This document shows, piece by piece, positions 1-64,000 of a stretch of 64,000 nucleotides of DNA. Below the pieces are notes generated by a model. That model was not told where the DNA came from and did no database searches. It saw nothing but the letters and a program-made list of their open reading frames with translations. Within the stretch, counting starts at the first letter, position 1. Each line of letters opens with the position of its first letter. Source of the DNA: an uncultured Gammaproteobacteria bacterium (GTDB taxonomy: Bacteria; Patescibacteriota; Microgenomatia; Levybacterales; GWA1-39-11); contig CAYVFE010000001.1 of NCBI GenBank assembly GCA_964450885.1, positions 160,489 to 224,488 on the forward strand. The letters are read 5' to 3'. The position numbers and the translations under genes are program-made.

Positions 1-753
1 TTTCGCTGTGGTTTTTTAGGACTTTTACACGCACAGATTGTAGTTGAGAGAATAGAGCGAGAGTACAATGTAGATTCTTTTACGGCGCCACCAAGTATCG
101 TCTATAAAGTCGATGGCGAAGAGATAAGTAGCCCTAAGGATTTTGATATCTCAAAAAAAGATATAGCAGAACCGTATATTTTAGGTGAGATATATACGCC
201 GGTAAATTATCTAGGTAACATTCTGGAAATTATTTATTCGATGCGGGGTAAAGAAGGCGATATTGCTTATTTCGGGACTCAGGCAAGAGTAACCTTTGAG
301 ATGCCGATGGCCAGTATCGTCTATGATTTTTACGATAAATTGAAGTCGGCTTCAGCCGGATATGCATCGTTTGACTATGATCTTTTGGACTATCGAAGTT
401 CTGATTTGGAGAGAGTTGATATATCAGTCAACGACACAATAGTTCCTGAGCTTTCGTTTATTATCCATAAGACGCAGGTCGATAGTTTTGCAAGGAAGAT
501 CGTCAAGGCGCTTTCAGAGAGTATTCCAAAGCATAGTTTTCAGATAGCGGTCCGTGCACAAATTGGAGGAAAGATAATAGCATCAGAAAAAATCGGCGCC
601 TATATGAAGGACGTTACTGCAAAGCTTTACGGGGGAGACAGGACCAGGAAGGACAAGCTGCTGGATAAGCAAAAAGAAGGCAAGAAGAAGATGAAATCAA
701 TCGGTCGGGTAAACGTGCCTAAAGAAGCCTTTATGTCGGTTCTAAAGATATAG
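1..753 (+). CDS. lepA: Elongation factor 4 (LepA), C-terminal portion; 5' end outside window
   Basis: Frame 1 is open from base 1 with no stop before 753. Translation GFLGLLHAQIVVERIEREYNVDSF...SAGYASFDYDLLDYRSSDLERVDISVN matches the conserved LepA domain IV and C-terminal-domain pattern. Confidence 0.85.
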   Translation, partial: FRCGFLGLLHAQIVVERIEREYNVDSFTAPPSIVYKVDGEEISSPKDFDISKKDIAEPYILGEIYTPVNYLGNILEIIYSMRGKEGDIAYFGTQARVTFEMPMASIVYDFYDKLKSASAGYASFDYDLLDYRSSDLERVDISVNDTIVPELSFIIHKTQVDSFARKIVKALSESIPKHSFQIAVRAQIGGKIIASEKIGAYMKDVTAKLYGGDRTRKDKLLDKQKEGKKKMKSIGRVNVPKEAFMSVLKI

Positions 754-1932
754 CTATAAGGCAATAAGCGCAAGTCCTCCCAGTACTATAAGAAGAAGAC
801 CTCCTATGATTATCGCTGTTGTCTCAATTCCGCCAGGATTTTCGATGGTTGGAGTTGGGGTATAGGTTGCAGTTGGTGCTATTCCGCTACCAGGTGCCTG
901 AGTAGGCTCTTCTACAACACTTTGATCTGAGACGGTTATGGTCTTTGTGCAAGAGCTACTTACGGCTCCGCTATTGTCAGTGAATACGACAGACGCATCA
1001 TATGTGCCGGCACTTTGATATGTGTGGGGGAGCTCTGTTGTTACAGATGCTGTTCCTAATCCTTCAGTTACATCTTGGACAACATTATCTCCGAAATTGA
1101 ACGTCGCTTTGATAATAGTGCCATCAGAATCTGATCCCTGCGAAGTAAGTGTTAACACGAAAGGAGCTGTTCCTGAGTCGGATGGAGACGAGACCAGGGT
1201 CGAGCAGACAGGCGACACGTTGGCGGCCCCTGTTGTTGGTGAAATAGTAGTAGTTATAGAAGGTGTTGTCGATGGATCTTCCCCACCTGTCCCGTCGGTA
1301 GGACTTGGAGACGGAGATGTCGATGGAGACGGAGAGGTTGATGGTTCAGTTTCTGTTTCCCCATCTGCGCACGCTTCACTTATGGTGACCTGTGCTTGAC
1401 TACCGCTCAAAAATACATTTTCTGTGTCAGCATCATTATTCGATAACGAGAATACTCTGGTTTTGGAGCTATCTATAGTTATGGTCGCATTGTCATCCCC
1501 AGTTCCCGCGACTGGAATTATGGTGATAGTGGCTATGTCAACTGGCGTTTTGATTGCGTCGGTAACACTCGATCCGATATTGAGTACTATGCTTGCTTGA
1601 CCATTTGATTTATTGAAAGCCCTAAGAATTTCTTTAAATACAGTAGTATTAGGGGTTAGTTCGATGTCAAATTTAGTTGAGTCATAAGTTAGGAATAGTT
1701 CTACGGTCGATACTATATTTTCACCCGGGTCGAGCTTCAGTGTGGTCGTTTGCTCGCTGCATTCATTTTCTCCAAAATTAACTGTTTGTGGTGAAAAGCT
1801 GATAGTTGTTGTCGGGGATGCTTTTGACCTTACGTCCTGCTGGCGGCTTATGAAAAATAGCGTTAATGGAATTACAGCAAGAAGAAGCGCAATATTTCCA
1901 AGTATAAAATACTTATTTTTCAAAATTTTCAT
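754..1932 (-). CDS. Cell-surface protein: N-terminal signal/TM, beta-sandwich region, Ser/Pro/Thr linker, PKD-like domain, C-terminal hydrophobic anchor
   Basis: 392 aa ORF. N-terminal hydrophobic segment ILGNIALLLAVIPLTLFF. Linker PSTSPSPSTSPSPSPTDG. PKD-like pattern ...FNFGDNVV...HTYQSAGTYDASVVFTDNSGA. C-terminal TTAIIIGGLLLIVLGGLALIAL with no LPXTG. Confidence 0.55.
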   Translation of the reverse strand: MKILKNKYFILGNIALLLAVIPLTLFFISRQQDVRSKASPTTTISFSPQTVNFGENECSEQTTTLKLDPGENIVSTVELFLTYDSTKFDIELTPNTTVFKEILRAFNKSNGQASIVLNIGSSVTDAIKTPVDIATITIIPVAGTGDDNATITIDSSKTRVFSLSNNDADTENVFLSGSQAQVTISEACADGETETEPSTSPSPSTSPSPSPTDGTGGEDPSTTPSITTTISPTTGAANVSPVCSTLVSSPSDSGTAPFVLTLTSQGSDSDGTIIKATFNFGDNVVQDVTEGLGTASVTTELPHTYQSAGTYDASVVFTDNSGAVSSSCTKTITVSDQSVVEEPTQAPGSGIAPTATYTPTPTIENPGGIETTAIIIGGLLLIVLGGLALIAL

Positions 1933-2010
1933 CTACTTTCAAGCGTACTCATTATGGAGATTAAAGTCAATATAATTTTGTTCCTTATGAGTCTAAAATT
2001 AGCAGATGTA

Positions 2011-2039
2011 TTGACAAACTGACAGCTCTGTTGTAAACT
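2011..2039 (+). promoter_or_regulatory. Sigma70-like promoter candidate for groES-groEL (TTGACA-N17-TAAACT)
   Basis: ttgaca at 2011-2016, 17 nt spacer, taaact at 2034-2039, about 45 nt upstream of groES. No CIRCE palindrome is evident here. Confidence 0.3.
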
Positions 2040-2084
2040 TTTTTCCTAATTGGTTAGAGAGAAAAAGTAATTTACACTGATAAT

Positions 2085-4065
<1,981 letters not shown>

Positions 4066-4109
4066 TCTCAAATATATACTTCATTAATTTTCCCTTATAA
4101 TACAACCAT

Positions 4110-4931
4110 ATGGTTGATGTTCATTGTCATCTCAATCTTCATAAGTTTGATGAGGATTATGATGACGTAATAAAAGAGGCCCTTTCTAAGGGTGTAAATA
4201 CAATAGTAAATACAGGGACTTCTATACCATCGTCTCGAAAAGCGGTAGAGCTTGCCCAAAAGTACGATAGTCTTTATGCGATAGTCGGAATCCATCCGCA
4301 TCATGCAGATAAGACTGATGTGGAATTTGAGGGAGAGCTTCATGAGGATTGGCTACAAGAGCTGGAAAAAATTGCTAGGTCTTCAAAAAAAGTTATCGGA
4401 ATAGGCGAAATAGGAATGGATTATTTTTCCTATAAATCTAATGGAATAGTTGAACGTCAACTACAAGAGGATGCATTTCGAAAACAGATAGAACTTTCTA
4501 TTAAATTAAACCTGCCTTTACAAATTCACAATCGTCTTGCTTGGGATGATACATTAAATATTCTCCTTGAATATAAAAGCAGGCTCCAAAATCCTCTTGG
4601 AATGTTCCATTGTTATTCCGGATCCATAGAGTTTACCCGAAAGGTCCTTTCTGCCGGATTCTATCTGGGATTTGATGGAAACGTAACATATAAAGGACTT
4701 CCGCCAAAGGAGGACACAGCACTGGTCGATTTGTTAAGATATGTGCCTGTTGATAGGATACTTACAGAGACTGATAGTCCATTTCTTGCGCCGGAGCCGC
4801 TTCGGGGAAGACGAAATACACCAGCAAATATTCCTGTGATACTTGAATTTATTGCAAAGGAAAAAGGTATTACCTATAATAAACTGGAGCTACAAATAGA
4901 CAACAATTTTAGAGAAGTTTTTTCCATTTAA
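4110..4931 (+). CDS. tatD: TatD-family metal-dependent hydrolase (DNase)
   Basis: N-terminal VDVHCHLNL metal-binding motif, IGEIGMDY and an HNR pattern typical of TatD/YcfH. Confidence 0.85.
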   Translation: MVDVHCHLNLHKFDEDYDDVIKEALSKGVNTIVNTGTSIPSSRKAVELAQKYDSLYAIVGIHPHHADKTDVEFEGELHEDWLQELEKIARSSKKVIGIGEIGMDYFSYKSNGIVERQLQEDAFRKQIELSIKLNLPLQIHNRLAWDDTLNILLEYKSRLQNPLGMFHCYSGSIEFTRKVLSAGFYLGFDGNVTYKGLPPKEDTALVDLLRYVPVDRILTETDSPFLAPEPLRGRRNTPANIPVILEFIAKEKGITYNKLELQIDNNFREVFSI

Positions 4932-4932
4932 C

Positions 4933-6432
4933 ATGCATGGCACATTTGAAAAATTTTTTACCCGCTACCCAAATAAGTCAAAGAGATTGCTTGAGATAAT
5001 CCCACCTTTGATCGGGCTTTTTTTGGTTACGTTGCCTTTTTGGGGATCGCTTATATTCCCCGTACAGCTTGCCTATTTCATAATTTTTTTCAACGTCTAC
5101 TGGCTTTATAAGTCTGCGAACTTGGCGGTTACGTCGTGGATCGCTTCCAGAAAGATTCATGAAGCTGAGAAAAAGGATTGGTTAGGTGAGGCAGAAAAAC
5201 TCAAGAATTATGATAAGGTAAATCATCTGATCGTAATCCCTAGCTACAAAGAAACATCTGAGAAGATCAGACTCACTCTCGAAAGTATCAAGAATCAGAC
5301 ATTTCCAAAAGACAGGATGTTTATATATCTTGCGTTAGAAGAAAGAGAAGAAAATGTTAAGGAGAAGGTGATGGGACTTAAAAAAGAGTATGAGAAGATT
5401 TTTGGTGGATTCTACTACACTTTGCATCCTGATCTTCCACACGAAGTTAAAGGAAAGTCCTCAAATCAGGCATTTGCAGCAAGAGATGCTTATAAAGAGC
5501 TTGTGGAAAGGAAGAAGCTTGATATAGATTATATGACTGTTTCGTCAGTTGATGCGGACGTGCTATTTGACAGGCAGTTTTATTCGTACCTTGCACATTC
5601 TTTCTTGACATCTTCTGATCCTCATTATGCCTTTTGGCAATCGGCGAATGTGAACTATAATAATTTCTGGAAAGTCCCGTCATTTACCAGAATCATTTCT
5701 TTTTTTGGAAGTTTGTGGAGAACGTCGATTTTGGTCCAGCACGTGAGGCTAATTCCAAACTCCGTCTATTCGCTTTCGTTCAAACTTTTACATAATCTTG
5801 ATTATTGGGATACAGATGTAATTCCAGAGGATTATAGAATATTTTTCAAAGCGTATTTTAAGACCAAAGGTAGAGTAACGGTAGAGCCAATTTTCCTAAA
5901 AACCTCTATGGATGCGGCTGAGTCCAATTCTTATGTCAGGAGTCTGATGAATAAATACCATCAGGAGAGGCGCTGGTCATGGGGAATTGCTGACGACGCA
6001 CTCTATATCAGATGGTATCTTACGATAAAAGGTGTGCCTTTCGTAAAAAAAACTCTTCTAGTCGCAAATGTAGTTATGGATCATATCCTTTGGCCTGTTA
6101 ATTGGTTTTTCATAACGGTCTCTGCAAATGCAGTAGTCATCCTAAATCCAGTCTTTTCAAGAACCAATTTAGGATACACGCTACCTCAGCTTTCAGGATT
6201 TATATTGACACTTTGTCTGGTTTCTTTAGTGGGGATGATATATGTTGACTATACGATGAGGTCCCGCAGTGTTTTTGCGAAGCAATCAAAAATCAGACAG
6301 CTTCTATTTCCGCTCGAGTTTGCGTTTATGCCGATCGGAGGTTTCTTGCTTTCTGCTCTTCCTGCTTTGATCACTCAAATTCAGCTTATAAGCGGGAAAC
6401 GAATGGAATATAAGGTAACCGACAAAGTATAG
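4933..6432 (+). CDS. Membrane-integrated processive family-2 glycosyltransferase (cellulose/chitin-synthase-like)
   Basis: N- and C-terminal TM helices. Cytoplasmic GT-A region with a VSSVDADVLFD Asp pair and HQERRWSWG, the QxxRW motif of processive beta-glycosyltransferases. Confidence 0.75.
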   Translation: MHGTFEKFFTRYPNKSKRLLEIIPPLIGLFLVTLPFWGSLIFPVQLAYFIIFFNVYWLYKSANLAVTSWIASRKIHEAEKKDWLGEAEKLKNYDKVNHLIVIPSYKETSEKIRLTLESIKNQTFPKDRMFIYLALEEREENVKEKVMGLKKEYEKIFGGFYYTLHPDLPHEVKGKSSNQAFAARDAYKELVERKKLDIDYMTVSSVDADVLFDRQFYSYLAHSFLTSSDPHYAFWQSANVNYNNFWKVPSFTRIISFFGSLWRTSILVQHVRLIPNSVYSLSFKLLHNLDYWDTDVIPEDYRIFFKAYFKTKGRVTVEPIFLKTSMDAAESNSYVRSLMNKYHQERRWSWGIADDALYIRWYLTIKGVPFVKKTLLVANVVMDHILWPVNWFFITVSANAVVILNPVFSRTNLGYTLPQLSGFILTLCLVSLVGMIYVDYTMRSRSVFAKQSKIRQLLFPLEFAFMPIGGFLLSALPALITQIQLISGKRMEYKVTDKV

Positions 6433-6434
6433 GT

Positions 6435-7922
6435 ATGAAGTACCCAAGTTTTTTCAGAAAAGAGATAAAATTCTATAAAGATGCATGGATCCTTGTTATA
6501 TTAGTCCTGGTTTTTATACTTTTAAGAATGCCATCTCTTGTTGAGCCACACTGGTATGGAGATGAAGGAATATATCAAGTCATAGGAAAAGCGCTCACCT
6601 CAGGCAGGATATTGTATCAAGATATATGGGACAACAAACCTCCGATACTTTATTTTATCTACGCTCTATTTAACGGTGACCAATTTCTGACAAGAGCCTT
6701 TTCGCTTTTGGTTGGAGTATTTTCTGTCGTATCTTTTTATTCTCTTGCAAAAATGCTTTTTGAGAAAAGCAAAAGTATAATTATCGCAACATCTATATAT
6801 GTAATTTTTCTGGGGAGCCCGATTATTGAAGGAAATATTGCTAACGCAGAAAATTTCATGCACCTGCCTATAGTTCTTTCTGCGATTTTTGTCCTAAAAT
6901 TCCACAAAGGAAAAAGACTAAGGTATTTATTCATAGCGGGACTGTTGTTGTCTATAGCATTTATGACAAAAATAGTTGCAATATTCGAGTTCTTAGCATT
7001 TTTGGTTTTCATTTTCGTCGTCCACAAAGAGCATCTTTTTAACGGAAAATTAAAAGATTTGGTGGATTTTGCTAAGTACAGAAAAGAGGCTTTATATATT
7101 TCAGGTTTTTTGATATTTCCTATAATTTTTTCTCTGTATTTTGTAGTAGTCGGTGCATTCCCCGATTTTTTATCTGGGGTATTATCTGAGAATATCGACT
7201 ATGTTGGAGTTGAGAATAGTTTTATCTTTCCTATGGGGATATTGCTTTTTAAGGCTATTGTCGCCTTGGTTTTGCTTTCAATTCTTTTGTACAAGCGGAA
7301 AAGCTTCTCGGATAAAAATCTATTTTTGTACCTTTGGTTGATATTTGCGATGTTCAGTACATTTTTCTCTCAGAGGCCATATCTTCACTATATGTTAATG
7401 CTTTCTTTGCCTTTTGCGTTTTTTGTAGGCAGTATTTTTGAGACTTCAAAAAATCGGGTATTAAAGATAGTTGCTGTACTAGCTATCGCGATAATTGTCT
7501 ATATGAACTTTGGTATATATAAGAAAAATATAGCGTATTACCAAAACTACATAGCATTCATGCTCTTTGACAAGAAGATAGATGACTATAGATCTTTTTT
7601 TGATAGTAATACTTTGAGGGATTATGAACTTGCGCGTTTCATTGGTAGTTTTGCCAATGGAAAAGATGAAGATGTGTTTTTATGGAGCGATAGCGGACAG
7701 ATATATGCGCTTTCCGATACTTTACCTCCCGGTAAATATATTGTTGCTTACCACATTACATATTATAATAACGCAGTGACTTATATGATGGATCAGGTCG
7801 AAAAGACAGAGCCGAAATATATAATACAGACCAAAGAGTCTCCGGAATTCAGAAAATTCCTTCCTTCGTATATATTAAAATATAAAATAAAGGATGCAAG
7901 TATTTATGAAAGGGAGAATTAA
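6435..7922 (+). CDS. Polytopic GT-C fold glycosyltransferase (ArnT/PMT, GT39/83-like)
   Basis: Ten or more predicted TM helices. N-terminal loop HWYGDEGIYQVIGKAL...YQDIWDNKPPILYFI resembles the DE..Y...KPP loop of ArnT/PMT family enzymes. Confidence 0.55.
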   Translation: MKYPSFFRKEIKFYKDAWILVILVLVFILLRMPSLVEPHWYGDEGIYQVIGKALTSGRILYQDIWDNKPPILYFIYALFNGDQFLTRAFSLLVGVFSVVSFYSLAKMLFEKSKSIIIATSIYVIFLGSPIIEGNIANAENFMHLPIVLSAIFVLKFHKGKRLRYLFIAGLLLSIAFMTKIVAIFEFLAFLVFIFVVHKEHLFNGKLKDLVDFAKYRKEALYISGFLIFPIIFSLYFVVVGAFPDFLSGVLSENIDYVGVENSFIFPMGILLFKAIVALVLLSILLYKRKSFSDKNLFLYLWLIFAMFSTFFSQRPYLHYMLMLSLPFAFFVGSIFETSKNRVLKIVAVLAIAIIVYMNFGIYKKNIAYYQNYIAFMLFDKKIDDYRSFFDSNTLRDYELARFIGSFANGKDEDVFLWSDSGQIYALSDTLPPGKYIVAYHITYYNNAVTYMMDQVEKTEPKYIIQTKESPEFRKFLPSYILKYKIKDASIYEREN

Positions 7923-8259
7923 ATTTTTATACAAAGATAGATTTATTTTATATTCATTTATCTTAACTGTTATTTTTACTATTCTATTTAGTCTTTCTGT
8001 AGTTTTTTCCTATACTAGTTTGCCGCCGCTTGTCCCGATTTTCAGCAGTATGCCTTGGGGGATGAGGAGGCTATATTCTTCAGAAATAATAATTTTCTTG
8101 CCGCTTATTATAATTTCGGTTGTTATAGTAAATATTTCTATCGCTGCTGTAATATATAAAAAATTTACCCTTCTAAGCCGTGTAATTTCATTTAATACAT
8201 TTTTGTTTTGTCTGCTCGCGACACTTGCATATTTACAGATATTATTCCTAATTTATTAA
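7894..8259 (+). CDS. Small hypothetical membrane protein (3 TM)
   Basis: 121 aa hydrophobic ORF packed between the GT-C gene and the WecA-like gene. Its stop (8257-8259) shares one base with the next start (TAATG). Confidence 0.35.
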   Translation: MQVFMKGRIKFLYKDRFILYSFILTVIFTILFSLSVVFSYTSLPPLVPIFSSMPWGMRRLYSSEIIIFLPLIIISVVIVNISIAAVIYKKFTLLSRVISFNTFLFCLLATLAYLQILFLIY

Positions 8260-9320
8260 TGGAGACAATCTACTTACTTTCTTTTGGTCTGACATTCCTT
8301 TTGACTGTAGTTTTGATTCCGCCCACGATAATACTTGCCATAAGATTTGGGATGGTTGATGATCCCAAAAAGCATAAGCATCCTGCAATCCTTCATAAAA
8401 GAACTATTCCCCGCGCAGGTGGAGTGCCTATATTTATAGCGATTGCAGTTGTTGCGCTGATTTTATTACCAAAAACAACTCTTAATATGTCTATCATTGC
8501 GGCTTCGTTTATTACGATCGTAACCGGAATCCTGGATGACAAATATGATCTTTCTCCCTATATAAGATTTATGGTGAATATATTTTGTGCATTGATCGTA
8601 GTATTTGCGGGTGTGTCTATTCCTTTCATAACGAATCCATTAGGAGGGATTTTGTATTTTGATAAGTTCTTGATTTTTTCACTATGGGGCTTTGACTTTA
8701 CTGTAGCGTCAGCGCTTGCAGTTATGTGGATTGTTTGGGTTATGAATATGCTCAACTGGAGTAAGGGAGTTGATGGACAGATGCCTGGAATTGCCGCAAT
8801 CTCAGCGATCATTATCGGGCTAGCCTCATTGAGATTTGTACCGATAGAGACAATAAATATCGAGACTGCACAATTCTCTTTTATGGTTGCTGGCGCAGCT
8901 CTTGGATTTTTGGTCTTCAATTTCTATCCTGCGAGAATTTTCCCAGGATATAGCGCAACGGTTCTGGGATTTTTACTGGGAGTATTATCTATCACCTCAG
9001 GTGTGAAGCTTGCGACAGCGGTGCTGGTAATGGGAGTGCCGACAGTTGACGCTATATTTACGATAATACGAAGGGTAATCTCAAAAAAATCTCCATTTTG
9101 GCATGACAAAGGTCATTTGCATCATCTGCTTTTAAAATACGGTCTTTCACATAGAAAAATCGCACTCTTCTATTGGTCGATGTCTCTTATCTTAGGATTG
9201 GTGGCACTTAGCTCATCAAGTTGGGGTAAGTTATTTGCTATAATTCTACTAATTGTCTTATTTAGTGGGCTTTTCTTTACATTAAAGTTCATAACCAAAA
9301 AAGAAAACGAATATGAATAA
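8259..9320 (+). CDS. Polyprenyl-phosphate N-acetylhexosamine-1-phosphate transferase (MraY/WecA family, GT4)
   Basis: Start taken at ATG 8259 (METIYLLSFGL...). Motifs MVDDPKKHKHP, TGILDDKYDLSPY and NMLNWSKGVDGQMPG match conserved MraY/WecA cytoplasmic loops. Confidence 0.8.
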   Translation: METIYLLSFGLTFLLTVVLIPPTIILAIRFGMVDDPKKHKHPAILHKRTIPRAGGVPIFIAIAVVALILLPKTTLNMSIIAASFITIVTGILDDKYDLSPYIRFMVNIFCALIVVFAGVSIPFITNPLGGILYFDKFLIFSLWGFDFTVASALAVMWIVWVMNMLNWSKGVDGQMPGIAAISAIIIGLASLRFVPIETINIETAQFSFMVAGAALGFLVFNFYPARIFPGYSATVLGFLLGVLSITSGVKLATAVLVMGVPTVDAIFTIIRRVISKKSPFWHDKGHLHHLLLKYGLSHRKIALFYWSMSLILGLVALSSSSWGKLFAIILLIVLFSGLFFTLKFITKKENEYE

Positions 9321-10260
9321 CAATACTTATTATTTATTCAAACTCCTCAGGCCTAGACAGTGGACTAAGAATCTTGCATTATTTGCAGCGATAACCTTTT
9401 CAGGACAGTTGTTTAATTTAGATTCGTTGTGGCAGGTATTTTTGGGTTTTATAGCATTTTGCCTTCTATCATCATCTACTTATATCGTAAATGATCTACT
9501 CGACGTTCATAAAGATAGGCTCCATCCTTTTAAGAGAAACAGGCCTATCGCAAGCGGCAGGGTTAGTGTAAATCAAGCTTTGATTCTGCTTACATTTACG
9601 CTTGGTGTAGCACTTATTTCATCTTTCTACCTAAACTGGATATTTTTTATGATTGCAGTAATCTATTTGGTTCTGCAGATGCTGTATTCACTATTTTTCA
9701 AGTCGATCGCTGTTTTTGATATTCTATTTATAGCAACGGGTTATATTCTGAGAATTCTTGCCGGAGCATCTATCGCAAATTTTCATATTTCTGTCTGGCT
9801 CCTTTTGACAACAGTCTCTCTCTCACTTTTTCTAGCGACCGGAAAAAGACGTTCAGAGTTAACGCTCCTTCAAAATGTTAAGAAGATTAGGGTTGATGAA
9901 ATAAGAAAAAGTCTATCTCATTATTCGGAGCCACTTCTAGACTCCTTCTCTGTAATATTTGCTACATCTACCTTTATTTTCTATACTATGTTTACTTTTC
10001 TAGCAAATCCTACAGGGCTCCAGATCCAGATAGATGTATTACTTCCGGAATTTCTTCCATTTGAGCTTTTAAAAAGAAAATGGCTCATGATAACGATAAT
10101 TCCAGTGATTTATGGAATTATGCGGTATCTTCAGGACATATATGAGAAGAAGGAAGGAGAAAGTCCTGACAAAGTTCTTCTGTCCGACAAGTCACTACTG
10201 GGCGCCGTCATCCTATGGGCATTTTTGGTAGTTTTTATAATATACGTTCTAGGTGGTTAG
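9313..10260 (+). CDS. UbiA-family prenyltransferase (decaprenyl-phosphate phosphoribosyltransferase-like)
   Basis: NDLLDVHKDRLHP (NDxxDxxxD) and GKRRSE motifs, 8-9 TM helices. ATGA overlap with the upstream gene. Confidence 0.8.
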   Translation: MNNNTYYLFKLLRPRQWTKNLALFAAITFSGQLFNLDSLWQVFLGFIAFCLLSSSTYIVNDLLDVHKDRLHPFKRNRPIASGRVSVNQALILLTFTLGVALISSFYLNWIFFMIAVIYLVLQMLYSLFFKSIAVFDILFIATGYILRILAGASIANFHISVWLLLTTVSLSLFLATGKRRSELTLLQNVKKIRVDEIRKSLSHYSEPLLDSFSVIFATSTFIFYTMFTFLANPTGLQIQIDVLLPEFLPFELLKRKWLMITIIPVIYGIMRYLQDIYEKKEGESPDKVLLSDKSLLGAVILWAFLVVFIIYVLGG

Positions 10261-11135
10261 TTTATTTGAGCAAAATCGCTGCTGATAAATCCTGAAGTAG
10301 TATCATCTACTTGGATTTCGTACCATCCCGAGGCTTCACTTAGAACATCATAAGTTTCGCCACTATTTACCCGTGTCACCTCAGGAAAGTTCGTTCCAGC
10401 ACCACTTCGGACTCTTAAAAATCCATTTGGTGTTTGAGAAATCGTGAGGGTTTTCTCTTCATTTTCTATCTCTTCGAGGTCTTCATCGGTGGTAGGCTCT
10501 TCATCCGGGGATGCTTTTTCACTTTCGGAAATATCCTCTGATGCTTCTTGACCTCCCTGCGTTCCTAAGTATGCTTCGATTACAAGTCTATGATTTTCAA
10601 TCATTTGTATTTGCATAGTTTTTTCCTGAAAACCATTTTTGCTTATTCTTAGCTCATGTTCGGATGCAGAAAGATCGCTTGTCTGAAATGGGGTCGCGCC
10701 TTTCGCGGCGCTGTCGAGGGTCACTATTGCGTTATCGGGTAGTGTAGTTATAACAAGCTCGGGTTTTTCTGAGTTGATTTTCTCAAGAGTTAATATAGAA
10801 GCACTGGCATATGCGCCAGGTAAAAAAGTTCTTTCTACGGCTGTTAGTACTCCTCCATTGATCTTTACCTTCGTGCTGAAGGCTGCAAGACTTGAATCCT
10901 CAGGTTCTATTCGAAGATCGTACGTACCTGCTGCGATGGTTTCGTTTTCCGTGCATTTGCAAAGAGGGGCAGTTCCTATCTCTGTTCCGTTTAGAAAAAC
11001 TTTACCCTTTATATTTGTCGTTATTTGCAAAGCTCCTTTGCCTGGAGTCTTGAAGGAATCAAGGACCTTTACGAACAAAAATAGACCAGCAGTTATGAGT
11101 AATATCGCAAGTATAAAAAGAAGCTTTCTTACCAT
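10257..11135 (-). CDS. Secreted/anchored protein with PEGA-like and C-terminal bacterial SH3 (SH3b) domains
   Basis: N-terminal signal anchor. PEGA-like KGKVFLNGTEIGTAPL...GTYDLRIEP. C-terminal GFLRVRSGAGTNFPEVTRVNSGETYDVLSEASGWYEIQV is typical of SH3b. Confidence 0.55.
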   Translation of the reverse strand: MVRKLLFILAILLITAGLFLFVKVLDSFKTPGKGALQITTNIKGKVFLNGTEIGTAPLCKCTENETIAAGTYDLRIEPEDSSLAAFSTKVKINGGVLTAVERTFLPGAYASASILTLEKINSEKPELVITTLPDNAIVTLDSAAKGATPFQTSDLSASEHELRISKNGFQEKTMQIQMIENHRLVIEAYLGTQGGQEASEDISESEKASPDEEPTTDEDLEEIENEEKTLTISQTPNGFLRVRSGAGTNFPEVTRVNSGETYDVLSEASGWYEIQVDDTTSGFISSDFAQIN

Positions 11136-11164
11136 GAGGTAATGATATCAGAAGGTAAAACTAT

Positions 11165-11198
11165 TGACAAATTAGCAGTCAATATGATAGAGTGCTAA
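11165..11198 (+). promoter_or_regulatory. TTGACA -35 box followed by a CIRCE operator (TTAGCAGTC-N9-GAGTGCTAA) upstream of hsp20
   Basis: ttgaca at 11165-11170. ttagcagtc aatatgata gagtgctaa at 11172-11198, one mismatch to the HrcA consensus TTAGCACTC-N9-GAGTGCTAA. Confidence 0.6.
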
Positions 11199-11230
11199 TA
11201 TAAATTAAGAAAGATTGGAGGTGAGAAACT

Positions 11231-11668
11231 ATGGCAATAATTAGATGGAATCCTTGGAATATAGACCGTTTTTTTGAAGACGATTGGGATATGCCTACAG
11301 TTCCTGGTATTTCAAAGCTTATGGGACAGGGTCTAAACCTTTATGAGACAGAGGACGCGATAGTTGCAGAAGCTGCGCTTCCTGGTATCCCAGAGGATAA
11401 GATAGACGTGACATTTGAAAATGGCGTAGTTAGGGTTAGCGGAAGCGCTGAGGAGAAACAGGAAGAAAAGGAAAAGAGACGCTATTTTATGTCATCGATG
11501 GCAACTTCATATAATTACTCATTTAGAGTTCCAGAGGGAATCGTAAGTGATGGTGAACCTGAGGCAGAGATAGACGATGGGATACTAAGACTCACATTCA
11601 AAAAAGCCCAGAAAAAAGAACCAAAGAAAATAAAGATTACTAAAAAACTCAAGGTAGAGAATAAATAG
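11231..11668 (+). CDS. Small heat-shock protein (Hsp20/alpha-crystallin family)
   Basis: Strong RBS GGAGGTGA. Alpha-crystallin domain pattern AALPGIPEDKIDVTFENGVVRVSG. Confidence 0.85.
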   Translation: MAIIRWNPWNIDRFFEDDWDMPTVPGISKLMGQGLNLYETEDAIVAEAALPGIPEDKIDVTFENGVVRVSGSAEEKQEEKEKRRYFMSSMATSYNYSFRVPEGIVSDGEPEAEIDDGILRLTFKKAQKKEPKKIKITKKLKVENK

Positions 11669-11685
11669 TTCTTTGGGAATCTTTG

Positions 11686-11720
11686 AAAGCTCCTGCTTTT
11701 GCGCGGGAGCTTTCTATTTT
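11686..11720. terminator. Intrinsic terminator between convergent hsp20 and metG
   Basis: 11 bp stem aaagctcctgc / gcgggagcttt (one G-U pair) with a 6 nt loop, followed by tctatttt on the plus strand. It lies directly after the stops of both genes. Confidence 0.5.
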
Positions 11721-13117
11721 ATCCTCGGAAAAAGTGGTTCGATTGCTGTGATTTTTTCTTTTGAGAAATGCGAGAGGATTTTCTCAGCAGTCTCGGGAAG
11801 AAATGGTTGGAGATTGTAGGCGATTTCTATAATACCAATTACCAAGGTAGCAAGAATAATTTTTGACTTCTCGTCGTTAAGCTCCCATGGCTTTTCAAGA
11901 TTAATGAGCTTATCGAGTCCGGCAATCTTATTCCATAAATAGTCCAACGCTTGATTGAACTCAAAATTTTCAAAATAATCCTTTACGACCTCATCTAATT
12001 GTTTTTCAATATTTTTAGGTCCAGAAAAGTTTTTAGTCTCGCATAACTTAGAGACTCTTGAGACTAAATTTCCCAGGCCATTTGCAAGATCCGCATTGTA
12101 GACTGTCTTTAGTTTTTCCTCAGAAAAGTCGCCATCCTGCGTAGATGGGATTTGGCTCAGCAGATAATAACGGAGTGAATCTGCTCCATATTTTTCAATT
12201 AGCTCCACCGGATCAATTACATTTCCTAAAGTCTTTGACATCTTTTGGCCATTTACAGTGAAGTACCCATGAACAAATAGTGATTTTGGAAGCGGGAGTT
12301 TTGCTGAGAGTAGGAATGCGGGCCAGTATACCGCATGGAACCTTAAGATTCCTTTTCCTATGACATGAACGTCAGCGGGCCATGCATCTAAGTTTTCGAC
12401 TCCGCTCCTATATATATTCAGAGCATCAAACCATACGTACATTCTCTGGCTGTCGTCGTCTGGGACGGGCACACCCCAGTTTTTCGCGCGTTCATTCGAG
12501 CGGCTGATACTTATATCCTGGAGACCAAGTTTTAGAAATGATAGAACTTCGTTCTTTCGGGAATTAGGAACGATCTTGATCTGGTCGTTTTCGATTATAT
12601 CTATGATGTCTTTTTCGTATCTAGATAACTTAAAAAAGTAGTTCTCCTCACTTACCTCATCGAGTTTTTTACCTGGATGCTCAAAGCACTCTCCATTTTC
12701 ATTAAGTTCACTTTTTTCATAAAAGGTCTCACATCCTACGCAGTAAAGTCCAGTATATGTTTTCTTGTAGATATCTCCACTTTCTAGGCACTTATTCCAT
12801 AAATCCTGGGATGATTTATAGTGATCAGGGACACTTCCTTTTTGAAATACATCAAATTTTACGTTTAGAGCCTTTGCAAGGTCCTCAAATAGATGGCTAT
12901 TTTTATCGACAAATTCCTGAACGCTGACATTCTCTTTTTCTGCCGCCTGGACGTTTTTCAATGCATTCTCATCACCACCTGATAAAAGTATGGTGTCCTT
13001 TCCCAGGAGCCTATGGTATCGCGCTATGACATCTGCCTGTACAAACTCCAAAGAATGGCCTACGTGCGGTTTTGCATTTACATAAGGGATGGCGGTCGTT
13101 ACATAGAAGTTTTTCAT
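11714..13117 (-). CDS. metG: Methionyl-tRNA synthetase
   Basis: HVGH (HIGH motif) near the N-terminus, KMSKT (KMSKS motif), and Cys knuckles CVGCETF...CFEH. Confidence 0.93.
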   Translation of the reverse strand: MKNFYVTTAIPYVNAKPHVGHSLEFVQADVIARYHRLLGKDTILLSGGDENALKNVQAAEKENVSVQEFVDKNSHLFEDLAKALNVKFDVFQKGSVPDHYKSSQDLWNKCLESGDIYKKTYTGLYCVGCETFYEKSELNENGECFEHPGKKLDEVSEENYFFKLSRYEKDIIDIIENDQIKIVPNSRKNEVLSFLKLGLQDISISRSNERAKNWGVPVPDDDSQRMYVWFDALNIYRSGVENLDAWPADVHVIGKGILRFHAVYWPAFLLSAKLPLPKSLFVHGYFTVNGQKMSKTLGNVIDPVELIEKYGADSLRYYLLSQIPSTQDGDFSEEKLKTVYNADLANGLGNLVSRVSKLCETKNFSGPKNIEKQLDEVVKDYFENFEFNQALDYLWNKIAGLDKLINLEKPWELNDEKSKIILATLVIGIIEIAYNLQPFLPETAEKILSHFSKEKITAIEPLFPRIK

Positions 13118-13150
13118 AATAAACGATTTTAACAGTTAGTAGCCTCAAGC

Positions 13151-13486
13151 TCAAGCTGACTTATAGGTTAATCTATCGATAAGTATTATAAGAAGCAGTA
13201 AAAGAATTGGGTAAAAAAGGTTCGAAAATCCAAAATACCTTAGCGTCAGAAATGAAAGTATAAAAATACCTAAGAAAAATCCTCTTAAGTAGTTTTTGAA
13301 AATAAATGATCCTAAGCATATGAATACACCAAAAAGAAGAACAAAAAAAACTACTACGGATGGAATAGAGATATCCAGAATTACAAGTGGCTGACTAGGA
13401 GACCGGAATAAAATCAAAGCCATTGTTAATAGAAGCAAGATGGTTGCGCCCGACAGGACAGGCAAGTATTTTTTTCTCTTTCCCAT
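13151..13486 (-). CDS. Small hypothetical membrane protein
   Basis: 111 aa with 3-4 hydrophobic helices, downstream of metG on the same strand. Confidence 0.4.
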   Translation of the reverse strand: MGKRKKYLPVLSGATILLLLTMALILFRSPSQPLVILDISIPSVVVFFVLLFGVFICLGSFIFKNYLRGFFLGIFILSFLTLRYFGFSNLFYPILLLLLIILIDRLTYKSA

Positions 13487-13514
13487 ATATACATAGATTA
13501 TCAGAAAAATGGTG

Positions 13515-13551
13515 TTGACAACAGTTAGCAGTCATGATATATTAGTGCTAA
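13515..13551 (+). promoter_or_regulatory. TTGACA -35 box followed by a CIRCE-like operator (TTAGCAGTC-N9-TAGTGCTAA) upstream of hrcA
   Basis: ttgaca at 13515-13520. ttagcagtc atgatatat tagtgctaa at 13525-13551, with the same left arm as the hsp20 site. An extra half-site ttagcactt sits at 13577-13585, just before the hrcA start. Confidence 0.55.
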
Positions 13552-13591
13552 TCAATCACTAAGCCTAGGCTAAAAATCTTAGCACTTTAAT

Positions 13592-14314
13592 ATGTACGAT
13601 TTAACGCAGAGACAAATAGAGATCCTGAAGCATATCGTAAAAGAATATACGGACACGGCGCTTCCTGTAGGCTCAGAGACCCTAGAGAAAAAGTATGATC
13701 TGGGAGTCAGTCCAGCGACCATCCGTAATGAGACCGCTGATATGGTCAAAAAAGGTTATCTGACTAAAGCTCACTCATCATCCGGAAATGTTCCGTCCTC
13801 AAAGGCAGTAAAGCTTTATATCAATGAGCTTATGAAGGAGAAGGAGCTTTCGGTAGCAGACGAGGTTGAGGCAAAAGAGAATGTTTGGGATCTTCGCGAG
13901 AAAGAGGCGCAGTTTTTGCGGGCTGCAACAAAAAAACTTGCGGAAAAAACAAAATCTCTTGCTGTTGCCAGTACGGATATAGGAGATATATTCTTTGCAG
14001 GATATTCAAATATTTTGAGCATGCCGGAGTTTTACGATATCGACGTAACAAAGAATCTGTTATCGATTCTGGATAACGATTCGTACTTTGACGCAATCTA
14101 TGGAAGGATTACAGAAAAATGCACTGTGATATTGGGAGACGAATTCGAGCAGGAAGTATTTCGCCCATACAGTTTCGTATTTGCTAAGTTTAATACCAGG
14201 CGGAATCATTCTGGATCAATAGGCGTGATAGGGCCATCTAGAATGCATTACGAATATATATTGCCTATCGTAAGACATTATGGAGCGTTAGTAGACGAGA
14301 TAGCAGATTGGTAG
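13592..14314 (+). CDS. hrcA: Heat-inducible transcription repressor HrcA (short form)
   Basis: N-terminal winged-helix pattern LTQRQIEILKHIVKEYTDTALPVGSETL...VSPATIRNETADMVKKGYL. First gene of the hrcA-grpE-dnaK order. Confidence 0.8.
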   Translation: MYDLTQRQIEILKHIVKEYTDTALPVGSETLEKKYDLGVSPATIRNETADMVKKGYLTKAHSSSGNVPSSKAVKLYINELMKEKELSVADEVEAKENVWDLREKEAQFLRAATKKLAEKTKSLAVASTDIGDIFFAGYSNILSMPEFYDIDVTKNLLSILDNDSYFDAIYGRITEKCTVILGDEFEQEVFRPYSFVFAKFNTRRNHSGSIGVIGPSRMHYEYILPIVRHYGALVDEIADW

Positions 14315-14355
14315 AAGTTATTGATAATTATAAATTGAAAGTTTAAATTAGATAA

Positions 14356-14811
14356 ATGATGAAAGATGAAAAGAAACAAACAATTAAGAAAAAGACAAAT
14401 GATAAGAACCTTGAAAATCAAATAGCGAGTCTGGAGGAGAATCTGAAAAGAGCTCTTGCTGACTATCAGAATCTGGAAAGAAGGGTTTTGAATGAGAGAG
14501 CTGATTTGGTAAAATATGCGAATCAGGAGCTTTTAAAGAAAATCATCCCTTCATTTGACAATCTATATCTGGCTGAAAAATATATTAAAGACGAAGGAGT
14601 AAAATTAACCATCCAAAAGCTTACAGAGAACTTAGGAGAGGTAGGAGTTAAAAGAATCGATGTTGTGGGGAAAGAGTTTGATCCGGTAAAAATGGAATGT
14701 GTAGAAGTCGTAGATGGAGATAAAGATATAGTTGTTGAGGAGACAACACCAGGATTTATGCTATTTGATAAAGTAATTCGTCCTGCAGCAGTAAAAGTAG
14801 GAAATAAATAA
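14356..14811 (+). CDS. grpE: Nucleotide exchange factor GrpE
   Basis: Coiled-coil N-terminus. C-terminal FDP..MECV...GFMLFDKVIRPA is the GrpE beta-sheet domain pattern. Confidence 0.8.
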   Translation: MMKDEKKQTIKKKTNDKNLENQIASLEENLKRALADYQNLERRVLNERADLVKYANQELLKKIIPSFDNLYLAEKYIKDEGVKLTIQKLTENLGEVGVKRIDVVGKEFDPVKMECVEVVDGDKDIVVEETTPGFMLFDKVIRPAAVKVGNK

Positions 14812-14835
14812 AAAAAATATTAAAATAAAATAATT

Positions 14836-16749
14836 ATGGGAAAAATAATAGGAATAGATTTAGGAACAACTAATTCGTGCATGGCCGTCATGGAAGGCGG
14901 TAGCCCTAAGGTGATCTTTAATTCTGAAGGGAAAAATACAACACCCTCAGTCGTTGATCCAGTAGACGGGGTAGTAGGAGATGTTGCAAAACGTCAGATG
15001 GTTCTAAAGCCAGAGCGCGTTATCTACTCTGTAAAGCGTTTGATGGGTAGACGTTTTAAGGACAAGGAAGTAAAGGAGGCCGCAGAATTTTTACCTTATA
15101 AAATAGTTGACGGAAAAAATGGGATGGCTGCCGTTGAAGTCGATGGAAAAACATACACCCCACAGGAAATATCAGCAAAAGTACTACAGAAATTAAAGAA
15201 AGACGCAGAAGACTATCTGGGAGACAAAGTAACACAGGCAGTTATTACTGTTCCCGCATATTTTGATGATGCGCAGCGACAAGCTACAAAACAAGCTGGA
15301 GAAATTGCGGGTCTTGAAGTTTTGAGAATCATAAATGAGCCAACTGCAGCGGCGCTTGCCTATGGTATGGATAAAAAACATGCTCATACTATTGCAGTTT
15401 ACGACCTGGGAGGAGGAACTTTTGATATTTCGATTTTAGAGTTAGGCGAAGGCGTTTATGAGGTGAAGGCTACAAATGGAGACACTCATTTAGGAGGAGA
15501 CGATTTTGATCAGGTGATAATAGATTATCTGGCTGATGAATTCAAAAAGGAAAATAGTGTTGACCTAAAAGCTGATAAGCAGGCTTTGCAAAGACTTAAA
15601 GAGGCAGCTGAAAAAGCAAAGATTGAACTTTCTTCCTCAAAAGAAGTTGATATCAATCAGCCATTTATTACGATGTCTGCAAGCGGCCCGCTGCATTTGA
15701 CTACAAAATTATCACGTTCTAAGTACGAATCTTTAGTTTCGGATCTTGTCAAAAAGACTTTTGACCCCGTAAAACAGGCTCTCAAAGATGCAGGCGTAGA
15801 TGCTTCAAAGATAGATGAGGTAATCATGGTCGGAGGAATGACCAGAATGCCAAAGATCGTTGAGGAAGTAAGTAGCTTTTTCGGGAAAGAACCCAATAAG
15901 AGCGTTAACCCAGATGAGGTTGTTGCTGTGGGTGCTGCAGTACAGGCTGGAGTTTTGGGAGGGGATGTAAAAGACGTTCTGCTTCTTGATGTTACTCCGC
16001 TTACGCTAAGTATTGAGACATTGGGAGCCGTTGCTACACCTCTTATTGAGAAGAATTCTACGATTCCAACTAAAAAATCTCAGGTATTCTCAACCGCTGC
16101 TGACAACCAGACACAGGTGGATATTCATATTTTGCAGGGTGAACGGCCGATGGCTGCTGACAACAAGGATTTGGGAAGATTTATTCTTGATGGTATTCCG
16201 CCAGCTCCGCGTGGCGTACCACAAATCGAAGTTACATTTGATATCGATGCGTCAGGAATACTCTCCGTTACCGCAAAAGATAAGGCAACAGGAAAAGAAC
16301 AAAGTATAAAAATTACCGGGTCCACTGGGCTTTCTGACGAAGAGGTAGATAAGATGACAAAAGAGGCTGAGATGAATGCGGAGGAGGACAAGAAGAAAAA
16401 AGAGCTTATTGATGCAAAAAATAGCGCCGAGGCTTTGATAATAACCGCAGAGAAAAGCATGAAGGATATAAAGGATCTGCCCGAAGATGATAAGAAAGGA
16501 CTTGAGGATCTGATTGAAGAACTTAGAAAGACGCTTGAGGGCGAAAGCAAGGATGAAATTGAGGAAAAGACACAAAAACTCTCAGAAGCGCTATCAAAGG
16601 TGGGCGAAAAGATGTATTCCCAGCAGGGAGAGCAGTCTTCGGATGAAAAGTCCGATAATGAAGATGAAAAAAGCGGAGAAAAGGATGAAGACAAGAAAGA
16701 CAAAGAGAATGTTGAAGAAGGCGAAGTCGTAGACGACAACAAAAACTAA
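14836..16749 (+). CDS. dnaK: Chaperone DnaK (Hsp70)
   Basis: [19 protein letters not shown] and acidic C-terminal tail. 637 aa. Confidence 0.97.
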
Positions 16750-16801
16750 CAATTTCCCCTAAAGCGTTGTGTTGATTCCTATTGCATGATACGATGTTAT
16801 T

Positions 16802-17098
16802 ATGCAAGATTGTGCTCCAAATGAGATATTGACAGACTTTGGATGTATCCCTGATGATCCTGTTGGATTCGTGCAAAAGTTCTATGGAATAGGTCTGGGA
16901 TTTATAGGTATGGTCGCGCTGATTTTTATCATAATTGGTGGGTATAACATAATGACCTCTCAGGGTGATCCTACAAAGCTTGCGACCGGAAAATCCTTCA
17001 TTACATATTCGATAATTGGGGTATTATTGGCGATTTTTGGTTTTGTTTTCATAGAAGTGGTTACTGGAGATATATTAAGAATTCCAGGATTTAACTAA
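16802..17098 (+). CDS. TrbC/VirB2-like pilin-type small membrane protein
   Basis: 98 aa. Two long hydrophobic helices (GIGLGFIGMVALIFIIIGG and IIGVLLAIFGFVFIEVV) separated by a short polar loop, with Cys pair C4/C15 near the N-terminus. Immediately upstream of the VirB6-like gene. Confidence 0.5.
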   Translation: MQDCAPNEILTDFGCIPDDPVGFVQKFYGIGLGFIGMVALIFIIIGGYNIMTSQGDPTKLATGKSFITYSIIGVLLAIFGFVFIEVVTGDILRIPGFN

Positions 17099-17100
17099 AG

Positions 17101-19494
17101 ATGAAGAAATTACTGCCCATAATTTGTTCTATTCTATTTGCTGCATTTGCTTTTTTCGCAGTAGTAAATACTTCTAATGCTCAGGTTATCGGCACAACTC
17201 CAACTCCCGAATCCCCATCAGGGGACTGGAAGAAAGATCAAGAGGTAACCTTTATAGGTAAGACCGCTGCCCGATCAAACGAATTTTTGCAATGGACGCT
17301 CCAGAATTATCAATGGATAAGTATCACTCCGGAAAATCCTACAAATCCTCTTGCTGAGTTCTGGGGTGTTATAAGAAATATTGTCTTGGCGCTTCTTGTG
17401 CTTTTTATTCTAGCAGCTGCATTTGTGATTATTATTACCCGTGGTCAGAACATAACCATAATGCGGTTTATCCCACGATTTATAATAATCATTCTTCTGA
17501 TTGTATTTTCTTTTGCTATCCTTAGATTTTTGTATCAATTTTTCGACGTAATCCAGGGATTTTTCCTTCGGACTACTGATCCTGCAGGAGGACCCGACAG
17601 ATTTATAGAGCCGAAAGACCTTTTATATATAGCTTTTGATTATAAGAGCTTCATAGGATTTAGGCAGGTTGGGATGGAGTTTGATGAGTCTGCTTATATA
17701 TCGCTTCTTTTGGTGAAAATTACTGCGGTTACATATTACGTGATGACAGGAATTCTTTTGATCAGAAAAATCATACTATGGTTTTTCATAATTATCTCAC
17801 CTGTTTTCCCATTGTTGCTATTTTTCAGGCCTCTAAGAAATACTGCAAAGATATGGGTGGGCGAATTTTTTAGGTGGCTTCTTTACGCTCCTCTGTTTGC
17901 AATATTCTTGCATGGGCTTGTCGTAATGTGGAGGGATAGGATTCCTTTGTCTTTTGATTTTTCTCAGGTTGGAACACAGATTTATCCTACTGCTATAAAT
18001 ATTTTACTAGGAGGTCCGGGACAGCAGATAGGGCTCAATAATTCTGTTAACTTTCGTGATACATTCGCACTTTATGTTGTAGCGCTTCTTATGCTTTGGG
18101 TGGTCATTCTTCTCCCCTGGCTATTGTTGCAGATATTTTTGGATTATCTAAATAATCTTTCGCTCTCTGAGACTCCTTTTTATCAAAGAATAGCCCAGAC
18201 GAATATCCCATTTATAAATAGGCCGATTGGTAAGGGACCAGATACGCCACCATCCGTTCCACCACAGGGTCCAGCATCAGCAGGGCTCGCCCGTAGTCTT
18301 CCATTTATGAACAAACGTGCTATGCAGATTCCTGTTAAGAAAGTTACAAGTGCCGACAATAACAAAAACATCTCATCTCGTCAAAATATCTCTAATATTT
18401 CATCTGAGACAAGCGAGGTAGTAAGACTTGCGAACCTTTCGGTTCCCAAGATGAGAGATATTGCCCGCATGGAATCGGCATCTATTACTAAGAATCAGTC
18501 AGTCCAAAACCAAAAGACGGAGATAACTAACAAATTGACGCAGATATCATCTCCCGCTTCTGCGCCGGCGATTGAGCGCGAAAAGATCACCACCATAAAA
18601 GAAAAGCTTGTACAGATGCAGCAAAAAGGAGATCCAGTCGCAAGTTCTATATTAAGTGCTTCAAGATTAGGATCGAGAGGAGCAATGACATCGGAGATGA
18701 TCAAAAACAAACTGGCGGTAACTTTGCAGCATATTGCAAGTCCTTCGATGGCTTTGACTGCGCAAGAGAGGCAGAAGGTGCAAGATATACGACAAGAGCT
18801 TTTGTCAGCTCAACAACAAGGCAATCCGCTTGCGACATATATCTTGGATATGAGTGAGAAAGTAAGTGGGGAAAACGTAAATGAAAAGGAGAAGCAGTCA
18901 CTTATAGATAGAGTAAAAGAGAAACTTTCAGCAGAAAAACAGAAAGGAAACAAACTTGCCGAAAAAGTGCTTCCAGCAGAAGGTGCAACAACGATCGCTG
19001 CAGCATCTCTTCCTAGTGTCAATCGAGTTCAGCAGGTAAGTCTGGATGAGTACGAAGAAGTCAAAAATATTTGGAAAGAAAACTATACGAATATGGAACC
19101 CCCTGCGCCTCTTGATGGTAAGACACTGACCAAGGAAGAATGGATCAATAATGATATTCAAAAAATAGATGAAACTATAAATCTACTTAGTTCTCCCGAC
19201 CAGACACAGGTACAAAAGGGCATGGAAATGGTTTCCGACATATTGCCGTTTCTACTCATAGGAGGTTTCTCAAAGGCTGAGGTCATTGCCTATCTTAAAG
19301 CAAAGCAAGCTGCCGGCAAAGAAGTCGCAGGGCAGGTTGAACAGAAGAGGAATGAGGAGGATACACTTCTTGAGAATAAGCCTAAGAAGGAAGAAAATTC
19401 AGCTGAGATGACGATGAAAAGAGAGTTGCCAATAGAAAACGCCCAGGAAAATAGTGGAAATCCTGATAAAGATCCATCAACAAATGCATCTTAG
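17101..19494 (+). CDS. VirB6/TrbL-like polytopic membrane protein with long C-terminal repeat-containing tail
   Basis: Signal peptide, about 6 TM helices and a roughly 400 aa hydrophilic tail. The tail has three imperfect repeats (EKLVQMQQKGDPVASSIL / QELLSAQQQGNPLATYIL / KEKLSAEKQKGNKLAEKVL). 2 nt gap after the pilin-like gene. Confidence 0.55.
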   Translation: MKKLLPIICSILFAAFAFFAVVNTSNAQVIGTTPTPESPSGDWKKDQEVTFIGKTAARSNEFLQWTLQNYQWISITPENPTNPLAEFWGVIRNIVLALLVLFILAAAFVIIITRGQNITIMRFIPRFIIIILLIVFSFAILRFLYQFFDVIQGFFLRTTDPAGGPDRFIEPKDLLYIAFDYKSFIGFRQVGMEFDESAYISLLLVKITAVTYYVMTGILLIRKIILWFFIIISPVFPLLLFFRPLRNTAKIWVGEFFRWLLYAPLFAIFLHGLVVMWRDRIPLSFDFSQVGTQIYPTAINILLGGPGQQIGLNNSVNFRDTFALYVVALLMLWVVILLPWLLLQIFLDYLNNLSLSETPFYQRIAQTNIPFINRPIGKGPDTPPSVPPQGPASAGLARSLPFMNKRAMQIPVKKVTSADNNKNISSRQNISNISSETSEVVRLANLSVPKMRDIARMESASITKNQSVQNQKTEITNKLTQISSPASAPAIEREKITTIKEKLVQMQQKGDPVASSILSASRLGSRGAMTSEMIKNKLAVTLQHIASPSMALTAQERQKVQDIRQELLSAQQQGNPLATYILDMSEKVSGENVNEKEKQSLIDRVKEKLSAEKQKGNKLAEKVLPAEGATTIAAASLPSVNRVQQVSLDEYEEVKNIWKENYTNMEPPAPLDGKTLTKEEWINNDIQKIDETINLLSSPDQTQVQKGMEMVSDILPFLLIGGFSKAEVIAYLKAKQAAGKEVAGQVEQKRNEEDTLLENKPKKEENSAEMTMKRELPIENAQENSGNPDKDPSTNAS

Positions 19495-19533
19495 CATTTG
19501 TTGAAGTAGTTGCTATTTGTCTATAATAAAAAT

Positions 19534-22443
19534 ATGTTTGGAGATTTATTTAAGAAAAAACAATACGAGCAAAATCCGGCGGCTCCTCAAAATCCGCAAG
19601 GACCATTTGCGCCTAATAATCAGTATCCTGTACAGCAAATGCAGCAGGGGCAAATGATGGGACAGCCTCAACAGATGCCAGCGCAAATGATGCCAAATCA
19701 AGGGATTGCTGGGTCGACGATGGATCCTGGAAAAAGGCAGAATGTAAATGCTCTTTCCCATTTAGATTCGCGCTCCAATCAGATACTTCAGCAGGCTCAG
19801 AGCGAAGCGAAGAAGTATCAGCATCCAGCGATAGAGCCAGATTTACTGCTTCTCTCTCTCACCTATGACAGAGAGATATATAAACTTTTGCAAAAGCATG
19901 AAGTGGATGTAGCATCCCTTGCAAAAGAAATAGAGTCCAAGCAGCAGGTAGGAACTGCGACAACTCCTCCTATTCTAAGTGAAAGTACTCAGCGTATTTT
20001 TGATGAATCTTATAAATTCGCTACAAAAAGAGCTTCAAGTTTTATTTCTCCGGAGGATTTGCTTTTGGCAGTCTTTTCATCGGAGGCGGCCCAAGCTCTT
20101 TTGACCTCAAAAGGAATCGATAAAAAAGATTTTGAGCAGACACTGGAAAAAGATTCAAAATTCAAGACCGGTAAAAAAAGCGTTATTGAGGAATATGGTA
20201 TAGATTTGACAGCTGAGGCTGGGAGCGGAAAGCTGGATCCAGTCGTCGGACGCGAGAAAGAAATAGAGAGGACGATTCATATATTGCTTCGAAGGAGCAA
20301 GAATAACCCAATCCTTATTGGAGAGGCGGGAGTAGGTAAAACTGCAATAGTTGAAGCACTCGCTCAGTTAATCGTAAAAAAGCAGGTCCCTAAGGATTTG
20401 CAGGATAAGAAAATAATTCAACTCGATCTAACATCGCTCATTGCGGGTGCATCTCATAGAGGGGAATTTGAGGAGAGGTTGAAAAACGTAATAAAAGAGG
20501 TGATGCTTTCTGAAGGAAGACTGCTGCTTTTCATCGATGAGATCCATACATTAATAGGTGCCGGAACTACTGATGGTGCGATGGATGCCTCAAATATTAT
20601 AAAGCCATATCTCGCGAGAGGGCAGTTGCAGCTGATCGGTACGACAACGACAGCAGAGTATAGAAAATATTTCGAGAAAGATAAAGCATTTCAAAGAAGA
20701 TTTCAGGCGATCATCATAGATGAGCCATCGATAGAGACCGCTATTGAGATGATGAAGGTTCTTCAGGTAAAGTATGAGAAATTTCATAACGTTACCATAA
20801 CGCCCGAAGCTATAGAGTATTCGGTTAAACTTTCTAAAAAGTATATTGGAGAACGATATTTACCTGATAAATCAATCGATCTTATAGACGAAGCGTCTGC
20901 TGAGGTAAAACTTATGGCTGCGGAGGGGAAGCGAAAAGATACTCAGGTGGTTCGATCTGACATAGAAAAAGTCGTAAGTGCTTGGACAGGAATACCCATA
21001 ACAAAGCTTACAGAGGATGAAAGCAAGAAGCTGTTAGGTCTTGAAGATCTGATCCATAAAAGACTTATAGATCAGGAGGAAGCTGTAAAATCCGTCTCAG
21101 AGGCGGTTAGACGCGGGCGTATAGGACTTGCCTCAGCAAATCGCCCGATTGCATCTTTTATATTTCTAGGCCCTACAGGAGTCGGTAAGACAGAGCTTGC
21201 AAAAACGCTTGCAGAAATTTTATTCGGCCGTGATGATGCGATGGTGAGGCTTGATATGTCTGAGTATATGGAAAAGCATGAGGTTGCAAAGCTTATCGGT
21301 GCACCCCCTGGGTACGTCGGTTATGAGGAAGGCGGACAGCTGACAGAGGCGGTTAGGCAAAAACCTTATTCTATAGTTCTGCTTGATGAGGTTGAGAAAG
21401 CACACCCTGACGTCTTTAATATTCTTTTGCAGCTTCTTGAGGATGGAAGACTTACAGATAATAAAGGAAATACTATATCATTTAAAAATACAATAGTTAT
21501 AGCTACATCAAATATTGGTAGTAAGCTTATCCAAGAGACTTTGACTACTCAAAAAGAAGTAAAGGCGCTATCTGTTGCTGCAGATAAAGATAGTAAAAAT
21601 GATAGGCAGAATGGTCAGGTTCAATCTGCTCAGCCGCAAGTTTCCCAGCCTCAATCCTCTGCTCCAAGCGACCAAAAGAAACCAGAGATGACAGAGGAGG
21701 AAAAAATCGATGAGAAAGTATTCAAAGAGCTCTCAAAAAATCTTATGGATGAGTTGATAAAGTTTTTCAGACCAGAGCTTATAAATCGTTTTGATGGGGT
21801 CGCAATATTTAAGCCACTAACAGAAAAGTATATGAATGCGATCGCCAAGTTAGGCATAAAAAATACCCAGAAATTACTCAAAGAACAGGGATTTGATCTT
21901 CAAATAACCGATAAGGCTATTGAAGTTCTGGCAAAGGATGGATTTGATCCCGTTTACGGAGCAAGACCCTTAAGACGTCTTATCCAAACAGTTATAGAAA
22001 ACCCGATAAGCATCGAGATAATCGGAAAAAAATTTATCCAAGGAGATATCATAATTGTTGATTATGATGAAGTTACTAAGAATTTTACCTTCAAAAAATC
22101 GCCTAATTCAAAAAGTTTGCAAAATAATTCTACGCAGCCAGGAGGAATTCCACAAAATCCTATAGATCCGAATATAGCTCCAGGTGATGCTTTGAATGTG
22201 AATGGTCAAATGCAAGGCCAACCAAATATGCAAAATGACATGAATGCAAATAATGGTTATCAGCAGGTTGGTCCGATACAAAATGGACAGGCGCAAATGC
22301 CACAACAGCAAAACGGTGGCATGATAGTAGATCCGGCAGCGCCAATTACCCAAGATCCTGCTCCCGCTCCTCCTCCTGTTGACCCGACAACGGGAGAGGC
22401 TATGACGATGGCAGTTAACGGAAATAATCAGAATCAATTATGA
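19534..22443 (+). CDS. ClpC/ClpB-family Hsp100 AAA+ unfoldase (two AAA+ modules, no M-domain, no ClpP-binding loop) with Gln/Asn/Pro-rich N- and C-terminal extensions
   Basis: Start taken at ATG 19534 (MFGDLF). The 19510 ORF start is TTG. Clp_N repeats. D1 has GEAGVGKTA and LLLFIDEIHTL. D2 has FLGPTGVGKTE and SIVLLDEVEKAHPDVFNILLQ. There is no coiled-coil insertion between DLIDEA and SAWTGIPI, and no [IVL]GF tripeptide. Confidence 0.85.
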   Translation: MFGDLFKKKQYEQNPAAPQNPQGPFAPNNQYPVQQMQQGQMMGQPQQMPAQMMPNQGIAGSTMDPGKRQNVNALSHLDSRSNQILQQAQSEAKKYQHPAIEPDLLLLSLTYDREIYKLLQKHEVDVASLAKEIESKQQVGTATTPPILSESTQRIFDESYKFATKRASSFISPEDLLLAVFSSEAAQALLTSKGIDKKDFEQTLEKDSKFKTGKKSVIEEYGIDLTAEAGSGKLDPVVGREKEIERTIHILLRRSKNNPILIGEAGVGKTAIVEALAQLIVKKQVPKDLQDKKIIQLDLTSLIAGASHRGEFEERLKNVIKEVMLSEGRLLLFIDEIHTLIGAGTTDGAMDASNIIKPYLARGQLQLIGTTTTAEYRKYFEKDKAFQRRFQAIIIDEPSIETAIEMMKVLQVKYEKFHNVTITPEAIEYSVKLSKKYIGERYLPDKSIDLIDEASAEVKLMAAEGKRKDTQVVRSDIEKVVSAWTGIPITKLTEDESKKLLGLEDLIHKRLIDQEEAVKSVSEAVRRGRIGLASANRPIASFIFLGPTGVGKTELAKTLAEILFGRDDAMVRLDMSEYMEKHEVAKLIGAPPGYVGYEEGGQLTEAVRQKPYSIVLLDEVEKAHPDVFNILLQLLEDGRLTDNKGNTISFKNTIVIATSNIGSKLIQETLTTQKEVKALSVAADKDSKNDRQNGQVQSAQPQVSQPQSSAPSDQKKPEMTEEEKIDEKVFKELSKNLMDELIKFFRPELINRFDGVAIFKPLTEKYMNAIAKLGIKNTQKLLKEQGFDLQITDKAIEVLAKDGFDPVYGARPLRRLIQTVIENPISIEIIGKKFIQGDIIIVDYDEVTKNFTFKKSPNSKSLQNNSTQPGGIPQNPIDPNIAPGDALNVNGQMQGQPNMQNDMNANNGYQQVGPIQNGQAQMPQQQNGGMIVDPAAPITQDPAPAPPPVDPTTGEAMTMAVNGNNQNQL

Positions 22444-22895
22444 TAAGAAATCTTTCAATAAAAAATAAAAAGTTGATAATAGTTTTGATATTTATAGCTG
22501 TTCTTATTCCTATAATAATATTTATTACAGCTTCAGTAGCTAAGTCAAATTCAAAAATTGATGACATAGCACCTACTCCTATCGATGAGATTCCAAGTGA
22601 GGAGGATGAAAATGCTTACGAATTAGAGCTTCTCGTAGGTGTTCCTACTATCATACCCGGGACTGATATAGAGCTCAAATTAGTCTCAACAAGTAATCAG
22701 CCTGCTGATTGTTTCGATTGTATAGCTTTGACAATAGTCGAGGTGCAAAGCGCAGGAGAAGTGGCTGTCTGGGACTATGCCTGCGGAGGATTTTCGGGGG
22801 AGTGTAATTATCAATTCAAAAAATTTGGATATGTAATCGAAGCCTTAGACTTGAAGATTGATTCGATGGTAGTAAAAGTTTATCCGGAAGAGTGA
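22440..22895 (+). CDS. Small N-terminally anchored protein with four Cys
   Basis: 151 aa, N-terminal TM helix IIVLIFIAVLIPIIIFI, Cys in CFDC...C..C context. ATGA overlaps on both sides. Confidence 0.45.
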   Translation: MIRNLSIKNKKLIIVLIFIAVLIPIIIFITASVAKSNSKIDDIAPTPIDEIPSEEDENAYELELLVGVPTIIPGTDIELKLVSTSNQPADCFDCIALTIVEVQSAGEVAVWDYACGGFSGECNYQFKKFGYVIEALDLKIDSMVVKVYPEE

Positions 22896-25800
22896 TGAAG
22901 AATAATATCCCCCAACCCGTGATATTTGGGATCATCGGGCTAGTTCTGTTTGCGATAGCCTTTTTCGCAATCCTTATTAGTTTGAATAATAATCCCAAAG
23001 CGAATGTGTCGATTTCCGGAGATGATACTATCCGGGAAATTACTGTCAAATATCCAGAGAGCGGATATATAGCCAGATCTACAAATGAGAATGCGGCAAG
23101 AGAGTATTTAGCTGAAAGCGGAATTGTAGGCGAGTCATATATAGATAATTCGGAGATAGCAAGGTCGGTTGAAGACGAAGATGATAGTAGTAGTTCAAGC
23201 GAACATAACATTCAAGTTCCTGCCAGTCATTATTTCTTTCAACAGTATATCGATGGAGTAGCAGTTCAGGACTCTATTTTAGGAGTCCATGTTCGCAATA
23301 ACAATGAAGTGTATTATGTTTCTGGAAATGCGCTGGTTACGTTTGATGTCGAAAGTGAGAATATTACTGTTGAAGAGGCCGTAAGTAAGGCGGTTGATGA
23401 AGCAAAAAAAGAAGTAGGTGAAACAGTAGATATGGAGCTGTCTACCGCAGAAAAAGTGATCTATAACAGTAAACTAATAGGTCTGTCTAGCGACAATAGA
23501 AATATCCCGACAGTAAAAGTGACAGTGAGCACTGAGGCAAATTCTTTAAATTTTGCCAAAGAGTATTTTATATCCCTTATAGATGGGGAAAAACTTGAAG
23601 AAAGAACACTCATTTTTCACGCACTCAACAGAACTATATTTGACTGTGGCGGATCCCAAACTTCGTGTTCGCAGGTTAGAAGCGAAGGAGCGCCTCCATA
23701 TGGAGCCAGGGATATAGATGACGGATATAATTACTTTGGCGATACATATAATTTCTATTTCAATAACTACCAAAGAGATAGTTATGACGGCAATGGTGCC
23801 CAGCTAAGAGGATATATGAACTATTATACGGGGAGTCCTAATGCAGGATGGGATTCGAAAGCTGGCAGGATGATCTATAGCTCGAATATGGTGACCCCAG
23901 ATATCACCGGACATGAGCTGACTCATGCAGTAACATCTTCTACAGCAGGGCTAATATACAACGCTCAATCAGGAGCCATAAATGAGGGGATGTCTGATGT
24001 GTTCGGGTGGGCTGTTGATCCTAACGATTGGACTTTGGGTGAAGGGTCTGCTTTGGGGGTCATAAGATCTTTAAGTAATCCCCCCTCCCATAATCAACCA
24101 GATAGACTTTTCGCATCTAACTATTGGTGCAGTTCAGCTGATAACTACGGTGTACATCAGAATAGCGGAATAATAAATAAAACCTTCTATCTATTAGTAG
24201 AAGGTGGCTCATTTAATACATGTAACGTATCTTCGATCGGCAAAGATAGAGCGCTGGCGATATTCTATCGCGCTTTAACCCGATATCTGACTCCGTCTTC
24301 TAATCTAAAAAATCTATATGATTCCTTACTACAATCATGTAACGATTTGTATGCAGGTGATGCGGGAGTTTGTGAGCAGGTAGATATTGCTTCACAGGCA
24401 ACAGAGATAGATCAACAGCCTGCTGGAAGCCAGTCAGGACCTGTGTGTTCTGGAAATTCTGGACAACCTCCTAAGTGCTCTGGAAATCAGGGAGGAACGA
24501 TTCCGACATCAGTACCGAACCAGCCAACATTAACACCAACGTCTGGAGCTCAGGTGAGATATTATATTTCAGGTAGGATATATCAAGATAATAACGGTAA
24601 TACCCAATATGATACCAGTGACACTCCATTGAGCAATCAGTCGGTGGGTCTTTCTGGGAGTTTTACAGACACCGTCAGTACGCTTTCTGATGGGACATTT
24701 ATTTTCGATAACCTTTTTAACGGAACATTCAATGTTTCTTATGATAGTAGTGCAAGAAATGATATCTCGCTTTCCCAGACGCAGAGTGCGGTGAGCGTCA
24801 ATTTTATCGTGACCAAGGATCCGTTAAATCCGACGCCAACTATAGTAGCTGGTCCTACATCCGTTCCTACGACTCCAACCCCTGCTGCATCCACCCCTAC
24901 CCCTGTATCTGCTACCACGATCCCTACTCCTACAACACCGATCCTATACACATGTGAGTATGATCCGAAATGTGCCACTGGAAAAAAGAATATACAGCTA
25001 TGTCCGCTTGTATGCACAGAGAAATTTGGCGATGGGGGAGGCGGGCGTGGAGGCTCGTCAATTCCTCCAGCACCTACGAGTACTCCTGGTGGCGGATCAG
25101 TGCCAACGTCTACTCCGCAGCCTGGTCAGGTGGCTACATCTACTCCTATTACTGGAAATGGGCAAGGTGCACCCTTGGATGTAGGGAGTCTCGTAAATGA
25201 TGTTTCGGAATCAAATATCAGAAACTATATGCAAAGTCTTGTTGATGATGATGATATCGCGGGGGATGACCAGTCACAAACAAGATACACCTCTACGAAT
25301 GGGAATCAGACAGAGGCAAATTATATATACAATACCCTTCAAGGTTTTGGATTAAACGTGGAGTATCAGCAATTTAATTTTTCCGGCAATACTACAAGAA
25401 ATATAATCGGGAAAGTTCCTGGGAAAGATGCAAATAGAGTTTATTTAGTTACAGCTCATATGGACTCGACATCCGGCTCGACTGATCCTGCTCCAGGCGC
25501 AGACGATAATGCCAGTGGGACAGTAGCAGTTATGGAGGCAGCAAGGGTACTAAAGACCATGCAGGACAAGTTGAATGTTTCGCTAGAATTTATTTTGTTC
25601 TCCGGGGAAGAGCAAGGGCTTTATGGGAGTTCGTATTATGCAGGAAATATTCCTTCAGGGAAAAAAATAGAGGGAGTTATAAATTTGGATATGATAGGAA
25701 ACGATTCAGGGAGCGCGTGTGTGAATTTTGGATATAAAAATTATAATGGTGGAGATATCATGTCAAACAAGATAATAGAGATGATCCAGAAGTATAATAT

Positions 25801-26014
25801 AAATCTTGGGGGATCATCTGTCTCCACATCAAATGCCAGAAGTGATCATGCTCCATTCTGGAGTAGAGGAATTCCAGCAATCTTTGGACATGAATGTACA
25901 TTTAGCTCTGTATACCATAGTACTAACGACAAGATCGAATTTATCAATTTTGCACAAATAACAAATACTGCAAAAGGAGTAGTTGCTGCGGTTGCAGAAT
26001 TATCAACACAATGA
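22892..26014 (+). CDS. Secreted fusion protease: M4 thermolysin-like endopeptidase (FTP+PepSY propeptide) - Cna-B/SdrD-like beta-sandwich - Pro/Thr linker - M28 aminopeptidase
   Basis: Signal anchor. FTP pattern HYFFQQYIDGVAV. HExxH in TGHELTHAV, third zinc ligand in NEGMSDVFG. M28 ligand pattern AHMDS, GADDNASG, GEEQGLYGS, NLDMIG and HSTNDKIEFIN. Confidence 0.8.
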   Translation: MMKNNIPQPVIFGIIGLVLFAIAFFAILISLNNNPKANVSISGDDTIREITVKYPESGYIARSTNENAAREYLAESGIVGESYIDNSEIARSVEDEDDSSSSSEHNIQVPASHYFFQQYIDGVAVQDSILGVHVRNNNEVYYVSGNALVTFDVESENITVEEAVSKAVDEAKKEVGETVDMELSTAEKVIYNSKLIGLSSDNRNIPTVKVTVSTEANSLNFAKEYFISLIDGEKLEERTLIFHALNRTIFDCGGSQTSCSQVRSEGAPPYGARDIDDGYNYFGDTYNFYFNNYQRDSYDGNGAQLRGYMNYYTGSPNAGWDSKAGRMIYSSNMVTPDITGHELTHAVTSSTAGLIYNAQSGAINEGMSDVFGWAVDPNDWTLGEGSALGVIRSLSNPPSHNQPDRLFASNYWCSSADNYGVHQNSGIINKTFYLLVEGGSFNTCNVSSIGKDRALAIFYRALTRYLTPSSNLKNLYDSLLQSCNDLYAGDAGVCEQVDIASQATEIDQQPAGSQSGPVCSGNSGQPPKCSGNQGGTIPTSVPNQPTLTPTSGAQVRYYISGRIYQDNNGNTQYDTSDTPLSNQSVGLSGSFTDTVSTLSDGTFIFDNLFNGTFNVSYDSSARNDISLSQTQSAVSVNFIVTKDPLNPTPTIVAGPTSVPTTPTPAASTPTPVSATTIPTPTTPILYTCEYDPKCATGKKNIQLCPLVCTEKFGDGGGGRGGSSIPPAPTSTPGGGSVPTSTPQPGQVATSTPITGNGQGAPLDVGSLVNDVSESNIRNYMQSLVDDDDIAGDDQSQTRYTSTNGNQTEANYIYNTLQGFGLNVEYQQFNFSGNTTRNIIGKVPGKDANRVYLVTAHMDSTSGSTDPAPGADDNASGTVAVMEAARVLKTMQDKLNVSLEFILFSGEEQGLYGSSYYAGNIPSGKKIEGVINLDMIGNDSGSACVNFGYKNYNGGDIMSNKIIEMIQKYNINLGGSSVSTSNARSDHAPFWSRGIPAIFGHECTFSSVYHSTNDKIEFINFAQITNTAKGVVAAVAELSTQ

Positions 26015-26646
26015 AAAAAATACTACTGATATTAACTCTATTTCTACTGGCATTTTTATTTTTTAGAGGAGAGGGGTATGCACAAGAGAATGGAGGAATA
26101 CTTGTTGTTACAGTTTATGAGACTAGAGAGGATATAGATATATTATTTGAAAATAGCCTTAGGGTCCTCGAGTACCTAGAGGGCGTCGATGTAGAGGAGC
26201 CGATATTTTTATCTCTTGTGAGTGATCAGCAGATAAAAAATCTACAAGACAACAATCTAGATCCACAAGTTATTGATGATAATGCTGATCTTGATTCCTA
26301 CATTCTTTTGTATAATCCTTTAGAAAATCAGGGAGAGAAGCTTTCTGGTTTTGGTGAACCTATAGAAATATCCAAACACTATACGCTTCTCAAGCTATCT
26401 CCTGGTCAGGAATTCTCCCATGAGGGAGAAGGTGTTGCTTTTTTCGATATTCCATTTCAAGAGGTTGTTGTTACTCCTCCGCTTAGAACGAAAACAGCAA
26501 CTGAAGCTATAGATGTAGCTACTGAAAATGAGCAAAGCATAAATCCTGTAATATTTGTAATTTTAGCGATAGTTATAGTAGGTTTGGGAATAGGGGCATT
26601 TTTCTTCATAAGAAATAAAAGAAACGGTGATTATCAGCCTCAATAA
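26011..26646 (+). CDS. Hypothetical exported protein with C-terminal TM anchor
   Basis: Signal peptide MKKILLILTLFLLAFLFF. C-terminal VIFVILAIVIVGLGIGAFFFIRNKRNG. ATGA overlap with the protease gene. Confidence 0.45.
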   Translation: MKKILLILTLFLLAFLFFRGEGYAQENGGILVVTVYETREDIDILFENSLRVLEYLEGVDVEEPIFLSLVSDQQIKNLQDNNLDPQVIDDNADLDSYILLYNPLENQGEKLSGFGEPIEISKHYTLLKLSPGQEFSHEGEGVAFFDIPFQEVVVTPPLRTKTATEAIDVATENEQSINPVIFVILAIVIVGLGIGAFFFIRNKRNGDYQPQ

Positions 26647-26690
26647 TTTCTAGCAATCGACTTGCTTTTTTGCTAAAATAAAGGCTTACT

Positions 26691-27557
26691 ATGGCAAAAG
26701 ATTTTTATGATGTTTTGGGCGTGAAAAAAGGGGCAAGTCCTGAGGAGCTTAAAAAAGCCTATAGGAAGCTTGCTGTCGAGTTTCATCCTGACAAGAACAA
26801 ATCGAAAGAGGCAGAAGGCAAATTCAAGGAGATAAACGAAGCCTATGAAGTGCTTTCAAATCCTGCGAAGCGCCAAAATTATGATCAATTCGGATCTAGC
26901 GGAGCTCAAGGCAGCGGACCTTTTTCGGGTGGAAATCCATTTGGTGGCGGAGGTGGTCAAGGTCCATTCAAATACTATTATTCTTCAAGCGGGGGAGGCT
27001 CACAGGGATTTGATTTCGGTGGGACAGATCCTTTCGATATTTTCGAACAATTTTTTGGTGGGGCTTCTCCTTTCGGTCGGCAAAAACCGTCATATTCTCT
27101 TGCTATCGATTTTATGGATGCGGTAAAGGGAGTAACAAAAAGAATCGACTTGAATGGAAAAAAAAGAGATATAAAAATTCCAGCCGGAATAAACTCTGGG
27201 CAAAGAATTAGATTTGATGATTTTGATATTGTAATTGATGTAAGACCTGACGATTTTTTTGAGCGCCGTGGCGCAGATGTATTCTCCGAAGAAGATGTGC
27301 CATTTACTATGGCGATTCTGGGGGGAGTAAAGGAAATAAGGTCGTTAGAAGGTAAGGTTAAGCTTAAGATTCCAGGAGGAACCCAGCCGGATACGTTGAT
27401 AAGGATTAAAGATAAGGGAATAAAGGAGATCAATGGAAGAGGGCATGGTAGCCACTTTGTAAGAGTAAAGGTGGAGATACCAAATAAGATAAATTCCAAG
27501 CAGAAAAAACTCATTGAGGAATTTGAGCAGGAGAGCTCAAAAAAGGGTTGGTTCTAA
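26691..27557 (+). CDS. dnaJ: DnaJ-family co-chaperone lacking the zinc-finger domain (CbpA/class II-like)
   Basis: J-domain DFYDVLGV...HPDKN, Gly/Phe-rich segment and C-terminal beta-sandwich domains. No CxxCxGxG repeats. Confidence 0.85.
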
Positions 27558-27607
27558 GATTCTTCGAGCTTGATTTGAGGTTTAACTATCCCTAAACTAG
27601 ATATAGG

Positions 27608-27961
27608 ATGAAAACTGCCCTGATGTATCCATTTGAGCTATTAATATTTTGGTATCATGATATTTGTCTGGGTGCGATAGATTATTTTACCCGCCTAAAT
27701 TCGTATATTTTGCAGGTTCTCTCTACGCCACTGCTTTTGAGAACATTCTTCAAGCCTCTCAAGAACGAGTACAGAAAGGGGCTCGTACTGTTCTCGATAG
27801 TCTTTGGAATTCTCGTGAAGACTTTTTTGATCGGATTTTCACTGACGGTCCTGTTGGTCCTTATAGTCATTGAGCTTTTTATTGTGGCGCTACTTTTTTT
27901 GTCGCCAATAATCTTAATCTATTTATTATATGCAGGAGAAAATATTTTTCAATTTATATAG
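27608..27961 (+). CDS. Small hypothetical membrane protein
   Basis: 117 aa with 3 hydrophobic helices. Overlaps the 5' end of the next gene in another frame. Confidence 0.3.
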   Translation: MKTALMYPFELLIFWYHDICLGAIDYFTRLNSYILQVLSTPLLLRTFFKPLKNEYRKGLVLFSIVFGILVKTFLIGFSLTVLLVLIVIELFIVALLFLSPIILIYLLYAGENIFQFI

Positions 27962-30308
27962 ATTTTTAACTAGCAAGGAGGGTGTTCTATTCAGAGCCTT
28001 ACTTTTCATTGTCTTGACACTTGTTCTCCTTCTGTTTGTTGATGAGCCCTCCGTTTTGTTAAGGATACTGCCTTTATATCTTATCTTTTTGCTACAGGAA
28101 TTATTCATTCATAAAAAACTTGAAAGAATTCATCCGGAAAAAAATGTTAACGACGCAAATGACTTAATTGACGCAACGGTATTTGATATAAGGTCAGAAC
28201 TGTCTTCTTCCAAGAGTGCTTTCACTCTTGTCGAGTCATTACTTATATCAAAGAAAGGGAAATTTATTCGGGAGCGGATAAGCCCCGAGCTTAAATTGAC
28301 TGATGCAAATATAACTAAAGATGCACTTTTGGATAAAGCTTCTGCTTTAGTGAAGGCATTAGAGGGAAAATATATTACATCTTTGGATATTATTACAGCC
28401 TACCTGTTGCTACAGGAGGAAAGTGCACGAATTCTTCAAGACAATAATTTGAATGAAAAAGATTTGCTTACTATTTTGTACTGGGCAAGGAAAAAATTTC
28501 ATATAGGTGAGGTAGAGCCTCCAGCATTTCTGTTTCATGGGAGTGGTGCATTTGATTCTTTGGTTTACGGGTGGACGCCGGAAACAAAAAATTATACATC
28601 TGATTTCACCACCGAGGTGTTAAGCCTTGATTACGAACCCAAAATAATTGGCCGCGAAAAAGACTATAGAGAATTTGTAGAAAGTCTTTCAAAAGGCTCT
28701 GCCAGCAATGTCCTTCTTGTGGGAGATCCAGGAGTTGGCAAGACTACCCTTGTTATGAAATTCGCCCACGATGCTTATAAGGGACTTCTTACAAAAAAAC
28801 TTAAGAATAAAAGAATATATTTTCTTTTTGTAGACAGATTGTTATCTGGTGCAGGCGACAAGGGGGAGATAGAAAGTCGAATCGGAAACATATTCACCGA
28901 AGTCTCACACTCCGGGAATATAATCGTTTTTATCGAGAATATAGAAAATATTTTTGGCGGCGGCGGCGGATTTGAGTTCGATATGTCGGGCGCTATACAA
29001 GCATATCTTGAAAGTAACAGGGTGCAAATCATCGGAACTATTAATCCTCAGGCTTACAAGGATTCTATCGCAACAAAACCTTCGGTACAATCTCTATTTT
29101 CAGAGATAGATTTGGATGCACCTGATCCGAAAATAGCTACATTCATGCTTATAGAAGAAGTAAATATAAGAGAAAAAATGTCAAAAGCGATAGTTACATA
29201 TGGCGCTATAAAAGAAATTGTAGAATCATCAGATCTTTATTCTCCTGATTCTTCTCTTCCCGGATCCGCTGTCAAGCTATTGGAGGATGTAATGGTCAGG
29301 AGTTTTAATTCAGGAAAGAATTTAATTACACGACATGAGGTTTCTGAGATGATAAAGGATAAAACGGGGGTTAAATTGTCTGCGCCTACAGAAGAAGAGA
29401 AGAATACGTTGCTTGCTATGGAGGAGACTTTGCACAAGAGTCTTATCGGCCAAGACGAAGCGGTTTCTTCGGTCTCCAACGCATTAAGACGACTTAGAAG
29501 TGGACTTAGAAAAAAGCAAGGCCCGATTGCATCCTTTCTATTTCTGGGCCCGACAGGAGTAGGTAAAACGACCACTGCAAAACTTTTAGCAAGGGAATAT
29601 TTTGGTAGTGAAGACCGGATGATAAGGGTCGATATGAGTGAGTACCAAACGCAAGATAGTATAAAAAAACTATTAGGCGAGATGCCTGGGGAACAAAGTT
29701 TCAAGAATTCTTTTGTAGACAAAATATCAGAGACCCCTTTTTCCATAGTTTTACTGGATGAATTCGAGAAAGCGCATCCTCAGCTTCTTGACGTTTTTCT
29801 ACAGGTTCTTGACGAGGGATTTGTCACAAATAATAAAGGTAAAAAAATATCGTTTACAAATGCGATAATAATCGCAACTTCAAATGCCGGAAGTCAATTT
29901 ATAAGAGAGAAAATAGAGTCAGGAGGCAGCGCTGTAAAGGATGAATTGATAGATTATATTTTGACAAAAAGTATATTCAAGCCGGAGCTTGTCAACCGTT
30001 TTGATGACGTTGTAGTATTCCATCCGCTATCAAAAGAGCAAGTTGTAAAAATTACAGAGTTAATGCTAACAGATTTAAAGGATAAGTTGATGGAACAATT
30101 TATTGATATAAGTTTTTCTGATAACGCGATAGACAAAATTTCTATAGAATCATTTGACCAAGATTTTGGAGCCAGAAATGTGAGAAGATATATAGAAGAG
30201 AATATTGAAAATCTCGTATCAAGAATGATACTTGAGGGTAAAATCAGCAAGGGTGAGAGATTTATTGTTGGCGTTGGAGATAACGGAGATTTTATTATAG
30301 AGCAGTAA
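27930..30308 (+). CDS. Membrane-anchored ClpC-like Hsp100 AAA+ ATPase with degenerate first AAA+ module
   Basis: Two N-terminal TM helices (LFRALLFIVLTLVLLLFV, LRILPLYLIFLLQELFI). D1 has Walker A GDPGVGKTT but the Walker B region reads IIVFIENIEN, where canonical members have IDEIH. The position normally holding ERRFQ reads QSLFSE. D2 is intact with FLGPTGVGKTT and SIVLLDEFEKAHP. Confidence 0.8.
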   Translation: MQEKIFFNLYRFLTSKEGVLFRALLFIVLTLVLLLFVDEPSVLLRILPLYLIFLLQELFIHKKLERIHPEKNVNDANDLIDATVFDIRSELSSSKSAFTLVESLLISKKGKFIRERISPELKLTDANITKDALLDKASALVKALEGKYITSLDIITAYLLLQEESARILQDNNLNEKDLLTILYWARKKFHIGEVEPPAFLFHGSGAFDSLVYGWTPETKNYTSDFTTEVLSLDYEPKIIGREKDYREFVESLSKGSASNVLLVGDPGVGKTTLVMKFAHDAYKGLLTKKLKNKRIYFLFVDRLLSGAGDKGEIESRIGNIFTEVSHSGNIIVFIENIENIFGGGGGFEFDMSGAIQAYLESNRVQIIGTINPQAYKDSIATKPSVQSLFSEIDLDAPDPKIATFMLIEEVNIREKMSKAIVTYGAIKEIVESSDLYSPDSSLPGSAVKLLEDVMVRSFNSGKNLITRHEVSEMIKDKTGVKLSAPTEEEKNTLLAMEETLHKSLIGQDEAVSSVSNALRRLRSGLRKKQGPIASFLFLGPTGVGKTTTAKLLAREYFGSEDRMIRVDMSEYQTQDSIKKLLGEMPGEQSFKNSFVDKISETPFSIVLLDEFEKAHPQLLDVFLQVLDEGFVTNNKGKKISFTNAIIIATSNAGSQFIREKIESGGSAVKDELIDYILTKSIFKPELVNRFDDVVVFHPLSKEQVVKITELMLTDLKDKLMEQFIDISFSDNAIDKISIESFDQDFGARNVRRYIEENIENLVSRMILEGKISKGERFIVGVGDNGDFIIEQ

Positions 30309-31312
30309 TGAAAATAGTAATTTTTGAAGCAGACAAAACGGAGCAGAATTATTTTGTGATGGCACTTCCATCGCATGAGCTAATTTTCGTGGATGATGAG
30401 CTTTCTTCTGACACTGTAGGTCAGGCGAAGGATGCGGAGATGGTTGTGGTGTTCGTATATTCAAGAGTAAGTAAGGAGCTAATTGACCTGATGCCAAATC
30501 TAAAATTTATTACGACTATGTCTACGGGCTTTGATCATATAGATCTTGATGCGGCAAAGTTAAAAAACATAGTAGTTTCAAATGTACCGGTATATGCAGA
30601 AACTGTAGTTGCAGAGCATGCATTTGCTTTACTTTTATCAATTTCAAGGCGCCTTGAAGAGTCTTTTGAAAGGGCAAGAAAAGGTGAATTCAACCCGGAA
30701 GGACTTACCGGATTTGAACTGAGAGGAAAGACCTTGGGAATTATAGGGATTGGTGCGATCGGTTCTCATGTGATTGAGATCGCGAATGGATTTGGAATGA
30801 ATGTCGTAGCTTACGCGAGGCATCCGGATTTAGTTATGGAGCAGAAGATGAGATTTAAACATGTGGATTTGCCAGTTCTTTTTTCGAAAAGCGATGTCAT
30901 ATCCTTGCATATACCTTACAATAAAAACACGCATCATTTTCTTTCAGAAGAACAGTTCTCTCAGATGAAGCAGAATGTAGTGGTAATAAATACTGCTCGA
31001 GGTGGACTTATCCATAATGGAGCGCTTCTAAAAGCGTTGGAGTCCGGGAAAGTTTATGCTGCAGGACTCGACGTACTAGAAGAAGAACCAGTTCTGCACG
31101 AAGAAAAGCAGCTGCTTTCAAATAAATTCGAGAAAGAGAAGCTGCAGTCGGTGCTTGAGGACCACATGCTTTGTAATCATCCAAAAGTAGTTATCACTCC
31201 CCATAACGCATTTAATAGTTATGAGGCGTTAAATAAAATTTTGGAGACGACACATGACAATATAGAATCATTTATTGCAGGAACTCCGATAAATATAGTC
31301 AATAAGGATTAG
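30308..31312 (+). CDS. D-isomer-specific 2-hydroxyacid dehydrogenase family protein
   Basis: NAD-binding GIIGIGAIGSHV and catalytic-domain patterns (ARGGLI...LDVLEEEP...HNAFNS). Confidence 0.8.
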   Translation: MKIVIFEADKTEQNYFVMALPSHELIFVDDELSSDTVGQAKDAEMVVVFVYSRVSKELIDLMPNLKFITTMSTGFDHIDLDAAKLKNIVVSNVPVYAETVVAEHAFALLLSISRRLEESFERARKGEFNPEGLTGFELRGKTLGIIGIGAIGSHVIEIANGFGMNVVAYARHPDLVMEQKMRFKHVDLPVLFSKSDVISLHIPYNKNTHHFLSEEQFSQMKQNVVVINTARGGLIHNGALLKALESGKVYAAGLDVLEEEPVLHEEKQLLSNKFEKEKLQSVLEDHMLCNHPKVVITPHNAFNSYEALNKILETTHDNIESFIAGTPINIVNKD

Positions 31313-31348
31313 TTTAATATTTTCTATCTCCGCGCTATAATAAGCATA

Positions 31349-32404
31349 ATGCAATTCAAGAATTACTTAGATAGTACAAAAAAAGATATTTCGATTTATT
31401 TTAAAAAAATTATAGAAGATAAATCCAAGACGGAACCCGCGCAGCTCAAAGATCTTAAGATACTTTCGGAGATCGAAGAGTTTGCACTACGGGGGAAGCT
31501 TATACGTGGGACTCTTTTTATCCTGACGTGTCGGATTTTAGGACAAAAGATAACAGATGACCATTTAAAGATTGCAGCTGCGATCGAACTCATTCACTCA
31601 GGACTTCTTATTCACGATGACATAATCGATAACGACAGAATGAGACGGGGAGAAAAATCAGTTTTTGCAAAGTACGAGGAAAGAGCGGCAGATTTAGATG
31701 TTATCGATGCGTCTCACTATGGGAAGTCTATGGCGATTGTAGTCGCGGACGCAGCCTATTTTTATGCTTTCGAAATCATATCTCAGATAAAATATGATAG
31801 GACACTAGAGCTTTTGAATTTTTTGGCGAAAGAAATTTACCTTGTTTGTTTGGCCGAAGGACTGGACTCGCAACTTGGCCAGAGTAATCTTGAGACAAGA
31901 CGAGAATCTATTCTAGAAGTTTATAAATACAAGACTGCTCGATATACTTTTTCTATGCCATTTACGATGGGGTGTATTTATTCGAATAGTAATAATGAAA
32001 TTAAGAAAACGCTTGATGAGTTGGGGGAAAAAGCAGGACTGATTTTTCAGTTAAAGGATGATGAGATAGGTTTTTTTGGAAAGGAAGAGGAAATAGGAAA
32101 GCCAGTTGGTTCTGATATTAGAGAAAATAAGAAAACAATTTTTCGTGATATTTTATTTAAAAAGGCAGATGCTAATGATAGGTTAGTTTTGGAAAAGTAT
32201 TTTGGAAATGCAGACATCGATATTGATCAGATAGAGATAATAAGAGCTCTTGCAATAAAATATGAAGTTAAAAAAGAAATTAAGGAAATGACCGATAGCT
32301 CGATGAAAGATATTAGAGCTTTGATAAAAAGAATAGACGTTGATAACAAGTACATGGACATCCTAAGACAACTTTTGGATTACAACTTAGATAGAAAGTC
32401 CTAA
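31349..32404 (+). CDS. Trans-isoprenyl (polyprenyl) diphosphate synthase
   Basis: First Asp-rich motif LIHDDIIDNDRMRRG. Second Asp-rich region FQLKDDEIG is a variant. GKxxR context. Confidence 0.75.
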   Translation: MQFKNYLDSTKKDISIYFKKIIEDKSKTEPAQLKDLKILSEIEEFALRGKLIRGTLFILTCRILGQKITDDHLKIAAAIELIHSGLLIHDDIIDNDRMRRGEKSVFAKYEERAADLDVIDASHYGKSMAIVVADAAYFYAFEIISQIKYDRTLELLNFLAKEIYLVCLAEGLDSQLGQSNLETRRESILEVYKYKTARYTFSMPFTMGCIYSNSNNEIKKTLDELGEKAGLIFQLKDDEIGFFGKEEEIGKPVGSDIRENKKTIFRDILFKKADANDRLVLEKYFGNADIDIDQIEIIRALAIKYEVKKEIKEMTDSSMKDIRALIKRIDVDNKYMDILRQLLDYNLDRKS

Positions 32405-35400
32405 CGCCTTTTTAGATATTCACCAGAATATATAAAGTAATATATAACTGGAATAAAGAAAAGCATTATTGCTCCCGAGAAAACGAGTCCTGCAATTATA
32501 GCTCCCCCAAGCCCGCGCCATAAGGGATCAGAAAGAGTAATCGGAATGAGTCCAATTATGGTAGTCAATGAAGTTAGAAAGATCGGTTCTAGTCTACTGG
32601 ATGCTCCATCGATTACAGATTTGGTAAATGAGATCTTGTTGTCTAGATTCTGATTTATGGTGTGAATCATGACTATCGAATTATTTACGACTATTCCAAA
32701 AAGCGCAAGAAGTCCAATGAGCGCTGGGAAGGAGAGGGGAATTCCAAATAGCGCAAAAATTATGAATACTCCAGATACCGCAAGAGGAATAACAAGCATC
32801 ACAACGAGCGCTTTTCTGAATGACCCAAGCTGTATCACTATTGTAATCAGGATTAGAATAGATGAGACAATCATTGCCTGAAGGATTGAATTTATAGAAT
32901 TTTGGTTTTCTTCATTAACTCCTCCGGTTTTTAGTTCATATCCGTCGGGAAGGGTGAGTCTATTTGCAAAATCCAAAACCTTCTGGTTTTCCTCAGGAAT
33001 ATTATATCCTGGAATAACTGATCCACCTATGCTTATGAATCGCTTCTGTTCTTCTCTATTGATCAATGTCGGATTCTGTTCGAGTGTAAATTCACCTAAA
33101 TCTAAAAGTGGAACATCGCCACCCTGAGTAGGAATATTTAGGTAGTTTAATGTTTGGGGATCATTCTCTCCGGCAATACGTATTTGGATAGGAATATTAT
33201 CATCCTCAATACGCAGGTCATCAGGAGACATTCCGCTGAGATAACTTCTCATCGTAAATCCTAAGGTGTCGATCGTTAAACCATATTCACTTAGCTTTGA
33301 TGTATCTGGCACGAATACCATTTTTCCTATTCCAGGTTCTATCGATTTTTCGACATTGGTTACTCCTGGTTGTTCATTCATGAATTCACCTATCTCGTCT
33401 GCGATTTTATCTAGTGTTTGAAGATCTGTTCCAAGAATTGTTATCAATATATCGTCACCGACTGGTGGTCCGCCGCTAACTTCAACAACAGAAAATTCGC
33501 CGTTTGGATAATCTGAGAATGCGTTTCTCAACTCCTGAGATATTTGTATAGAGTCATTATTTCTATAAGTCTCATCGACAAGACTGATAGTTAGGGTAAG
33601 ATCACCTCCTATTGCAAAAGCTCCTTGACCTGAGCCATACTGAGTTGTTACGAATTTGATATCAGGATGTTCCTGAATAATCCCACTAAGTCTTATTGCT
33701 TCCTTTTCGATAAAGTCCTGGTTAGTCCCACTAGGAAAATCTATCGCTACATAGAATTCATCAGATGGACTAGCAGGGAAAAACTCATTTTTTACAAGCC
33801 CGAGTGGGAGCAAGAGATATGAAAATATCGAAAAAATTACAACTGCGATTAGGGTCTTTCTTCTTGCTGTTCTGGAGTTAATGATCCTACTTAGGGCGCG
33901 GTTATATTTTTGATTAACAAGATCGAACTGTATAATTCCTCTGTCTGCTGCCACTTTCGCTTTATTCAGAAGTGCCCTTTGGCTAGTCGTAGGTTTGAGC
34001 TTTTTCAACAGTTTGATTCTGAGTTTGAATGTTGCTAGTAGTAAAACAATATAGATGAATAATGTAGGAATAAAAATAATGCTATTTGGTATTAGCATGA
34101 AGCCGATAAGCAGGAATGCTAACACTCCTATTGTATAAAAAAGAACAACGACTCTTTTTGGAATATTAGGTTTTAAAACAAAAATCAAAATCGGGATAGT
34201 TATATAGAAAGCAATCATGGTTGATGATATTAGTGTTGCCGAGACAACTATCGGTATGGTTTTTATGAATTCTCCTATGATTCCGGTTGCAAGAAGCAAT
34301 GGTAAAAACGCCCATACGGTCGTAAGAGTAGTTGCCCATACTGGTGAGAAAAAATCCCTATATACGAGTAATCCAGATTCTTCTGCAGTAAATCTTTTTG
34401 ACTTGTAGTAACTTGTTGCGGCTGACAATATAACAATCGCATTATCCACAAGAAGACCGAGAGCAAGCAGCAGGGAAAAAAGAGACAGAAAATTTATGCT
34501 TATTCCACTAATCTGCATAACTACAAAACTTATAAGAATCGATAGAGGGATAGTGAATGATGCAAGGACAGCCTGTCTTAGTCCAAGCACAGCCAGGAGT
34601 ACTATAAATACTAGAAGAATTGTAATTCCAAAATTTGTAGCAAGCTCATTGAATTGATCGTTAATAAGTTTCGCATAATCCGTTATTTCAATTACCTCGT
34701 ATTTTCCATCTTCTCTTGCAGTAGCATCTTGGATTACAGCTTTTACATCCTGCACAGCCTTTGTGATATCTGCGCTTGAAGTCTTATAAACTGAAAGTAC
34801 AACTACCTGTCTGGGATCTATCTTTTCGGCAAGATACGATTTTTGTTGATCAGGAGATGTAGATACATAAACGCTTGCAATATCAGCAAGCCTTACGTTA
34901 TTGCCGCTGATTTCTACTTGAAGGTCTCTAAGATCTTCAATGGAATTTATTTCTGGATCTATACTTACAGTAAATACATTTTTGTCGGTTTTTATAGTTC
35001 CGATAGGATAAGACGTAAGAGATGTTCTTATAGATTGAGAAATTTGATTTACCGAAATACTATATTGATTAATTATCTCAGGCTTAATCTCGATTCTTAT
35101 TTCATCTTCATATAGTCCCGATGGGCTTATCCTGTTTACTGTACTTAGCTTCTCTAAGGAGTCACTTAGGTCTCTTGTAAAGTTCATAAGAGACGCAAGA
35201 TCGTTTTCTGATCTTATAGCAAAGGTATAGACTGTTTGGTCTTCAAAATCTATTTCCGCAACTCGCGGAGTTGTAGCATCTTCTGGGAGATCATCCACGT
35301 TATTTACAGCTTTTTGTACATCATTTACTGCATCATCTGTATTAACTGAAGATGCGAACTCTAACGTTATAGTGGAACTACTATTTAATGAGGTACTAGT

Positions 35401-35697
35401 TATGGTATTTAGATCTGTAAGAGATGAAAGTTGTTCTTCTAGAGGAATTGTTATGAGTGATTCGACATCTGCAGGACTTGCTCCTGGAAGATTTGAAGAA
35501 ACGACAACAATCGGAATTTTTACTTCGGGATTAAGCCTTCTTGGTAGTGTTGAAAAGCTAGTTAGTCCACCTATCAGGATTATTATCAAAACCAGGATTA
35601 CAAGTCGTATATTTGTTAGATAGCGTCCCGCAAAACTTTCCTTGATTTTTTTATCAAAGCGAATAAGTTGTAAATAATTTTTCTCTTTGCCTGCCAT
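32401..35697 (-). CDS. RND-superfamily efflux transporter permease
   Basis: 1098 aa with 12 TM helices in two 6-TM bundles separated by large periplasmic loops, the AcrB/MMPL architecture. Confidence 0.75.
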   Translation of the reverse strand: MAGKEKNYLQLIRFDKKIKESFAGRYLTNIRLVILVLIIILIGGLTSFSTLPRRLNPEVKIPIVVVSSNLPGASPADVESLITIPLEEQLSSLTDLNTITSTSLNSSSTITLEFASSVNTDDAVNDVQKAVNNVDDLPEDATTPRVAEIDFEDQTVYTFAIRSENDLASLMNFTRDLSDSLEKLSTVNRISPSGLYEDEIRIEIKPEIINQYSISVNQISQSIRTSLTSYPIGTIKTDKNVFTVSIDPEINSIEDLRDLQVEISGNNVRLADIASVYVSTSPDQQKSYLAEKIDPRQVVVLSVYKTSSADITKAVQDVKAVIQDATAREDGKYEVIEITDYAKLINDQFNELATNFGITILLVFIVLLAVLGLRQAVLASFTIPLSILISFVVMQISGISINFLSLFSLLLALGLLVDNAIVILSAATSYYKSKRFTAEESGLLVYRDFFSPVWATTLTTVWAFLPLLLATGIIGEFIKTIPIVVSATLISSTMIAFYITIPILIFVLKPNIPKRVVVLFYTIGVLAFLLIGFMLIPNSIIFIPTLFIYIVLLLATFKLRIKLLKKLKPTTSQRALLNKAKVAADRGIIQFDLVNQKYNRALSRIINSRTARRKTLIAVVIFSIFSYLLLPLGLVKNEFFPASPSDEFYVAIDFPSGTNQDFIEKEAIRLSGIIQEHPDIKFVTTQYGSGQGAFAIGGDLTLTISLVDETYRNNDSIQISQELRNAFSDYPNGEFSVVEVSGGPPVGDDILITILGTDLQTLDKIADEIGEFMNEQPGVTNVEKSIEPGIGKMVFVPDTSKLSEYGLTIDTLGFTMRSYLSGMSPDDLRIEDDNIPIQIRIAGENDPQTLNYLNIPTQGGDVPLLDLGEFTLEQNPTLINREEQKRFISIGGSVIPGYNIPEENQKVLDFANRLTLPDGYELKTGGVNEENQNSINSILQAMIVSSILILITIVIQLGSFRKALVVMLVIPLAVSGVFIIFALFGIPLSFPALIGLLALFGIVVNNSIVMIHTINQNLDNKISFTKSVIDGASSRLEPIFLTSLTTIIGLIPITLSDPLWRGLGGAIIAGLVFSGAIMLFFIPVIYYFIYSGEYLKRR

Positions 35698-35703
35698 GCA
35701 TTT

Positions 35704-37182
35704 CTAGAATGAAATAAGTTCTCCCTCAGAGATGTTTCTTGTCAAGATTACATATTGGTACCGTGATAGGTCATTGCTGCTGATTTCTGCAAGATTACCC
35801 CGGATGCTCCCTACCTCTATAGAAATAGCCTGCGCCTTATCCCCACTTACTACATATATGGTAGAAGAGTCGGGTAGGGTATGTATTGCATCAATCGGAA
35901 CATAGATTGCTCCATCAGTCTTCGAGTTCACGTCAAGTGGTACTATTATATTTACATATGAATTATTGGAGATACTGTTTTGATAGGAATCTGGTATGGA
36001 ATATAAAACAGATGATAAGTTTCCATCAGTTGCATCTATGGATATGTGTTCAGGAAAGATTTCTATCTCATTTTCGTTGATAATGACCTTAGTAGCTCTG
36101 TCTTTACTTATCATTTGTGACAGATCGAATGGGATTTTCGCGATGAGTTGGAGATTTTGATCTCCATGAATAACCATAAGTGGAGTTCCTGGATTTACCA
36201 GTTCGCCTTCCTTTACGAAAATTCTTTCCACGGTCGCTTTAATAGGCGAAGCTGGAAACATTAAGGATTCTTGAATCTGTGCTATCTGGAGCTGAAGTCC
36301 TGCGGTTTTAAGAGATAGCTCCAGTGCCTTTTCTTGGACATCCAGCTGTTTTAGCGCGATTTCCTTTGTGAGATTAGATAGGTCAGCCTGAGGAGTATCG
36401 CCTCTGGATTGGTAGCGTGTATTGTCCAGTCCGCTTTGTAGCTGATTCAATCCAGACTGTATCTGACTTTTTAATTGTTTGGTTGAAAGTATCGCATCAT
36501 CATTTACGCCTCCTACGTTTCCAGATTCTAGCTCATCCAGGTTGGAGTTGATGCTATCCAGAACGTCTTGATTTAGTTCAATCAGATCCTCAGTTCGCTC
36601 AATAGAATCGTCTGCTATTTCACGCAGTTCATCTGCATTCTCGTCCTGTTTGTTTGCTATTTCTTTTTGTTTTGAAATAATTTCTTTTTGGGTGTCATAC
36701 GTATCCTTGGTGTTTTGGTACTGTGCTCCTGCTAGTTGGCGTTGAACAGATGGAGCACTTGATCCTTGATAGTTGGAAGACAGCGAGATAAGTTTTCTTC
36801 CAGGACTAACTATATCTCCAGCTTTTACATCAATACTTTTGACTATTCCTGAAGTTTGAGCAGTAATGGTAATAATTCCAGATTTCTCTATCTGTCCCTG
36901 GATGGATATTTCGCTTGGGTTTCCTGTGTCATACACCTGCACATTCTTAACTATTTTTTGTGTACTTTTGTCCTCTTGGGATGGGGTCCTAAGAATATTT
37001 CCTAATACGATAAGTACTAGCAAAACAAGAACGAAGAGTGTGATAGAGAGAAGTGGCCTTTTTTCAAATCGTCTTATAAAAACAGGATAAGTATTTTTTA
37101 GTTTTTTGATTATATTTTTGCGTTTTTTCCTAAAGAAGATGTTAATATTTTTGAGCCTGCTCATAGAAAGCAAGTATATCAT
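35704..37182 (-). CDS. Periplasmic adaptor (membrane-fusion/HlyD-like) subunit for the RND pump
   Basis: N-terminal TM anchor, long coiled-coil, and barrel/lipoyl-like segments GIVKSIDVKAGDIV and GTPLMVIH. Immediately upstream of and co-oriented with the RND gene. Confidence 0.6.
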   Translation of the reverse strand: MIYLLSMSRLKNINIFFRKKRKNIIKKLKNTYPVFIRRFEKRPLLSITLFVLVLLVLIVLGNILRTPSQEDKSTQKIVKNVQVYDTGNPSEISIQGQIEKSGIITITAQTSGIVKSIDVKAGDIVSPGRKLISLSSNYQGSSAPSVQRQLAGAQYQNTKDTYDTQKEIISKQKEIANKQDENADELREIADDSIERTEDLIELNQDVLDSINSNLDELESGNVGGVNDDAILSTKQLKSQIQSGLNQLQSGLDNTRYQSRGDTPQADLSNLTKEIALKQLDVQEKALELSLKTAGLQLQIAQIQESLMFPASPIKATVERIFVKEGELVNPGTPLMVIHGDQNLQLIAKIPFDLSQMISKDRATKVIINENEIEIFPEHISIDATDGNLSSVLYSIPDSYQNSISNNSYVNIIVPLDVNSKTDGAIYVPIDAIHTLPDSSTIYVVSGDKAQAISIEVGSIRGNLAEISSNDLSRYQYVILTRNISEGELISF

Positions 37183-37208
37183 AATAGTGCTTTGTGTAAA
37201 GTACTATT
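37183..37208. promoter_or_regulatory. Palindrome AATAGTGCTTT-N4-AAAGTACTATT in the divergent promoter region between the RND operon and the holin-like gene
   Basis: 11 bp inverted arms with one mismatch and a 4 bp spacer, starting one base after the adaptor gene start codon. Confidence 0.3.
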
Positions 37209-37244
37209 TATTGCATGGGGGCTTGGAATTTGCTAACCTAAAGC

Positions 37245-37580
37245 ATGAATATAATCGTTAGAGTTCTTATTCAGACAGTTGCTATATTTATTGCTGCATA
37301 TATTCTTCCGGGCGTGGAGGTCGATTCTCTTACGACTACTTTAATAGTTGCAATCGTTCTTGGAGTAATCAATGTGTTTCTAAAACCCATACTGGTTCTT
37401 TTGACACTTCCTATAACTCTAGTTACGTTCGGACTATTTATCTTTGTTATCAATGCTCTCCTAGTCCTATTAGTGAGTAGTTTAGTCAGCGGTTTTTATG
37501 TTGACGGGTTCTTGTGGGCGCTTCTTTTCAGCATAATAGTTTCACTCGTGTCTGCATTCCTAGAAAGTTTAAGTAAATAA
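37245..37580 (+). CDS. Phage-holin family 4 (YvlD/DUF360-like) membrane protein
   Basis: 111 aa, 4 TM. IVAIVLGVINVFLKPILVLLTLPITLVTFGLFIFVINALLV matches the conserved core of superfamily-IV holin-like proteins. Confidence 0.55.
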   Translation: MNIIVRVLIQTVAIFIAAYILPGVEVDSLTTTLIVAIVLGVINVFLKPILVLLTLPITLVTFGLFIFVINALLVLLVSSLVSGFYVDGFLWALLFSIIVSLVSAFLESLSK

Positions 37581-38021
37581 CTAAAGCTGATTGAGGTCTT
37601 CGTCTAGTGGAACAAATTCTTCGTCAAGGCTTTCTTCCAGATCCACATTTATTACTTCTTGTTCCTCTGTATTTGCTGGTGTTGGGTCAGGATTTTGTGT
37701 AGGTTCTGTTTGTGCAGCGGGGGCAGGTGTTGGAATTTGAGTCTCTGGTTCAGAAGCCTGCCTTATTATCAGAAAATAAAGCGCTACAACTATTACGATA
37801 AATATCGTGAGTATTCCTCCAACTATAATGGCCCCACCTTTTCCGCCACCGGATTTTGCTGGAGGAGTCGGAACGCTACTGGGTTGCGGAGTACTTTGTG
37901 TTACAGGAGGAGTAGTAGGCGGAGGAGTGACTGGAGCCGCATTATTTACAGGATTTATAGGAGGGGTTTGTGCGTTTTCGCTTGTTGGGTTAGTGTTAGG
38001 ATTTGGGGTTTTGTCTTCCAT
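37581..38021 (-). CDS. Pro/Thr-rich single-pass membrane protein
   Basis: 146 aa, low-complexity P/T/N-rich N-terminus, one TM helix, acidic C-terminus. Confidence 0.4.
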   Translation of the reverse strand: MEDKTPNPNTNPTSENAQTPPINPVNNAAPVTPPPTTPPVTQSTPQPSSVPTPPAKSGGGKGGAIIVGGILTIFIVIVVALYFLIIRQASEPETQIPTPAPAAQTEPTQNPDPTPANTEEQEVINVDLEESLDEEFVPLDEDLNQL

Positions 38022-38023
38022 AT

Positions 38024-38737
38024 TTATTGAATGATATCACTTCCAGAATCTGGTTGTAGGTCTAATGTTTGCTGCTCATTTTCGGCAGGAACAGTATTGA
38101 GAGCCGCTAGGCCACGAGCAGCAAGTCTTACGGCATCGCGAGCAGTCTTTACTGATGCAAGGGTTGCCCTAAGATCTTCTTTGAATTTTTGAACAACGGG
38201 CTGGATGGATTCTCTAAGTGTTGCTTCGTCAGTTATCTCAATAACGTAAGAGTTTTCTGCTTGGGTCGTAACTAGAACTGACGCGCTTTCTATAGCCTCT
38301 TTGGCACCCGCTACTAAGGTATCTGCAGAAGTGGTGTCTACACCACTATCCTTAAGCACATTTATATTCGTCTCAATTCTAGTAAGTATCTCTGATAGTG
38401 TATCTAGAGCAGATGCCCAACGTGTAGTTTTTGCTTCATTCATAGTCTGAAGTTTCGTGTTGAGCCTCTCCACGATTGCTTTTTTGGTTTCATCCGTTAT
38501 AGCAGCAAGATCTTCTGAGAACTTTTCTCTAGCAGCAACATTTCTTTGTTGCATAGCTGCTCTTTTCTCAGCAACCATGTCTGAAACATTTTCGCGGACT
38601 GCTCTTGTCTGCGTAGTGCGAGTTTGCTGCAAGGTATTTTCAAGTTCTTGAGCAAATGAATAGACACTAAAGAGGGAAAGAAGTGCTAAGGCAAGAATCG
38701 TGGATGTAATAAATCGGCTAGAGATACGTGAGCTCAT
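38024..38737 (-). CDS. Secreted coiled-coil protein, unknown function
   Basis: Signal peptide, then predominantly alpha-helical Ala/Glu/Thr-rich sequence. Confidence 0.4.
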   Translation of the reverse strand: MSSRISSRFITSTILALALLSLFSVYSFAQELENTLQQTRTTQTRAVRENVSDMVAEKRAAMQQRNVAAREKFSEDLAAITDETKKAIVERLNTKLQTMNEAKTTRWASALDTLSEILTRIETNINVLKDSGVDTTSADTLVAGAKEAIESASVLVTTQAENSYVIEITDEATLRESIQPVVQKFKEDLRATLASVKTARDAVRLAARGLAALNTVPAENEQQTLDLQPDSGSDIIQ

Positions 38738-38775
38738 GACTATAATAGTAATAAGGATTGAGGTGCTATGTCAAG

Positions 38776-39912
38776 TTAGAGTTTTCCGGATTTTATATTC
38801 TGCCTTAAGTTCTCGACTAATTTATTAAAGTATGTGAGATTATGTATCGTTAATAGCTTTAGTCCCGTGATCTCGTTTCCCCTTAAAAGATGGCATATGT
38901 ATGCTTTTGAGTATTTGCTGCAGGCAAGGCATTCACAGCTATCATCAAGTGGCTTATTATCAGTTAAAAATGATTGTTTTTTCATAGCAAGTTTTCCCTT
39001 AGGAGTGAAAGCTACTCCGTGGCGTGCGTAGTGCGTTGGAGTTATGCAGTCGAATGTTTCGACACCCTCAGACATAATCGGCTCGAAGTCGTCCGGATGC
39101 CCGATCCCCAGTAGGTGGCGAGGTTTATTTTCTGGTAGAAAAGAGTTGGTGAGGCGGAGCATTTTTTGCATTGTGCGCTTGTCGTCTCCGAATTCGCCTC
39201 CTATACCGAATCCATCAAATGGAAGAGCTCCTATAAATTTCGCGCTTTCGGAGCGAAGATCCTCAAACTTTCCTCCTTGGACTATCCCGTAAAGTGCCTG
39301 ATCGGATTTTTTAGTATCCAGACAAATTCTTGCCCATTTATGTGTTTTTAGAAGAGACTTTTTTGTGTACTCATAGTTGGCGATAGGACTGGTGCACTCA
39401 TCAAAAGCAAAAATTATGTCAGCTCCTATCGACTCTTGAATTTCTATAGACTCTTTTGGACCGATAAAAAGTTTTCGTCCATCCACTGGGCTCCTGAAAA
39501 ATACACCGTCATCAGTTATCTTTATATTTTGTGGTTGTTGCCCTTCTTTAATAGAAAGATCAGATTTTTCTTTTAGGATCTTTCCGACTCCGTGATCTAT
39601 TCCAAAGCCTAGTGAAAAAACCTGAAATCCGCCAGAATCTGTCATGAGTGGATGATCCCAGTTCATAAACTTATGGATCCCGCCAGCTTTTTTGAGAAAC
39701 TTTTCTCCAGGCTTTAGGTGCAGGTGAAAGGTGTTTGAGATAAGTATTTTAGTGTTGGTCTTTTCAACTTCATCACTTGTTAGAGTTTTGACGACAGCTT
39801 GAGTGGCAACTCCGGTAAAGGAGGGCGTCTCGAATTCTCCATGAGGAGTCTTGAGTATTCCGATTCGGGCGTTACTTTTTTTCGACTTAAACTCAATCTT
39901 GAAATCTATCAT
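38776..39912 (-). CDS. tgt: Queuine tRNA-ribosyltransferase
   Basis: N-terminal FETPHGEFETP pattern, catalytic Asp region DSGGFQ, and C-terminal zinc site CECLACS...H. Confidence 0.9.
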   Translation of the reverse strand: MIDFKIEFKSKKSNARIGILKTPHGEFETPSFTGVATQAVVKTLTSDEVEKTNTKILISNTFHLHLKPGEKFLKKAGGIHKFMNWDHPLMTDSGGFQVFSLGFGIDHGVGKILKEKSDLSIKEGQQPQNIKITDDGVFFRSPVDGRKLFIGPKESIEIQESIGADIIFAFDECTSPIANYEYTKKSLLKTHKWARICLDTKKSDQALYGIVQGGKFEDLRSESAKFIGALPFDGFGIGGEFGDDKRTMQKMLRLTNSFLPENKPRHLLGIGHPDDFEPIMSEGVETFDCITPTHYARHGVAFTPKGKLAMKKQSFLTDNKPLDDSCECLACSKYSKAYICHLLRGNEITGLKLLTIHNLTYFNKLVENLRQNIKSGKL

Positions 39913-39960
39913 GAAAAGTATTCTAGCATTATATGCTCAGCATTGATATAATTATTAATT

Positions 39961-40518
39961 ATGGGCCTAATTGATGCTTTGTCTGGAAAAACATACAAAA
40001 GGAATATTCTAATAAACAAAAATTTAGATATTCTATTAACCAAATCTAAAAATGAAGATGATAAGGTATATTTGTGGCTAAATTCTATAATTGTTCCAAT
40101 AGGTATTTTTGTCGAAACATTATTAATTGATGATAAAAGTGATCAAACAGAGTTAATAAGAAATAATACTTCTAAGATTGATGCGGAAAAAGTTTTGACC
40201 TTAATGAAATTTTTAATTCTTTTTACTCTCTATTTAGATAAAAAAGGTGAATATGCTAAAGAGTATGGTATTACTAAAAAGAGTCTTGAGAAAGCAGTAC
40301 TTGAATTTACAGACGCTAATGAAGAAATTGTAAAAATGTATTTAGACTTGAGTAAGGATAGAACAGACTTTAACTTAATTGCTGACGGATTTTACAATAA
40401 TATATTAACTATTCTTTTAGGTATTAAAAGAGAAGGCTTTATGGATAAGCTTACAGAGAGTCTTTACATATTAGACCTTTTCTCATTTACAGTATTTGGA
40501 GAAAGCAAAGAAAAGTAA
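39961..40518 (+). CDS. Hypothetical soluble protein, compositionally atypical (low GC) orphan
   Basis: 185 aa ORF alone on the plus strand between two minus-strand genes. Visibly more AT-rich than its neighbours. No motif recognised. Confidence 0.4.
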   Translation: MGLIDALSGKTYKRNILINKNLDILLTKSKNEDDKVYLWLNSIIVPIGIFVETLLIDDKSDQTELIRNNTSKIDAEKVLTLMKFLILFTLYLDKKGEYAKEYGITKKSLEKAVLEFTDANEEIVKMYLDLSKDRTDFNLIADGFYNNILTILLGIKREGFMDKLTESLYILDLFSFTVFGESKEK

Positions 40519-40559
40519 AATGGATAATATTCGATTTCTTCGGTAAGCTCAGGGTCACA

Positions 40560-41333
40560 CTACCTCTTGTCAAAGTATAATGTAACTGTTGAGGTGATAG
40601 TTTGAGATCCAGGCTGGAGATTTGCGCTTCCGCCACCCATTGCTTCTACCGAAAGTGCCCTGTCATACATAGGCATAGGGTAGTCATTTCCACTGGACTC
40701 AACTATATTTGTAACCTTTCCAAGTCTTATTCCAAGTCTGTCTGCAAGTTCTTTTGCCTGCTGTTGTGCATTTTCGATAGCAGCATTTCGAGCTTGCTCG
40801 CGGTACTCTTCAGGCTTGTCTATGACAAAACTTGTTCCCAGTATCTGATTTGCGCCATTTGCGGTGGACTGCTCTATGACTTGCGGGAGGATATCAAGAT
40901 TTCTTACTTTTATGGAAAGACTCGCATTGCCGCTGTATCCGGTGATTTCATTAGTTCCGGATTCATAATTATAGTCTGGATTTATCGAGTAATTTGATGT
41001 AGATACGTCTTCGTCAGAAATCCCCAGACTCTCCATGGCAGCGACAATCGAGTTATTGGTTTGGTTGATCTGGTTTTGTGCTGTTTCGACAGTGGTTGCG
41101 TTGCTTACGATAATTCCGACATTTACTTGTGCCGTATCAGGGACAACATCCACTTTCCCTTCTCCGATTACAGCAAGTTCTCCGGAGGCTTGTTTGGTGG
41201 TAACGTCTATCGGATACGAAATCCCTAGAGCATTTATTACCCAGAGAGTAAATACAATAAGTGCAAGTAAAACGATAGTAAAGAGAAAATTTTTACTTGC
41301 GACAAGATCGGCAATACTTCTTTGGAGTTTCAC
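40560..41333 (-). CDS. SIMPL/DUF541-family periplasmic protein
   Basis: N-terminal anchor, then the SIMPL pattern (...VSNATTVETAQNQINQ...VRNLD...AIENAQQQAKELA...). Confidence 0.65.
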   Translation of the reverse strand: MKLQRSIADLVASKNFLFTIVLLALIVFTLWVINALGISYPIDVTTKQASGELAVIGEGKVDVVPDTAQVNVGIIVSNATTVETAQNQINQTNNSIVAAMESLGISDEDVSTSNYSINPDYNYESGTNEITGYSGNASLSIKVRNLDILPQVIEQSTANGANQILGTSFVIDKPEEYREQARNAAIENAQQQAKELADRLGIRLGKVTNIVESSGNDYPMPMYDRALSVEAMGGGSANLQPGSQTITSTVTLYFDKR

Positions 41334-41374
41334 AATTAAAGTTTAGATTCTAAAAAATCCTTTGTCAATAAGAA

Positions 41375-42586
41375 TTATTCATACCTCAAAGCATCGATAG
41401 GAGATAGCTTTGCTGCACGCCTTGCAGGGTATATCCCAAACACAATTCCGACAAGCGTTGATACCCCCACCGCAATTATAATGGCAGGGATACTTACGAC
41501 AAATGGAATATTTGCAACAAGGGAAATTAGAAAAGCTCCAGATATCCCTAGTGCGATCCCTATAAGTCCTCCTATAAGACTCATAACAACTGATTCGACC
41601 AAAAATTGCGTTAATATATCCTTTTCCTTTGCGCCGATCGCTTTAAGTAGTCCTATTTCTCGCGTCCTTTCGGTTACAGATACTAGCATTATATTCATGA
41701 CACCGACTCCTCCTACGACTAGGGAAATTCCTGATATGCCAGCAATCATGGCAGTTAGTAGGCCCGTTATGGTCTGTACAGTAGACAATATATCTTGAGA
41801 GCTAGTTATCTGAAAATCATTTTCATCGTCCTCATCTAAATTGTGTCTATCACGCAGCAAGAGCTCAACGTCCTCTAAGGTCTGATTTATTGAATTTTGA
41901 TCGTGTACGCCTATATCAATCTCCTGAAGTTTTTCCTCGCCAACGATTTCCCGCGTGACAACATCTATGGGAACTATTGCCGAGTTGTTGATGAATCCGC
42001 CCGCAAGCGCGCTGGACGACTCCATGACACCAGTCACCCTAAATGTTCTGTTATTGATTCTTACTATTTCTCCTAACGCAGATGTGTTTTCTCCAAATAA
42101 ATCCTCCACGACATCTGTTCCCAGTATGACAATTCTCTCTGAGGCTGTACCTTGTTCCTGCGTCATGAACTCTCCTTCGATGAGGTCAGGACGCAGAATT
42201 TCAAATATTTCATGAGTGGAGCCATATGTCAAAACTTCTTCGTCTTCTCCGTTTGCTGATATGTTCACAGATGCCATGGAAATTGGCGCAACGTATCGGA
42301 TGTTTGTTAGGGAAGCGTCATTCCGGATCGCTTCTACGTCATCAAATGTTATGGTATTTGAACCTGCGAAAGTACTGAACTGATCACTCCCAGGAGTAAT
42401 TTGAAAATAATCTGTTCCAAATGATGATAATTCGTCTGTTACAAAAGCGACTGCTCCTTGACCTATAGAATAGATTAGGATGACCGAGGTTATTCCTATT
42501 ATGATCCCCAACATCGTTAAGGACGTTCGCAGGATATTGTTTCTCAGTGCTTGGATTGCCGATTGGACTATTTCCTTGTATTCCAT
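41375..42586 (-). CDS. ABC transporter permease, MacB/FtsX-like
   Basis: One N-terminal TM, a large periplasmic domain, and three C-terminal TM helices in the FtsX arrangement. Adjacent to the ABC ATPase. Confidence 0.8.
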   Translation of the reverse strand: MEYKEIVQSAIQALRNNILRTSLTMLGIIIGITSVILIYSIGQGAVAFVTDELSSFGTDYFQITPGSDQFSTFAGSNTITFDDVEAIRNDASLTNIRYVAPISMASVNISANGEDEEVLTYGSTHEIFEILRPDLIEGEFMTQEQGTASERIVILGTDVVEDLFGENTSALGEIVRINNRTFRVTGVMESSSALAGGFINNSAIVPIDVVTREIVGEEKLQEIDIGVHDQNSINQTLEDVELLLRDRHNLDEDDENDFQITSSQDILSTVQTITGLLTAMIAGISGISLVVGGVGVMNIMLVSVTERTREIGLLKAIGAKEKDILTQFLVESVVMSLIGGLIGIALGISGAFLISLVANIPFVVSIPAIIIAVGVSTLVGIVFGIYPARRAAKLSPIDALRYE

Positions 42587-42588
42587 AA

Positions 42589-43284
42589 TTATTTCTTTTT
42601 GTCAGAAACGACCTTTCCGTCGACTAGCCTAATAATTCTTTTTGCATGCTGAGCTATATCATCTTCGTGGGTGATTAGGATTATTGTCCTTCCTTTGTTA
42701 TTTAGCTCTTTTATAAATGACATAATTTCATGCGACGTCTTTGTGTCTAGATTTCCGGTCGGCTCATCCGCAAGGATGATCGATGGGTCCATAACGAGTG
42801 CACGTGCTATCGCGACGCGTTGGATCTGGCCACCTGATATGTGATTTGATAGATTGTGCGCTTTATCTGCGATTCCTACGAGCGAGAGTGCATCCATAGC
42901 CCGCCTCGTCCGTTCTTCCGGGTTAATCTTTCCATAGAGCATAGGGCGTTCTACATTCTTTAAGACGGTTGTCCTGGGGAGCAGATTAAATGACTGAAAA
43001 ATAAATCCAATTTCCTTATTCCTGATATCAGCGAGTTGATCCTCCGTATATGTGCTTATGTTCTTTCCATTAAGTAGATACTTTCCGGTTGTCGGAGTAT
43101 CGAGGGCTCCTATTATATGCATTGTTGTTGATTTACCACTTCCAGATGGTCCCATGATTGCGACAAAATCTCCCTCGCTTACCTCAAGTGTTACTCCATT
43201 TAGTGCTTGATAGAATTGATCGTCACCGAGGGGATAGCGTTTTGTGATGTTCTCTAGCTTGATGATCGGAGTGTTATTTGGCAT
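42589..43284 (-). CDS. ABC transporter ATP-binding protein (MacB/LolD-type)
   Basis: Walker [10 protein letters not shown], signature [15 protein letters not shown], Walker [12 protein letters not shown]. Confidence 0.92.
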
Positions 43285-43294
43285 TGCATCTTAT

Positions 43295-44545
43295 TTAAAA
43301 TAATCCTGATCTTTGAATTTGTTCGTTCGAAAGCGACGTAACAATTTCCTGTCCTTCATCTAGACCCTTGAGTATTTGTGTCCTGTCCTCTCCCCGTATT
43401 CCTATTTCTACAGGAACATATTCGACAGCTTTAGTCGATGGATTAATGACTCTTACTGCGCGTCCTCCCTGATAAGGCTTAACAGCCGAATTCGGGACAG
43501 AAAGCACGTCCGTTATTTGATTTGTGACGATCTCAACATCTGCCGTCATTCCCGATCTCAGGTCAGTATCAGGATTAGTTATTTCTATATAGACGTTATA
43601 GCGGATAACGCCCATGTCATCAGTTCCGATAGTGTCAACTCTTCGTACGATACCTTTGAATTCTTTTCCATCTATAGAGCTTACATCGATAACCGCTTCC
43701 TGACCGTCTTTTACTTTAGATATATCTGTTTCACTTAGCGAGACTTTTACCTCTGTGGTACCTGGCTTTGCGATATTGAGAATTGGCGATGAGGCATTTG
43801 TTACAGTCTGGGCTTTTATCGGAGACCCACCAGTCACTGCAAGATTTGCTATAGTCCCGTTAGTTGTTGCTTTCACAACCGCATCTTGGGTTGCCTGATA
43901 CAAAAGCCATGTTGAGCTAACTGCCACTCCGGCTTGGCCTACGACCGTCTGTTGATCTTTATATTTGGCTTCAGCTGCTTGCCATTGGTCTTGCGATATC
44001 TGAAATTCTGCAGCTTGGCGATTTTCCTCCCGTGGTCTATTTTCACCATCCTCATACTCTCCATTAGTCGCCAGGTCTCGGAATGAATCCCATGCTCCGT
44101 ACATATCTGCGCGCAGTACATCTAGGTTGGATTTTGCAGCATTTAGAGTTGCCACAGCTGTTAGGTAATTTGCATAAGCTGCCTTTTGTTCTTGTTCTGT
44201 TGCGTTACTTTCTATATTTAGAAGATTTTGGTTTTCGATTACGATATCTCCATTTGCTACATAAATTTCTTTTACAATACCGTTAGTTGGAGAATATATC
44301 TCGACGTTTCCATTCGATGACACTCTTCCCGTTTCTGTAACAGTTTCCTTTATATCTGTACGCTCAGCCTTTGCCAGCGTATATCCTGGAGGGGCAGTGA
44401 GCGCGCCGATTTGGCCAACAACGATAGACAGTAATATGATTATTACAACTATTACGATGATCTTTTTTTTCCACGATATAGACTTGAACCACGAGTGGAA
44501 CTTTCTGGGAAAATAGAGCACTTTAGCTATCATAATTAATATCAC
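43295..44545 (-). CDS. HlyD/MacA-like periplasmic adaptor
   Basis: N-terminal TM, coiled-coil, beta-barrel segments. Operonic with the MacB-like ABC transporter. Confidence 0.6.
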   Translation of the reverse strand: MILIMIAKVLYFPRKFHSWFKSISWKKKIIVIVVIIILLSIVVGQIGALTAPPGYTLAKAERTDIKETVTETGRVSSNGNVEIYSPTNGIVKEIYVANGDIVIENQNLLNIESNATEQEQKAAYANYLTAVATLNAAKSNLDVLRADMYGAWDSFRDLATNGEYEDGENRPREENRQAAEFQISQDQWQAAEAKYKDQQTVVGQAGVAVSSTWLLYQATQDAVVKATTNGTIANLAVTGGSPIKAQTVTNASSPILNIAKPGTTEVKVSLSETDISKVKDGQEAVIDVSSIDGKEFKGIVRRVDTIGTDDMGVIRYNVYIEITNPDTDLRSGMTADVEIVTNQITDVLSVPNSAVKPYQGGRAVRVINPSTKAVEYVPVEIGIRGEDRTQILKGLDEGQEIVTSLSNEQIQRSGLF

Positions 44546-44707
44546 CTATGATAACATGTTTGGCTAATCTTAAGAAAGTAGATTTCAAAAGGCTTCAATC
44601 ATGAAAATTTTAAGTTCAAAATAGGCCAAAAGTAAAAAAAGGTGAGCAAAATTACTATAACATATTGACTAGTTTTATACAGTCTGATACTATCCTGAGA
44701 CTGAACT

Positions 44708-44730
44708 GCCCCAGCAAAGGGGCTTTTTTT
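44708..44730 (+). terminator. Terminator-like hairpin (gcccc-agcaaa-ggggc + T7) 12 nt upstream of the DUF4352 gene start
   Basis: 5 bp GC stem, 6 nt loop, seven T. Preceded by a TTGACT-N17-TACTAT promoter-like element at 44674-44702. Confidence 0.35.
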
Positions 44731-44742
44731 ATAGCAAAAAAT

Positions 44743-45507
44743 ATGGACAAAAATAATTCTACAATTTCGATAAATATCCCAAATCCCGTTGTCGGGATCG
44801 ATAAATTGAAAAACTACATTTTCGCTTTTGCATTGGAGATGTATAACGGTCCGATAAGACAAAGGACTTCTCCACTAAAAAACTTTCTGAGCAACGTAAA
44901 AAATCCTTTTAAGAATTTTAAATTCCCAAAGTTTAACAAGAAATTTTTGATCAAAATCGCACTTCCTATACTTGTAGTAGTAATTTTCCTGTTGGGTGCA
45001 GCAAGCATCATAAGAAGTTTTAATACCACGAGCGCAAATCCTGATTATGCGACGCAAGTTGGGGCAGCACTTCCAAACCCAGTGTCTGAGCAGAAATTGG
45101 ATAAGAGTTTTAATTTTCCTCTGACAGATGAGGAGGGAGAACAGGTTGGATCTTTTGACTATACAGTCGAGAATGCAGAGCTTAGAAAGCAGATTATTGT
45201 TCAAGGAAAAAGAGCGACTTCTATAGAAGGAAGAGTATTTCTGATCCTAAATCTTAAGATCGTGAATAATCTGGATCAGGCAATCCAACTTAATACGAGA
45301 GATTATGTCAGGGTGGTCGTAAACAATAACGCTGACGAGAGGCTTGCTCCAGACATCCACAACGATCCAGTAGAAGTGCAGGCGATCTCAACAAAATACA
45401 CACGACTTGGTCTTGCGATAAATGATACAGATACTAAAAATCCAATCATTCTTCAGGTAGGAGAAATTGATGGAGAGAAACAAACGATAGAGATAAGCTT
45501 TAAATAA
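44743..45507 (+). CDS. Membrane-anchored DUF4352-like protein
   Basis: Start taken at ATG 44743 (MDKNNST...) because the upstream ORF extension contains the terminator hairpin. One TM (IALPILVVVIFLLGAA), then a beta-rich domain ...RVFLILNLKIVNN... Confidence 0.45.
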   Translation: MDKNNSTISINIPNPVVGIDKLKNYIFAFALEMYNGPIRQRTSPLKNFLSNVKNPFKNFKFPKFNKKFLIKIALPILVVVIFLLGAASIIRSFNTTSANPDYATQVGAALPNPVSEQKLDKSFNFPLTDEEGEQVGSFDYTVENAELRKQIIVQGKRATSIEGRVFLILNLKIVNNLDQAIQLNTRDYVRVVVNNNADERLAPDIHNDPVEVQAISTKYTRLGLAINDTDTKNPIILQVGEIDGEKQTIEISFK

Positions 45508-45529
45508 GCCTATTAATGTACGTTTTCAT

Positions 45530-45763
45530 ATGAGTAACCTAAAACAGGACGAGCTAATCTCAGAAATAAAAAACGCCCTCAGAAGCGTTAAATATGGAAG
45601 CGTTGAAATCATTGTTCAGGATAGTACCGTTACTCAGATTACCGTTAGAAACATCAAAAAAACCAGCGTTGGAATACATGAGGAAGATGCACCAACGCAA
45701 GATCATACACTTAGGAATAATATTCATACGAGGTCTAAAATAAGAATAAACTTGCACTCTTGA
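45530..45763 (+). CDS. Small DUF2292/YezD-like protein
   Basis: ISEIKNALRSVKYGSVEIIVQDSTVTQITVRNIKK resembles the conserved YGSV-I-I-QDG-V-QI core of YezD-family proteins. Confidence 0.4.
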   Translation: MSNLKQDELISEIKNALRSVKYGSVEIIVQDSTVTQITVRNIKKTSVGIHEEDAPTQDHTLRNNIHTRSKIRINLHS

Positions 45764-45788
45764 CACAGTAAGTTACATAGAGTATAAG
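45760..45788 (+). promoter_or_regulatory. Sigma70-like promoter (TTGACA-N17-TATAAG) for the repeat-protein cluster
   Basis: ttgaca at 45760-45765, 17 nt spacer, tataag at 45783-45788. Confidence 0.35.
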
Positions 45789-45817
45789 TATTAACTAGTA
45801 ACGAAAGGCTGACCGCA

Positions 45818-45873
45818 AACGGAGGCTTCTACACACAAAAACTTGTGTGCGGAAGTCTCCGTTTTTCGTTTTT
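45818..45873 (+). terminator. Leader hairpin with U-tract (intrinsic-terminator-like) between promoter and first repeat-protein gene
   Basis: acggaggcttctacacacaaaaacttgtgtgcggaagtctccgt followed by ttttcgttttt. Outer stem of about 11 bp with one wobble pair, inner cacaca/tgtgtg stem. Confidence 0.45.
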
Positions 45874-45961
45874 AAGGGCTACCAAAAACGACTTAGGCGG
45901 GGCAAGTTACGAAGTGCTCTCTTAACGGAGAAATCTTAATAAAAAGGAGGTGAAACTTAAA

Positions 45962-47248
45962 ATGACAAATTTAAAACAACAAACTTTTTCAGTACTAGCA
46001 GCAGGAGCTATGCTTCTTAATGTAGCTACTCCAGCCCTAGCTGGTACTTATGAAATATCTGGTAACGGTTCAGGATCTGACAACGATATCGTTGTTGAAT
46101 CTACAAATACAACAACCGTTAATCAGAACAATACAGCAAACGTCACCAACAATATAAAAACAAAAGCAGACACAGGCGACAACAAAGCTAATTACAATAC
46201 TGGTGGAAATGTAGAAATTTCTACTGGGAACGCAGGTGTAACTGCAAGTGTTTCAAACAACCTTAACAGCAATGTTGCAGAGGTTGATTGTTGCGCAGCA
46301 AATGATACCGATGTCACAATTTCTGGCAACGGTTCAAAGTCTGATAACAAAGTTGGACTAGTTAACTCTAATACAACTAAAGTTAATCAGAAAAATGTTG
46401 CAAATGTAACAAATGATGTAGATGCTAAAGCAGACACAGGCGACAACAAAGCAGGCGCAAATACCGGCGGAGATGTCGTTATAACAACTGGTAAAGCAGT
46501 AGTAAATGTAGACGTTGACACTGTTGCAAACAGCAATGTTGCAAGAGTTGGAAGCGGAAACAGCGCTACTCCTACACCATCAGCAAGCTTTATGATTATC
46601 GGAAACGGTTCCGGATCTGATAATGAAATAGCAGCTGCACTTACAAACGCAACAACACTAGGTCAGAACAATACAGCAAACATCACTAATGATGTAGATG
46701 TAGACGCTGATTCTGGGGACAACAAAGCTAACTATAATACAGGCGGCGATGTTGTAATAACTGCTGGTTATCCAGTAGGAGCAGTTGCAACTGTTGATGT
46801 TGACAATCTAGTTAACTTCAACGCTGCAGATGTTGATTGTGGATGTGAATTCGATGTTACTGCAAAAATCTCTGGAAACGGAGCAGAAGCAGATGACAAA
46901 AATCACAAAAATTGGTGGAGCAAATGGTTTGACAAAGACCAGAATTATATCGGTCTTACCCTAGACAACACTCAAACTGTTGGACAGGCAAACTTAGCAA
47001 ATCTAACCAATGATGTTGACGTAGACGATGCAGAAAGTGGAGATAACGAAGCTAGTTACAATACTGGAGAGGCTGATACCGACCCAAGCATAACAACTGG
47101 TGCTGCTATCTCAGATACTTCTGTATCTAACGAAGGCAACTCAAATATCTTAGGTGATCTTTCTCTAGAAATGCCTGAAATGCCAAGCAATGTTGAAGTT
47201 TCTTTCAGCTTTGCAGCAATGATGGCTTTCTTTGGAATGTCATTCTAA
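45962..47248 (+). CDS. Secreted Asn/Thr/Gly-rich tandem-repeat protein (paralog 1)
   Basis: Start at ATG 45962, 9 nt after RBS aaaggaggtg. Signal peptide MTNLKQQTFSVLAAGAMLLNVATPALA. About 75 aa repeats (ISGNGSGSDN...VNQNNTANVTN...ADTGDNKANYNTGGDVVITTG.A.V) with paired Cys between repeats. Confidence 0.7.
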   Translation: MTNLKQQTFSVLAAGAMLLNVATPALAGTYEISGNGSGSDNDIVVESTNTTTVNQNNTANVTNNIKTKADTGDNKANYNTGGNVEISTGNAGVTASVSNNLNSNVAEVDCCAANDTDVTISGNGSKSDNKVGLVNSNTTKVNQKNVANVTNDVDAKADTGDNKAGANTGGDVVITTGKAVVNVDVDTVANSNVARVGSGNSATPTPSASFMIIGNGSGSDNEIAAALTNATTLGQNNTANITNDVDVDADSGDNKANYNTGGDVVITAGYPVGAVATVDVDNLVNFNAADVDCGCEFDVTAKISGNGAEADDKNHKNWWSKWFDKDQNYIGLTLDNTQTVGQANLANLTNDVDVDDAESGDNEASYNTGEADTDPSITTGAAISDTSVSNEGNSNILGDLSLEMPEMPSNVEVSFSFAAMMAFFGMSF

Positions 47249-47258
47249 TTGGGCGTGA

Positions 47259-47295
47259 GTAGAGGTTCTTGCTAGCACTTCGGCAAGACCTCTAC
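47259..47295 (+). promoter_or_regulatory. Intergenic long stem-loop (13 bp stem with one bulge, 10 nt loop) with no U-tract
   Basis: gtagaggttcttgc tagcacttcg gcaagacctctac, between repeat-protein genes 1 and 2. Confidence 0.35.
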
Positions 47296-47343
47296 AAAAC
47301 CCAACACAAAATTGAAAATTAAAATAAATAACTAAAAATAAAA

Positions 47344-49671
47344 ATGATAAAAATACAACAAAAAATAATAACAATATTACTGATCCTCGTTATGGTAGGA
47401 CGGGCGATAGTGCCATCTGTTGTAGTAGCGCAGGAGTCGACTGAGACAGAAACCCAAACAACGACTACTCAGGAAGAGCCTAAAGAGCCAGAGTCTCCTA
47501 AAGAACCCGAAGCACCTAAGACACCTGAGAGCCCAGAGTCTCCAAAAGAACCTGAAGCACCTAAGACACCTGAGAGTCCTAAGTCGCCTGAAAGTCCTAC
47601 ATCTCCAAAGACACCAGAGTCTCCGAAATCTCCAGCATCTCCAAAGGCACCAGAGTCTCCTAAAGAGCCCTCTAAGCCATCAACTGATGCATGGAAACCA
47701 AAACCACGGGGAAATTATGGCGGAAATAATATCAATTCAAATGAAACGCAGGACGCAGTCCCCAGCACAGGAGCAAATTCAAATGGTAATGTAGGGAGTA
47801 CATCTGTGGATACCGGAGATGCAAATAACGCTGCAACCGTTACGACAAATGGTAATTCAAATCTCGCATCAGGAAATGGTCCAACTAACGGAAGTGCAGG
47901 AGTCGTTAACAGCGGCAACGGAGTACACTCGTCAAATAATGGTTCTGCATCTACAACGAATAACAACAATACAAATCAAAACAATAGTGCAAATGTAGGA
48001 AATAATGTAGAGCAATCATCTATAACCGGTGATAATTCGACGTCTTTTAATGTGGGAGATTCATCGATAACTACAGGGGATGCAAACGTAACTGGAACAG
48101 TCATAACTTCTGTTAATACCAATGTCGACGGAGTGGCTGTCGCGGAATTCAATATAGCAGATGACCATGTGGGAGATATAATTCTTGATTTTGGATCAAA
48201 TTGCGTGCAGGGATGCACTCCTGGATCTCTCTCAGCAACAAATAGTGGCAATGGTGTAGGCTCAAATAATAGCTCAGATGCTAGCACAACGAACAATAAC
48301 ACCACAAACCAGACAAACGATGCTATCGTAGGAAATAATCTGGATCTATATGCAGACTCGGGAAACAATACAGCAAGCTTCAATACTGGTGGCGATTCGT
48401 CGATAACTACTGGGGATGCAAACGTTAGCGCAAATGTACTGACTTTTGCCAACAACAACTTTGCCGGAAATATAATATATGGAGTAGTCAATATATTTGG
48501 AGATCTAGTAGGTGACATAATCCTTACCGAGGAAGCGATGAATGCAGCGTGTGGAGGAAATTGTTATGGACAAAATACAAATGCAGCAAATGCAGGAAAT
48601 GGAGCATATTCAGACAATAACGCAAGTAGTACAAACACGAATAACAACAATACATTTCAATCAAACGATGCGACCATAAACAACAACCTAGTTCTTGACG
48701 CGACTACGGGGGACAATGATGCGAATTTCAATACAGGTGGATCGTCAAATGTGACTACTGGAAATTCATCGATCGATGCAAATGTGCTAAATATCGCAAA
48801 CTCAAATATAAACGGTGGTAACTGGTGGCTGGTTGTGGTAAATGAAGCCGGTAATTGGGTAGGAAAGCTATTTGGAGCAGATGAAAATGGAAATATGGCA
48901 GGATCAACTGGAACGGAATTTGTGATAGATCCTGTAACTGGCGCAGTTACAGCAAAAAATAACGCAAACGGAGTGGGCTCCGATAATACGGCAAACACGA
49001 CAAATACGAACAATAACACGACAAACCAGACGAACACTGCAGTAATTGATAACAACATAAATCTAGGTGCAAACACTGGAGGAAATAAGACCAGCTACAA
49101 TACTGGAGGAGATTCTAACATCGTGACGGGAGACGCAGAAGTGGTCGCAAATATCGTAAACTTTGTGAACAATAATGTAAGTGGCGGTGGTAAGCTTCTT
49201 GTAACAGTGGTTAATGTATTCGGCAGCTGGATCGGTGACTTTGTGACACCAGGGCACGAAAAGGCTCCTTCTACAGCTCAGAATGTAGGCGGATCAAATA
49301 ATAACTCTCATAATAGTTCATCAAATTCATCCAATAGCACAAAGTCAGAAAATTCGGACACAAATGTATCGATAATAAATGCTGGGAATGAGAATGTGGC
49401 ATATGTAGGAGGAGAGATGGGAGACGAAGAGGATTTTGAAGGATTTGGTTTTGGTACAGTCCAAGGAGAAAATACATCCGGAGGAAATGAGGCTACTGTT
49501 GTAAAAACCGTTGGGCAAGACGATTCTGCGGCAGTAGCTGAAAAGACACTTCACATTAATCTAGCATGGCTACTTCTCGCCTTCCCTATGTTAGTTATGA
49601 TCTCGTTACTGAAGAAATCATTTGTTCCGGTAAAGACACTTGCACTAAAAGGTATACATCTATTTCTATGA
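47344..49671 (+). CDS. Secreted repeat protein (paralog 2): signal peptide, (E/S)PKxPE linker, four ~110 aa Asn/Thr/Gly-rich repeats, C-terminal hydrophobic segment
   Basis: Linker PKEPESPKEPEAPKTPESPESPKEPEAPKTPESPKSPESP. Repeats NSGNGV.S.N...TTNNNTTNQTN...TGDN..SFNTGGDS.ITTGDA.V.ANV. C-terminal LAWLLLAFPMLVMISLLKK. Confidence 0.7.
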   Translation: MIKIQQKIITILLILVMVGRAIVPSVVVAQESTETETQTTTTQEEPKEPESPKEPEAPKTPESPESPKEPEAPKTPESPKSPESPTSPKTPESPKSPASPKAPESPKEPSKPSTDAWKPKPRGNYGGNNINSNETQDAVPSTGANSNGNVGSTSVDTGDANNAATVTTNGNSNLASGNGPTNGSAGVVNSGNGVHSSNNGSASTTNNNNTNQNNSANVGNNVEQSSITGDNSTSFNVGDSSITTGDANVTGTVITSVNTNVDGVAVAEFNIADDHVGDIILDFGSNCVQGCTPGSLSATNSGNGVGSNNSSDASTTNNNTTNQTNDAIVGNNLDLYADSGNNTASFNTGGDSSITTGDANVSANVLTFANNNFAGNIIYGVVNIFGDLVGDIILTEEAMNAACGGNCYGQNTNAANAGNGAYSDNNASSTNTNNNNTFQSNDATINNNLVLDATTGDNDANFNTGGSSNVTTGNSSIDANVLNIANSNINGGNWWLVVVNEAGNWVGKLFGADENGNMAGSTGTEFVIDPVTGAVTAKNNANGVGSDNTANTTNTNNNTTNQTNTAVIDNNINLGANTGGNKTSYNTGGDSNIVTGDAEVVANIVNFVNNNVSGGGKLLVTVVNVFGSWIGDFVTPGHEKAPSTAQNVGGSNNNSHNSSSNSSNSTKSENSDTNVSIINAGNENVAYVGGEMGDEEDFEGFGFGTVQGENTSGGNEATVVKTVGQDDSAAVAEKTLHINLAWLLLAFPMLVMISLLKKSFVPVKTLALKGIHLFL
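47491..47580 (+). repeat. 45 bp tandem duplication encoding ESPKEPEAPKTPESP, inside repeat-protein gene 2
   Basis: The 45 bp at 47491-47535 are nearly identical to 47536-47580. Degenerate further copies follow up to about 47670. Confidence 0.6.
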
Positions 49672-50786
49672 TACGAAAGGCAGCATTGTTAATAATCTGC
49701 CTGCCCATCCTGACCCAAACACTTAGCCAACAAGTTCTGGCAGAGCAAATAACTATCGTGGTGGAAGGAAATGGCTCAGGTTCTTCAAATGAAGCAAATG
49801 TAAAAGTAGAAAAAGAAACGACGGTCAGTCAGAATAACGAAGCAAATATTAACAATAATGTAGATGCGAATGCCAATACCGGTGATAATTCTGTAAACGG
49901 CAACAGTGGAGACGCAAACATCCAGACAGGAGATGCAAATGTTACGACAAACATAAATAACGAAAATATCAACACAAATTCTGCAGACATCAATAATTGC
50001 TGCAATGGAGATACTAGCATCAAAGTTTCAGGAAATGGATCAAATTCGACAAATGTTGTGAACAGTAACCAGTATTCAGGAAATACGGTGAATCAGACCA
50101 ACAAAGCGAATATCGGAAACAACGTCAACATAAAGGCAAATACCGGGAACAATACTGCAAATTACAACGGTGGAGATGTATTCATCAAGACGGGGAATAT
50201 AAAATCGACGACAAATATCTCAAACAAGAACATAAATAATAGTTATGCGCTATCTAATACAGGAGTTGGCGGAGCGTCTGTTGTAATAATCGGAAATGGC
50301 TCTAATTCTGTAAACATCGTAAATCAAAACGATATCAATAGCACAGTAACCAATGTGGTAAATATCGCAAATATAAATAACTATGTGAGAGAGGATTTGA
50401 ATACAGGAATCAATAAAGCAAAAGGAAATCTGGGGGATGTGGCCATAATTACGGGAGGTATTGAGAGCGTTATAAATATCAAGAATGAGGATATAAATAC
50501 CAGTACTGCGATAACTACATGTCTTTGTGATACAAAAACTCCTGAGGAGCCTGAGAATCCCGAAGAGCCAGAGAACCCCGGAAATGGAAATCCTCCTGGA
50601 TCAACAGTCCAATCTGCAAATGGAAGTAGCAATGGGGGAAATGGTGGTCCAGCTGGAGCAGTGCTTCCGATAACCGGAGGACTACCTTTCACATATATAT
50701 TTACTCTTGTGCTATTTCTAATGTTTCTGATGGGTCTGTATCTGCGTTTTTATTCTGGAAAATCTCCGCCGGCAGTTGCCAAGTAA
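49668..50786 (+). CDS. Repeat protein (paralog 3) with C-terminal LPITG sortase sorting signal
   Basis: Start at ATG 49668, overlapping the upstream stop (ATGA). Signal peptide MIRKAALLIICLPILTQTLSQQVLA. C-terminus ...AVLPITGGLPFTYIFTLVLFLMFLMGLYLRFYSGK is LPxTG plus a hydrophobic segment plus a basic tail. Confidence 0.7.
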   Translation: MIRKAALLIICLPILTQTLSQQVLAEQITIVVEGNGSGSSNEANVKVEKETTVSQNNEANINNNVDANANTGDNSVNGNSGDANIQTGDANVTTNINNENINTNSADINNCCNGDTSIKVSGNGSNSTNVVNSNQYSGNTVNQTNKANIGNNVNIKANTGNNTANYNGGDVFIKTGNIKSTTNISNKNINNSYALSNTGVGGASVVIIGNGSNSVNIVNQNDINSTVTNVVNIANINNYVREDLNTGINKAKGNLGDVAIITGGIESVINIKNEDINTSTAITTCLCDTKTPEEPENPEEPENPGNGNPPGSTVQSANGSSNGGNGGPAGAVLPITGGLPFTYIFTLVLFLMFLMGLYLRFYSGKSPPAVAK

Positions 50787-50796
50787 CTTAATCCTT

Positions 50797-50818
50797 AAAC
50801 CCCGAAAGGGGTTTTTTG
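50797..50818 (+). terminator. Intrinsic terminator after the LPITG protein gene
   Basis: aaacccc gaaa ggggttt followed by tttt. Confidence 0.5.
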
Positions 50819-50869
50819 ATGCCTTAAATTAGATTTGCTTTATATAGCTTCATAAATTAACATACCCAT

Positions 50870-51427
50870 ATGAATACAAGAGTTCAAAAAATGCTGGGAA
50901 ATATACTTATTGTACTTTCGCTATCAGGATTATTATTCATATATTATCCATTACTAAAGGAGCTTTTCTTCCCCCCGATTTATACAGTAGAGGAAAAGGA
51001 GAGTCTCGATTTTTCCGTAGAAATACCTTCGATAGGCGTTTTTTCAAAAGTTATCGGTGATGTTGATCCATTTGACCAGTCAGAATACATAGAAAGCCTG
51101 AAAGATGGTGTAGCTCATGCTCTTGGGTCTAAAAAGCCAGGAGAAAACGGTACAGTGTATCTATTTGCGCATAGCTCTGACGTGCCGTGGAGAATTACCC
51201 GTTATAACACAGCATTTTTCAAACTCGGAAATACGAATTCAGGAGACAGGGTTGTCGTCAGAAATGATGGAAAAAAATTCGTCTATGAAATCTTTGATAA
51301 AAAGGAAGTCTGGCCGGACGAGATAGAATATTTGACGCAGGATCAGGGGGACATATTGATCCTCCAGACGTGTACACCTGTAGGAACCGCTCTTCGCCGC
51401 CTTCTGGTATTTGCAAAACCTATATAA
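50870..51427 (+). CDS. Sortase (class unassigned)
   Basis: N-terminal TM anchor. Conserved His in LFAHSS, catalytic Cys in LILQTCTP (TLxTC motif), downstream Arg in ALRRLLVF. Confidence 0.75.
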   Translation: MNTRVQKMLGNILIVLSLSGLLFIYYPLLKELFFPPIYTVEEKESLDFSVEIPSIGVFSKVIGDVDPFDQSEYIESLKDGVAHALGSKKPGENGTVYLFAHSSDVPWRITRYNTAFFKLGNTNSGDRVVVRNDGKKFVYEIFDKKEVWPDEIEYLTQDQGDILILQTCTPVGTALRRLLVFAKPI

Positions 51428-51463
51428 AAAACAAACCCTTTCTTTGTACTTCAGAAAGGGTTT
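51425..51463. terminator. Terminator between convergent sortase and repeat-protein paralog 4 (strong for the minus strand)
   Basis: Perfect 11 bp stem aaaccctttct / agaaagggttt with 9 nt loop. An A-run on the plus-strand 5' side gives a U-tract for the minus-strand transcript. Confidence 0.5.
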
Positions 51464-51486
51464 GAAATAACTATTAAGCGTCCTTA

Positions 51487-52152
51487 TTAGTTATTTGTAT
51501 TAGATGATCCTTCTACAGTTACACCTACTGTTGAGTTGGTTCCACCGCTTGTGATTGAAGATCCACCGCCTACGTTAAAGCTTGAGCTATTGCCGCCGGT
51601 ATTGGATCCGACAACTATATTAGTATTTGCAATAGTAGTATTGCTTTGGTAGGTTGACTTGCTGTTTTTGTTTACTAAAACTACGGAATTTTTGCTGAAC
51701 GCTCCATTTCCAGAAATAGTCGTAGTATTTGATCCCTCTTCGCATCCGCAGTCGTCAGTATTTGTGTTGGTATTACCTGTCACAGTTACAGTCGCATTGG
51801 TAGTTACTCCTCCTGTAGTGATAGTATTATTACCTCCTACATTGAATGAAGATTTATTCTTTCCAGTGTTGGAAAGTATTCCTACATTCGTATTTGCGAC
51901 AGTAGTGTTGTTCTGGACTACACGGGTCTTTTTCTTGTTAAAGATCCATGCATGATTCCATGAAAAAGCACTATTGTTTTTGATCTCAACGTTATTGCTT
52001 GCCGCAAATGAGCTTGCAGGAGCAAAAACAGCTGCTGCCATACTTCCGATTACAGCTGCAGTAGTTAATTTTTGTTTTATATTCATTTGATTCACCTCCT
52101 TCCTAGAAAAATCCTGCCAACCATATGTGTATTTGTACAAAAAAACAGCCAA
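51487..52152 (-). CDS. Secreted Asn/Thr/Gly-rich repeat protein (paralog 4), no anchor
   Basis: RBS aggaggtgaatcaaATG on the minus strand. Signal peptide with AxA site. Repeats NTTVANTNVGILSNTGKNKSSFNVGGNNTITTGGVT. Cys pair DDCGCEEG between repeats, as in paralog 1. Confidence 0.65.
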   Translation of the reverse strand: MAVFLYKYTYGWQDFSRKEVNQMNIKQKLTTAAVIGSMAAAVFAPASSFAASNNVEIKNNSAFSWNHAWIFNKKKTRVVQNNTTVANTNVGILSNTGKNKSSFNVGGNNTITTGGVTTNATVTVTGNTNTNTDDCGCEEGSNTTTISGNGAFSKNSVVLVNKNSKSTYQSNTTIANTNIVVGSNTGGNSSSFNVGGGSSITSGGTNSTVGVTVEGSSNTNN

Positions 52153-52388
52153 AAAAAAGGCTGTTTATAATTTTCTGTAGCAAATGACTATCATAGGCAG
52201 GTTCATAAAAGACTTAGATAAAATCTTTTTAGATTAAAAGGTCTTTAAATAAATGGCAAGAAATTAAAGACTGGGGCAAGATTAAATGCCATTATATGCT
52301 AGCTTCTGCCACGTCCGTCAAGAGAGACTAACTGTATGTTTTTATAATAAAAAGGCTCAGTTTTGTTTTCACGGATATCTTGTTATTC

Positions 52389-52417
52389 TTGACTTCTTAG
52401 GCTAATTTTAGTATTAT
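52389..52417 (+). promoter_or_regulatory. Sigma70-like promoter (TTGACT-N17-TATTAT) for the nusA operon
   Basis: ttgact at 52389-52394, 17 nt spacer, tattat at 52412-52417. Confidence 0.35.
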
Positions 52418-52473
52418 AAAGCTAAAGTTTCCGATTATTTAGAAGCTTTACCAATCAAAACTAAATAGATACG

Positions 52474-52501
52474 GTGGGAAGAAATTTGCCCACCTTTTTT
52501 T
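52474..52501 (+). terminator. Leader intrinsic terminator 8 nt upstream of the nusA start codon (attenuator candidate)
   Basis: ggtggg agaaatttg cccacc followed by ttttttt. Confidence 0.5.
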
Positions 52502-52509
52502 ATAAAAAT

Positions 52510-53544
52510 ATGGCTGTAATACAACGAAGTGAATTTGCACTAGCACTAAATCAAATCGCATCAGAGCGAGGAGTTCCTGTGGAGACGATAATGGATAGCA
52601 TAAAATCCGCAATACTGGCTGCCTACAAAAAGGACCATGTTGTTTCCGAAGATGAGGACGAAGATAAAGAGATGGAAGGGGTAAGTGCTTCGCTAAATGA
52701 AAATACTGGAGAAACAAAAATAGTAAAAGACGGAAAAGACATAACACCTCCAGGCTTTGGTAGGATCGCAACCCAGACTGCAAAGCAAGTACTTTTGCAG
52801 ACTATCCGTGAACGTGAGAAAGATGCGATCCTAGCAGAATATAAAAAACGATTGGGAACTGTAGTAAATGGAATGATCCTGAGGTTTTATGGCCCCACGA
52901 TAATCGTTGATATAGGAAAAGCAGAGGCTATTATTCCTCAAGAGGAAAGAATCCCCAATGAGTCATATTTTTTGAATAAAAAAATAGCAGTTTATATCAA
53001 GGAAATTCAGGAAGACAGCACGCGTGGACGAGAAATAGTTGTGTCCAGAACCGATCCGGGACTTTTGGAAGGGCTTTTGAAAAGAGAGGTTCCAGAAGTA
53101 AGCTCTGGTAGCGTTATCATCAAAGAGGTTGTCCGTGAGCCTGGAAGCCGAGCAAAGATCGCAGTTTACTCAGAGCAACCAGGGATTGACCCAGTGGGTA
53201 GTTGCGTAGGTCAAAAAGGGGTAAGGATTCAATCAATAATTGATGCTGTAGATGGACTTGAGAAAATTGATGTTATCCAGTGGAACAGTGATCCCGAGCG
53301 ATTTATCGCAAATTCACTTTCGCCGGCAAAAGAAATAACTGTAAAACTTGATGCAAAAGAAAAAACAGCATACATAAAAGCGCCTCAAGAAGAGCTCCCT
53401 CTTGTCATAGGACGTGATGGACAGAATGTGAGGCTTGCTTCAAAATTGACAGGATATACGCTTGAAGTTGTTGGTGGAGAGAAAGAAAAGAAAGAAGCCG
53501 AAAAAATTGCAACCGATTTTGACGCATCACAAAGTGAAAAATAA
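52510..53544 (+). CDS. nusA: Transcription termination/antitermination factor NusA (no C-terminal acidic repeat domains)
   Basis: Start at ATG 52510 (MAVIQRSEFALALNQIASERGVPVE). S1 and two KH regions (VGSCVGQKGVRIQSI, IGRDGQNVRLASKLTG). Confidence 0.9.
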   Translation: MAVIQRSEFALALNQIASERGVPVETIMDSIKSAILAAYKKDHVVSEDEDEDKEMEGVSASLNENTGETKIVKDGKDITPPGFGRIATQTAKQVLLQTIREREKDAILAEYKKRLGTVVNGMILRFYGPTIIVDIGKAEAIIPQEERIPNESYFLNKKIAVYIKEIQEDSTRGREIVVSRTDPGLLEGLLKREVPEVSSGSVIIKEVVREPGSRAKIAVYSEQPGIDPVGSCVGQKGVRIQSIIDAVDGLEKIDVIQWNSDPERFIANSLSPAKEITVKLDAKEKTAYIKAPQEELPLVIGRDGQNVRLASKLTGYTLEVVGGEKEKKEAEKIATDFDASQSEK

Positions 53545-53577
53545 AGATATGAATTCGCTTTTGCATCTATTCATAAT

Positions 53578-55056
53578 ATGGGAAAGAAAAAAGAGCAACA
53601 AACAACTCGCACGTCGCATCCTCCAGTAGTATCTGTTTTAGGTCACGTTGATCACGGAAAAACTACGCTACTTGATACCATAAGAAAGACTAATAGGGCA
53701 GACAGGGAGGCTGGTGGAATTACCCAGTCGATAGGTGCTTCGTCGATCAAACTAGATCACGAGGGAAAAAAACGTGAAATAACTTTCATAGATACACCAG
53801 GCCACGAGGCTTTCTCGAATATGCGTTCATATGGGGTAAACGGAGCAGATATAGTCCTTCTAATAATTGCTAGCGATGACGGAATAAAACCTCAGACGAA
53901 AGAATCGATTGATTTGATTTTAAAATCTGGGTTGGATTTTATTGTCGTTTTTACAAAATCAGATGCTCCTGGAGCAAACCTAGAAAAGGTGAAGCAGGAA
54001 GTTTTAAAATCCGGAATCCTTTTGGAGGGACTTGGTGGAAATACGCCATTTATCTCAGTTTCCGCAAAAACAAATACGAATATCAAAGAGCTTTTGGATC
54101 TGATACTTATAGTTTATGACATAAAAGAGAACAAGAAAGACGCAGGCGGGGAATTTCAAGGGGTTGTTATCGAATCTCAGCTTGATAAAAGACGCGGACC
54201 TGTATCGTCAGTAATCGTAAAAAAAGGAACGATAACGAGAGCAAGCAAGCTATATGTAAAAGATAAAGAGGTTGGAAGTGTTAGGGCACTATTTAACACA
54301 GAGTCAAAACCTGCAGCATCAGCTTATCCAGGTGACGCAGTTGAAATACTAGGAATATCTACTGTTCTTCCTGCGGGTAGTGTTTTGTATTCTCAGCCTC
54401 AAATAGAATCGGAAAAAGAACAAGGCCCGACAGCTCTTTCCGATGTTTCTCATCACGATTTGTTAAAAAGAATCCAGATGCAGTCCCAAGATAAGTTGCC
54501 ACTTATCCTAAAGACCAGGACGAGCGGAGAGTACGAGGCGATAGTCGAGTCGATGCCGGATGATGTAGAGATAATTTTTGAGGGTAGGGGAGATATAGTC
54601 GCATCGGACATCATGATGGCCAAGGACTTTTCAGCGATTGTTGTCGGCTTTAATGTCGGAATCGAAAAACAGGCGGAGAGTATCGCTATCTCGCAGGGGA
54701 TCTTTTATAGGAATTATACAATTATCTATAAGATGCTTGAGGAGATAGAGGATGCTGCTCAGATGCTGCTTGAACAGGGAATGAAAAAAATTGCCGGTAA
54801 GGCAAAGATACTGGCTCAATTTGAAGGAACGACAGGAACGATTATCGGAATTAGGGTTGATGAGGGAAGGGTTCAGATAGGAGACCTAATCCAGAGAGAA
54901 GATACGGATGATACTATAGGTAAGATTTCTACGATAAAGCAGGGAAAAGAAGATGTAAAACAAGTCGGCAAAGGTAAAGAATGCGGAATCATGTCAGACA
55001 CGCCGATTGACTTTACTATAGGTGATATGTTAATATTCCTCTCAAATAAAAAATAA
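53578..55056 (+). CDS. infB: Translation initiation factor IF-2, minimal form beginning at the G domain
   Basis: PVVSVLGHVDHGKTTLLD (G1), DTPGHEAF (G3), TKSD (G4). 492 aa with no N-terminal extension. Confidence 0.9.
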   Translation: MGKKKEQQTTRTSHPPVVSVLGHVDHGKTTLLDTIRKTNRADREAGGITQSIGASSIKLDHEGKKREITFIDTPGHEAFSNMRSYGVNGADIVLLIIASDDGIKPQTKESIDLILKSGLDFIVVFTKSDAPGANLEKVKQEVLKSGILLEGLGGNTPFISVSAKTNTNIKELLDLILIVYDIKENKKDAGGEFQGVVIESQLDKRRGPVSSVIVKKGTITRASKLYVKDKEVGSVRALFNTESKPAASAYPGDAVEILGISTVLPAGSVLYSQPQIESEKEQGPTALSDVSHHDLLKRIQMQSQDKLPLILKTRTSGEYEAIVESMPDDVEIIFEGRGDIVASDIMMAKDFSAIVVGFNVGIEKQAESIAISQGIFYRNYTIIYKMLEEIEDAAQMLLEQGMKKIAGKAKILAQFEGTTGTIIGIRVDEGRVQIGDLIQREDTDDTIGKISTIKQGKEDVKQVGKGKECGIMSDTPIDFTIGDMLIFLSNKK

Positions 55057-55071
55057 AGTAATTTACTGCTT

Positions 55072-56130
55072 ATGAATCAGTCAAATTTAGTTCAGGAAAT
55101 ACTAAAAATCCGCAATCTTCTGCAAAATAATACTATAGGTATCGTTTTGGGAGATAGATTGAATTTGGATACTGCAGCTGGAGCTTTGGGACTCTACCTT
55201 TCGCTTATTGAGGCTGGAAAAAAGCCACAGATAATTTCAAAAAAAGAACCGACAGTCGAGATAGCAAATCTTGTAGGAATTAACAAGATAAAGAAAAACT
55301 TCTCAGGAGATTCAAACAGAGTGGTCGTGTCTCTTCCTTACAATAGAGGAGAGGTTGGGAAAGTTTCGTATAAAGAAGAAAACGATAGAATAAATTTCTA
55401 TTTGACCGCAGTAGACGGAAAATCTATTAGTCAGTACGACACAAATGAGATAAATCTTATCTGGGATGGTGCCATGCCGAGTGTGATATTTGCTTTTGGC
55501 ATATCAAATCCTAGTCAGTTGACTGAATATGTCGATTCAAAAGGATCATCGCTTAAGGTTATTAATATCGATAATTCCGGAGAATCTTTCGGAGACGTTT
55601 CTTTGGTGGACAGCTCCTTTTCTTCCGTATCTGAAATTGTTGCGAAGGTAATCAAAGAACTGCGCCTTCCTATGAATATAGATATCTCTCAGAACTTACT
55701 TGATGGAATACTTTATTCAACAAGAAATTTTACAAAGCCCAATAGCAGTGCATATGCATTCGAAGCAACAGGTGCCATGATGCAGCTTGGAGCTATCAGA
55801 TCCGACAATAGAAATACTGGACGTCAAGGAGGATCACAAAATAGACAAAGTCAGCAGTTCAATCAGAATAGGAATCAGTCAAATCAAAATAGATCCAATA
55901 ATCAGCCTTTTCAAAATATGAATAATTCAAACCAATCAAATCCGCAAAATAGAAATGTAAGACAAGACACATTGAGAAATGATGTCACATCTCAGAATGA
56001 TACTTTCGAATCGAATTCGATCGTAACACCTGTTGATTCAAATCAACCTCAAGATGACCAGGATATCCCATCAGATTGGCTTATGCCAAAGGTCTTCAAA
56101 GGAAGCCAAAATATCGATGATTTGAAATGA
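55072..56130 (+). CDS. NrnA/DHH-family homolog with degenerate catalytic motifs and a Gln/Asn-rich tail
   Basis: DHH-domain layout is recognisable (IGIVLGDRLNLDTAAGALG in the motif I position, VINIDNSGE in the DHH position, LDGILYSTRNFTKPNSSAYAFEATGAMMQLGA in the linker pattern). Metal-binding His and Asp residues are replaced. The C-terminal 110 aa are Q/N/S-rich. Confidence 0.5.
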   Translation: MNQSNLVQEILKIRNLLQNNTIGIVLGDRLNLDTAAGALGLYLSLIEAGKKPQIISKKEPTVEIANLVGINKIKKNFSGDSNRVVVSLPYNRGEVGKVSYKEENDRINFYLTAVDGKSISQYDTNEINLIWDGAMPSVIFAFGISNPSQLTEYVDSKGSSLKVINIDNSGESFGDVSLVDSSFSSVSEIVAKVIKELRLPMNIDISQNLLDGILYSTRNFTKPNSSAYAFEATGAMMQLGAIRSDNRNTGRQGGSQNRQSQQFNQNRNQSNQNRSNNQPFQNMNNSNQSNPQNRNVRQDTLRNDVTSQNDTFESNSIVTPVDSNQPQDDQDIPSDWLMPKVFKGSQNIDDLK

Positions 56131-56159
56131 GCCTCACGCTCTGGTAGAATATACATCTT

Positions 56160-56429
56160 ATGCCACTTACAACGACAGAAAAACAAGAAATAATAAAAAG
56201 CTACGCAGTAGGCGATGGCGATACCGGGAGTCCTGAGGTTCAGATTGCACTTCTGACTAACCAAGTCCAAAAGCTTACCGACCACCTAAAACTACATCAC
56301 AAAGATGTTCATAGTAGAAAAGGACTTCTAAATATGTTATCAAAGAGAAGAAGGTTATTTACCTTCCTTGATAAAGTGGATAAGAAACGTGCCGAAATTA
56401 TCGCTGATAAAGTCGGCATGAAAAAGTAA
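56160..56429 (+). CDS. rpsO: 30S ribosomal protein S15
   Basis: 89 aa. GDTGSPEVQIALLT...HLK.H.KD.HSRRGLL pattern. Confidence 0.93.
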   Translation: MPLTTTEKQEIIKSYAVGDGDTGSPEVQIALLTNQVQKLTDHLKLHHKDVHSRKGLLNMLSKRRRLFTFLDKVDKKRAEIIADKVGMKK

Positions 56430-56437
56430 GGAACTGA

Positions 56438-58777
56438 ATGAAAAAAACCTCTAAGACGTTTGATATTGATGGTAAGACTATTACCCTCGAAACAGGTACA
56501 CTAGCACAACTCGCAACGAGTAGCGTTATGGCTCGTATGGGTGACACAATCGTTCTTGCGAATGTCACTATGGGAAGATCCGACACCACCCTCGACTACT
56601 TCCCTCTTTCGGTTGATTATGCAGAAAGGCTTTACGCTGGGGGAAAGATAAAAGGTTCCCGATGGGTAAAGCGCGAAGGCAGACCGACAGATGAAGCAGT
56701 ACTTACCGGAAGACTTATTGATCGTTCTATTCGACCTCTATTTCCTAAAGAGCTTAAAAAAGATGTTCAGGTAATTGTAAACGTTTTATCGGTTGACGGT
56801 GTAAACGATCCGGATATTCTAGCTATTAACGCAGTGTCGGCAGCTCTTGCTATCTCAAAAATCCCTTGGAATGGTCCAGTTGGAGCAGTTCGGGTAGGAG
56901 TCGCAAAAGCAGATTCGCAAAATACACTTTTGGTAAATCCTGACGCGACTGTCGAGCTAAATCTTGACCTGGTTCTTACCGCCAGCAAAACCGGACACAC
57001 TCTTATGGTTGAAGCTGGTGCAAGCGAGATCCCCGAGGAAATCGCACTAAAAGGAGTAACCCTGGCTCGTGAATGGGGAGTAAAGATAATCGAATTCGTA
57101 AATGAGGTTGTAAAGGAAGTTGGAGAAGAAAAAATAGAAGTTGTAGCAGATAGTGCAAAGGATGAGTATGTTGCTTTAGTCGAGAAAAGTTACAAGAAAA
57201 ATATTGTTGACGTTTTGGAAGGAGATCTTGGAGAGAATGTAAGTGGAGATCTAGGAAAAATTGCAGATGTTATCGCAGAGGAGGAGTCCAAAAAACTTAA
57301 AGAGGGTGATGAGGCGCCAAATAAAAAGAAGATATTTGAAGCAGTAGACTATGTATTCAAGAAAATTATCCGAGAAAATATAGTAGAAAAAGAAAAAAGA
57401 TTTGACGGCCGAAAGATCGACGAGCTTCGCGAAATTACATCTCAAGTGAGCTTTTTGCCCCGTGTACACGGTTCGGGATTATTCTCTCGAGGACAGACTC
57501 AAGTTCTATCTATCGCAACACTTGCAGCATCTTCATTTAGCCAGCTTATAGAAACCCTCGAGGGCGAAGAGACGAAAAGGTATATGCATCATTATTCTTT
57601 CCCACCTTATTCTGTAGGTGAAACTGGAAGAATCGGAAGTCCAAATAGACGCGAAATAGGCCACGGTGCGCTTGCTGAGCGTGCTCTAGAGGCAGTACTC
57701 CCTAGTATTGAAGAATTTCCATATGCGATAAGGATTGTGTCTGAGGTTATGAGCTCAAACGGCTCTACATCTATGGCATCTGCTTGTGGATCGACTCTAG
57801 CCCTCATGGACGCTGGAGTGCCTATTAAAGCTCCAGTTGCTGGAATTGCGATAGGTCTTATGACTCTTGGTGACAAGTATAAAATCTTGACAGACATAAT
57901 CGGTCTTGAGGATTTTGCCGGAGATATGGATTTTAAAGTAGCAGGTACGAGGTCAGGAATAACTGCGATACAGCTTGACGTCAAAAAAGACGCATTAACC
58001 GATGAGATGGTTGCAGAGGTCTTTGAGCGCGCTAAAAAGGCACGCCTTGAAATCCTTGAAGTTATGGAGAAGTCTCTTCCGGAATCAAGAAAAGAAGTCA
58101 GTGCGTTTGCTCCAAAGATAAAGATGATAAAGATCGATCCTGAGAAAATTGGTGGACTTATAGGTCCTGGAGGAAAGATGATAAAAAATATTATCGCGAC
58201 GACTGGTGCACAGGTAGATGTTGAGGACGACGGATCGGTAAGTATTTCTGCAGTAGAAGAGGAAGCGGTAAATAAAGCAGTCGAATGGATAGAGGGGCTT
58301 ACTCACGAAGTAAAGCCTGGGGAGGAATACGAGGGAACCGTAAAGCGGATGATGGGATTTGGAGCATTCGTGGAGATACTTCCTGGTAAAGAAGGACTGG
58401 TTCATGTATCTGAAATGTCTACTGACTACGTAGAATCGCCTGAGGATGTAGTGTCTCTTGATCAAAAAGTTAGGGTTCGTGTAAAAGAGATTGACGATCA
58501 GGGTAGGATAAATCTTTCGATGAAATTTGGAGAGGATGCTGATAAGCCTTCCAAAAGGCCTGAAGGTATGGGTGGATCTGGTCCACGCAGGGATAATCGC
58601 AGCGGGGGCTCTAGATCATTTGAAAGATCTTCGGGTTCACGTGATGACAGGCGAGGAGGGCGTTCCTTTGGAGGATCTTCATCGGGACCTAGGCGTGGTT
58701 TTGGCGGAGGACGCGGTAGATCACAAGGTAAAGAAAAACAATACGAAGGCGGACGCCGCGACGATTGGAATAGATAA
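56438..58777 (+). CDS. pnp: Polynucleotide phosphorylase with an Arg/Gly-rich C-terminal tail
   Basis: Two RNase PH domains, KH (IGPGGKMIKNI) and S1 (GTVKRMMGFGAFVEILPGKEGLVHVSEM). The last about 65 aa are RGG/RS-rich. Confidence 0.95.
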   Translation: MKKTSKTFDIDGKTITLETGTLAQLATSSVMARMGDTIVLANVTMGRSDTTLDYFPLSVDYAERLYAGGKIKGSRWVKREGRPTDEAVLTGRLIDRSIRPLFPKELKKDVQVIVNVLSVDGVNDPDILAINAVSAALAISKIPWNGPVGAVRVGVAKADSQNTLLVNPDATVELNLDLVLTASKTGHTLMVEAGASEIPEEIALKGVTLAREWGVKIIEFVNEVVKEVGEEKIEVVADSAKDEYVALVEKSYKKNIVDVLEGDLGENVSGDLGKIADVIAEEESKKLKEGDEAPNKKKIFEAVDYVFKKIIRENIVEKEKRFDGRKIDELREITSQVSFLPRVHGSGLFSRGQTQVLSIATLAASSFSQLIETLEGEETKRYMHHYSFPPYSVGETGRIGSPNRREIGHGALAERALEAVLPSIEEFPYAIRIVSEVMSSNGSTSMASACGSTLALMDAGVPIKAPVAGIAIGLMTLGDKYKILTDIIGLEDFAGDMDFKVAGTRSGITAIQLDVKKDALTDEMVAEVFERAKKARLEILEVMEKSLPESRKEVSAFAPKIKMIKIDPEKIGGLIGPGGKMIKNIIATTGAQVDVEDDGSVSISAVEEEAVNKAVEWIEGLTHEVKPGEEYEGTVKRMMGFGAFVEILPGKEGLVHVSEMSTDYVESPEDVVSLDQKVRVRVKEIDDQGRINLSMKFGEDADKPSKRPEGMGGSGPRRDNRSGGSRSFERSSGSRDDRRGGRSFGGSSSGPRRGFGGGRGRSQGKEKQYEGGRRDDWNR

Positions 58778-58813
58778 ATCTTCAACTAGTTTAATTTTCA
58801 GCGATTTTATTTG

Positions 58814-58837
58814 TTAGCACCCTTTGGTTAGTGCTAT
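58814..58837 (+). promoter_or_regulatory. CIRCE-like inverted repeat (TTAGCAC-N10-GTGCTA) overlapping a TATACT -10 box upstream of the lon-like gene
   Basis: ttagcaccctttggttagtgctatact. The arms match CIRCE cores but the spacer is 3 nt shorter than canonical. Confidence 0.35.
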
Positions 58838-58846
58838 ACTTTTTTT

Positions 58847-59989
58847 ATGGATCAAAGACCAAGTAGTGACCCGAGTGGTCAAAATTCAACTAATAATCCG
58901 GATCAGAATACAGTTCAAAATCAAACTGAGGATGTATCACCTCATTTACAAATCCAGAAGCTTGAGGACAAGATAAAAGCAGCAAATCTACCCGAAGAAC
59001 TTCATTCAAATGTAATGTCGATGGTTGGGCGTTTGAGATTGATTGAGAAAGAGAATAATTTTTTTGCAGAATATGATACGCTTTCACGTTATATTAACTG
59101 GGTAGTTGTTCTTCCATGGACGAATTCCTCACAGGATATTCTGGATCTAAATCATGCACAGCAGATTTTCGACAAAAATCATCATGGACTACAAGAGGTA
59201 AAAGAAAAAATACTTGAGTACCTGTCCATTATGATTCTAACAAGAAGTAGACTCGAAAAAGATGCGATAATCCGTGCTCCGATTCTCTCCCTGGTGGGTC
59301 TTGTGGGAACAGGTAAGACGACTATCGCGCGTTCTATCGCCGAGGCTTTAGGGAGAAAATTTGTACGTATCCCATTTGGAGGTATGGGAAATGCAGCTCA
59401 GCTCAGAGGTAAAACGCGTATGTCGCCTGATTCTGAGCCTGGTATGGTGATAAAAGCACTGCGTCAGGCAGGAACGAATAATCCAGTCATACTTCTTGAT
59501 GAGATTGACCGTGTGAGTGCTGAGGCAAGGGCTGATATAATGGGAGTTTTGATTGAACTTTTGGATCCAGAGCAGAATCAGCATTTTTCAGATCACTTTA
59601 TAGACTATCCATTTGATCTTTCAAATGTCCTTTTTATCGCAACATCAAACAACACGAAAGACATCTCAACTGCTGTTGTCGATCGTATGCAGATAATACA
59701 AATGCCCTCATATAGCGATGATGAGAAGATTTATATCGCAAAAAACTATATTTTTCCTGAGGTATTGCGTGAATCAGGATTAAGGCCCGAAGAGTTGGCG
59801 ATTGCGGATGATGTCTGGGGAGAAATCGTAAGACCCTTAGGGTACGATTCAGGTATCAGGTCGCTAAAAAGGGCGGTACAGGGACTCGTCCGGAAGGTTG
59901 TACATTATTATTTAACTGGTAAAATAGTTCAAGGCAAGCAATTCATGATCACTAGCCAAAATCTGCCAAATTTTGTTTCGCAATGGTAA
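58847..59989 (+). CDS. Lon-like AAA+ ATPase lacking the N-terminal LAN domain and the C-terminal protease domain
   Basis: YINWVVVLPWTNSSQDILDLNHAQQIFDKNHHGLQEVKEKILEYLS is the Lon pre-AAA linker. GLVGTGKTT (Walker A), PVILLDEIDRV (Walker B), LDPEQNQHFSDHFIDYPFDLSNVLFIATSN. The ORF stops right after the AAA+ alpha-subdomain and the next gene starts immediately. Confidence 0.7.
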   Translation: MDQRPSSDPSGQNSTNNPDQNTVQNQTEDVSPHLQIQKLEDKIKAANLPEELHSNVMSMVGRLRLIEKENNFFAEYDTLSRYINWVVVLPWTNSSQDILDLNHAQQIFDKNHHGLQEVKEKILEYLSIMILTRSRLEKDAIIRAPILSLVGLVGTGKTTIARSIAEALGRKFVRIPFGGMGNAAQLRGKTRMSPDSEPGMVIKALRQAGTNNPVILLDEIDRVSAEARADIMGVLIELLDPEQNQHFSDHFIDYPFDLSNVLFIATSNNTKDISTAVVDRMQIIQMPSYSDDEKIYIAKNYIFPEVLRESGLRPEELAIADDVWGEIVRPLGYDSGIRSLKRAVQGLVRKVVHYYLTGKIVQGKQFMITSQNLPNFVSQW

Positions 59990-61689
59990 ATTCAGTCACA
60001 AATACAAATATACAAGTCAGTAAAAATAGTTCTGGTCTAACGTTCATTTCTCTCGGAGGTATAGGAGTCGTTACCCGTAATATGCATCTTTATATGGTCG
60101 ATGACGAGATACTTATTGTCGATTGTGGGATAGGTTTTCCGGACCAGACGACCGTGACTGGAGTTGATTTTTTGATTCCAGATATAACTTATCTAAAAAA
60201 ACTCGTAGATGAAGGGAAAAAAATTGTAGGAATGATTCTTTCCCACGGTCACGAGGATCATATAGGTGCTGTTCCATTTATCCTTGATCAACTCCCTCAG
60301 TTTCCCATCTATGGATCCAAATTTACATCAGCGCTCACAAATGTAAAACTAAAAGACTTTGCTTTAAACAAGAGAGTCGATGAACTGGATTTTAACAAAG
60401 AGGTAAATCTTGGGAAATTTACCTTCAAGCTTATCCGCGTAACGCATTCTGTTCCTGATACATCTCACATTTTTATAAAGACTCCAGCTGGGAATTATTA
60501 CCATGGGTGTGACTATAAATTTGATCTTGCTCCTGTTGATAAAAAACCATCAGATCTTCAGGCGATCGTCGCAGCTGGAAATGAAGGTATCACAGCACTA
60601 TTTTCTGATTGTTTAGGGTCTGAGAGGGAGGGTCATTCAGAGTCAGAGAGTAAGATAACAGGAAATTTCGAAGATGAATTCAGACGCGCAAAAGGAAAAG
60701 TCTTTATAACGACCTACTCCTCGAATGTTGCCAGAATGAATCAAGCGATTGAGGCTGCGATAAAATTCAATAGGAAAATTTGCTTCATGGGCCGTTCATT
60801 TCTTAAGGTTAGGGATCTTGCACGCCAACTTGGATATCTTAATTGTCCGGAGAAGTGGGAGATAAAGCCGGACAGGGTTGCCAGCATGAATCCTAAAGAA
60901 GTGATGATTCTTCTCCCCGGTAGTCAGGCTCAGGAAGAGTCGGCTCTCGTTCGTGTTGCAACTGATTCAAATCGATATGGAATTAGGGTAGACAAAAACG
61001 ATACGGTAATTTTTTCTGCTGATCCAATCCCGGGGAATGAAGTCTCCATCTACGCGCTTTTAGATGTGCTTTCCCAAAAGGGAGCGAGGATTATTTATTC
61101 AGATATTGCAAATGATTTTCATGTATCAGGACATGGTAATCAGAATGATATAAAGCTTTTGACGTCGCTTTTGAAGCCAAAATTTGTAATTCCGATAAGC
61201 GGAAACTACCGACATATGAATGCATATAACAGAATAATGCGCGAACTTAACTATGATGACAGGAATGTAATTCTAATCGAAAGCGGACAGGAGGTTTCAT
61301 TTTCGGGAAGTGTATATAGGGTCGGGAAAAAGCAGGATCTAAAGACTGTCTATGTAGATGAATTTACGGGAGAGGAAATGGAGCATTTTGTGCTTCGTGA
61401 TCGTCAGAAGATAGCAAAAGAAGGGGTTATGATAATTCTCGCGGAGGTTGATACTAATAACGGAAAGTTAGTTGCTCCACCCGATATTATCGCCCGAGGG
61501 TTTTTATATCCGGAGAAAGAGGAATTCACGAAAAAACTCGAAGGAGAATTTACTAAGTTTTTGTCGGAGAAAAAGGGTAAAGCTACAAATTGGACGTATT
61601 ATAGAAAAGTTATACAGAGAAGCGCTGAGAAACTACTTGTGCGAGAGAAGCGAGAGCCGATGGTGATCCCCATAATTGTTGAGGTTTGA
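59983..61689 (+). CDS. rnj: Ribonuclease J (metallo-beta-lactamase/beta-CASP)
   Basis: HGHEDHIGAVP motif, beta-CASP region and C-terminal domain. 568 aa. Confidence 0.9.
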   Translation: MVNSVTNTNIQVSKNSSGLTFISLGGIGVVTRNMHLYMVDDEILIVDCGIGFPDQTTVTGVDFLIPDITYLKKLVDEGKKIVGMILSHGHEDHIGAVPFILDQLPQFPIYGSKFTSALTNVKLKDFALNKRVDELDFNKEVNLGKFTFKLIRVTHSVPDTSHIFIKTPAGNYYHGCDYKFDLAPVDKKPSDLQAIVAAGNEGITALFSDCLGSEREGHSESESKITGNFEDEFRRAKGKVFITTYSSNVARMNQAIEAAIKFNRKICFMGRSFLKVRDLARQLGYLNCPEKWEIKPDRVASMNPKEVMILLPGSQAQEESALVRVATDSNRYGIRVDKNDTVIFSADPIPGNEVSIYALLDVLSQKGARIIYSDIANDFHVSGHGNQNDIKLLTSLLKPKFVIPISGNYRHMNAYNRIMRELNYDDRNVILIESGQEVSFSGSVYRVGKKQDLKTVYVDEFTGEEMEHFVLRDRQKIAKEGVMIILAEVDTNNGKLVAPPDIIARGFLYPEKEEFTKKLEGEFTKFLSEKKGKATNWTYYRKVIQRSAEKLLVREKREPMVIPIIVEV

Positions 61690-61728
61690 TAAACGATATA
61701 ATATGCCAAATGGTGTATAATTTTTTGT

Positions 61729-63891
61729 ATGCCTAAAAGACGAAAGCGAAAATCTTATAAGAAGAAAAGTTCACTTAAATTAAAGAAAGATACGATATAC
61801 ACACTTTCTGCTATCGGACTTTTTTTCGTTGCGGCATTGTTATTTCTTTCTTATACGCGAAACGGTGACGTGTTAGACAGCCTATATATAACACTAAGCG
61901 ATTATTTCGGATTTTTCGCATTTTTGGTTCCACTCAATTTGATATTTTTCGCATTTTATCTAAGCCGTACAAAGTTTGCTCTATCTCGCGCAAATGTTTT
62001 TGTCGGTTTTCTCCTTTTCTCGATAGCTCTTGTTAGTCTTTTCCGGACGGGGATGGTCGGAAATGACATATTTTTCTATTCTGAGGAGTTTTTGGGTGGA
62101 ATAGTTACCCTGCTCCTTTTTTCTGCGATGGCATTTGTTGGATTTGTTGTTCTTATGAATCTTTCATTTAGGGAAGTATTTTCGTTCGTGGGCGAAAGTG
62201 CAGCAAGTGGAGCAAAATCTATTTCATCAAGCATAGTTCCACTTCTTAAGACGAAAGATAAGTTAGTGCACGATATAAAGCAACCGATTGCTATCCGCGG
62301 GATCAATGAGCCCAAAATTCAAGAGGCAGAGATCGCTCCAGCGGATAAACCTCTCCCTCCGCCACCTACATCTAAAAAACCAAGCGAGTTTCCGGATGAC
62401 GTAGTAGTAAATCCACTTTCTGACATAGGGGTGTGGGAATCACCTCCGCATTCTCTCCTTACGCAAGCTCCAGAAAAAAGACGGGATAGTGGTGATGTCA
62501 AAAAAATAGCTGCGGTGATTGAGGATACTCTGCAGAATTTTGGAATAAAGGCGCAAGTTGTTGAGATAAACGTAGGGCCTTCTGTTACGCAATATGCGAT
62601 AAAAATACCCTTGGGAACAAAACTTACCAAAATTACGACTCTTGCAAATGATTTGGCATTGACTACAGAAGCGCCCACTGGTCAAATTAGGATCGAGGCG
62701 CCGATCCCTGGAAGATCTCTTGTCGGAATAGAAATCCCAAATAAGACACTGCAATTTGTGGGGCTTCGCGAGATGCTCGAGTCGAAAGTGATGCAGCAGT
62801 CCAAATCCAAGCTCTCAGTTCCGCTTGGGCTTAATGTTTCGGGACAGCCGGTGGTCGCTGATATATCTAGAATGCCTCACGTACTTATAGCAGGTACTAC
62901 CGGTTCTGGAAAATCAGTTATGGTCAATACGATTATTTCGTCTATCCTATTTAGTGCTTCACCAAATGAAGTGCGATTTATCATGATTGATCCTAAAAGG
63001 GTTGAGCTTACTGGGTATAACGATATCCCACACCTTTTGTCGCCCGTAGTAGTTGATGCTGACAAGTCGGTTTCTGCTCTTAAATGGGCACTCAAAGAGA
63101 TGGATAAGCGTTATTCGAAATTTGCCGAGGCAGGAGTTAAGAATATCGATGGTTATAATGAACTCTCAGGATTTCAAGCAATTCCCTATATCGTTATCGT
63201 GATGGATGAGCTCGCTGATCTTATGGCACTTGCTCCTGTTGATGTGGAGGATTGCATAGCCCGTCTCGCGCAAATGGCAAGAGCTACGGGTATCCATCTG
63301 GTGCTTGCTACGCAACGTCCATCCGTAGATGTTATAACAGGACTTATAAAGGCTAATATTCCGTGCAGGATAGCATTTAATGTATCATCCGGAGTTGATA
63401 GTAAGGTAATCATCGATACTCCTGGAGCTGAGAAGCTTTTGGGTCGTGGAGACATGCTTTATGTTCCGCCAGATCAAGCGAAGCCTACGAGGATTCAAGG
63501 TACATTTGTATCGGATCAAGACGTAAAAAGACTGGTGAATTATATTAAATCAAAAGGAATTCCAGTTCAGTATACAAGTGAGGTGGTAGAGCAGGCTGTA
63601 AATATAAAGGGACGCGGTGGGACGGTGGTATCGGGTGGTGGAGGAGATGAGAAAGATGATCTATTCGAGGATGCGATAACACTTATTTGCCAGCATGATA
63701 AAGCGTCAGCCTCACTTCTCCAAAGGAGATTTAAGATAGGATTTAACCGAGCAGCAAGATTACTTGAACAACTTGAAGAACATGGAGTAGTAGGTCCTGG
63801 AGAGGGCGCTAAGCCAAGAGAAGTTCTGGTCAGAAGTGTCGAAGATTATTATGCCCGTTCTGGTCAGCAGCCAGAAAGTTCCGAAGTATAA
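61729..63891 (+). CDS. ftsK: DNA translocase FtsK/SpoIIIE
   Basis: N-terminal 4 TM, Pro-rich linker, motor domain with GTTGSGKSV (Walker A) and IVIVMDELADLM, and a C-terminal gamma winged-helix domain (LQRRFKIGFNRAARLLEQLEEHGVV). Confidence 0.9.
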   Translation: MPKRRKRKSYKKKSSLKLKKDTIYTLSAIGLFFVAALLFLSYTRNGDVLDSLYITLSDYFGFFAFLVPLNLIFFAFYLSRTKFALSRANVFVGFLLFSIALVSLFRTGMVGNDIFFYSEEFLGGIVTLLLFSAMAFVGFVVLMNLSFREVFSFVGESAASGAKSISSSIVPLLKTKDKLVHDIKQPIAIRGINEPKIQEAEIAPADKPLPPPPTSKKPSEFPDDVVVNPLSDIGVWESPPHSLLTQAPEKRRDSGDVKKIAAVIEDTLQNFGIKAQVVEINVGPSVTQYAIKIPLGTKLTKITTLANDLALTTEAPTGQIRIEAPIPGRSLVGIEIPNKTLQFVGLREMLESKVMQQSKSKLSVPLGLNVSGQPVVADISRMPHVLIAGTTGSGKSVMVNTIISSILFSASPNEVRFIMIDPKRVELTGYNDIPHLLSPVVVDADKSVSALKWALKEMDKRYSKFAEAGVKNIDGYNELSGFQAIPYIVIVMDELADLMALAPVDVEDCIARLAQMARATGIHLVLATQRPSVDVITGLIKANIPCRIAFNVSSGVDSKVIIDTPGAEKLLGRGDMLYVPPDQAKPTRIQGTFVSDQDVKRLVNYIKSKGIPVQYTSEVVEQAVNIKGRGGTVVSGGGGDEKDDLFEDAITLICQHDKASASLLQRRFKIGFNRAARLLEQLEEHGVVGPGEGAKPREVLVRSVEDYYARSGQQPESSEV

Positions 63892-64000
63892 ATCCTCATG
63901 AGAACTGTAAATCAAATTCTGCGCGAAGAGCGTTTAAAACAGGGTCAATCCATACATACTGTCGAGAGAAAGACAAAGATAAAGAAAAAATTTCTTGAAG

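Follow-up and report, generated by a model that had tools for sequence, protein, structure and literature searches.

A previously undescribed T4SS-derived module with a putative Hsp100 partner beside dnaK in Levybacteria

Why do genes resembling parts of a T4SS lie between dnaK and dnaJ, and do they belong together? The question arises in the window, a stretch of 64,000 nucleotides from the genome of an uncultured member of the Levybacteria, in the candidate phyla radiation. Its plus strand carries an hrcA-grpE-dnaK heat-shock operon (13592-16749; hrcA 13592-14314, grpE 14356-14811, dnaK 14836-16749), recognized from ORF layout and the Pfam families of orthologues, which adjoins the module and lies outside it. 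As the initial annotation had stated, the ORF layout places six co-directional genes between the end of dnaK (16749) and the start of dnaJ (26691), g1 to g6, at 16802-17098, 17101-19494, 19510-22443, 22440-22895, 22892-26014 and 26011-26646. Gene order and a CIRCE-overlapped hrcA promoter match the Gram-positive hrcA-grpE-dnaK-dnaJ operon. The window clade differs in that about 9.9 kb of unrelated genes with their own promoter separate dnaK from the downstream dnaJ, and the window dnaJ (26691-27557, plus strand) encodes a J domain and a C-terminal domain but no zinc finger. A T4SS-derived module is indeed present, and it is previously undescribed. We regard it as an evenly balanced proposition that the core unites a VirB2-like pilin with an extended VirB6-like platform and an Hsp100, Clp3, either dedicated or recruited, with a protease cassette in many lineages and a mechanism that we infer below.

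The first gene, g1 (16802-17098, plus strand), encodes a VirB2-like T4SS_pilin protein of 98 aa with an acidic N-terminal tail containing two conserved Cys, two hydrophobic helices and a Lys-rich loop; unlike characterized VirB2 proteins, it has no signal peptide. It scores just under the cut-offs of PF18895 (24.2 bits against 26.6) and NF045849 (38.8 against 40), and PF18895 matches 67 of 77 orthologues, which bears out the VirB2-like assignment first proposed. After a gap of 2 nt, as reported earlier, follows g2 (17101-19494, plus strand; 797 aa). Its signal peptide precedes a VirB6-fold domain of five helices (aa ~40-352); a linker rich in Pro then leads to a region of helical repeats (aa ~430-625), and the C-terminal domain (aa ~630-745) is conserved. 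The window protein has no match to Pfam TrbL; its fold upholds the earlier VirB6-like assignment. Its closest known counterparts are VirB6/TrwI of R388 and extended VirB6 proteins, among them DotA, TraG of F and the VirB6 paralogues of Rickettsiales. In contrast to these, the appended repeat and C-terminal domain, orphans with no structural neighbour, are common only to g2 and the neighbouring Hsp100.

This Hsp100, Clp3 (g3, 19534-22443, plus strand), most likely starts at ATG 19534 (MFGDLFKKK...) instead of TTG 19510, because its N-terminus is conserved (nearly every orthologue examined has MFGNLF..KK) and a TATAAT (19522-19527) lies 6 nt upstream. The Pfam architecture (Clp_N+AAA+AAA_lid_9+AAA_2+ClpB_D2-small) agrees with the initial Hsp100 assignment, and among PDB sequences ClpB and ClpC match best (about E-200). 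The MFGDLF peptide is followed by a Q/P-rich linker, Clp_N, D1, D2 and a Q/N/P-rich tail. Clp3 shares with ClpB, ClpC and ClpA the Clp_N domain, two AAA+ rings with intact Walker motifs and an intact D2 pore loop, GYVG. It differs from them in its low-complexity tails and conserved MFGNLF N-terminus, and in a D1 pore loop with His in place of Tyr (33 of 39 aligned orthologues have His). A ClpP loop of the IGF/IGL type ([ILVM]G[FLM]) occurs in none of the 39, and a long low-complexity loop sits at the corresponding position of Clp3. The M domain, which Hsp100 proteins need for coupling to DnaK or MecA, is missing from the window protein and from nearly all 39; one orthologue, at locus L050, has a long low-complexity insertion at the M-domain junction. 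These features set Clp3 apart from a standard ClpB, ClpC or ClpA. Like ClpV (TssH), it would be an Hsp100 specialized for a secretion-related structure instead of general proteostasis, and neither of the two couples to ClpP. However, Clp3 scores 674 bits against TIGR03345 (ClpV), below the 885-bit cut-off, it has no M domain, its partner would be a VirB6-like membrane protein instead of a sheath, and T6SS genes are absent.

Relatives of g2 occur in 148 species-level genomes, and 80 species-level Levybacteria loci were compared. The pilin gene is directly upstream of g2 in 72 of 73 loci, with a median gap of 3 nt, and Clp3 directly downstream in 65 of 68, so the trio is almost always contiguous; L082 has the order Clp3-pilins-g2, and L064 has g2 without either partner. 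Since the arrangement recurs in about 80 species-level genomes, it is far from chance. The usual order is dnaK-dnaJ-pilin-g2-Hsp100 (45 loci). The window order is found in 25 loci that form one monophyletic clade, and therefore dnaJ moved once: what had been described as a module sitting between dnaK and dnaJ reflects a relocated dnaJ and not an insertion. The module tree is congruent with gene order, and from these comparisons the module is vertically inherited across the Levybacteria. Such conservation at one locus across 148 species effectively refutes the view that an insertion into the dnaK operon, either a defence island or what is left of an integrated conjugative element, gave rise to the block; the congruent tree also speaks against it. 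In its favour, the pilin narrowly misses the cut-off of an NCBIfam mycoplasma ICE pilin-like model, and the PADLOC models DolB and PDC-M37B pick up the Clp ATPase domains, at the generic AAA+ level only. On the other side, PADLOC gives nothing for the non-ATPase members, GC content is even across the block, and no integrase, relaxase, tRNA or direct-repeat boundary lies around it.

Adjacency alone says little about partnership, because the flanking genes for MetRS, TatD and glycosyltransferases are also syntenic across this lineage. The genes may then be neighbours and not partners: Clp3 and the second Hsp100 downstream (Clp2) would be the lineage's heat-shock Hsp100s, retained beside dnaK and dnaJ as happens in many bacteria, the pilin/VirB6-like pair and the cassette would have unrelated surface functions, and low rearrangement plus selection for a highly expressed neighbourhood would keep them adjacent. 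We consider this unlikely, though by no means negligible. It fits the synteny of unrelated flanking genes, the separate promoter-like elements before the pilin, Clp3 and dnaJ genes, and the grouping of hsp20, groES/EL and the second Hsp100 in the same region. The nearest outgroups of Clp3, moreover, belong to a broader CPR Hsp100 clade that has the N-terminal M.G.LF motif and the pore-loop His in common with it; given these outgroups and its likely own promoter, Clp3 may be a housekeeping disaggregase. The loss of the M domain argues against a classical DnaK-coupled ClpB function, and the trio stays intact when detached from dnaK (L066, where the context is unrelated, L089 and L090); distant relatives, too, retain the adjacency at sites away from dnaK.

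Domain sharing also speaks against mere neighbourhood. Besides g2 orthologues, an HMM of the g2 tail repeat matches only adjacent Clp3 proteins, in whose tails it finds 1-5 copies at 14 loci (E 1e-13 to 3e-42), and a single further Clp, P0135; the window Clp3 itself does not have the repeat. P0135 carries the repeat and the whole g2 C-terminal domain as a C-terminal fusion (BLASTP E 1e-23). The earlier pairing of the Hsp100 with the VirB6-like protein thereby gained independent support. In a blind test, representatives of the Clp3 family were picked by sequence alone and their contexts then inspected. A g2 homologue lies directly upstream of P0123 (HMM E 2e-113); near P0125 there is one at 1.3 kb, with an IS in between (E 4e-96), and P0126 is followed after 29 nt by a T4SS_pilin gene. 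In no case is dnaK nearby. P0127 has no g2 within 8 kb. The coupling of the module parts is argued on genomic evidence throughout.

The closest described system is the MPF-FATA-like T4SS of Patescibacteria, which likewise combines T4SS_pilin/VirB2-like pilins with a VirB6 homologue and is chromosomal, relaxase-free and found in monoderm CPR cells (PMC12102498). The module differs in lying beside dnaK, not dnaA, and in a neighbourhood without VirB4, TrsD or PrgI, where the sole adjacent ATPase is an Hsp100; Clp and dnaK go unmentioned in that study. VirB4, VirB11 and VirD4 are all absent among the window ORFs scanned with Pfam, as the initial annotation had noted. A split canonical T4SS, in which the pilin and VirB6-like protein are ordinary MPF-FATA-like parts, VirB4, TrsD and PrgI lie elsewhere (near dnaA) and Clp3 does not help to power the system, seems quite unlikely to us. 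VirB4 is reported in most Patescibacteria and in about 45% of the listed Levybacteria; VirB6 homologues are described as 'scarce' in Microgenomatia, with extreme sequence divergence suggested (PMC12102498), and such divergence may have let them escape detection. Yet VirB4 is patchy in Levybacteria (20 yes, 24 no; Table S1, PMC12102498) and undetected in three of the five module-bearing genomes in that table, set against a module present in 148 species; this argument is weakened because MAGs are incomplete. The domain sharing with Clp3 also speaks against a split system. The original statement that the block matches no described system holds for Pfam, NCBIfam, PADLOC and the literature searched. 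A pilin and VirB6-like platform paired with an unusual Hsp100, and often a secreted protease, appears to be a combination not described before.

For the preferred core of pilin, platform and Clp3, the following working may be proposed. The VirB6-like protein would oligomerize within the membrane, as happens in the stalks of T4SSs, and its helical tail of 440 residues would project into the cytoplasm, where it could hold a Clp3 hexamer. Clp3 would supply ATP-driven pulling, the role of VirB4 in canonical T4SSs, and would extract the two-helix pilin or load it onto the platform, or else recycle it; either direction of work, assembly or recycling, is conceivable. Cells that often lack VirB4 would in this way gain a short filament, or a conduit, at their surface. 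Sec would export the protease, which might then be captured at the surface via a Cys motif.

How is the block expressed? The initial annotation had proposed a single HrcA/CIRCE heat-shock operon from hrcA to dnaJ, in which the six middle genes would make up an apparatus for envelope export or proteolysis induced by stress. In its favour, every gene points the same way, and the junctions among the last four are tight or overlap; those described as uniformly ATGA-joined are so at g3/g4 and g5/g6, while g4/g5 overlap by GTGA, which shrinks to 1 nt if ATG 22895 is the g5 start. The reported lack of a terminator after dnaK is confirmed, and terminator-like sites after dnaK or dnaJ are absent in 47 of 50 loci, so that read-through from dnaK is possible. 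The only CIRCE upstream of the block (TTAGCAGTC-N9-TAGTGCTAA; 13515-13551, plus strand) overlaps the hrcA promoter, TTGACA-17-TATATT. In relatives, CIRCE occurs before hrcA and hsp20 only, and no locus has one within the block or immediately ahead of it. A separate predicted promoter of leaderless type serves the pilin gene (16767-16795, plus strand): TTGTGT, 17 nt, TGaTACGAT and 6 nt to the ATG. The spacing between the end of an extended -10 (TGnTAnnnT) and the pilin ATG is exactly 6 nt in 35 of 77 loci and 2-12 nt in 54, and other operon-first genes of the window have the same architecture. Heat induction of the whole block via CIRCE is therefore unsupported. The Clp3 and dnaJ genes each have a -10 element as well; since the module owns promoters, its heat-shock link is positional and not a shared operator. 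With the module away from the dnaK operon in three loci, the position of dnaJ variable and the protease cassette optional, a single operon is very unlikely. A perfect 11-bp hairpin without a T tract spans the g2 stop codon (19477-19504, plus strand). The weak hairpin described before dnaJ is real (AGCAA-TCGAC-TTGCT) but lies slightly upstream of its original placement, at 26652-26666 with a T run to 26671; an extended -10, TGcTAAAAT, follows 11 nt before the dnaJ ATG (whole element 26652-26679, plus strand).

The remaining genes are less constant, and the 'six-gene module' first described reduces to a conserved core of pilin, g2 and Hsp100. The g4 gene (22440-22895, plus strand) encodes an N-terminally anchored 4-Cys protein, a type-specific partner of M4 proteases; in loci with S8 proteases, an I9-propeptide-like protein occupies its position. 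The g5 product (22892-26014, plus strand) is, as proposed, a signal-anchored M4-M28 fusion by Pfam and motifs, with catalytic motifs intact (HELTH at residue 341, NEGMSD at 364); because of its N-terminal signal anchor it needs no cytoplasmic unfoldase. It contains a shared Cys-rich motif, CEYDPKCATGKKNIQLCPLVC (24953-25015), internal in the window protein and C-terminal in most relatives. Exactly one protein with this motif is found in 40 loci, always just after Clp3, and the catalytic domains are unrelated (21 S8, 11 M4, others). By these sequence criteria g4 and g5 are an exchangeable protease cassette (S8, M4 or other) marked by the motif; the cassette is absent from 13 loci. The g6 gene (26011-26646, plus strand), for a secreted protein of 211 aa with a C-terminal anchor, is lineage-restricted, present in the window, L019 and L020 only. 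Conversely, the gene set first described missed a conserved downstream pair on the plus strand (27608-30308), a small membrane protein (27608-27961) and an overlapping membrane-anchored second Hsp100 (27930-30308) with a degenerate D1 and no aromatic pore loops, which follows Clp3 in 33 of 45 loci. The same region also groups hsp20 and groES/EL with this second Hsp100.

The open reading frame (ORF) map of the window places six plus-strand genes between dnaK and dnaJ, as the initial annotation had stated. Downstream of hrcA (13592-14314), grpE (14356-14811) and dnaK (14836-16749) lie genes for a small pilin-like protein (g1, 16802-17098), a VirB6-like membrane protein (g2, 17101-19494), an Hsp100 ATPase (g3, here called Clp3, first mapped at 19510-22443), a small protein with four cysteines (g4, 22440-22895), a protease (g5, 22892-26014) and a C-terminally anchored protein (g6, 26011-26646), followed by dnaJ (26691-27557), all on the plus strand. 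The most likely start of Clp3 is the ATG at 19534; from there the protein begins MFGDLFKKK, and nearly all orthologues examined carry MFGNLF..KK. The annotated 2-nt gap between the first two genes is borne out; of the ATGA overlaps reported farther on, those of g3/g4 and g5/g6 are present, and the g4/g5 junction reads GTGA instead. No terminator-like site was found after dnaK, again as annotated, and the weak hairpin described before dnaJ exists with its T run, at the corrected position 26652-26671. HrcA is short (240 aa), and DnaJ (288 aa) has a J domain and a C-terminal domain without a zinc-finger domain; both sizes are kept in relatives.

One genome per GTDB species was scanned, which gave g2 relatives in 148 genomes, and the window's proteins were mapped with tblastn onto the best 80 loci among them (L-numbers below denote loci in related genomes). 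Gene order is nearly invariant: hrcA-grpE-dnaK-(dnaJ)-pilin-g2-Clp3-[variable]-(dnaJ)-small membrane protein-second Hsp100. The pilin is directly upstream of g2 in 72 of 73 loci, Clp3 is the next gene downstream of g2 in 65 of 68 (two more are borderline, and only L064 is without Clp3), and dnaK or dnaJ lies upstream of the module in 70 of 73. Directly before the pilin gene, 45 loci have dnaJ and 25 have dnaK, the arrangement of the window. When the g2 membrane domains are placed on a neighbour-joining tree, the loci with dnaK next to the pilin group in a single clade nested among the others. The window thus shows no module inserted between dnaK and dnaJ; in one lineage, dnaJ has come to lie behind a cluster that is older. 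The six genes were also viewed as one block. They are better described as a composite of a core (pilin, g2 and Clp3) and a variable cassette, which is missing from 13 loci; there, the gene for the small membrane protein, with that of the second Hsp100 after it, comes directly after Clp3. A mobile element or defence island was considered and rejected: GC content is uniform, with no step along the window, there is no integrase, relaxase or tRNA (none in a scan of the window), and inheritance is vertical. A PADLOC scan returned only generic AAA+ matches, and an Rfam scan of the window returned no element. Many of the species-representative metagenome-assembled genomes (MAGs) with this Levybacteria-specific cluster (L009, L011, L012, L014 and others) are labelled 'uncultured Gammaproteobacteria bacterium', evidently a placeholder mislabel.

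The first two proteins had been assigned to the VirB2 and VirB6 families, with profile HMMs suggested as a check; by these, g1 scores just under the curated cut-offs and g2 has no match to TrbL. At 98 aa, with two hydrophobic helices (residues ~28-50 and ~67-88), a short basic, Lys-rich loop (MTSQGDPTKLATGKSF) and an acidic N-tail, g1 has the VirB2 layout. It scores just below the cut-offs of PF18895 (T4SS_pilin; E 3.7e-5, 24.2 bits against 26.6) and of NF045849, the NCBIfam pilin-like conjugal-transfer model (38.8 bits against 40). PF18895 is matched by 67 of 77 g1 orthologues (E < 1e-3, best 2.5e-8), with no competing family; a search of the PDB with the pilin sequence profile gave only noise. 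A cleaved N-terminal signal peptide was found neither in g1 nor in most orthologues. Three residues of the ORF precede its first conserved Cys; the predicted promoter ends 6 nt before the same ATG. A deep-branching clade (L049, L052, L055-L057, L062, L063, L071, L073, L081) has a second T4SS_pilin paralogue, upstream of hrcA and divergent from it on the minus strand; it is the clade in which the tails of Clp3 carry a repeat of g2.

The g2 protein of the window has no Pfam or NCBIfam match, including TrbL (PF04610) and TrbL_3 (PF19590), and a minority of its homologues have weak or faint precomputed matches to these two families. Its sequence profile likewise gave only noise against the PDB, and structural comparison alone gave a result. 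In an AlphaFold2 model (69 homologues, pLDDT 72), five long membrane helices are followed by a helical C-terminal half, and the top five Foldseek matches are all TrwI/VirB6 of the R388 type IV secretion system (T4SS). By this comparison, g2 has a polytopic membrane domain with the VirB6 fold. It has more than 650 homologues, which, where named, belong to Candidatus Levybacteria. A perfect 11-bp hairpin (19477-19504, TCAACAAATGC / GCATTTGTTGA) spans the g2 stop codon without a T tract and may act in RNA stability or attenuation.

Clp3 is a class I Hsp100 (Clp_N, AAA, AAA_lid_9, AAA_2 and ClpB_D2-small domains), in accord with its annotation as a ClpC/ClpB-family double-ring protein, and its Walker motifs have the class I form (GEAGVGKT/LLFIDE and GPTGVGKT/IVLLDE). 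Among 39 orthologues, the D2 pore loop GYVG is kept in 38, 33 have His in place of the D1 pore-loop Tyr, and the N- and C-terminal tails are of low complexity; those of the window's protein are rich in Q, N and P. The main alternative to a function with g2 is that Clp3 is simply the disaggregase of the lineage, located next to dnaK. Its outgroups do have the look of a general clade of CPR Hsp100s, with the N-terminal peptide and the pore-loop His in common and, in some, a short M domain. Coupling of ClpB to DnaK is mediated by the M domain. Clp3 has no such domain when aligned to ClpB: its residues ~468-477 abut ClpB residue 528. Nearly all of the 39 orthologues share this junction, L050 having a long low-complexity insertion instead. 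Clp3 differs from the ClpB disaggregase also in its TIGR03346 score (887 bits, below the cut-off of 1232). ClpP is docked by IGF/IGL loops; no loop of this kind ([ILVM]G[FLM]) was found in any of the 39 orthologues, and at the docking site the D2 loop of the window's Clp3 has 70 residues and is rich in Q, S and P. We propose that neither DnaK nor ClpP could be a partner of Clp3 by the classical routes. A ClpV is no better match: Clp3 scores below the cut-off of TIGR03345, and neither TssB/TssC nor other T6SS core families were found in the window, as had been annotated.

Several observations tie Clp3 to g2 instead. Their adjacency has outlasted more than one independent rearrangement: dnaJ has relocated, in L066 the trio lies amid transporters and glycosidases with no dnaK, and in L082 the order is Clp3-pilins-g2. 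In a blind test, Clp3 was compared with 1.84 billion representative proteins, and the contexts of its nearest family members were inspected. Of these representatives, P0123 has a g2 homologue directly upstream (HMM E 2e-113), P0125 has one 1.3 kb downstream, with an IS200-type transposase between and ATP-synthase genes upstream, and P0126 has a T4SS_pilin gene 29 nt downstream; P0127 has nothing within 8 kb, and the contig of P0128 is only 4 kb. In the contexts inspected, no dnaK lay near any of these representatives.

The two proteins also have a domain in common. The helical repeat in the tail of g2 (aa 430-625) was made into an HMM, which in 14 loci matches the neighbouring Clp3 at its C-terminal tail, with one to five copies and full-sequence E-values of 1e-13 to 3e-42. 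When all loci are scanned in six frames, the matches of this HMM are confined to g2 orthologues, these 14 Clp3 proteins and one further Clp. The latter, P0135 (L088, 10001-12493), is a stand-alone Clp D1-D2 ATPase encoded amid thiamine-transport genes, with neither a pilin nor g2 close by; both the g2 repeat and the g2 C-terminal domain are fused to its own C-terminus (BLASTP E 1e-23, 34% identity over 175 residues). The repeat HMM finds no copy in the window's own Clp3. Domain sharing of this Rosetta-stone type argues for a physical or pathway link. The lengths of g2 and Clp3 also co-vary (Spearman 0.43, p 0.008), a correlation that was set aside because it is confounded by phylogeny. We consider it likely, on these comparisons, that g2 and Clp3 work together. 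The common repeat would place the g2 tail in the cytoplasm. VirB6 of Agrobacterium has its N-terminus outside, five transmembrane segments and its C-terminus inside, and the cytoplasmic C-terminus proposed for g2 agrees with this topology.

The cassette after Clp3 varies in content at a fixed position. In the window, g5 is a signal-anchored M4-M28 fusion protease, as annotated, with the catalytic motifs of both domains intact (HELTH at 341 and NEGMSD at 364 for M4; the ligand motifs TAHMDS, GADDNASG, GEEQG, NLDMIG and SDHAPF for M28) and domain E-values in Pfam of 3e-11 to 4.5e-42; g4 and g6 are anchored proteins and match no family. The 38 large ORFs in this slot comprise 21 S8 subtilases, 11 M4 peptidases and 2 UvrD-like proteins, the remainder being without identity. 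In L054 (18007-20964) and L055 (18116-21052), the slot is occupied not by a protease but by a fusion of a UvrD-type helicase with a PD-(D/E)XK nuclease. The small anchored protein upstream of the protease is of the four-Cys type, as in the window, with M4 enzymes and of a subtilisin-propeptide-like type with S8 enzymes. Slot proteins (S8, M4 and others) end in the Cys-rich motif Y.C..DP.C......IQLC.L.CTP regardless of catalytic class. The motif occurs exactly once per 22-kb locus in 40 loci, always just past Clp3 (slot proteins of L001-L086). The window's sole copy in 64 kb (24953-25015) is internal to g5, since the M28 domain has been added after it. Non-orthologous replacement at a fixed position, together with the common motif, indicates a functional 'cargo slot', and the motif resembles a sorting or attachment signal. 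Threading of g5 through g2 by Clp3 was considered and is unlikely, the N-terminal signal anchor and propeptide being typical of Sec export. g5 is therefore probably exported by Sec, and any link to the module would be extracellular, perhaps through the Cys motif and the conserved Cys pair of the pilin.

A second Hsp100 (27930-30308) is part of the conserved cluster. It is always preceded and overlapped by a gene for a small membrane protein (pair 27608-30308), and the two lie downstream of Clp3 in 33 of 45 loci. The protein has two N-terminal transmembrane helices and no M domain. Its D1 is degenerate (Walker B is IVFIEN, and catalytic residues are absent from the family consensus); D2 is intact, without an aromatic pore loop.

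To our knowledge, all characterised type IV secretion machines need VirB4-family ATPases. In the R388 machine, VirB6 forms the base of the stalk and is thought to receive pilins, and VirB4 dislocates VirB2 from the membrane. VirB4, VirB11 and VirD4 are absent from the ORFs scanned in the window, in line with the initial annotation, and no VirB4 was found within ±10 kb of the module in relatives. The T4SS of Patescibacteria has been described as VirB4-centred and often near dnaA, with VirB6 homologues scarce in Microgenomatia, and Clp and dnaK go unmentioned (Quinonero-Coronel et al., PMC12102498). According to entries in Table S1 of that study, 20 of 44 Levybacteria genomes have VirB4 and 24 do not; three of the five module-bearing genomes among the entries are VirB4-negative, which is soft evidence because the genomes are draft MAGs. 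Patchy VirB4 in these entries against a near-universal module suggests that the module does not depend on VirB4. The claim that no described system fits holds up: a VirB2/VirB6 pair coupled to an Hsp100 is absent from Pfam, NCBIfam, PADLOC and the literature searched, which likewise describes no association of Clp/Hsp100 with VirB6 in CPR bacteria. The parts are of known kinds; what is new is their combination, the private domain common to g2 and Clp3, and the tagged cargo slot.

From comparative genomics, a mechanism can be proposed. Clp3 would be tethered to, or act on, the cytoplasmic tail of the VirB6-like platform and would provide the mechanical work for extraction, loading or recycling of pilins in cells from which VirB4 is often absent. 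We hold this motor role tentatively, as somewhat less probable than its opposite, and regard the broader statement that g2 and Clp3 are partners with Clp3 in a motor role as evenly balanced. An extended version, which we think improbable, is a VirB4-independent, Hsp100-powered descendant of a T4SS. The Clp3 hexamer would be docked to an oligomer of the VirB6-like protein, at its cytoplasmic repeat domain, and ATP-driven threading would extract, load or recycle the leaderless VirB2-like pilin, or feed unfolded substrates. A surface filament would display Cys-tagged proteases for episymbiotic feeding or attack, and the membrane-anchored second Hsp100, with no pore loop, would be a regulator or anchor. 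If the tie between g2 and Clp3 is functional, it would be the first recruitment of a Clp/Hsp100 motor to T4SS parts, comparable to ClpV in the T6SS, and g2 would be a candidate for the VirB6 rarely detected in the Microgenomatia survey. The picture of the T4SS as VirB4-dependent would change with a lineage-wide module that has retained no parts of it but the pilin and the VirB6 platform. The g2 tail repeat, the Clp3 N-terminal peptide and the Cys motif would, given such a tie, become concrete targets in uncultured, host-dependent CPR bacteria for questions of how surface structures are built and proteases deployed. The idea would surprise T4SS and AAA+ specialists and is directly testable.

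The whole block had been thought heat-inducible through CIRCE. The window has two CIRCE operators (0.03 expected by chance): TTAGCAGTC-N9-TAGTGCTAA at 13525-13551, overlapping a near-consensus promoter before hrcA, and another at 11172-11198 before hsp20. In every locus CIRCE occurs only before hrcA and hsp20; none, at ≤3 mismatches, precedes the pilin, Clp3, dnaJ or the second Hsp100 in the window or any relative locus. The groES-groEL genes are usually core members of the HrcA regulon; those of the window (2085-4065) have no CIRCE upstream at ≤3 mismatches. Directly before the pilin start codon, an extended -10 element (TGnTAnnnT, typically aTGCTACgaTtaa) is conserved; its end is exactly 6 nt from the ATG in 35 of 77 loci and 2-12 nt from it in 54. 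The predicted pilin promoter of the window is at 16767-16801 (TTGTGT-17-TGaTACGAT-6-ATG, by sequence motif). The initial annotation had itself named separation of the block from dnaK by a terminator and a promoter as a point against its reading; the promoter motifs raise that doubt, and CIRCE control of the whole block is an unsupported inference. Terminator-like sites upstream of the pilin, between it and dnaK or dnaJ, were found in three of 50 loci; with terminators this rare, read-through is possible, and only the promoter motifs argue for transcriptional separation of the block.

Clp3 and dnaJ have -10 elements of their own, TATAAT 6 nt before the ATG at 19534 and TGcTAAAAT 11 nt before the dnaJ ATG, past the hairpin and T run. 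Many operon-first genes of the window lack a Shine-Dalgarno sequence and carry a -10 or extended -10 hexamer whose end lies 5-9 nt upstream of the ATG. By motif geometry, leaderless-type starts are predicted at 16802, 19534, 31349, 37245, 39961, 56160, 58847 and 61729 and, on the minus strand, for 10257-11135, 11714-13117, 13151-13486 and 38776-39912. Leaderless transcription seems common in this genome, so that co-directional genes without terminators need not form one operon, and such gene strings in CPR bacteria are to be taken for single operons only with caution. One of these starts belongs to an AAA+ protein (58847-59989) with a Lon-type lid and no protease domain. Elsewhere in the window, a sortase gene (50870-51427, within 45950-52152) lies amid large secreted proteins without a family match (45950-47248, 47344-49671 and 51487-52152, minus strand), which may represent a sortase-dependent surface structure.

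What the first reader, a model, noticed from the sequence alone, without database searches (positions are those of the whole stretch)
19534..22443. Hsp100 unfoldase has prion-like Gln/Asn/Pro-rich termini and a Q-rich insertion in D2, with no ClpP-docking loop and no M-domain
The protein has intact Walker A and B motifs in both AAA+ modules. About 70 aa at the N-terminus (NPAAPQNPQGPFAPNNQYPVQQMQQGQMMGQPQQMPAQMMPNQ) are low-complexity. About 110 aa at the C-terminus (QNNSTQPGGIPQNP...NGQMQGQPNMQNDMNANNGYQQVGPIQNGQAQMPQQQNGG...) are also low-complexity. A roughly 40 aa Q/S-rich insertion sits inside D2 (DRQNGQVQSAQPQVSQPQSSAPSDQKK). The D1-D2 junction is ClpC/ClpA-like and short, so there is no ClpB middle domain. 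The D2 loop where ClpA/ClpC carry the IGF/VGF ClpP-docking tripeptide has none. This combination is a ClpP-independent unfoldase carrying aggregation-prone or phase-separating tails. It is unusual for bacterial Hsp100s and may mediate self-assembly or targeting to the partner proteins encoded next to it.
Basis: partly seen in the sequence, partly recalled or inferred. Interest (0 to 1): 0.5.

Follow-up and report, generated by a model that had tools for sequence, protein, structure and literature searches.

The report
Tailed Hsp100 chaperone of ultrasmall bacteria
This is a real but unusual protein-unfolding chaperone found across a group of ultrasmall (Patescibacteria) bacteria: it lacks the two parts that normally connect such chaperones to Hsp70 or to a protease, and its floppy Gln/Asn/Pro-rich ends look more like flexible tethers carrying small conserved docking motifs than like prions.

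Summary
ORF 19534-22443 encodes a 969-aa class-I Hsp100 with Clp_N, two AAA+ rings with intact Walker A and B motifs, no M-domain, and no [ILVM]G[FL] ClpP loop. It has a ~63-aa N-terminal tail, a ~109-aa C-terminal tail, and a ~55-aa D2 insertion, all predicted disordered.

None of this is an artefact. All 117-120 closest homologues (57-100% identity, Patescibacteria/Microgenomates) share the architecture.

The "prion-like" reading is weak:
- Q/N richness is not conserved. Only 10 of 117 homologues reach 30 Q/N per 80 aa.
- The tails are Pro-rich and poor in aromatics.
- The tails carry conserved short motifs: M[FL]G[ND]LF at residue 1 in 119/120, and G-T-Q-M-Q near the C-terminus in 81/120.
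- The D1 pore-loop Tyr is replaced by His/Arg family-wide.

In 11/11 loci the gene lies in a CIRCE/HrcA heat-shock cluster, hrcA-grpE-dnaK…dnaJ. It always sits directly after a VirB2-like pilin gene and a VirB6/TrbL-like membrane protein gene.

Best reading: a stress-regulated, ClpP-independent, M-domain-less unfoldase whose disordered tails tether it to partners. It is a new variant of a known kind, of moderate interest.

The parts
19534..22443 (+). Hsp100 gene (969 aa): Clp_N, D1 and D2 AAA+ modules, no M-domain, no ClpP loop, disordered tails
19534..19560 (+). N-terminal short linear motif MFGDLFKKK (family consensus M-[FL]-G-[ND]-L-F-x-x-K-K)
   Evidence: Present in 119/120 homologues, and at residue 1 in 116. 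Unique to the Hsp100 in 9 loci searched in six frames.
19534..19722 (+). N-terminal disordered extension (aa 1-63), Q/N/P/M/G-rich
   Evidence: pLDDT < 50 for residues 2-63. Composition. Length varies from 34 to 215 aa across the family.
19762..20178 (+). Clp_N double-repeat N-domain (aa ~77-215), preceded by the conserved MDPxKRQN element (aa 63-70)
20179..20937 (+). D1 AAA+ module. Walker A 20320-20343, Walker B 20524-20541, pore loop AGASHRG 20443-20463 with His in place of the conserved Tyr.
   Evidence: The pore loop is ASHR/ASRR/AAHR/AARR in 120/120 family members and xK[YF]R in 73/73 controls.
20860..20997 (+). D1-D2 junction of ClpA-like length (LPDK…WTGIP, 46 aa), where ClpB carries ~120 aa and ClpC ~54 aa of coiled-coil M-domain
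20938..22107 (+). D2 AAA+ module plus D2-small domain. Walker A 21169-21192, canonical GYVG pore loop 21310-21321, Walker B 21373-21390, sensor-1 TSN 21505-21513, sensor-2 GAR 21958-21966.
21541..21741 (+). D2 insertion (aa 670-736) at the position of the ClpP-docking helix-loop-helix of ClpA/ClpC. Two helices flank a disordered Q/S/P-rich loop (aa 690-718, nt 21601-21687). No [ILVM]G[FL].
22114..22440 (+). C-terminal disordered tail (aa 861-969), Q/N/P/G/M-rich
22312..22422 (+). Conserved island within the C tail: NGGMIVDPAAPITQDPAPAPPPVDPTTGEAMTMAVNG. Family motifs are G[MI]IVDP, PPP[FV][ND]P and [DG]G-T-Q-M-Q.
   Evidence: The C-terminal motif is present in 81/120 homologues against 0.2 expected from shuffled tails.
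13515..13551 (+). Best sigma-70-like promoter (TTGACA-17-TATATT, with TG) overlapping a CIRCE element (13525-13551, 2 mismatches), upstream of hrcA
13592..16749 (+). hrcA (13592-14314), grpE (14356-14811), dnaK (14836-16749)
16802..17098 (+). 98-aa VirB2-like pilin (two hydrophobic helices). Conserved upstream neighbour.
   Evidence: PF18895 T4SS_pilin E = 3.7e-5, below threshold. The same family is flagged in 7 of the related loci.
17101..19494 (+). 797-aa polytopic VirB6/TrbL-like membrane protein with a conserved ~400-aa C-terminal cytoplasmic region. It ends 39 nt before the Hsp100 start.
   Evidence: TrbL PF04610 hits 23/48 orthologues, best E = 8e-7. Adjacent to the Hsp100 in 11/11 loci.
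22440..26646 (+). Downstream genes with overlapping start/stop codons: 151-aa membrane-anchored protein (22440-22895), M4+M28 secreted metalloprotease (22892-26014), 211-aa signal-peptide protein (26011-26646)
   Evidence: A secreted S8 or M4 protease gene lies shortly downstream (directly, or after one small ORF) in 9/11 loci.
26691..27557 (+). dnaJ
27608..30308 (+). 117-aa membrane protein plus a second, degenerate, membrane-anchored Hsp100 paralogue (27930-30308, 792 aa)

Best explanation
The gene encodes the lineage-typical Hsp100 of a Microgenomates-group Patescibacteria bacterium.

Proposed mechanism:
- It is a hexameric, two-ring AAA+ protein unfoldase. It threads substrates mainly with its canonical D2 ring (GYVG pore loop).
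- It has lost both standard coupling devices of the family: the coiled-coil M-domain, which is the DnaK-docking and repression switch of ClpB/ClpC, and the [ILVM]G[FL] loop that docks ClpA/ClpC onto ClpP.
- It therefore most likely acts as a non-proteolytic, stand-alone unfoldase/disaggregase.
- It is co-expressed with HrcA-GrpE-DnaK-DnaJ from a CIRCE-controlled heat-shock gene array.
- The N- and C-terminal Gln/Asn/Pro-rich segments are intrinsically disordered tethers. Their function lies in small conserved motifs: M-F-G-N-L-F at the extreme N-terminus, and GMIVDP…PPPFNP…DGTQMQ near the C-terminus. Six copies per hexamer would give avid docking to a partner or to substrates.
- The best partner candidates are the products of the invariably adjacent genes (VirB6/TrbL-like membrane protein, VirB2-like pilin) or DnaK.

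Shown by computation: the architecture, the motif losses, the predicted disorder, the motif conservation, the synteny, and the CIRCE/promoter elements.

Inferred: hexamer formation, unfoldase activity, independence from ClpP and from M-domain-type DnaK control, heat-shock co-transcription, and the tether/docking role and identity of the partner.
For: Family and domains:
- Pfam and NCBIfam place the protein in Hsp100 but below every equivalog cut-off.
- Best PDB sequence matches are ClpB at 684 bits, ClpC at 660 and ClpA at 499.
- The M-domain is missing and there is a ~55-aa post-sensor-1 insertion.

Family-wide features in 117-120 homologues:
- Walker A to Walker A distance is 282-284 aa.
- Walker B DE is present in both rings, and the D2 pore loop is GYVG in 119/120.
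- The D1 pore loop has His or Arg instead of Tyr in 120/120.
- No ClpP tripeptide in 115/117.
- N extensions are 34-215 aa. C tails run to a median of 145 aa after GAR, against 53 in controls.
- Short-loop family members have ClpC-length loops with polar sequence where ClpC has VGF/LGF.

Tails:
- AlphaFold2 predicts the tails and the insertion loop as disordered.
- The conserved short motifs are far above chance and unique to this protein in the loci examined.

Genomic context:
- The order hrcA-grpE-dnaK-(dnaJ)-pilin-like-VirB6-like-Hsp100 holds in 11/11 loci. Two of these were reached independently from the VirB6-like protein.
- A CIRCE element overlaps the best promoter before hrcA, and a second CIRCE precedes Hsp20.
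- Intergenic gaps are short or overlapping, and no intergenic terminator-like site lies between 13.6 and 32.4 kb.

Phylogeny and ClpP:
- An NJ tree places the CPR clade equidistant from ClpB-like and ClpC-like proteins.
- ClpP is common in Patescibacteria genomes (K01358 at 120.8%; PMC12361377). The missing loop is therefore not simply a by-product of a ClpP-less phylum.
Against: - There are no experimental data for any family member.
- I could not test whether this genome encodes ClpP, ClpX or a canonical ClpB.
- M-domain deletion abolishes DnaK-dependent disaggregation in ClpB (textbook knowledge). 'Disaggregase' is therefore not guaranteed, and the protein could be a dedicated remodeller of one substrate.
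- AlphaFold2 did not dock either terminal motif onto the folded body (pLDDT ~42 for residues 1-10).
- The N-motif has only a low helical hydrophobic moment, 0.17-0.32. Nothing points to a particular binding mode.
- Co-transcription from the hrcA promoter across ~19 kb is inferred only.
- The Hsp100 could be linked functionally to the membrane module rather than to general proteostasis.
Confidence: 0.55

Rival explanations
1. Dedicated motor of a membrane module. The Hsp100 is the cytoplasmic ATPase of the VirB2-like/VirB6-like pair encoded directly upstream. It would unfold or extract proteins (pilin subunits, cargo, or the long cytoplasmic tail of the VirB6-like protein) at the membrane. This is analogous to ClpV with the type VI sheath or to Plasmodium HSP101 with the PTEX pore. 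The terminal motifs would be the docking elements.
For: - The triad pilin-like / VirB6-like / Hsp100 is adjacent in 11/11 loci with 5-200 nt gaps. This holds when the search starts from the VirB6-like protein.
- TrbL/VirB6 signal is found in 23/48 orthologues.
- The loss of the DnaK and ClpP coupling elements, and a D1 pore loop without Tyr, fit a specialised remodeller.
- A second, membrane-anchored Hsp100 paralogue lies in the same array.
- No VirB4 or VirD4 ATPase gene is present in any of the loci.
Against: - The module sits inside a classical heat-shock operon, which favours a proteostasis role.
- The VirB2 and VirB6 assignments are below the Pfam thresholds.
- There is no evidence of physical interaction.
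- The neighbouring proteases carry ordinary Sec-type signal anchors and do not need such a motor.
- There is no precedent for Hsp100-T4SS coupling. The Patescibacteria T4SS survey does not mention Clp, chaperones or DnaK.
Confidence: 0.2
2. The Q/N-rich tails are prion-like or phase-separating domains. They would drive self-assembly or condensation of the chaperone, for example onto aggregates or into stress-induced foci.
For: - The C tail reaches 30 Q/N in 80 aa and the N tail 28/80.
- The tails are predicted disordered, with low charge and enrichment in M, G and P.
- Six tails at each end of the hexamer give multivalency.
- A compositional bias towards polar, uncharged residues is conserved across the family.
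Against: - Q/N richness is not conserved. The median is 18/80, and only 10/117 homologues reach 30/80.
- Proline is high (13-14% here, median 19% in the family) and aromatics are about 2%. Both are unfavourable for amyloid cores.
- Conserved sequence motifs, rather than composition, are the selected feature.
- Other unrelated ORFs in the window are as Q/N-rich or more so: 36/80 at 55072-56130 and 29/80 at 49566-50786. This suggests a genome-wide tendency.
Confidence: 0.1
3. Non-canonical protease partner. The protein still delivers substrates to ClpP or to another peptidase, docking through a hydrophobic tail motif (C-tail GMIVDP[YF] / PFNPF, or N-terminal FGNLF) instead of the D2 loop tripeptide.
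For: - ClpP genes are common in Patescibacteria (PMC12361377).
- The C tail emerges from the D2-small domain near the protease-facing side. It carries conserved hydrophobic islands.
- The helix-loop-helix that normally presents the tripeptide is retained and enlarged.
- A protease gene lies shortly downstream (directly, or after one small ORF) in 9/11 loci.
Against: - There is no [ILVM]G[FL] in the loop, and none in the tails of the window protein.
- The C-terminal motifs are not at a fixed distance from the C-terminus. They lie 2-11 residues from the end, unlike HbYX-type docking tails.
- The downstream proteases are extracytoplasmic M4/M28 or S8 enzymes with signal anchors, not chambered peptidases.
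- No ClpP gene is present in the window or in any of the ~20-kb loci.
Confidence: 0.08
4. Artefact: the tails or the insertion result from mis-assembly, a frameshift or a wrong start codon.
For: - Low-complexity DNA is prone to assembly error.
- A gene caller did truncate the N-terminus of one orthologue (L090).
Against: - The reading frame is continuous.
- A second public record gives 968/969 identical residues, including both tails.
- All 120 homologues from many independent samples have the tails. MFG[ND]LF is at residue 1 in 116 of them.
Confidence: 0.01

Closest known systems
ClpB (bacterial Hsp100 disaggregase, TIGR03346)
   Same: - Best-scoring family by HMM (887 bits) and by PDB sequence search (684 bits).
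- Clp_N plus two active AAA+ rings.
- D2 is ClpB-like (TSN-x-GS-x-LIQ) and has no ClpP loop.
- Encoded with the DnaK system and heat-shock regulated.
   Different: - The whole ~120-aa coiled-coil M-domain is missing.
- The D1 pore-loop Tyr is replaced by His.
- It has a ~55-aa D2 insertion.
- It has ~63-aa and ~109-aa disordered tails with conserved motifs.
- Its score is below the curated cut-off (887 < 1232).
ClpC (Firmicutes/Actinobacteria ClpP partner)
   Same: - Nearest non-Patescibacteria relatives are ClpC-type proteins, 38-47% identical.
- Same N-domain and ring organisation.
- Short-loop family members have a post-sensor-1 loop of ClpC length.
   Different: - It lacks the ~54-aa half M-domain (Walker A to Walker A distance 283 vs 337).
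- It lacks the V/LGF tripeptide (present in 65/73 controls, 2/117 here).
- It lacks the D1 pore Tyr (73/73 controls, 0/120 here).
ClpA
   Same: - The D1-D2 junction has the same length and no M-domain. It aligns as one uninterrupted stretch, query 85-664 to ClpA 10-610.
   Different: - Much lower similarity (499 bits; TIGR02639 score 718 < 993).
- No IGL ClpP loop.
- There is no evidence for a ClpS-type adaptor.
ClpV/TssH and Plasmodium HSP101 (PTEX)
   Same: - These are Hsp100s that act without ClpP and without Hsp70 coupling.
- They are dedicated to a membrane-associated secretion machine and are encoded or assembled with it.
- As I recall, ClpV also lacks an aromatic D1 pore-loop residue. 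I did not test this.
   Different: - The TIGR03345 score is below the cut-off (674 < 885).
- There are no T6SS or PTEX components nearby.
- Both ClpV and HSP101 retain an M-domain-like insertion.
- The partner module here would be VirB2/VirB6-like.
Stand-alone disaggregases ClpG/ClpK and ClpL
   Same: - Hsp70-independent Hsp100s with extra terminal extensions used for substrate or aggregate binding. They are stress-linked.
   Different: - They keep an M-domain.
- Their extensions are folded domains or different sequences.
- Scores of 626 and 655 are far below the 1900 cut-offs.
Q/N-rich prion-like domains (e.g. yeast Sup35, C. botulinum Rho)
   Same: - Uncharged, disordered, Q/N-enriched terminal segment on a conserved enzyme. 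The C tail just meets the criterion of 30 Q/N per 80 aa.
   Different: - High proline and very few aromatics.
- Q/N richness is not conserved among orthologues.
- It contains conserved linear motifs.

Membership tests
Class-I Hsp100/Clp ATPase | Clp_N domain plus two AAA+ modules with Walker A/B, sensor and arginine-finger residues, and a D2-small domain | tested here: met
ClpB | Coiled-coil M-domain (~120 aa) inserted in the D1 small subdomain | tested here: not met
   Query 460->469 spans ClpB 400->528. The Walker A to Walker A distance is 283 aa in 117/117 family members.
ClpB | Score at or above the NCBIfam equivalog cut-off (TIGR03346, 1232 bits) | tested here: not met
   886.7 bits
ClpB | Absence of a ClpP-docking tripeptide | tested here: met
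ClpB | DnaK-dependent disaggregation | not testable with these tools
   Only co-location with hrcA-grpE-dnaK-dnaJ is shown.
ClpC | Half M-domain (Walker A to Walker A distance ~337 aa) | tested here: not met
   283 aa, against 332-341 aa in 72/73 controls
ClpC / ClpA / ClpE (ClpP partners) | [ILVM]G[FL] tripeptide in the helix-loop-helix after sensor-1 of D2 | tested here: not met
   Absent in the window protein and in 115/117 homologues. Present in 65/73 controls.
ClpA | Score at or above the TIGR02639 cut-off (993 bits) | tested here: not met
   718.3 bits
ClpA/ClpB/ClpC | Aromatic residue (K-Y/F-R) in the D1 pore loop | tested here: not met
   AGASHRG here. His or Arg in 120/120 family members, Tyr or Phe in 73/73 controls.
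ClpV/TssH | TIGR03345 cut-off (885 bits) and a T6SS gene neighbourhood | tested here: not met
   674 bits. No T6SS families among the window ORFs scanned.
ClpG/ClpK | NF033607 / NF033606 cut-offs (1900 bits) | tested here: not met
   626 and 655 bits
Prion-like (Q/N-rich) domain | At least 30 Q+N in 80 consecutive residues | tested here: inconclusive
   C tail exactly 30/80, N tail 28/80. PLAAC and PAPA were not available.
Prion-like (Q/N-rich) domain | Prion-like composition maintained among orthologues | tested here: not met
   10/117 reach 30/80, and 3/101 outside the close clade. The median is 18/80.
Prion-like (Q/N-rich) domain | Self-templating amyloid or condensate formation | not testable with these tools
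   Needs experiment.
HrcA/CIRCE heat-shock regulon | CIRCE inverted repeat at the promoter of the transcription unit | tested here: inconclusive
   A CIRCE with 2 mismatches overlaps the best promoter before hrcA. That site is 6 kb upstream of the Hsp100, in a co-directional array without intergenic terminators. Co-transcription is not shown.

The most novel reading that the evidence does not exclude
In Microgenomates-group Patescibacteria, an orphan VirB2-like pilin, a highly divergent VirB6-like channel protein and this M-domain-less, ClpP-loop-less Hsp100 form a previously unrecognised three-part membrane machine embedded in the heat-shock operon. The Hsp100 hexamer would dock through its conserved MFGNLF and GTQMQ tail motifs. 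It would power extraction or translocation of proteins at the membrane. That makes it an Hsp100-driven counterpart of ClpV-T6SS or HSP101-PTEX, standing in for the usual VirB4/VirD4 ATPases.
Probability: 0.2. Interest if true: 0.8.

Novelty: new variant of a known kind. Interest (0 to 1): 0.5.

Why it matters
Hsp100 chaperones are normally sorted by two coupling devices. The M-domain links ClpB/Hsp104 (and, in shortened form, ClpC) to Hsp70 or to regulatory control. The IGF-type loop links ClpA/C/E/X to ClpP.

This lineage-wide Hsp100 has neither. It also has an altered D1 pore loop and conserved docking motifs on long disordered tails, yet it still sits in the DnaK heat-shock operon.

It therefore offers a natural test of how an Hsp100 can be targeted and regulated without the canonical modules. 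It also bears on how genome-reduced, host-dependent Patescibacteria organise proteostasis.

The invariant adjacency to VirB2-like and VirB6-like genes matters for a second reason. A recent survey found VirB6 homologues 'scarce' in this class (PMC12102498). The adjacency may locate the missing VirB6 and point to an unexpected chaperone-membrane machine link.

The finding is also a caution. Q/N-rich composition alone over-calls 'prion-like' domains. Here, conservation analysis shows that motifs are under selection, not composition.

Tried and rejected
1. The genome-contig scan with the protein returned only non-Patescibacteria ClpC genes, 38-47% identical. The degenerate peptide patterns hit the conserved core. 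It was useless for synteny, but I reused the hits as a control set.
2. The look-up of encoding contigs for the window's own Hsp100 (P0001) and its VirB6-like protein (P0271) returned 'not on record'. The listing of cluster members gave no organism names. The source genome could not be identified or scanned for clpP, clpX, clpB or virB4.
3. A search with a 61-aa C-tail segment, to find the motifs on other proteins, returned only two short fragments. Six-frame motif scans of 9 loci found the motifs only in the Hsp100.
4. I tested the idea that MFGNLFxxKK is an amphipathic membrane-targeting helix. The hydrophobic moment is low, 0.17-0.32, so this is not supported.
5. I tested the idea that a terminal motif docks back onto the folded body. 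AlphaFold2 leaves both termini at low confidence and undocked.
6. Literature searches found no description of this subfamily. The terms were CPR/Patescibacteria with ClpB, ClpP or ClpX, Hsp100 lacking an M-domain, bacterial prion-like domains, and CPR T4SS. The Patescibacteria T4SS paper has no mention of Clp, chaperone or DnaK.
7. Placement as a ClpB or a ClpC derivative failed. The NJ tree and distances show the clade equidistant from both, 0.74-0.75.
8. I did not run a PLAAC- or PAPA-style score. The parameter tables were not available and I would not reconstruct them from memory.

Full report
1. What is there

The ORF 19534..22443 (+) is intact and encodes 969 aa from the ATG. An in-frame TTG lies 24 nt upstream. 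The ATG is the real start, because the first six residues (MFGDLF) correspond to a motif that is residue 1 in 116 of 120 homologues.

Pfam finds two Clp_N repeats, AAA, AAA_lid_9, AAA_2 and ClpB_D2-small. NCBIfam ranks ClpB first (887 bits), then ClpA (718), ClpV (674), ClpK (655) and ClpG (626). Every score is below the curated cut-off. Against PDB sequences the best matches are E. coli ClpB (684 bits), S. aureus and B. subtilis ClpC (660 and 653) and ClpA (499).

Walker A and B motifs are intact in both rings. The D2 pore loop is the canonical GYVG.

2. The claimed anomalies are real

- M-domain. In the ClpB alignment, query 460->469 spans ClpB ~400->528, so the ~120-aa M-domain is absent.
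- D2 insertion. Query 670-736 faces ClpB 729-740, a net ~55-aa insertion right after sensor-1.
- ClpP loop. The only [ILVM]G[FL] strings in the protein (LGL501, IGL530) lie in conserved D2 N-terminal helices, not in the ClpP-loop position.
- Tail composition. The N tail (1-77) is 30% Q+N and 13% P. The C tail (859-969) is 32% Q+N and 14% P. The core is 6.9% Q+N (binomial P = 1e-9 and 1e-14). The insertion is only mildly Q/N-biased and is also highly charged.
- Disorder. AlphaFold2, run with a 69-sequence alignment, gives pLDDT < 50 for residues 2-63, 690-718, 861-944 and 957-969. It models the insertion as two long helices (659-687 and 721-744) flanking a disordered loop. This is an enlarged version of the helix-loop-helix that presents the IGF/VGF tripeptide in ClpP-binding relatives.
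- One correction. The junction has ClpA length, not ClpC length.

3. It is a family, not an oddity or an artefact

The 120 best database hits (57-100% identity; those with names are 'Candidatus Levybacteria' or 'Patescibacteria group') all have the same build. Levybacteria belong to the Microgenomates group of Patescibacteria.

Features across the family and in a control set of 73 ClpC-type genes from other phyla (the closest non-Patescibacteria relatives, 38-47% identity):

| Feature | This family | ClpC-type controls |
|---|---|---|
| Walker A to Walker A distance | 282-284 aa in 117/117 | ~337 aa |
| N extension | 34-215 aa | not measured |
| Post-sensor-1 segment | 41-146 aa | ~40 aa |
| Residues after GAR | median 145 | median 53 |
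| [ILVM]G[FL]-like string in the loop | 2/117 | 65/73 |
| D1 pore loop | ASHR 111, ASRR 4, AAHR 3, AARR 2 (no aromatic in 120/120) | aromatic in 73/73 |

In the family, Walker B is DE in both rings and D2 is GYVG in 119/120.

Family members with the shortest loops have ClpC-length loops in which polar residues (…LSEGGANMKPEEF…) replace …NKYVGFN…. The tripeptide is therefore genuinely lost, not displaced.

A second public record encodes the same protein with one conservative change and identical tails.

In the 50%-identity representative library the family collapses to a handful of clusters. Its nearest relatives include forms with a ClpC-length junction but the same His/Arg pore loop. In an NJ analysis the Patescibacteria clade is equidistant (0.74-0.75) from ClpB-like and ClpC-like proteins.

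4. The tails are tethers with motifs rather than prion domains

Q/N richness varies widely among orthologues: 7-35% in the N tail and 9-56% in the C tail. The median maximum is 18 Q/N per 80 aa. Only 10/117 reach the classical 30/80 criterion, and only 3/101 outside the window's immediate clade.

What is conserved is a proline-rich (median 19%), low-charge (6%), aromatic-poor (2%) disordered character. Other ORFs in the window are as Q/N-rich or more so: 36/80 at 55072-56130 and 29/80 at 49566-50786.

Short sequence islands, by contrast, are strongly conserved:
- M-[FL]-G-[ND]-L-F-x-x-K-K at the N-terminus in 119/120.
- MDPxKRQN just before the N-domain.
- In the C tail, G[MI]IVDP in 49/120 and PPP[FV][ND]P in 57/120.
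- [DG]G-T-Q-M-Q, 2-11 residues from the end, in 81/120, against 0.2 expected from shuffled tails.

These motifs occur only in the Hsp100 in six-frame scans of nine loci. Neither terminal motif is docked onto the body in the AlphaFold2 model. The N motif has a low helical hydrophobic moment. The binding mode is therefore open.

5. Genomic context

The gene lies in a chaperone island.
- GroEL is at 2398-4065.
- Hsp20 is at 11231-11668, preceded by a CIRCE element with 1 mismatch at 11172-11198.
- A second CIRCE (13525-13551, 2 mismatches) overlaps the best sigma-70-like promoter of the region (13515-13543), just before hrcA.
- A co-directional array follows with short or overlapping junctions and no intergenic terminator-like sites. 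Its order is: hrcA, grpE, dnaK, a 98-aa VirB2-like pilin, a 797-aa VirB6/TrbL-like membrane protein, the Hsp100, a 151-aa membrane protein, an M4+M28 secreted protease, a 211-aa protein, dnaJ, a 117-aa membrane protein, a second Hsp100, a 2-hydroxyacid dehydrogenase and a prenyl synthase.

The order dnaK…pilin-like, VirB6-like, Hsp100 is found in all 11 loci examined. Nine were reached from Hsp100 homologues or the window, and two independently from VirB6-like homologues. Those two neighbouring Hsp100s also carry M[FL]GNLF, the 283-aa spacing and ASHR.

A secreted protease gene lies shortly downstream (directly, or after one small ORF) in 9/11 loci. It is M4 in some genomes and S8 in others.

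The VirB6 assignment is remote but consistent. TrbL is the only recurrent Pfam family, hitting 23/48 orthologues with a best E of 8e-7.

No ClpP, VirB4 or T6SS gene lies in the window.

6. How it most likely works

The most likely model is a hexameric unfoldase that translocates mainly through D2. It is not coupled to ClpP, because the docking tripeptide is lost family-wide while ClpP is common in the phylum (PMC12361377). It is not controlled by DnaK through an M-domain. It is expressed with the DnaK system under HrcA.

The disordered tails supply avid, long-reach docking through their conserved motifs. Candidate partners are the adjacent VirB6-like and pilin-like proteins, DnaK, or substrates.

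Everything beyond the architecture, conservation and synteny is inference.

Rival models, in order of my estimate:
- A dedicated motor for the VirB2/VirB6-like membrane module, ClpV- or PTEX-like (0.2).
- Prion-like or condensate-forming tails (0.1).
- Non-canonical docking to ClpP through tail motifs (0.08).
- Artefact (0.01).

7. Comparison with known families and novelty

The protein works like a ClpB- or ClpV-type non-proteolytic Hsp100. It fails the defining tests for ClpB (M-domain, HMM cut-off, D1 Tyr), ClpC (half M-domain, VGF), ClpA (IGL, cut-off), ClpV (cut-off, context) and ClpG/K (cut-offs).

Databases label family members generically as 'ATP-dependent Clp protease ATP-binding subunit' or 'ClpC'. 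That label is misleading, because the ClpP loop is absent.

I found no paper describing this subfamily. I rate it a new variant of a known kind, with interest about 0.5. It is a clean, lineage-wide natural 'double-deletion' Hsp100 with conserved tail motifs and an intriguing invariant link to a VirB6-like membrane protein. It has no experimental support, and its core function is probably ordinary proteostasis.

Noticed in passing
window 27930-30308 (+), with 27608-27961: A second Hsp100 paralogue (792 aa) lies in the same array. It has N-terminal transmembrane helices and a degenerate D1 Walker B (FIENIEN). Neither pore loop has an aromatic residue; D2 reads LGEMPGEQSF instead of GAPPGYVGY. 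It has no M-domain and no ClpP loop. D2 Walker A and B are intact. The same features recur in 7 orthologues, and 4 of them have also lost the D1 Walker A. A ~110-aa membrane protein precedes the gene here and in 4 related loci (L081, L082, L087, L090). It looks like a membrane-anchored pseudo-unfoldase.
   Followed up: partly
window 16802-17098 and 17101-19494 (+): A VirB2-like pilin and a divergent VirB6/TrbL-like polytopic protein sit between dnaK and the Hsp100, far from any VirB4. This holds in 11/11 related loci. A 2025 survey of Patescibacteria T4SS reported VirB6 homologues as 'scarce' in Microgenomatia and suspected extreme divergence (PMC12102498). This family may be the missing VirB6.
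   Followed up: partly
window 18500-19100 (within the 797-aa protein, aa ~470-660): The cytoplasmic C-terminal half of the VirB6-like protein contains three similar ~45-aa helical repeats: …IKEKLVQMQQKGDPVASSIL…, …IRQELLSAQQQGNPLATYIL… and …VKEKLSAEKQKGNKLAEKVL…. After the repeats comes a strongly conserved C-terminal block (…VQQVSLDEYEEV…LPFLLIGGFSKAEVIAYLKAK…). These are possible docking sites.
   Followed up: no
window 22892-26014 (+); L081-L090: The gene slot shortly downstream of the Hsp100 (directly, or after one small ORF) holds a secreted, signal-anchored protease in 9/11 loci, but of different families. It is a fused M4 (thermolysin-like) plus M28 aminopeptidase here and in L088, M4 in L082 and L090, and S8 subtilase in L081 and L083-L086. 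This looks like non-orthologous replacement at a conserved position.
   Followed up: partly
window 11172-11198 and 13525-13551: There are two CIRCE-like inverted repeats, with 1 and 2 mismatches (0.03 expected by chance). One precedes an Hsp20 gene (11231-11668). The other overlaps the -10 region of the promoter before hrcA. GroEL (2398-4065) lies 7 kb upstream. The region is a heat-shock island.
   Followed up: partly
window 55072-56130, 49566-50786, 47344-49671 (+): Three ORFs without Pfam hits have Q/N densities equal to or above that of the Hsp100 tails (36, 29 and 26 Q/N per 80 aa). The latter two lie just upstream of a sortase gene (50870-51427) and may be surface proteins. Q/N-rich low complexity is not specific to the chaperone in this genome.
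   Followed up: no
L090 11397-14000: The public gene call for one orthologue starts at an internal Met (811 aa). This cuts off the conserved MFGNLF motif and the N-terminal extension, although the frame is open upstream. Automated annotation can therefore hide the N-terminal tail of this family.
   Followed up: yes
window 22108-22437 (-): A 109-aa antisense ORF overlaps the C-tail coding region. It is most likely a spurious by-product of the low-complexity sequence.
   Followed up: no
window 32401-37182 (-) and 41375-44545 (-): Two sets of efflux-type genes are present: an AcrB-type RND pump with a HlyD-like adaptor, and a MacB-type ABC transporter (FtsX/MacB_PCD plus ATPase) with a second HlyD-like adaptor. 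These tripartite-pump components are usually discussed for diderm envelopes, so they are notable in a Patescibacteria genome.
   Followed up: no

Follow-up and report, generated by a model that had tools for sequence, protein, structure and literature searches.

Why would a single exported protein combine a thermolysin-type (M4) endopeptidase with an aminopeptidase of family M28, and what are the two small anchored proteins encoded on either side of it? This question is raised by a locus in the 64,000-nucleotide stretch of DNA analysed here (the window), in which all features described below lie on the forward (+) strand. As judged from its sequence, the locus is unusual in that each of the two enzyme units comes with a small anchored partner of its own. 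The two open reading frames named in an earlier sequence-only reading are both present and overlap: 22440..22895 encodes a 151-aa protein, and 22892..26014 encodes the M4–M28 fusion pre-pro-enzyme, which has 1040 aa when read from the GTG at 22892 and 1039 aa when read from the ATG at 22895, the start chosen in the public gene calls (P0001). Motif and residue positions are given in the 1040-aa numbering. At the junction (...GAG TGA TG AAG), the TGA of the small ORF overlaps the GTG by 4 nt and the ATG by 1 nt, and a GGAAGAG purine run lies just 5' of the protease start. The chain of overlaps is longer than first described: the small ORF is joined through an ATGA overlap to the end of a ClpC-like gene at 22443, and a 211-aa ORF that begins at 26011 shares an ATGA with the protease stop in the same way. 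Because identical or homologous proteins with conserved synteny are found on independent assemblies, we take these ORFs to be real genes and not products of chance.

A Kyte-Doolittle scan of the protease revealed a 23-residue hydrophobic stretch at residues about 10-32 (22919..22987), from which we infer a signal-anchor and an exported, N-terminally anchored enzyme. The earlier description of the protein as secreted is better worded as exported, with this signal-anchor ahead of a propeptide. The propeptide region comprises residues about 36-255 (22997..23656; the boundary of the mature enzyme is estimated) and contains an FTP motif at 112-146. In the whole protein, FTP scored 20.2 bits, just below the Pfam cutoff of 21, and it rose to 22.9 bits when the propeptide was scanned alone; the motif was also found in relatives. 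The PepSY element that had been proposed beside it gave no Pfam match in the propeptide even at E≤10.

The thermolysin-type M4 catalytic unit follows at residues about 256-505 (23657..24406). Peptidase_M4_C matched with an E value of 1.1e-35 in the whole-protein Pfam search, and Peptidase_M4 matched with 3.1e-11 over profile positions 67-145 only, the N-terminal beta subdomain being short or divergent. The putative catalytic residues are His341, Glu342 and His345 (HELTH, 341-345), Glu365 (NEGMSD, 364-369), Tyr356, Asp417 and His421. In the alignment with thermolysin (E 4e-44), the HExxH motif, E166, Y157, D226 and H231 were all matched, and identity to thermolysin-like enzymes was 40-45% over about 225 aligned residues. 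By these alignments, the M4 catalytic set is intact.

Beyond the M4 unit lies a linker and beta-sandwich region (24407..24946) that is common to M4-only and S8 relatives. The linker part carries a conserved pair of cysteines, C519 and C529, and the beta-sandwich, at about 557-655, resembles SdrD_B and CarboxypepD_reg domains and is followed by a Pro/Thr linker (656-685). SdrD_B reached 21.5-24.6 bits where 29.7 are required, and CarboxypepD_reg was also sub-threshold in Pfam; an SdrD_B-like identity is only suggestive. Of the Cna-B/SdrD-like sandwich and Pro/Thr linker that had been read as joining the two enzymes, the linker is present and the SdrD assignment is sub-threshold. Next come a four-cysteine motif, YTCEYDPKCATGKKNIQLCPLVC (C688, C694, C704, C708; 24947..25024), a second linker (residues 712-775; 25025..25216) with a high content of Gly, Pro, Ser and Thr, and the M28 aminopeptidase unit (residues about 776-1040; 25217..26011), which matched Peptidase_M28 with an E value of 4.5e-42. 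The M28 motifs are AHMDS (855-859), GADDNASG (869-876), GEEQG (905-909), NLDMIG (931-936) and YHSTND (1008-1013). They contain H856, D871, E906 (catalytic), E907 (ligand), D933 and H1009, the counterparts of H97, D117, E151/E152, D179 and H256 in AAP/SGAP. Alignments with SGAP, AAP, YwaD and LapA (E 1e-18 to 5e-22) matched all ligand positions, and by this measure the M28 set, like that of M4, is intact. With both domains above Pfam thresholds and every catalytic or metal residue aligned with thermolysin or AAP/SGAP, the proposed fusion of two complete proteases was borne out. The protease has an even number of cysteines, 14; the 11 that fall in the M4, linker and C-terminal-motif regions are shared by the M4 relatives, as would fit an extracytoplasmic protein.

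The four-cysteine motif provides a record of how the fusion arose. All M4-only relatives stop 3 residues past it, and in the fusions it lies 332-341 residues before the stop. By this comparison the motif is a fossil C-terminus, and the fusion is an old M4 C-terminus to which a linker and M28 have been added. A standalone M28 protein, consisting of a signal peptide, a P/T linker and the enzyme, is 55% identical to residues 741-1038 of the fusion; the linker behind its signal peptide is homologous to residues 712-775, which mark the fusion joint. Its gene is overlapped by a homologue of the 211-aa ORF in an unrelated gene context. We conclude from these comparisons that the fusion arose by the in-frame joining of a two-gene cassette to an M4 gene. 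The cassette would have encoded a secreted M28 and a 211-aa C-terminally anchored protein, and the M4 protein would have taken the place of the M28 signal peptide. Monophyly of the fused forms alone was recovered in none of 60 bootstraps in both trees, and the S8-fused M28 was sister to the M4-fused M28 in 60/60. These trees indicate that the M28 cassette was gained and lost repeatedly, and its recurrent loss implies that the fusion is dispensable.

This history bears on whether the two enzymes work as one chain. It is possible, if doubtful, that the fusion provides only joint export and 1:1 production, the linkers being cut after export by M4 or another protease, so that the enzymes act separately, as in Legionella and Pseudomonas, with no processive single-chain action. 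The repeated switching between fused and unfused forms suggests near-equivalence, the chain contains two long low-complexity linkers (506-556 and 712-775), the same linker comes right behind the signal peptide in the standalone M28, and LapA is cleaved by ProA in Legionella. However, fusions arose independently in at least four M4 lineages, in addition to the S8–M28 fusions, which suggests a benefit of linkage, and the Pro/Thr/Gly-rich linkers would be poor M4 substrates, given the established preference of M4 enzymes for a hydrophobic P1'.

The 151-aa protein is predicted to consist of an N-in transmembrane anchor (about 10-34), a disordered linker and an eight-stranded all-beta ectodomain (60-149; AlphaFold model pLDDT 80.5). 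A search space of 5.8 billion proteins yielded a family of 21 members. Its four cysteines, which had been noted before, are present, and alignments show that both C91xxC94 and C115x6C122 are conserved in the family; the latter pair staples a conserved GG[F/I]xG hairpin loop. One member has neither C115 nor C122 and keeps C91xxC94, and this joint loss suggests disulfide pairing of 91 with 94 and of 115 with 122. In 12/12 loci the gene immediately precedes that of M4, whether or not M4 is fused, and the spacing ranges from -29 to +61 nt. This linkage marks the 4-Cys protein as the partner specific to M4 and as the older of the two. The suggestion that it is a protease partner therefore stands in that it is conserved and overlaps or abuts the protease gene, but the partnership is not specific to the fusion, as the protein accompanies all M4-only relatives. 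No similarity to the M4 propeptide was detected (hhalign probability 9%, TM helix only), and solved structures gave no significant sequence match. The role of inhibitor or chaperone that had been suggested for it is plausible. Our preferred guess is a substrate-like inhibitor, in which the disulfide-stapled loop would be presented to the M4 active site, where enzymes of this family favour a bulky hydrophobic side chain at P1'.

A variant of the locus strengthens the idea of an inhibitor or chaperone. On a sister contig, the same slot is occupied by an S8–M28 fusion (Pfam S8 4.9e-57, M28 7e-40). The protein encoded upstream of it shares its anchor with the 151-aa protein of the window (E 4e-13), and homology of its ectodomain was found both with the S8 prodomain (E 6e-18) and with a Fervidolysin_NPro-like protein (E 7e-14; Pfam 1.9e-10). 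By homology, this protein is the same N-terminal anchor joined to a copy of a subtilase prodomain. The swap also bears on a reading in which the small protein is neither inhibitor nor tether and uses its CxxC motif to form the disulfides of M4. Such a helper would accord with the extracytoplasmic position of that motif and with the 14 mostly conserved cysteines of the protease. We consider it very unlikely, since the predicted fold is all-beta and not thioredoxin-like, and since in the S8–M28 variant the Cys-rich middle and the M28 parts are retained but the ectodomain has given way to a prodomain copy.

The 211-aa protein (p211; 26011..26646) has a cleavable signal peptide (predicted cut after …GYA, before Q). 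Two ferredoxin-like alpha/beta lobes make up its ectodomain (about 30-147), PPLRTKT is a conserved segment, and the C-terminus carries a transmembrane anchor (about 173-203) and a basic tail. It shows no sequence match to I9 or any Pfam family. Its gene was found 3' of every M28-bearing gene at 9 distinct loci, including that of the standalone M28, and was absent at all M4-only loci (n=8). By this distribution, the M28 unit arrived together with the p211 gene. A protease accompanied by an anchored, class-matched partner resembles an effector/immunity pair, and adjacent genes encode a large membrane protein and one resembling a T4SS pilin; an epibiotic cell might thus degrade surface proteins of its host or neighbours, with the partners as immunity factors. 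This seems quite unlikely to us, as the pilin match is sub-threshold, the block showed neither secretion-system ATPases nor other effector features, PADLOC and other defence or toxin families gave no match, and an aminopeptidase would be of little use in attack.

The host is a Levybacteria-like CPR bacterium with a tiny genome. In the window, the protease module is set inside an hrcA-grpE-dnaK…dnaJ frame. This setting, like the M28-linked p211 gene and the fossil C-terminus, had escaped the earlier reading. A CIRCE-like inverted repeat, TTAGCAGTC-N9-TAGTGCTAA (13525..13551; 2 mismatches to the consensus; chance expectation 0.03 matches), overlaps a strong sigma-70-like promoter 5' of hrcA (13515-13543; 11/12 matches, extended TG). 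It is followed, by Pfam assignment, by hrcA (13592-14314; HrcA), grpE (14356-14811; GrpE) and dnaK (14836-16749; HSP70), and then by a 98-aa T4SS-pilin-like membrane protein (16802-17098; T4SS_pilin sub-threshold, 24.2 versus 26.6 bits) and a 797-aa protein with several predicted TM segments (17101-19494), both syntenic neighbours of the protease module across loci. A 977-aa ClpC/ClpB-like double-AAA+ ATPase (19510..22443; Clp_N, AAA, AAA_lid_9, AAA_2, ClpB_D2-small), Q/P-rich at both termini, is encoded 5' of the small ORF at all loci where the sequence reaches that far. Downstream of p211, dnaJ (26691..27557; DnaJ, DnaJ_C) closes the frame, and conserved neighbours follow: a 117-aa membrane protein (27608-27961) whose gene overlaps that of a 792-aa Clp-like AAA+ protein with N-terminal hydrophobic segments (27930-30308). 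Genes from 13592 to 32404 run tightly packed in one direction, and no convincing terminator was found across this span. The CIRCE-like repeat is the probable control point of this co-directional block, and the protease genes are probably transcribed from the hrcA promoter under its control. The element looks functional in this genome, given a second CIRCE in front of an Hsp20 gene.

This setting could mean that the protease serves the envelope and not nutrition: a stress-induced surface enzyme, co-regulated with DnaK, DnaJ, GrpE and two Clp-type ATPases, would clear damaged or misfolded surface proteins. The position of the genes between dnaK and dnaJ behind the hrcA promoter with its CIRCE, the linkage to the ClpC-like and Clp-like ATPases and DnaK/DnaJ that is kept across Levybacteria-type loci, and the second CIRCE are all in line with such a role. 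Nevertheless, we think it unlikely, because gene order in a streamlined genome need not mirror function, the block lies after dnaJ and outside the operon in one relative, and broad-specificity M4 and M28 pairs are typically nutrient-acquiring exoenzymes.

Taken jointly, the evidence is best explained, in our moderately confident view, by an anchored M4–M28 feeding enzyme with two class-matched partners. The chain would leave the cytoplasm through Sec and stay attached to the membrane, and the M4 unit would cut off its own propeptide. The endopeptidase would then cut external proteins, and the tethered aminopeptidase would trim the fragments to free amino acids at the surface of a cell whose biosynthetic capacity is small; the earlier proposal of processive degradation for feeding is plausible. 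Each anchored partner would bind the catalytic unit of its own class in trans, much as a prodomain does, and could be an inhibitor or immunity protein, a folding helper or a surface tether. Against this explanation, the linkers may be cleaved after export, in which case the enzymes may not remain one chain; the heat-shock-block position could mean quality control; and the M4 N-terminal subdomain fits its Pfam model only in part.

Among known systems, the M4 unit is closest to thermolysin, bacillolysin and aureolysin (MEROPS family M4), with which it shares HExxH and the downstream Glu, equivalents of Tyr157, Asp226 and His231, and an FTP-type propeptide. It differs in that its match to the N-terminal Pfam model is confined to the final 79 positions, in giving no PepSY match, in having a signal-anchor in place of a short signal peptide, and in adding a C-terminal beta-sandwich, a 4-Cys knot and an M28 domain. 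The M28 unit shares five zinc ligands and the catalytic Glu with SGAP (Streptomyces griseus), AAP (Vibrio/Aeromonas), YwaD (Bacillus) and LapA (Legionella). Unlike these enzymes, it sits behind an M4 enzyme and for that reason lacks its own signal peptide, PA domain and propeptide, and a gene for a dedicated anchored protein of 211 aa invariably comes after it. A parallel to the fusion is the extracellular teamwork of the M4 endopeptidase ProA and the M28 aminopeptidase LapA in Legionella; LasB and PaAP of Pseudomonas presumably form a similar M4/M28 pair. ProA activates LapA, which yields amino acids for nutrition (PMC5904407). There the genes are separate and M4 removes the PA domain of M28, whereas the window has one chain and no PA domain.

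For the partners, operon-encoded inhibitors offer a comparison, such as AprI with alkaline protease and the staphostatins with staphopains. Emfourin, an inhibitor of the M4 protease protealysin, is co-transcribed with it from the same operon, and an immunity role has been proposed (PMC9505478). The 151-aa protein resembles emfourin in being small and encoded beside its protease; it has no detectable sequence or fold relation to it, it is membrane-anchored and extracytoplasmic, and any inhibitory role is putative. It is likewise an all-beta fold unrelated to the Inhibitor I9 and Fervidolysin N-prodomain type. The anchored protein upstream of the S8 variant, in contrast, is itself a domain of that type, and the N-terminal lobe of p211 belongs to the same general beta-alpha-beta-beta-alpha-beta fold class.

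The 151-aa protein with four Cys (the small protein) is encoded at 22440-22895 on the forward strand. The protease that follows it begins either at GTG 22892 (1040 aa, the form numbered here) or at ATG 22895, the start used in public gene calls (P0001, 1039 aa), and ends at 26014. Both open reading frames lie where the sequence-only reading had placed them. The junction reads GAG-TGA-TG-AAG, so the stop codon of the small ORF overlaps the protease start, as had been claimed, by 4 nt for the GTG start or by 1 nt for the ATG start, and a GGAAGAG run lies just 5' of that start. The chain of overlaps is longer than had been noted: the end of the preceding ClpC-like gene (19510-22443) shares ATGA with the small ORF, and the protease stop overlaps by ATGA the start of a further ORF (26011-26646, forward strand), which encodes a 211-aa protein, p211. 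An assembly or frameshift artefact as the source of the fusion was rejected, because the same architecture is present in at least six clusters at 50% identity and in independent assemblies.

The protease had been described as carrying a complete M4 unit and a complete M28 unit on one chain, and all of the motifs quoted for it were found in the protein. The Pfam M4 profile (PF01447) matches residues 277-349 with E 3.1e-11 and 44.3 bits against 22.4, over profile positions 67-145 of 145 only, and M4_C (PF02868) matches residues 352-503 with E 1.1e-35 and 123.3 bits against a gathering score of 24.4. In a search of solved structures, residues 270-492 aligned to thermolysin with E 4e-44. In this alignment HELTH (341-345) corresponds to H142-E143-xx-H146 of thermolysin, the HExxH zinc-binding and catalytic motif, and NEGMSD (364-369) corresponds to INEAISD with the third zinc ligand E166, the Glu of NExxSD lying 20 residues past HExxH. 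LIY (Y356) pairs with thermolysin LIY (Y157) and ADNYGVH (D417, H421) with QDNGGVH (D226, H231); Y356, D417 and H421 are invariant in an alignment of 16 relatives.

The Peptidase_M28 profile (PF04389) matches residues 837-1032 with E 4.5e-42 and 144.4 bits against a gathering score of 21.3, over profile positions 1-191 of 193, and this part of the protein aligned to SGAP, AAP, YwaD and LapA with E values from 1e-18 to 5e-22. The co-catalytic zinc ligands H97, D117, E152, D179 and H256 of AAP, and their SGAP equivalents, are matched by H856, D871 (bridging), E907, D933 and H1009. GEEQG (905-909) corresponds to AAEEVG of AAP, in which the catalytic Glu immediately precedes the ligand Glu, and E906 is thus the catalytic residue next to E907. 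The solved relatives that best match the M28 unit are all aminopeptidases, and the unit itself is probably an aminopeptidase rather than a carboxypeptidase or a cyclase. Every catalytic and ligand position is filled in the alignments to thermolysin, AAP and SGAP, and the HMM search assigns the C-terminal region to M28, not to a non-peptidase fold, so the reading of the chain as a double protease stands. That finding is real and had been read largely correctly; the functional statements attached to it are best taken as proposals.

The flanking domains are less clearly assigned than the sequence-only reading had suggested. The FTP part of the propeptide scored 22.9 bits against a cutoff of 21 only when the propeptide was scanned alone, and the claimed PepSY part gave no Pfam match at E<=10 in the propeptide region. 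The Cna-B/SdrD-like beta-sandwich did not find support in Pfam, since SdrD_B (PF17210) scored 21.5-24.6 bits, below its gathering score of 29.7; relatives match SdrD_B or CarboxypepD_reg weakly. The N-terminus is a 23-residue hydrophobic signal-anchor, not a short signal peptide. Of the 14 Cys of the protease, the 11 that lie in the M4 unit, the linker or the C-terminal motif are conserved among M4 relatives, and the even number together with this conservation fits an extracytoplasmic protein.

Both catalytic domains are ordinary, and the chemistry of the fusion is likely to be predictable from them; their combination is a rare and unannotated domain architecture. A word-indexed search of 5.8 billion proteins returned 891 matches for M4, and among the 120 listed, four also carried M28. 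When 1.84 billion cluster representatives were searched exhaustively with HMMER and the candidates were scanned with Pfam, about six clusters of M4–M28 fusions emerged at 50% identity, namely P0003 (the cluster of the window's protein), P0162, P0006, P0185, P0175 and the fragment P0163, together with three S8–M28 fusions (P0257, P0277 and P0300). Two of the latter, P0257 and P0300, have an extra C-terminal CAP (cysteine-rich secretory protein) domain, which indicates that the module can grow to three functional units. None of the M4–M28 or S8–M28 fusions found bears a functional name, and no paper describing an M4–M28 fusion was found in the literature that was searched. The relatives that bear organism names belong to Candidatus Levybacteria/Levyibacteriota; the protein of the window is itself encoded on a contig of 588 kb.

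The origin of the fusion is recorded in the position of a 4-Cys motif, YTCxxDPxCxxGxKNIQLCPLxC. In the alignment of 16 relatives this motif lies three residues before the end of every M4-only protein, and in the fusions it is internal (residues 686-708 of the window's protein, with the Cys within 688-708) and is followed by a linker of Gly, Pro, Ser and Thr and then by M28. The second half of the record is a metagenomic contig (L018) with a standalone 349-aa M28 protein, which has a signal peptide and a Pro/Thr linker and is 55% identical to residues 741-1038 of the window's protein, linker included. A p211 homologue overlaps this standalone gene in an otherwise unrelated neighbourhood. On the simplest interpretation, M28 and p211 arrived together as a two-gene cassette 3' of an M4 gene, after which the M28 protein shed its signal peptide and was fused in frame to the old M4 C-terminus.

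A neighbor-joining tree of each catalytic domain was tested with 60 bootstrap replicates. In the M4 tree the window's clade comprised four fused and two unfused proteins (60/60), and the fused members were monophyletic in 0/60 replicates. The unfused P0004, whose locus runs small protein, M4, dnaJ with neither M28 nor a p211 gene, grouped with the window's protein and P0002 in 57/60, and the fused P0162 was placed among unfused proteins elsewhere in 54/60. In the M28 tree the M4-fused copies were likewise monophyletic in 0/60 replicates and were interleaved with proteins lacking M4. Together these patterns indicate that the M28 cassette was gained or lost several times, always with the p211 gene, the number of events being approximate, given that the trees rest on simple distances. 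Taken with the standalone cassette, the fossil C-terminus provides an unusually clear record of a two-enzyme fusion forming and being lost.

The cassette can also be seen with a different endopeptidase. At locus L020 the slot flanked by the ClpC-like gene and dnaJ is occupied by a 981-aa protein that opens with an S8 subtilase, continues with the beta-sandwich and 4-Cys motif described above, and ends with a linker and M28. In the tree this M28 domain pairs as sister with the M28 of an M4-fused protein (60/60 bootstraps), indicating that the endopeptidase part was swapped within an existing fusion. From its N-terminal tail through the TM helix and linker, the small protein upstream matches its counterpart in the window (42% identity over 67 residues, E 4e-13). 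Its ectodomain instead duplicates the N-terminal prodomain of the S8 enzyme itself (E 6e-18) and is also related to a Fervidolysin_NPro-like protein whose gene lies 5' of an S8 gene at locus L009. Subtilase prodomains (family I9) are folding helpers and tight inhibitors of their own enzymes. Taken together, this role and the prodomain copy indicate that the anchored protein encoded upstream corresponds in class to the endopeptidase. The idea that the small protein is an inhibitor, chaperone or immunity-like partner draws its strongest indirect support from this swap, by analogy. At L009 (5502-10794), in one Levybacteria genome, S8 and M4 proteases both occupy the slot, each with its own small partner 5', and both end in an identical 4-Cys tail, YTCVPDQKCLDESGQNNIQLCPLKCTPL; the identity suggests that the tail serves both proteins as a sorting or attachment signal and stays uniform in a given genome.

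The small-protein family has 21 members. The gene lies directly 5' of the M4 gene in all 12 distinct loci with upstream sequence, with a gap of -29 to +61 nt, and in the same 12 it lies 3' of the ClpC-like gene whether M28 is present or absent. P0142 was left out of the family alignment because only its anchor matches, and it turned out to be the S8-type partner. A pattern search of GTDB genomes found the small protein at four loci, the window's genome not being among them. The four Cys are nearly invariant; one member lacks both C115 and C122 and keeps C91xxC94, and this joint loss suggests disulfides 91-94 and 115-122. AlphaFold models the protein (pLDDT 80.5) as a TM helix joined by a disordered linker to an eight-stranded beta domain, where a hairpin loop with a conserved GG[F/I]xG is closed by C115 and C122. 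Pfam, NCBIfam and PADLOC scans gave nothing usable for this protein or for p211, and PDB profile searches with both families returned TM-helix noise only. An NCBIfam match to MBA_Nterm_para was rejected, as it covered the TM region only (E 0.0046, 16.7 bits against 55).

The ectodomain as a copy of the M4 propeptide, in parallel to the S8 case, was rejected by family-to-family hhalign comparison (probability 9%, over the TM helix only). No sequence or fold similarity was found to solved inhibitors of the known M4 inhibitor families (SMPI, emfourin), and there was no protease inhibitor in the top 60 fold matches. M4 enzymes are known to prefer hydrophobic residues at P1', a preference that would be suited by the disulfide-stapled, Gly-rich loop of the small protein, in which one position is conserved as bulky and hydrophobic. 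This loop, the prodomain found in the same position in the S8 variants, and the precedent of emfourin, in which an M4 protease and its inhibitor are encoded in one operon (PMC9505478), lead us to favor a substrate-like inhibitor or "parking" role, to which we give rather less than an even chance. The main alternatives are that the protein is a folding helper or a surface tether.

The M28 unit has a partner of its own in p211, whose family has 19 members. A p211 gene follows every M28-bearing gene seen, whether M4-fused (the window, L002, L003, L004, L008 and L022), S8-fused (L020), standalone (L018) or multidomain (L024), and is absent 3' of M4-only genes in 8/8 cases. At L024 (3397-6534) the preceding gene encodes a more distant 864-aa protein with a Cys-rich N-terminal region, M28 and a large C-terminal domain, so the pairing reaches beyond the core clade. 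p211 starts with a cleavable signal peptide and is anchored by a C-terminal TM segment; its ectodomain is modeled as two ferredoxin-like lobes (pLDDT 84.5). A strongly conserved PPLRTKT occupies residues 156-162 (26476-26496) between the folded ectodomain and the anchor, where the model is of low confidence. When p211 was compared with all PDB chains by Foldseek, with the propeptide of the LapA precursor as the target, nothing significant came up. A protease prodomain or I9-like fold was considered for p211; the modeled folds of the small protein and p211 are compatible with prodomain-like binders and are no proof of such a role. Each of these uncharacterized families is tied to one peptidase class by an unusually clear-cut neighborhood rule, a link that the S8 variant supports as a natural swap, and both are promising as potential new protease inhibitors or chaperones.

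On the forward strand the gene order is hrcA, grpE, dnaK, a 98-aa T4SS-pilin-like protein, a 797-aa membrane protein, the ClpC-like gene, the small protein, M4–M28, p211, dnaJ, a 117-aa protein and a 792-aa Clp-like protein, and the same neighbors recur in Levybacteria loci with small rearrangements. A CIRCE-like repeat (13525-13551) overlaps a strong promoter upstream of hrcA, and no convincing terminator was found between dnaK and dnaJ; the protease genes are probably co-transcribed from this promoter and under heat control. A second CIRCE-like repeat (11172-11198, one mismatch) lies directly upstream of an Hsp20 gene (11231-11668), and GroES/GroEL-type genes are found at 2085-4065, chaperone genes being unusually dense in the window. 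An Rfam scan of the window gave no matches. The region 16802-19494 encodes the T4SS-pilin-like protein (sub-threshold Pfam match, 2-3 TM segments) and the 797-aa protein, which combines about six TM segments with a C-terminal half that is long and polar; every related locus keeps this pair 5' of the ClpC-like gene. The ClpC-like ATPase itself is extended at each end by a long low-complexity stretch rich in Gln, Pro and Asn, and its second AAA domain contains a polar insertion of about 55 residues. The 792-aa Clp-like AAA+ protein (27930-30308) lacks Clp_N and has hydrophobic segments at residues ~15-61, suggesting a membrane-anchored unfoldase; the gene for the 117-aa protein (27608-27961), a membrane protein, overlaps its gene, and the two are conserved together.

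CPR/Patescibacteria have minimal biosynthesis, and a chain that holds an endopeptidase and an exopeptidase at the surface would be a direct and testable route by which they could acquire amino acids. In the mechanism we propose, the fusion chain would be exported by Sec and then anchored, the M4 unit would process itself, external proteins would be cleaved internally and then trimmed from their N-termini to amino acids at the cell surface, and the two anchored partners would bind their cognate catalytic units in trans. A broader interpretation, which we consider improbable, is that the protease genes belong, as one layer, to a conserved surface machine that Levybacteria-type CPR bacteria build from cassettes and use for turnover of envelope proteins and salvage of amino acids. 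In such a machine M4 or S8 and M28 modules would be exchanged, each with a class-matched anchored binder, and wired into the HrcA operon with the soluble ClpC-like protein, the membrane-anchored Clp-like protein and the pair of VirB2-like and large membrane proteins. If this were true, the partners would found two families, both new, of proteins that act in trans like prodomains or inhibitors. The same division of labor as that proposed for the two units of the fusion has been shown in Legionella for two separate enzymes, ProA and LapA (PMC5904407).
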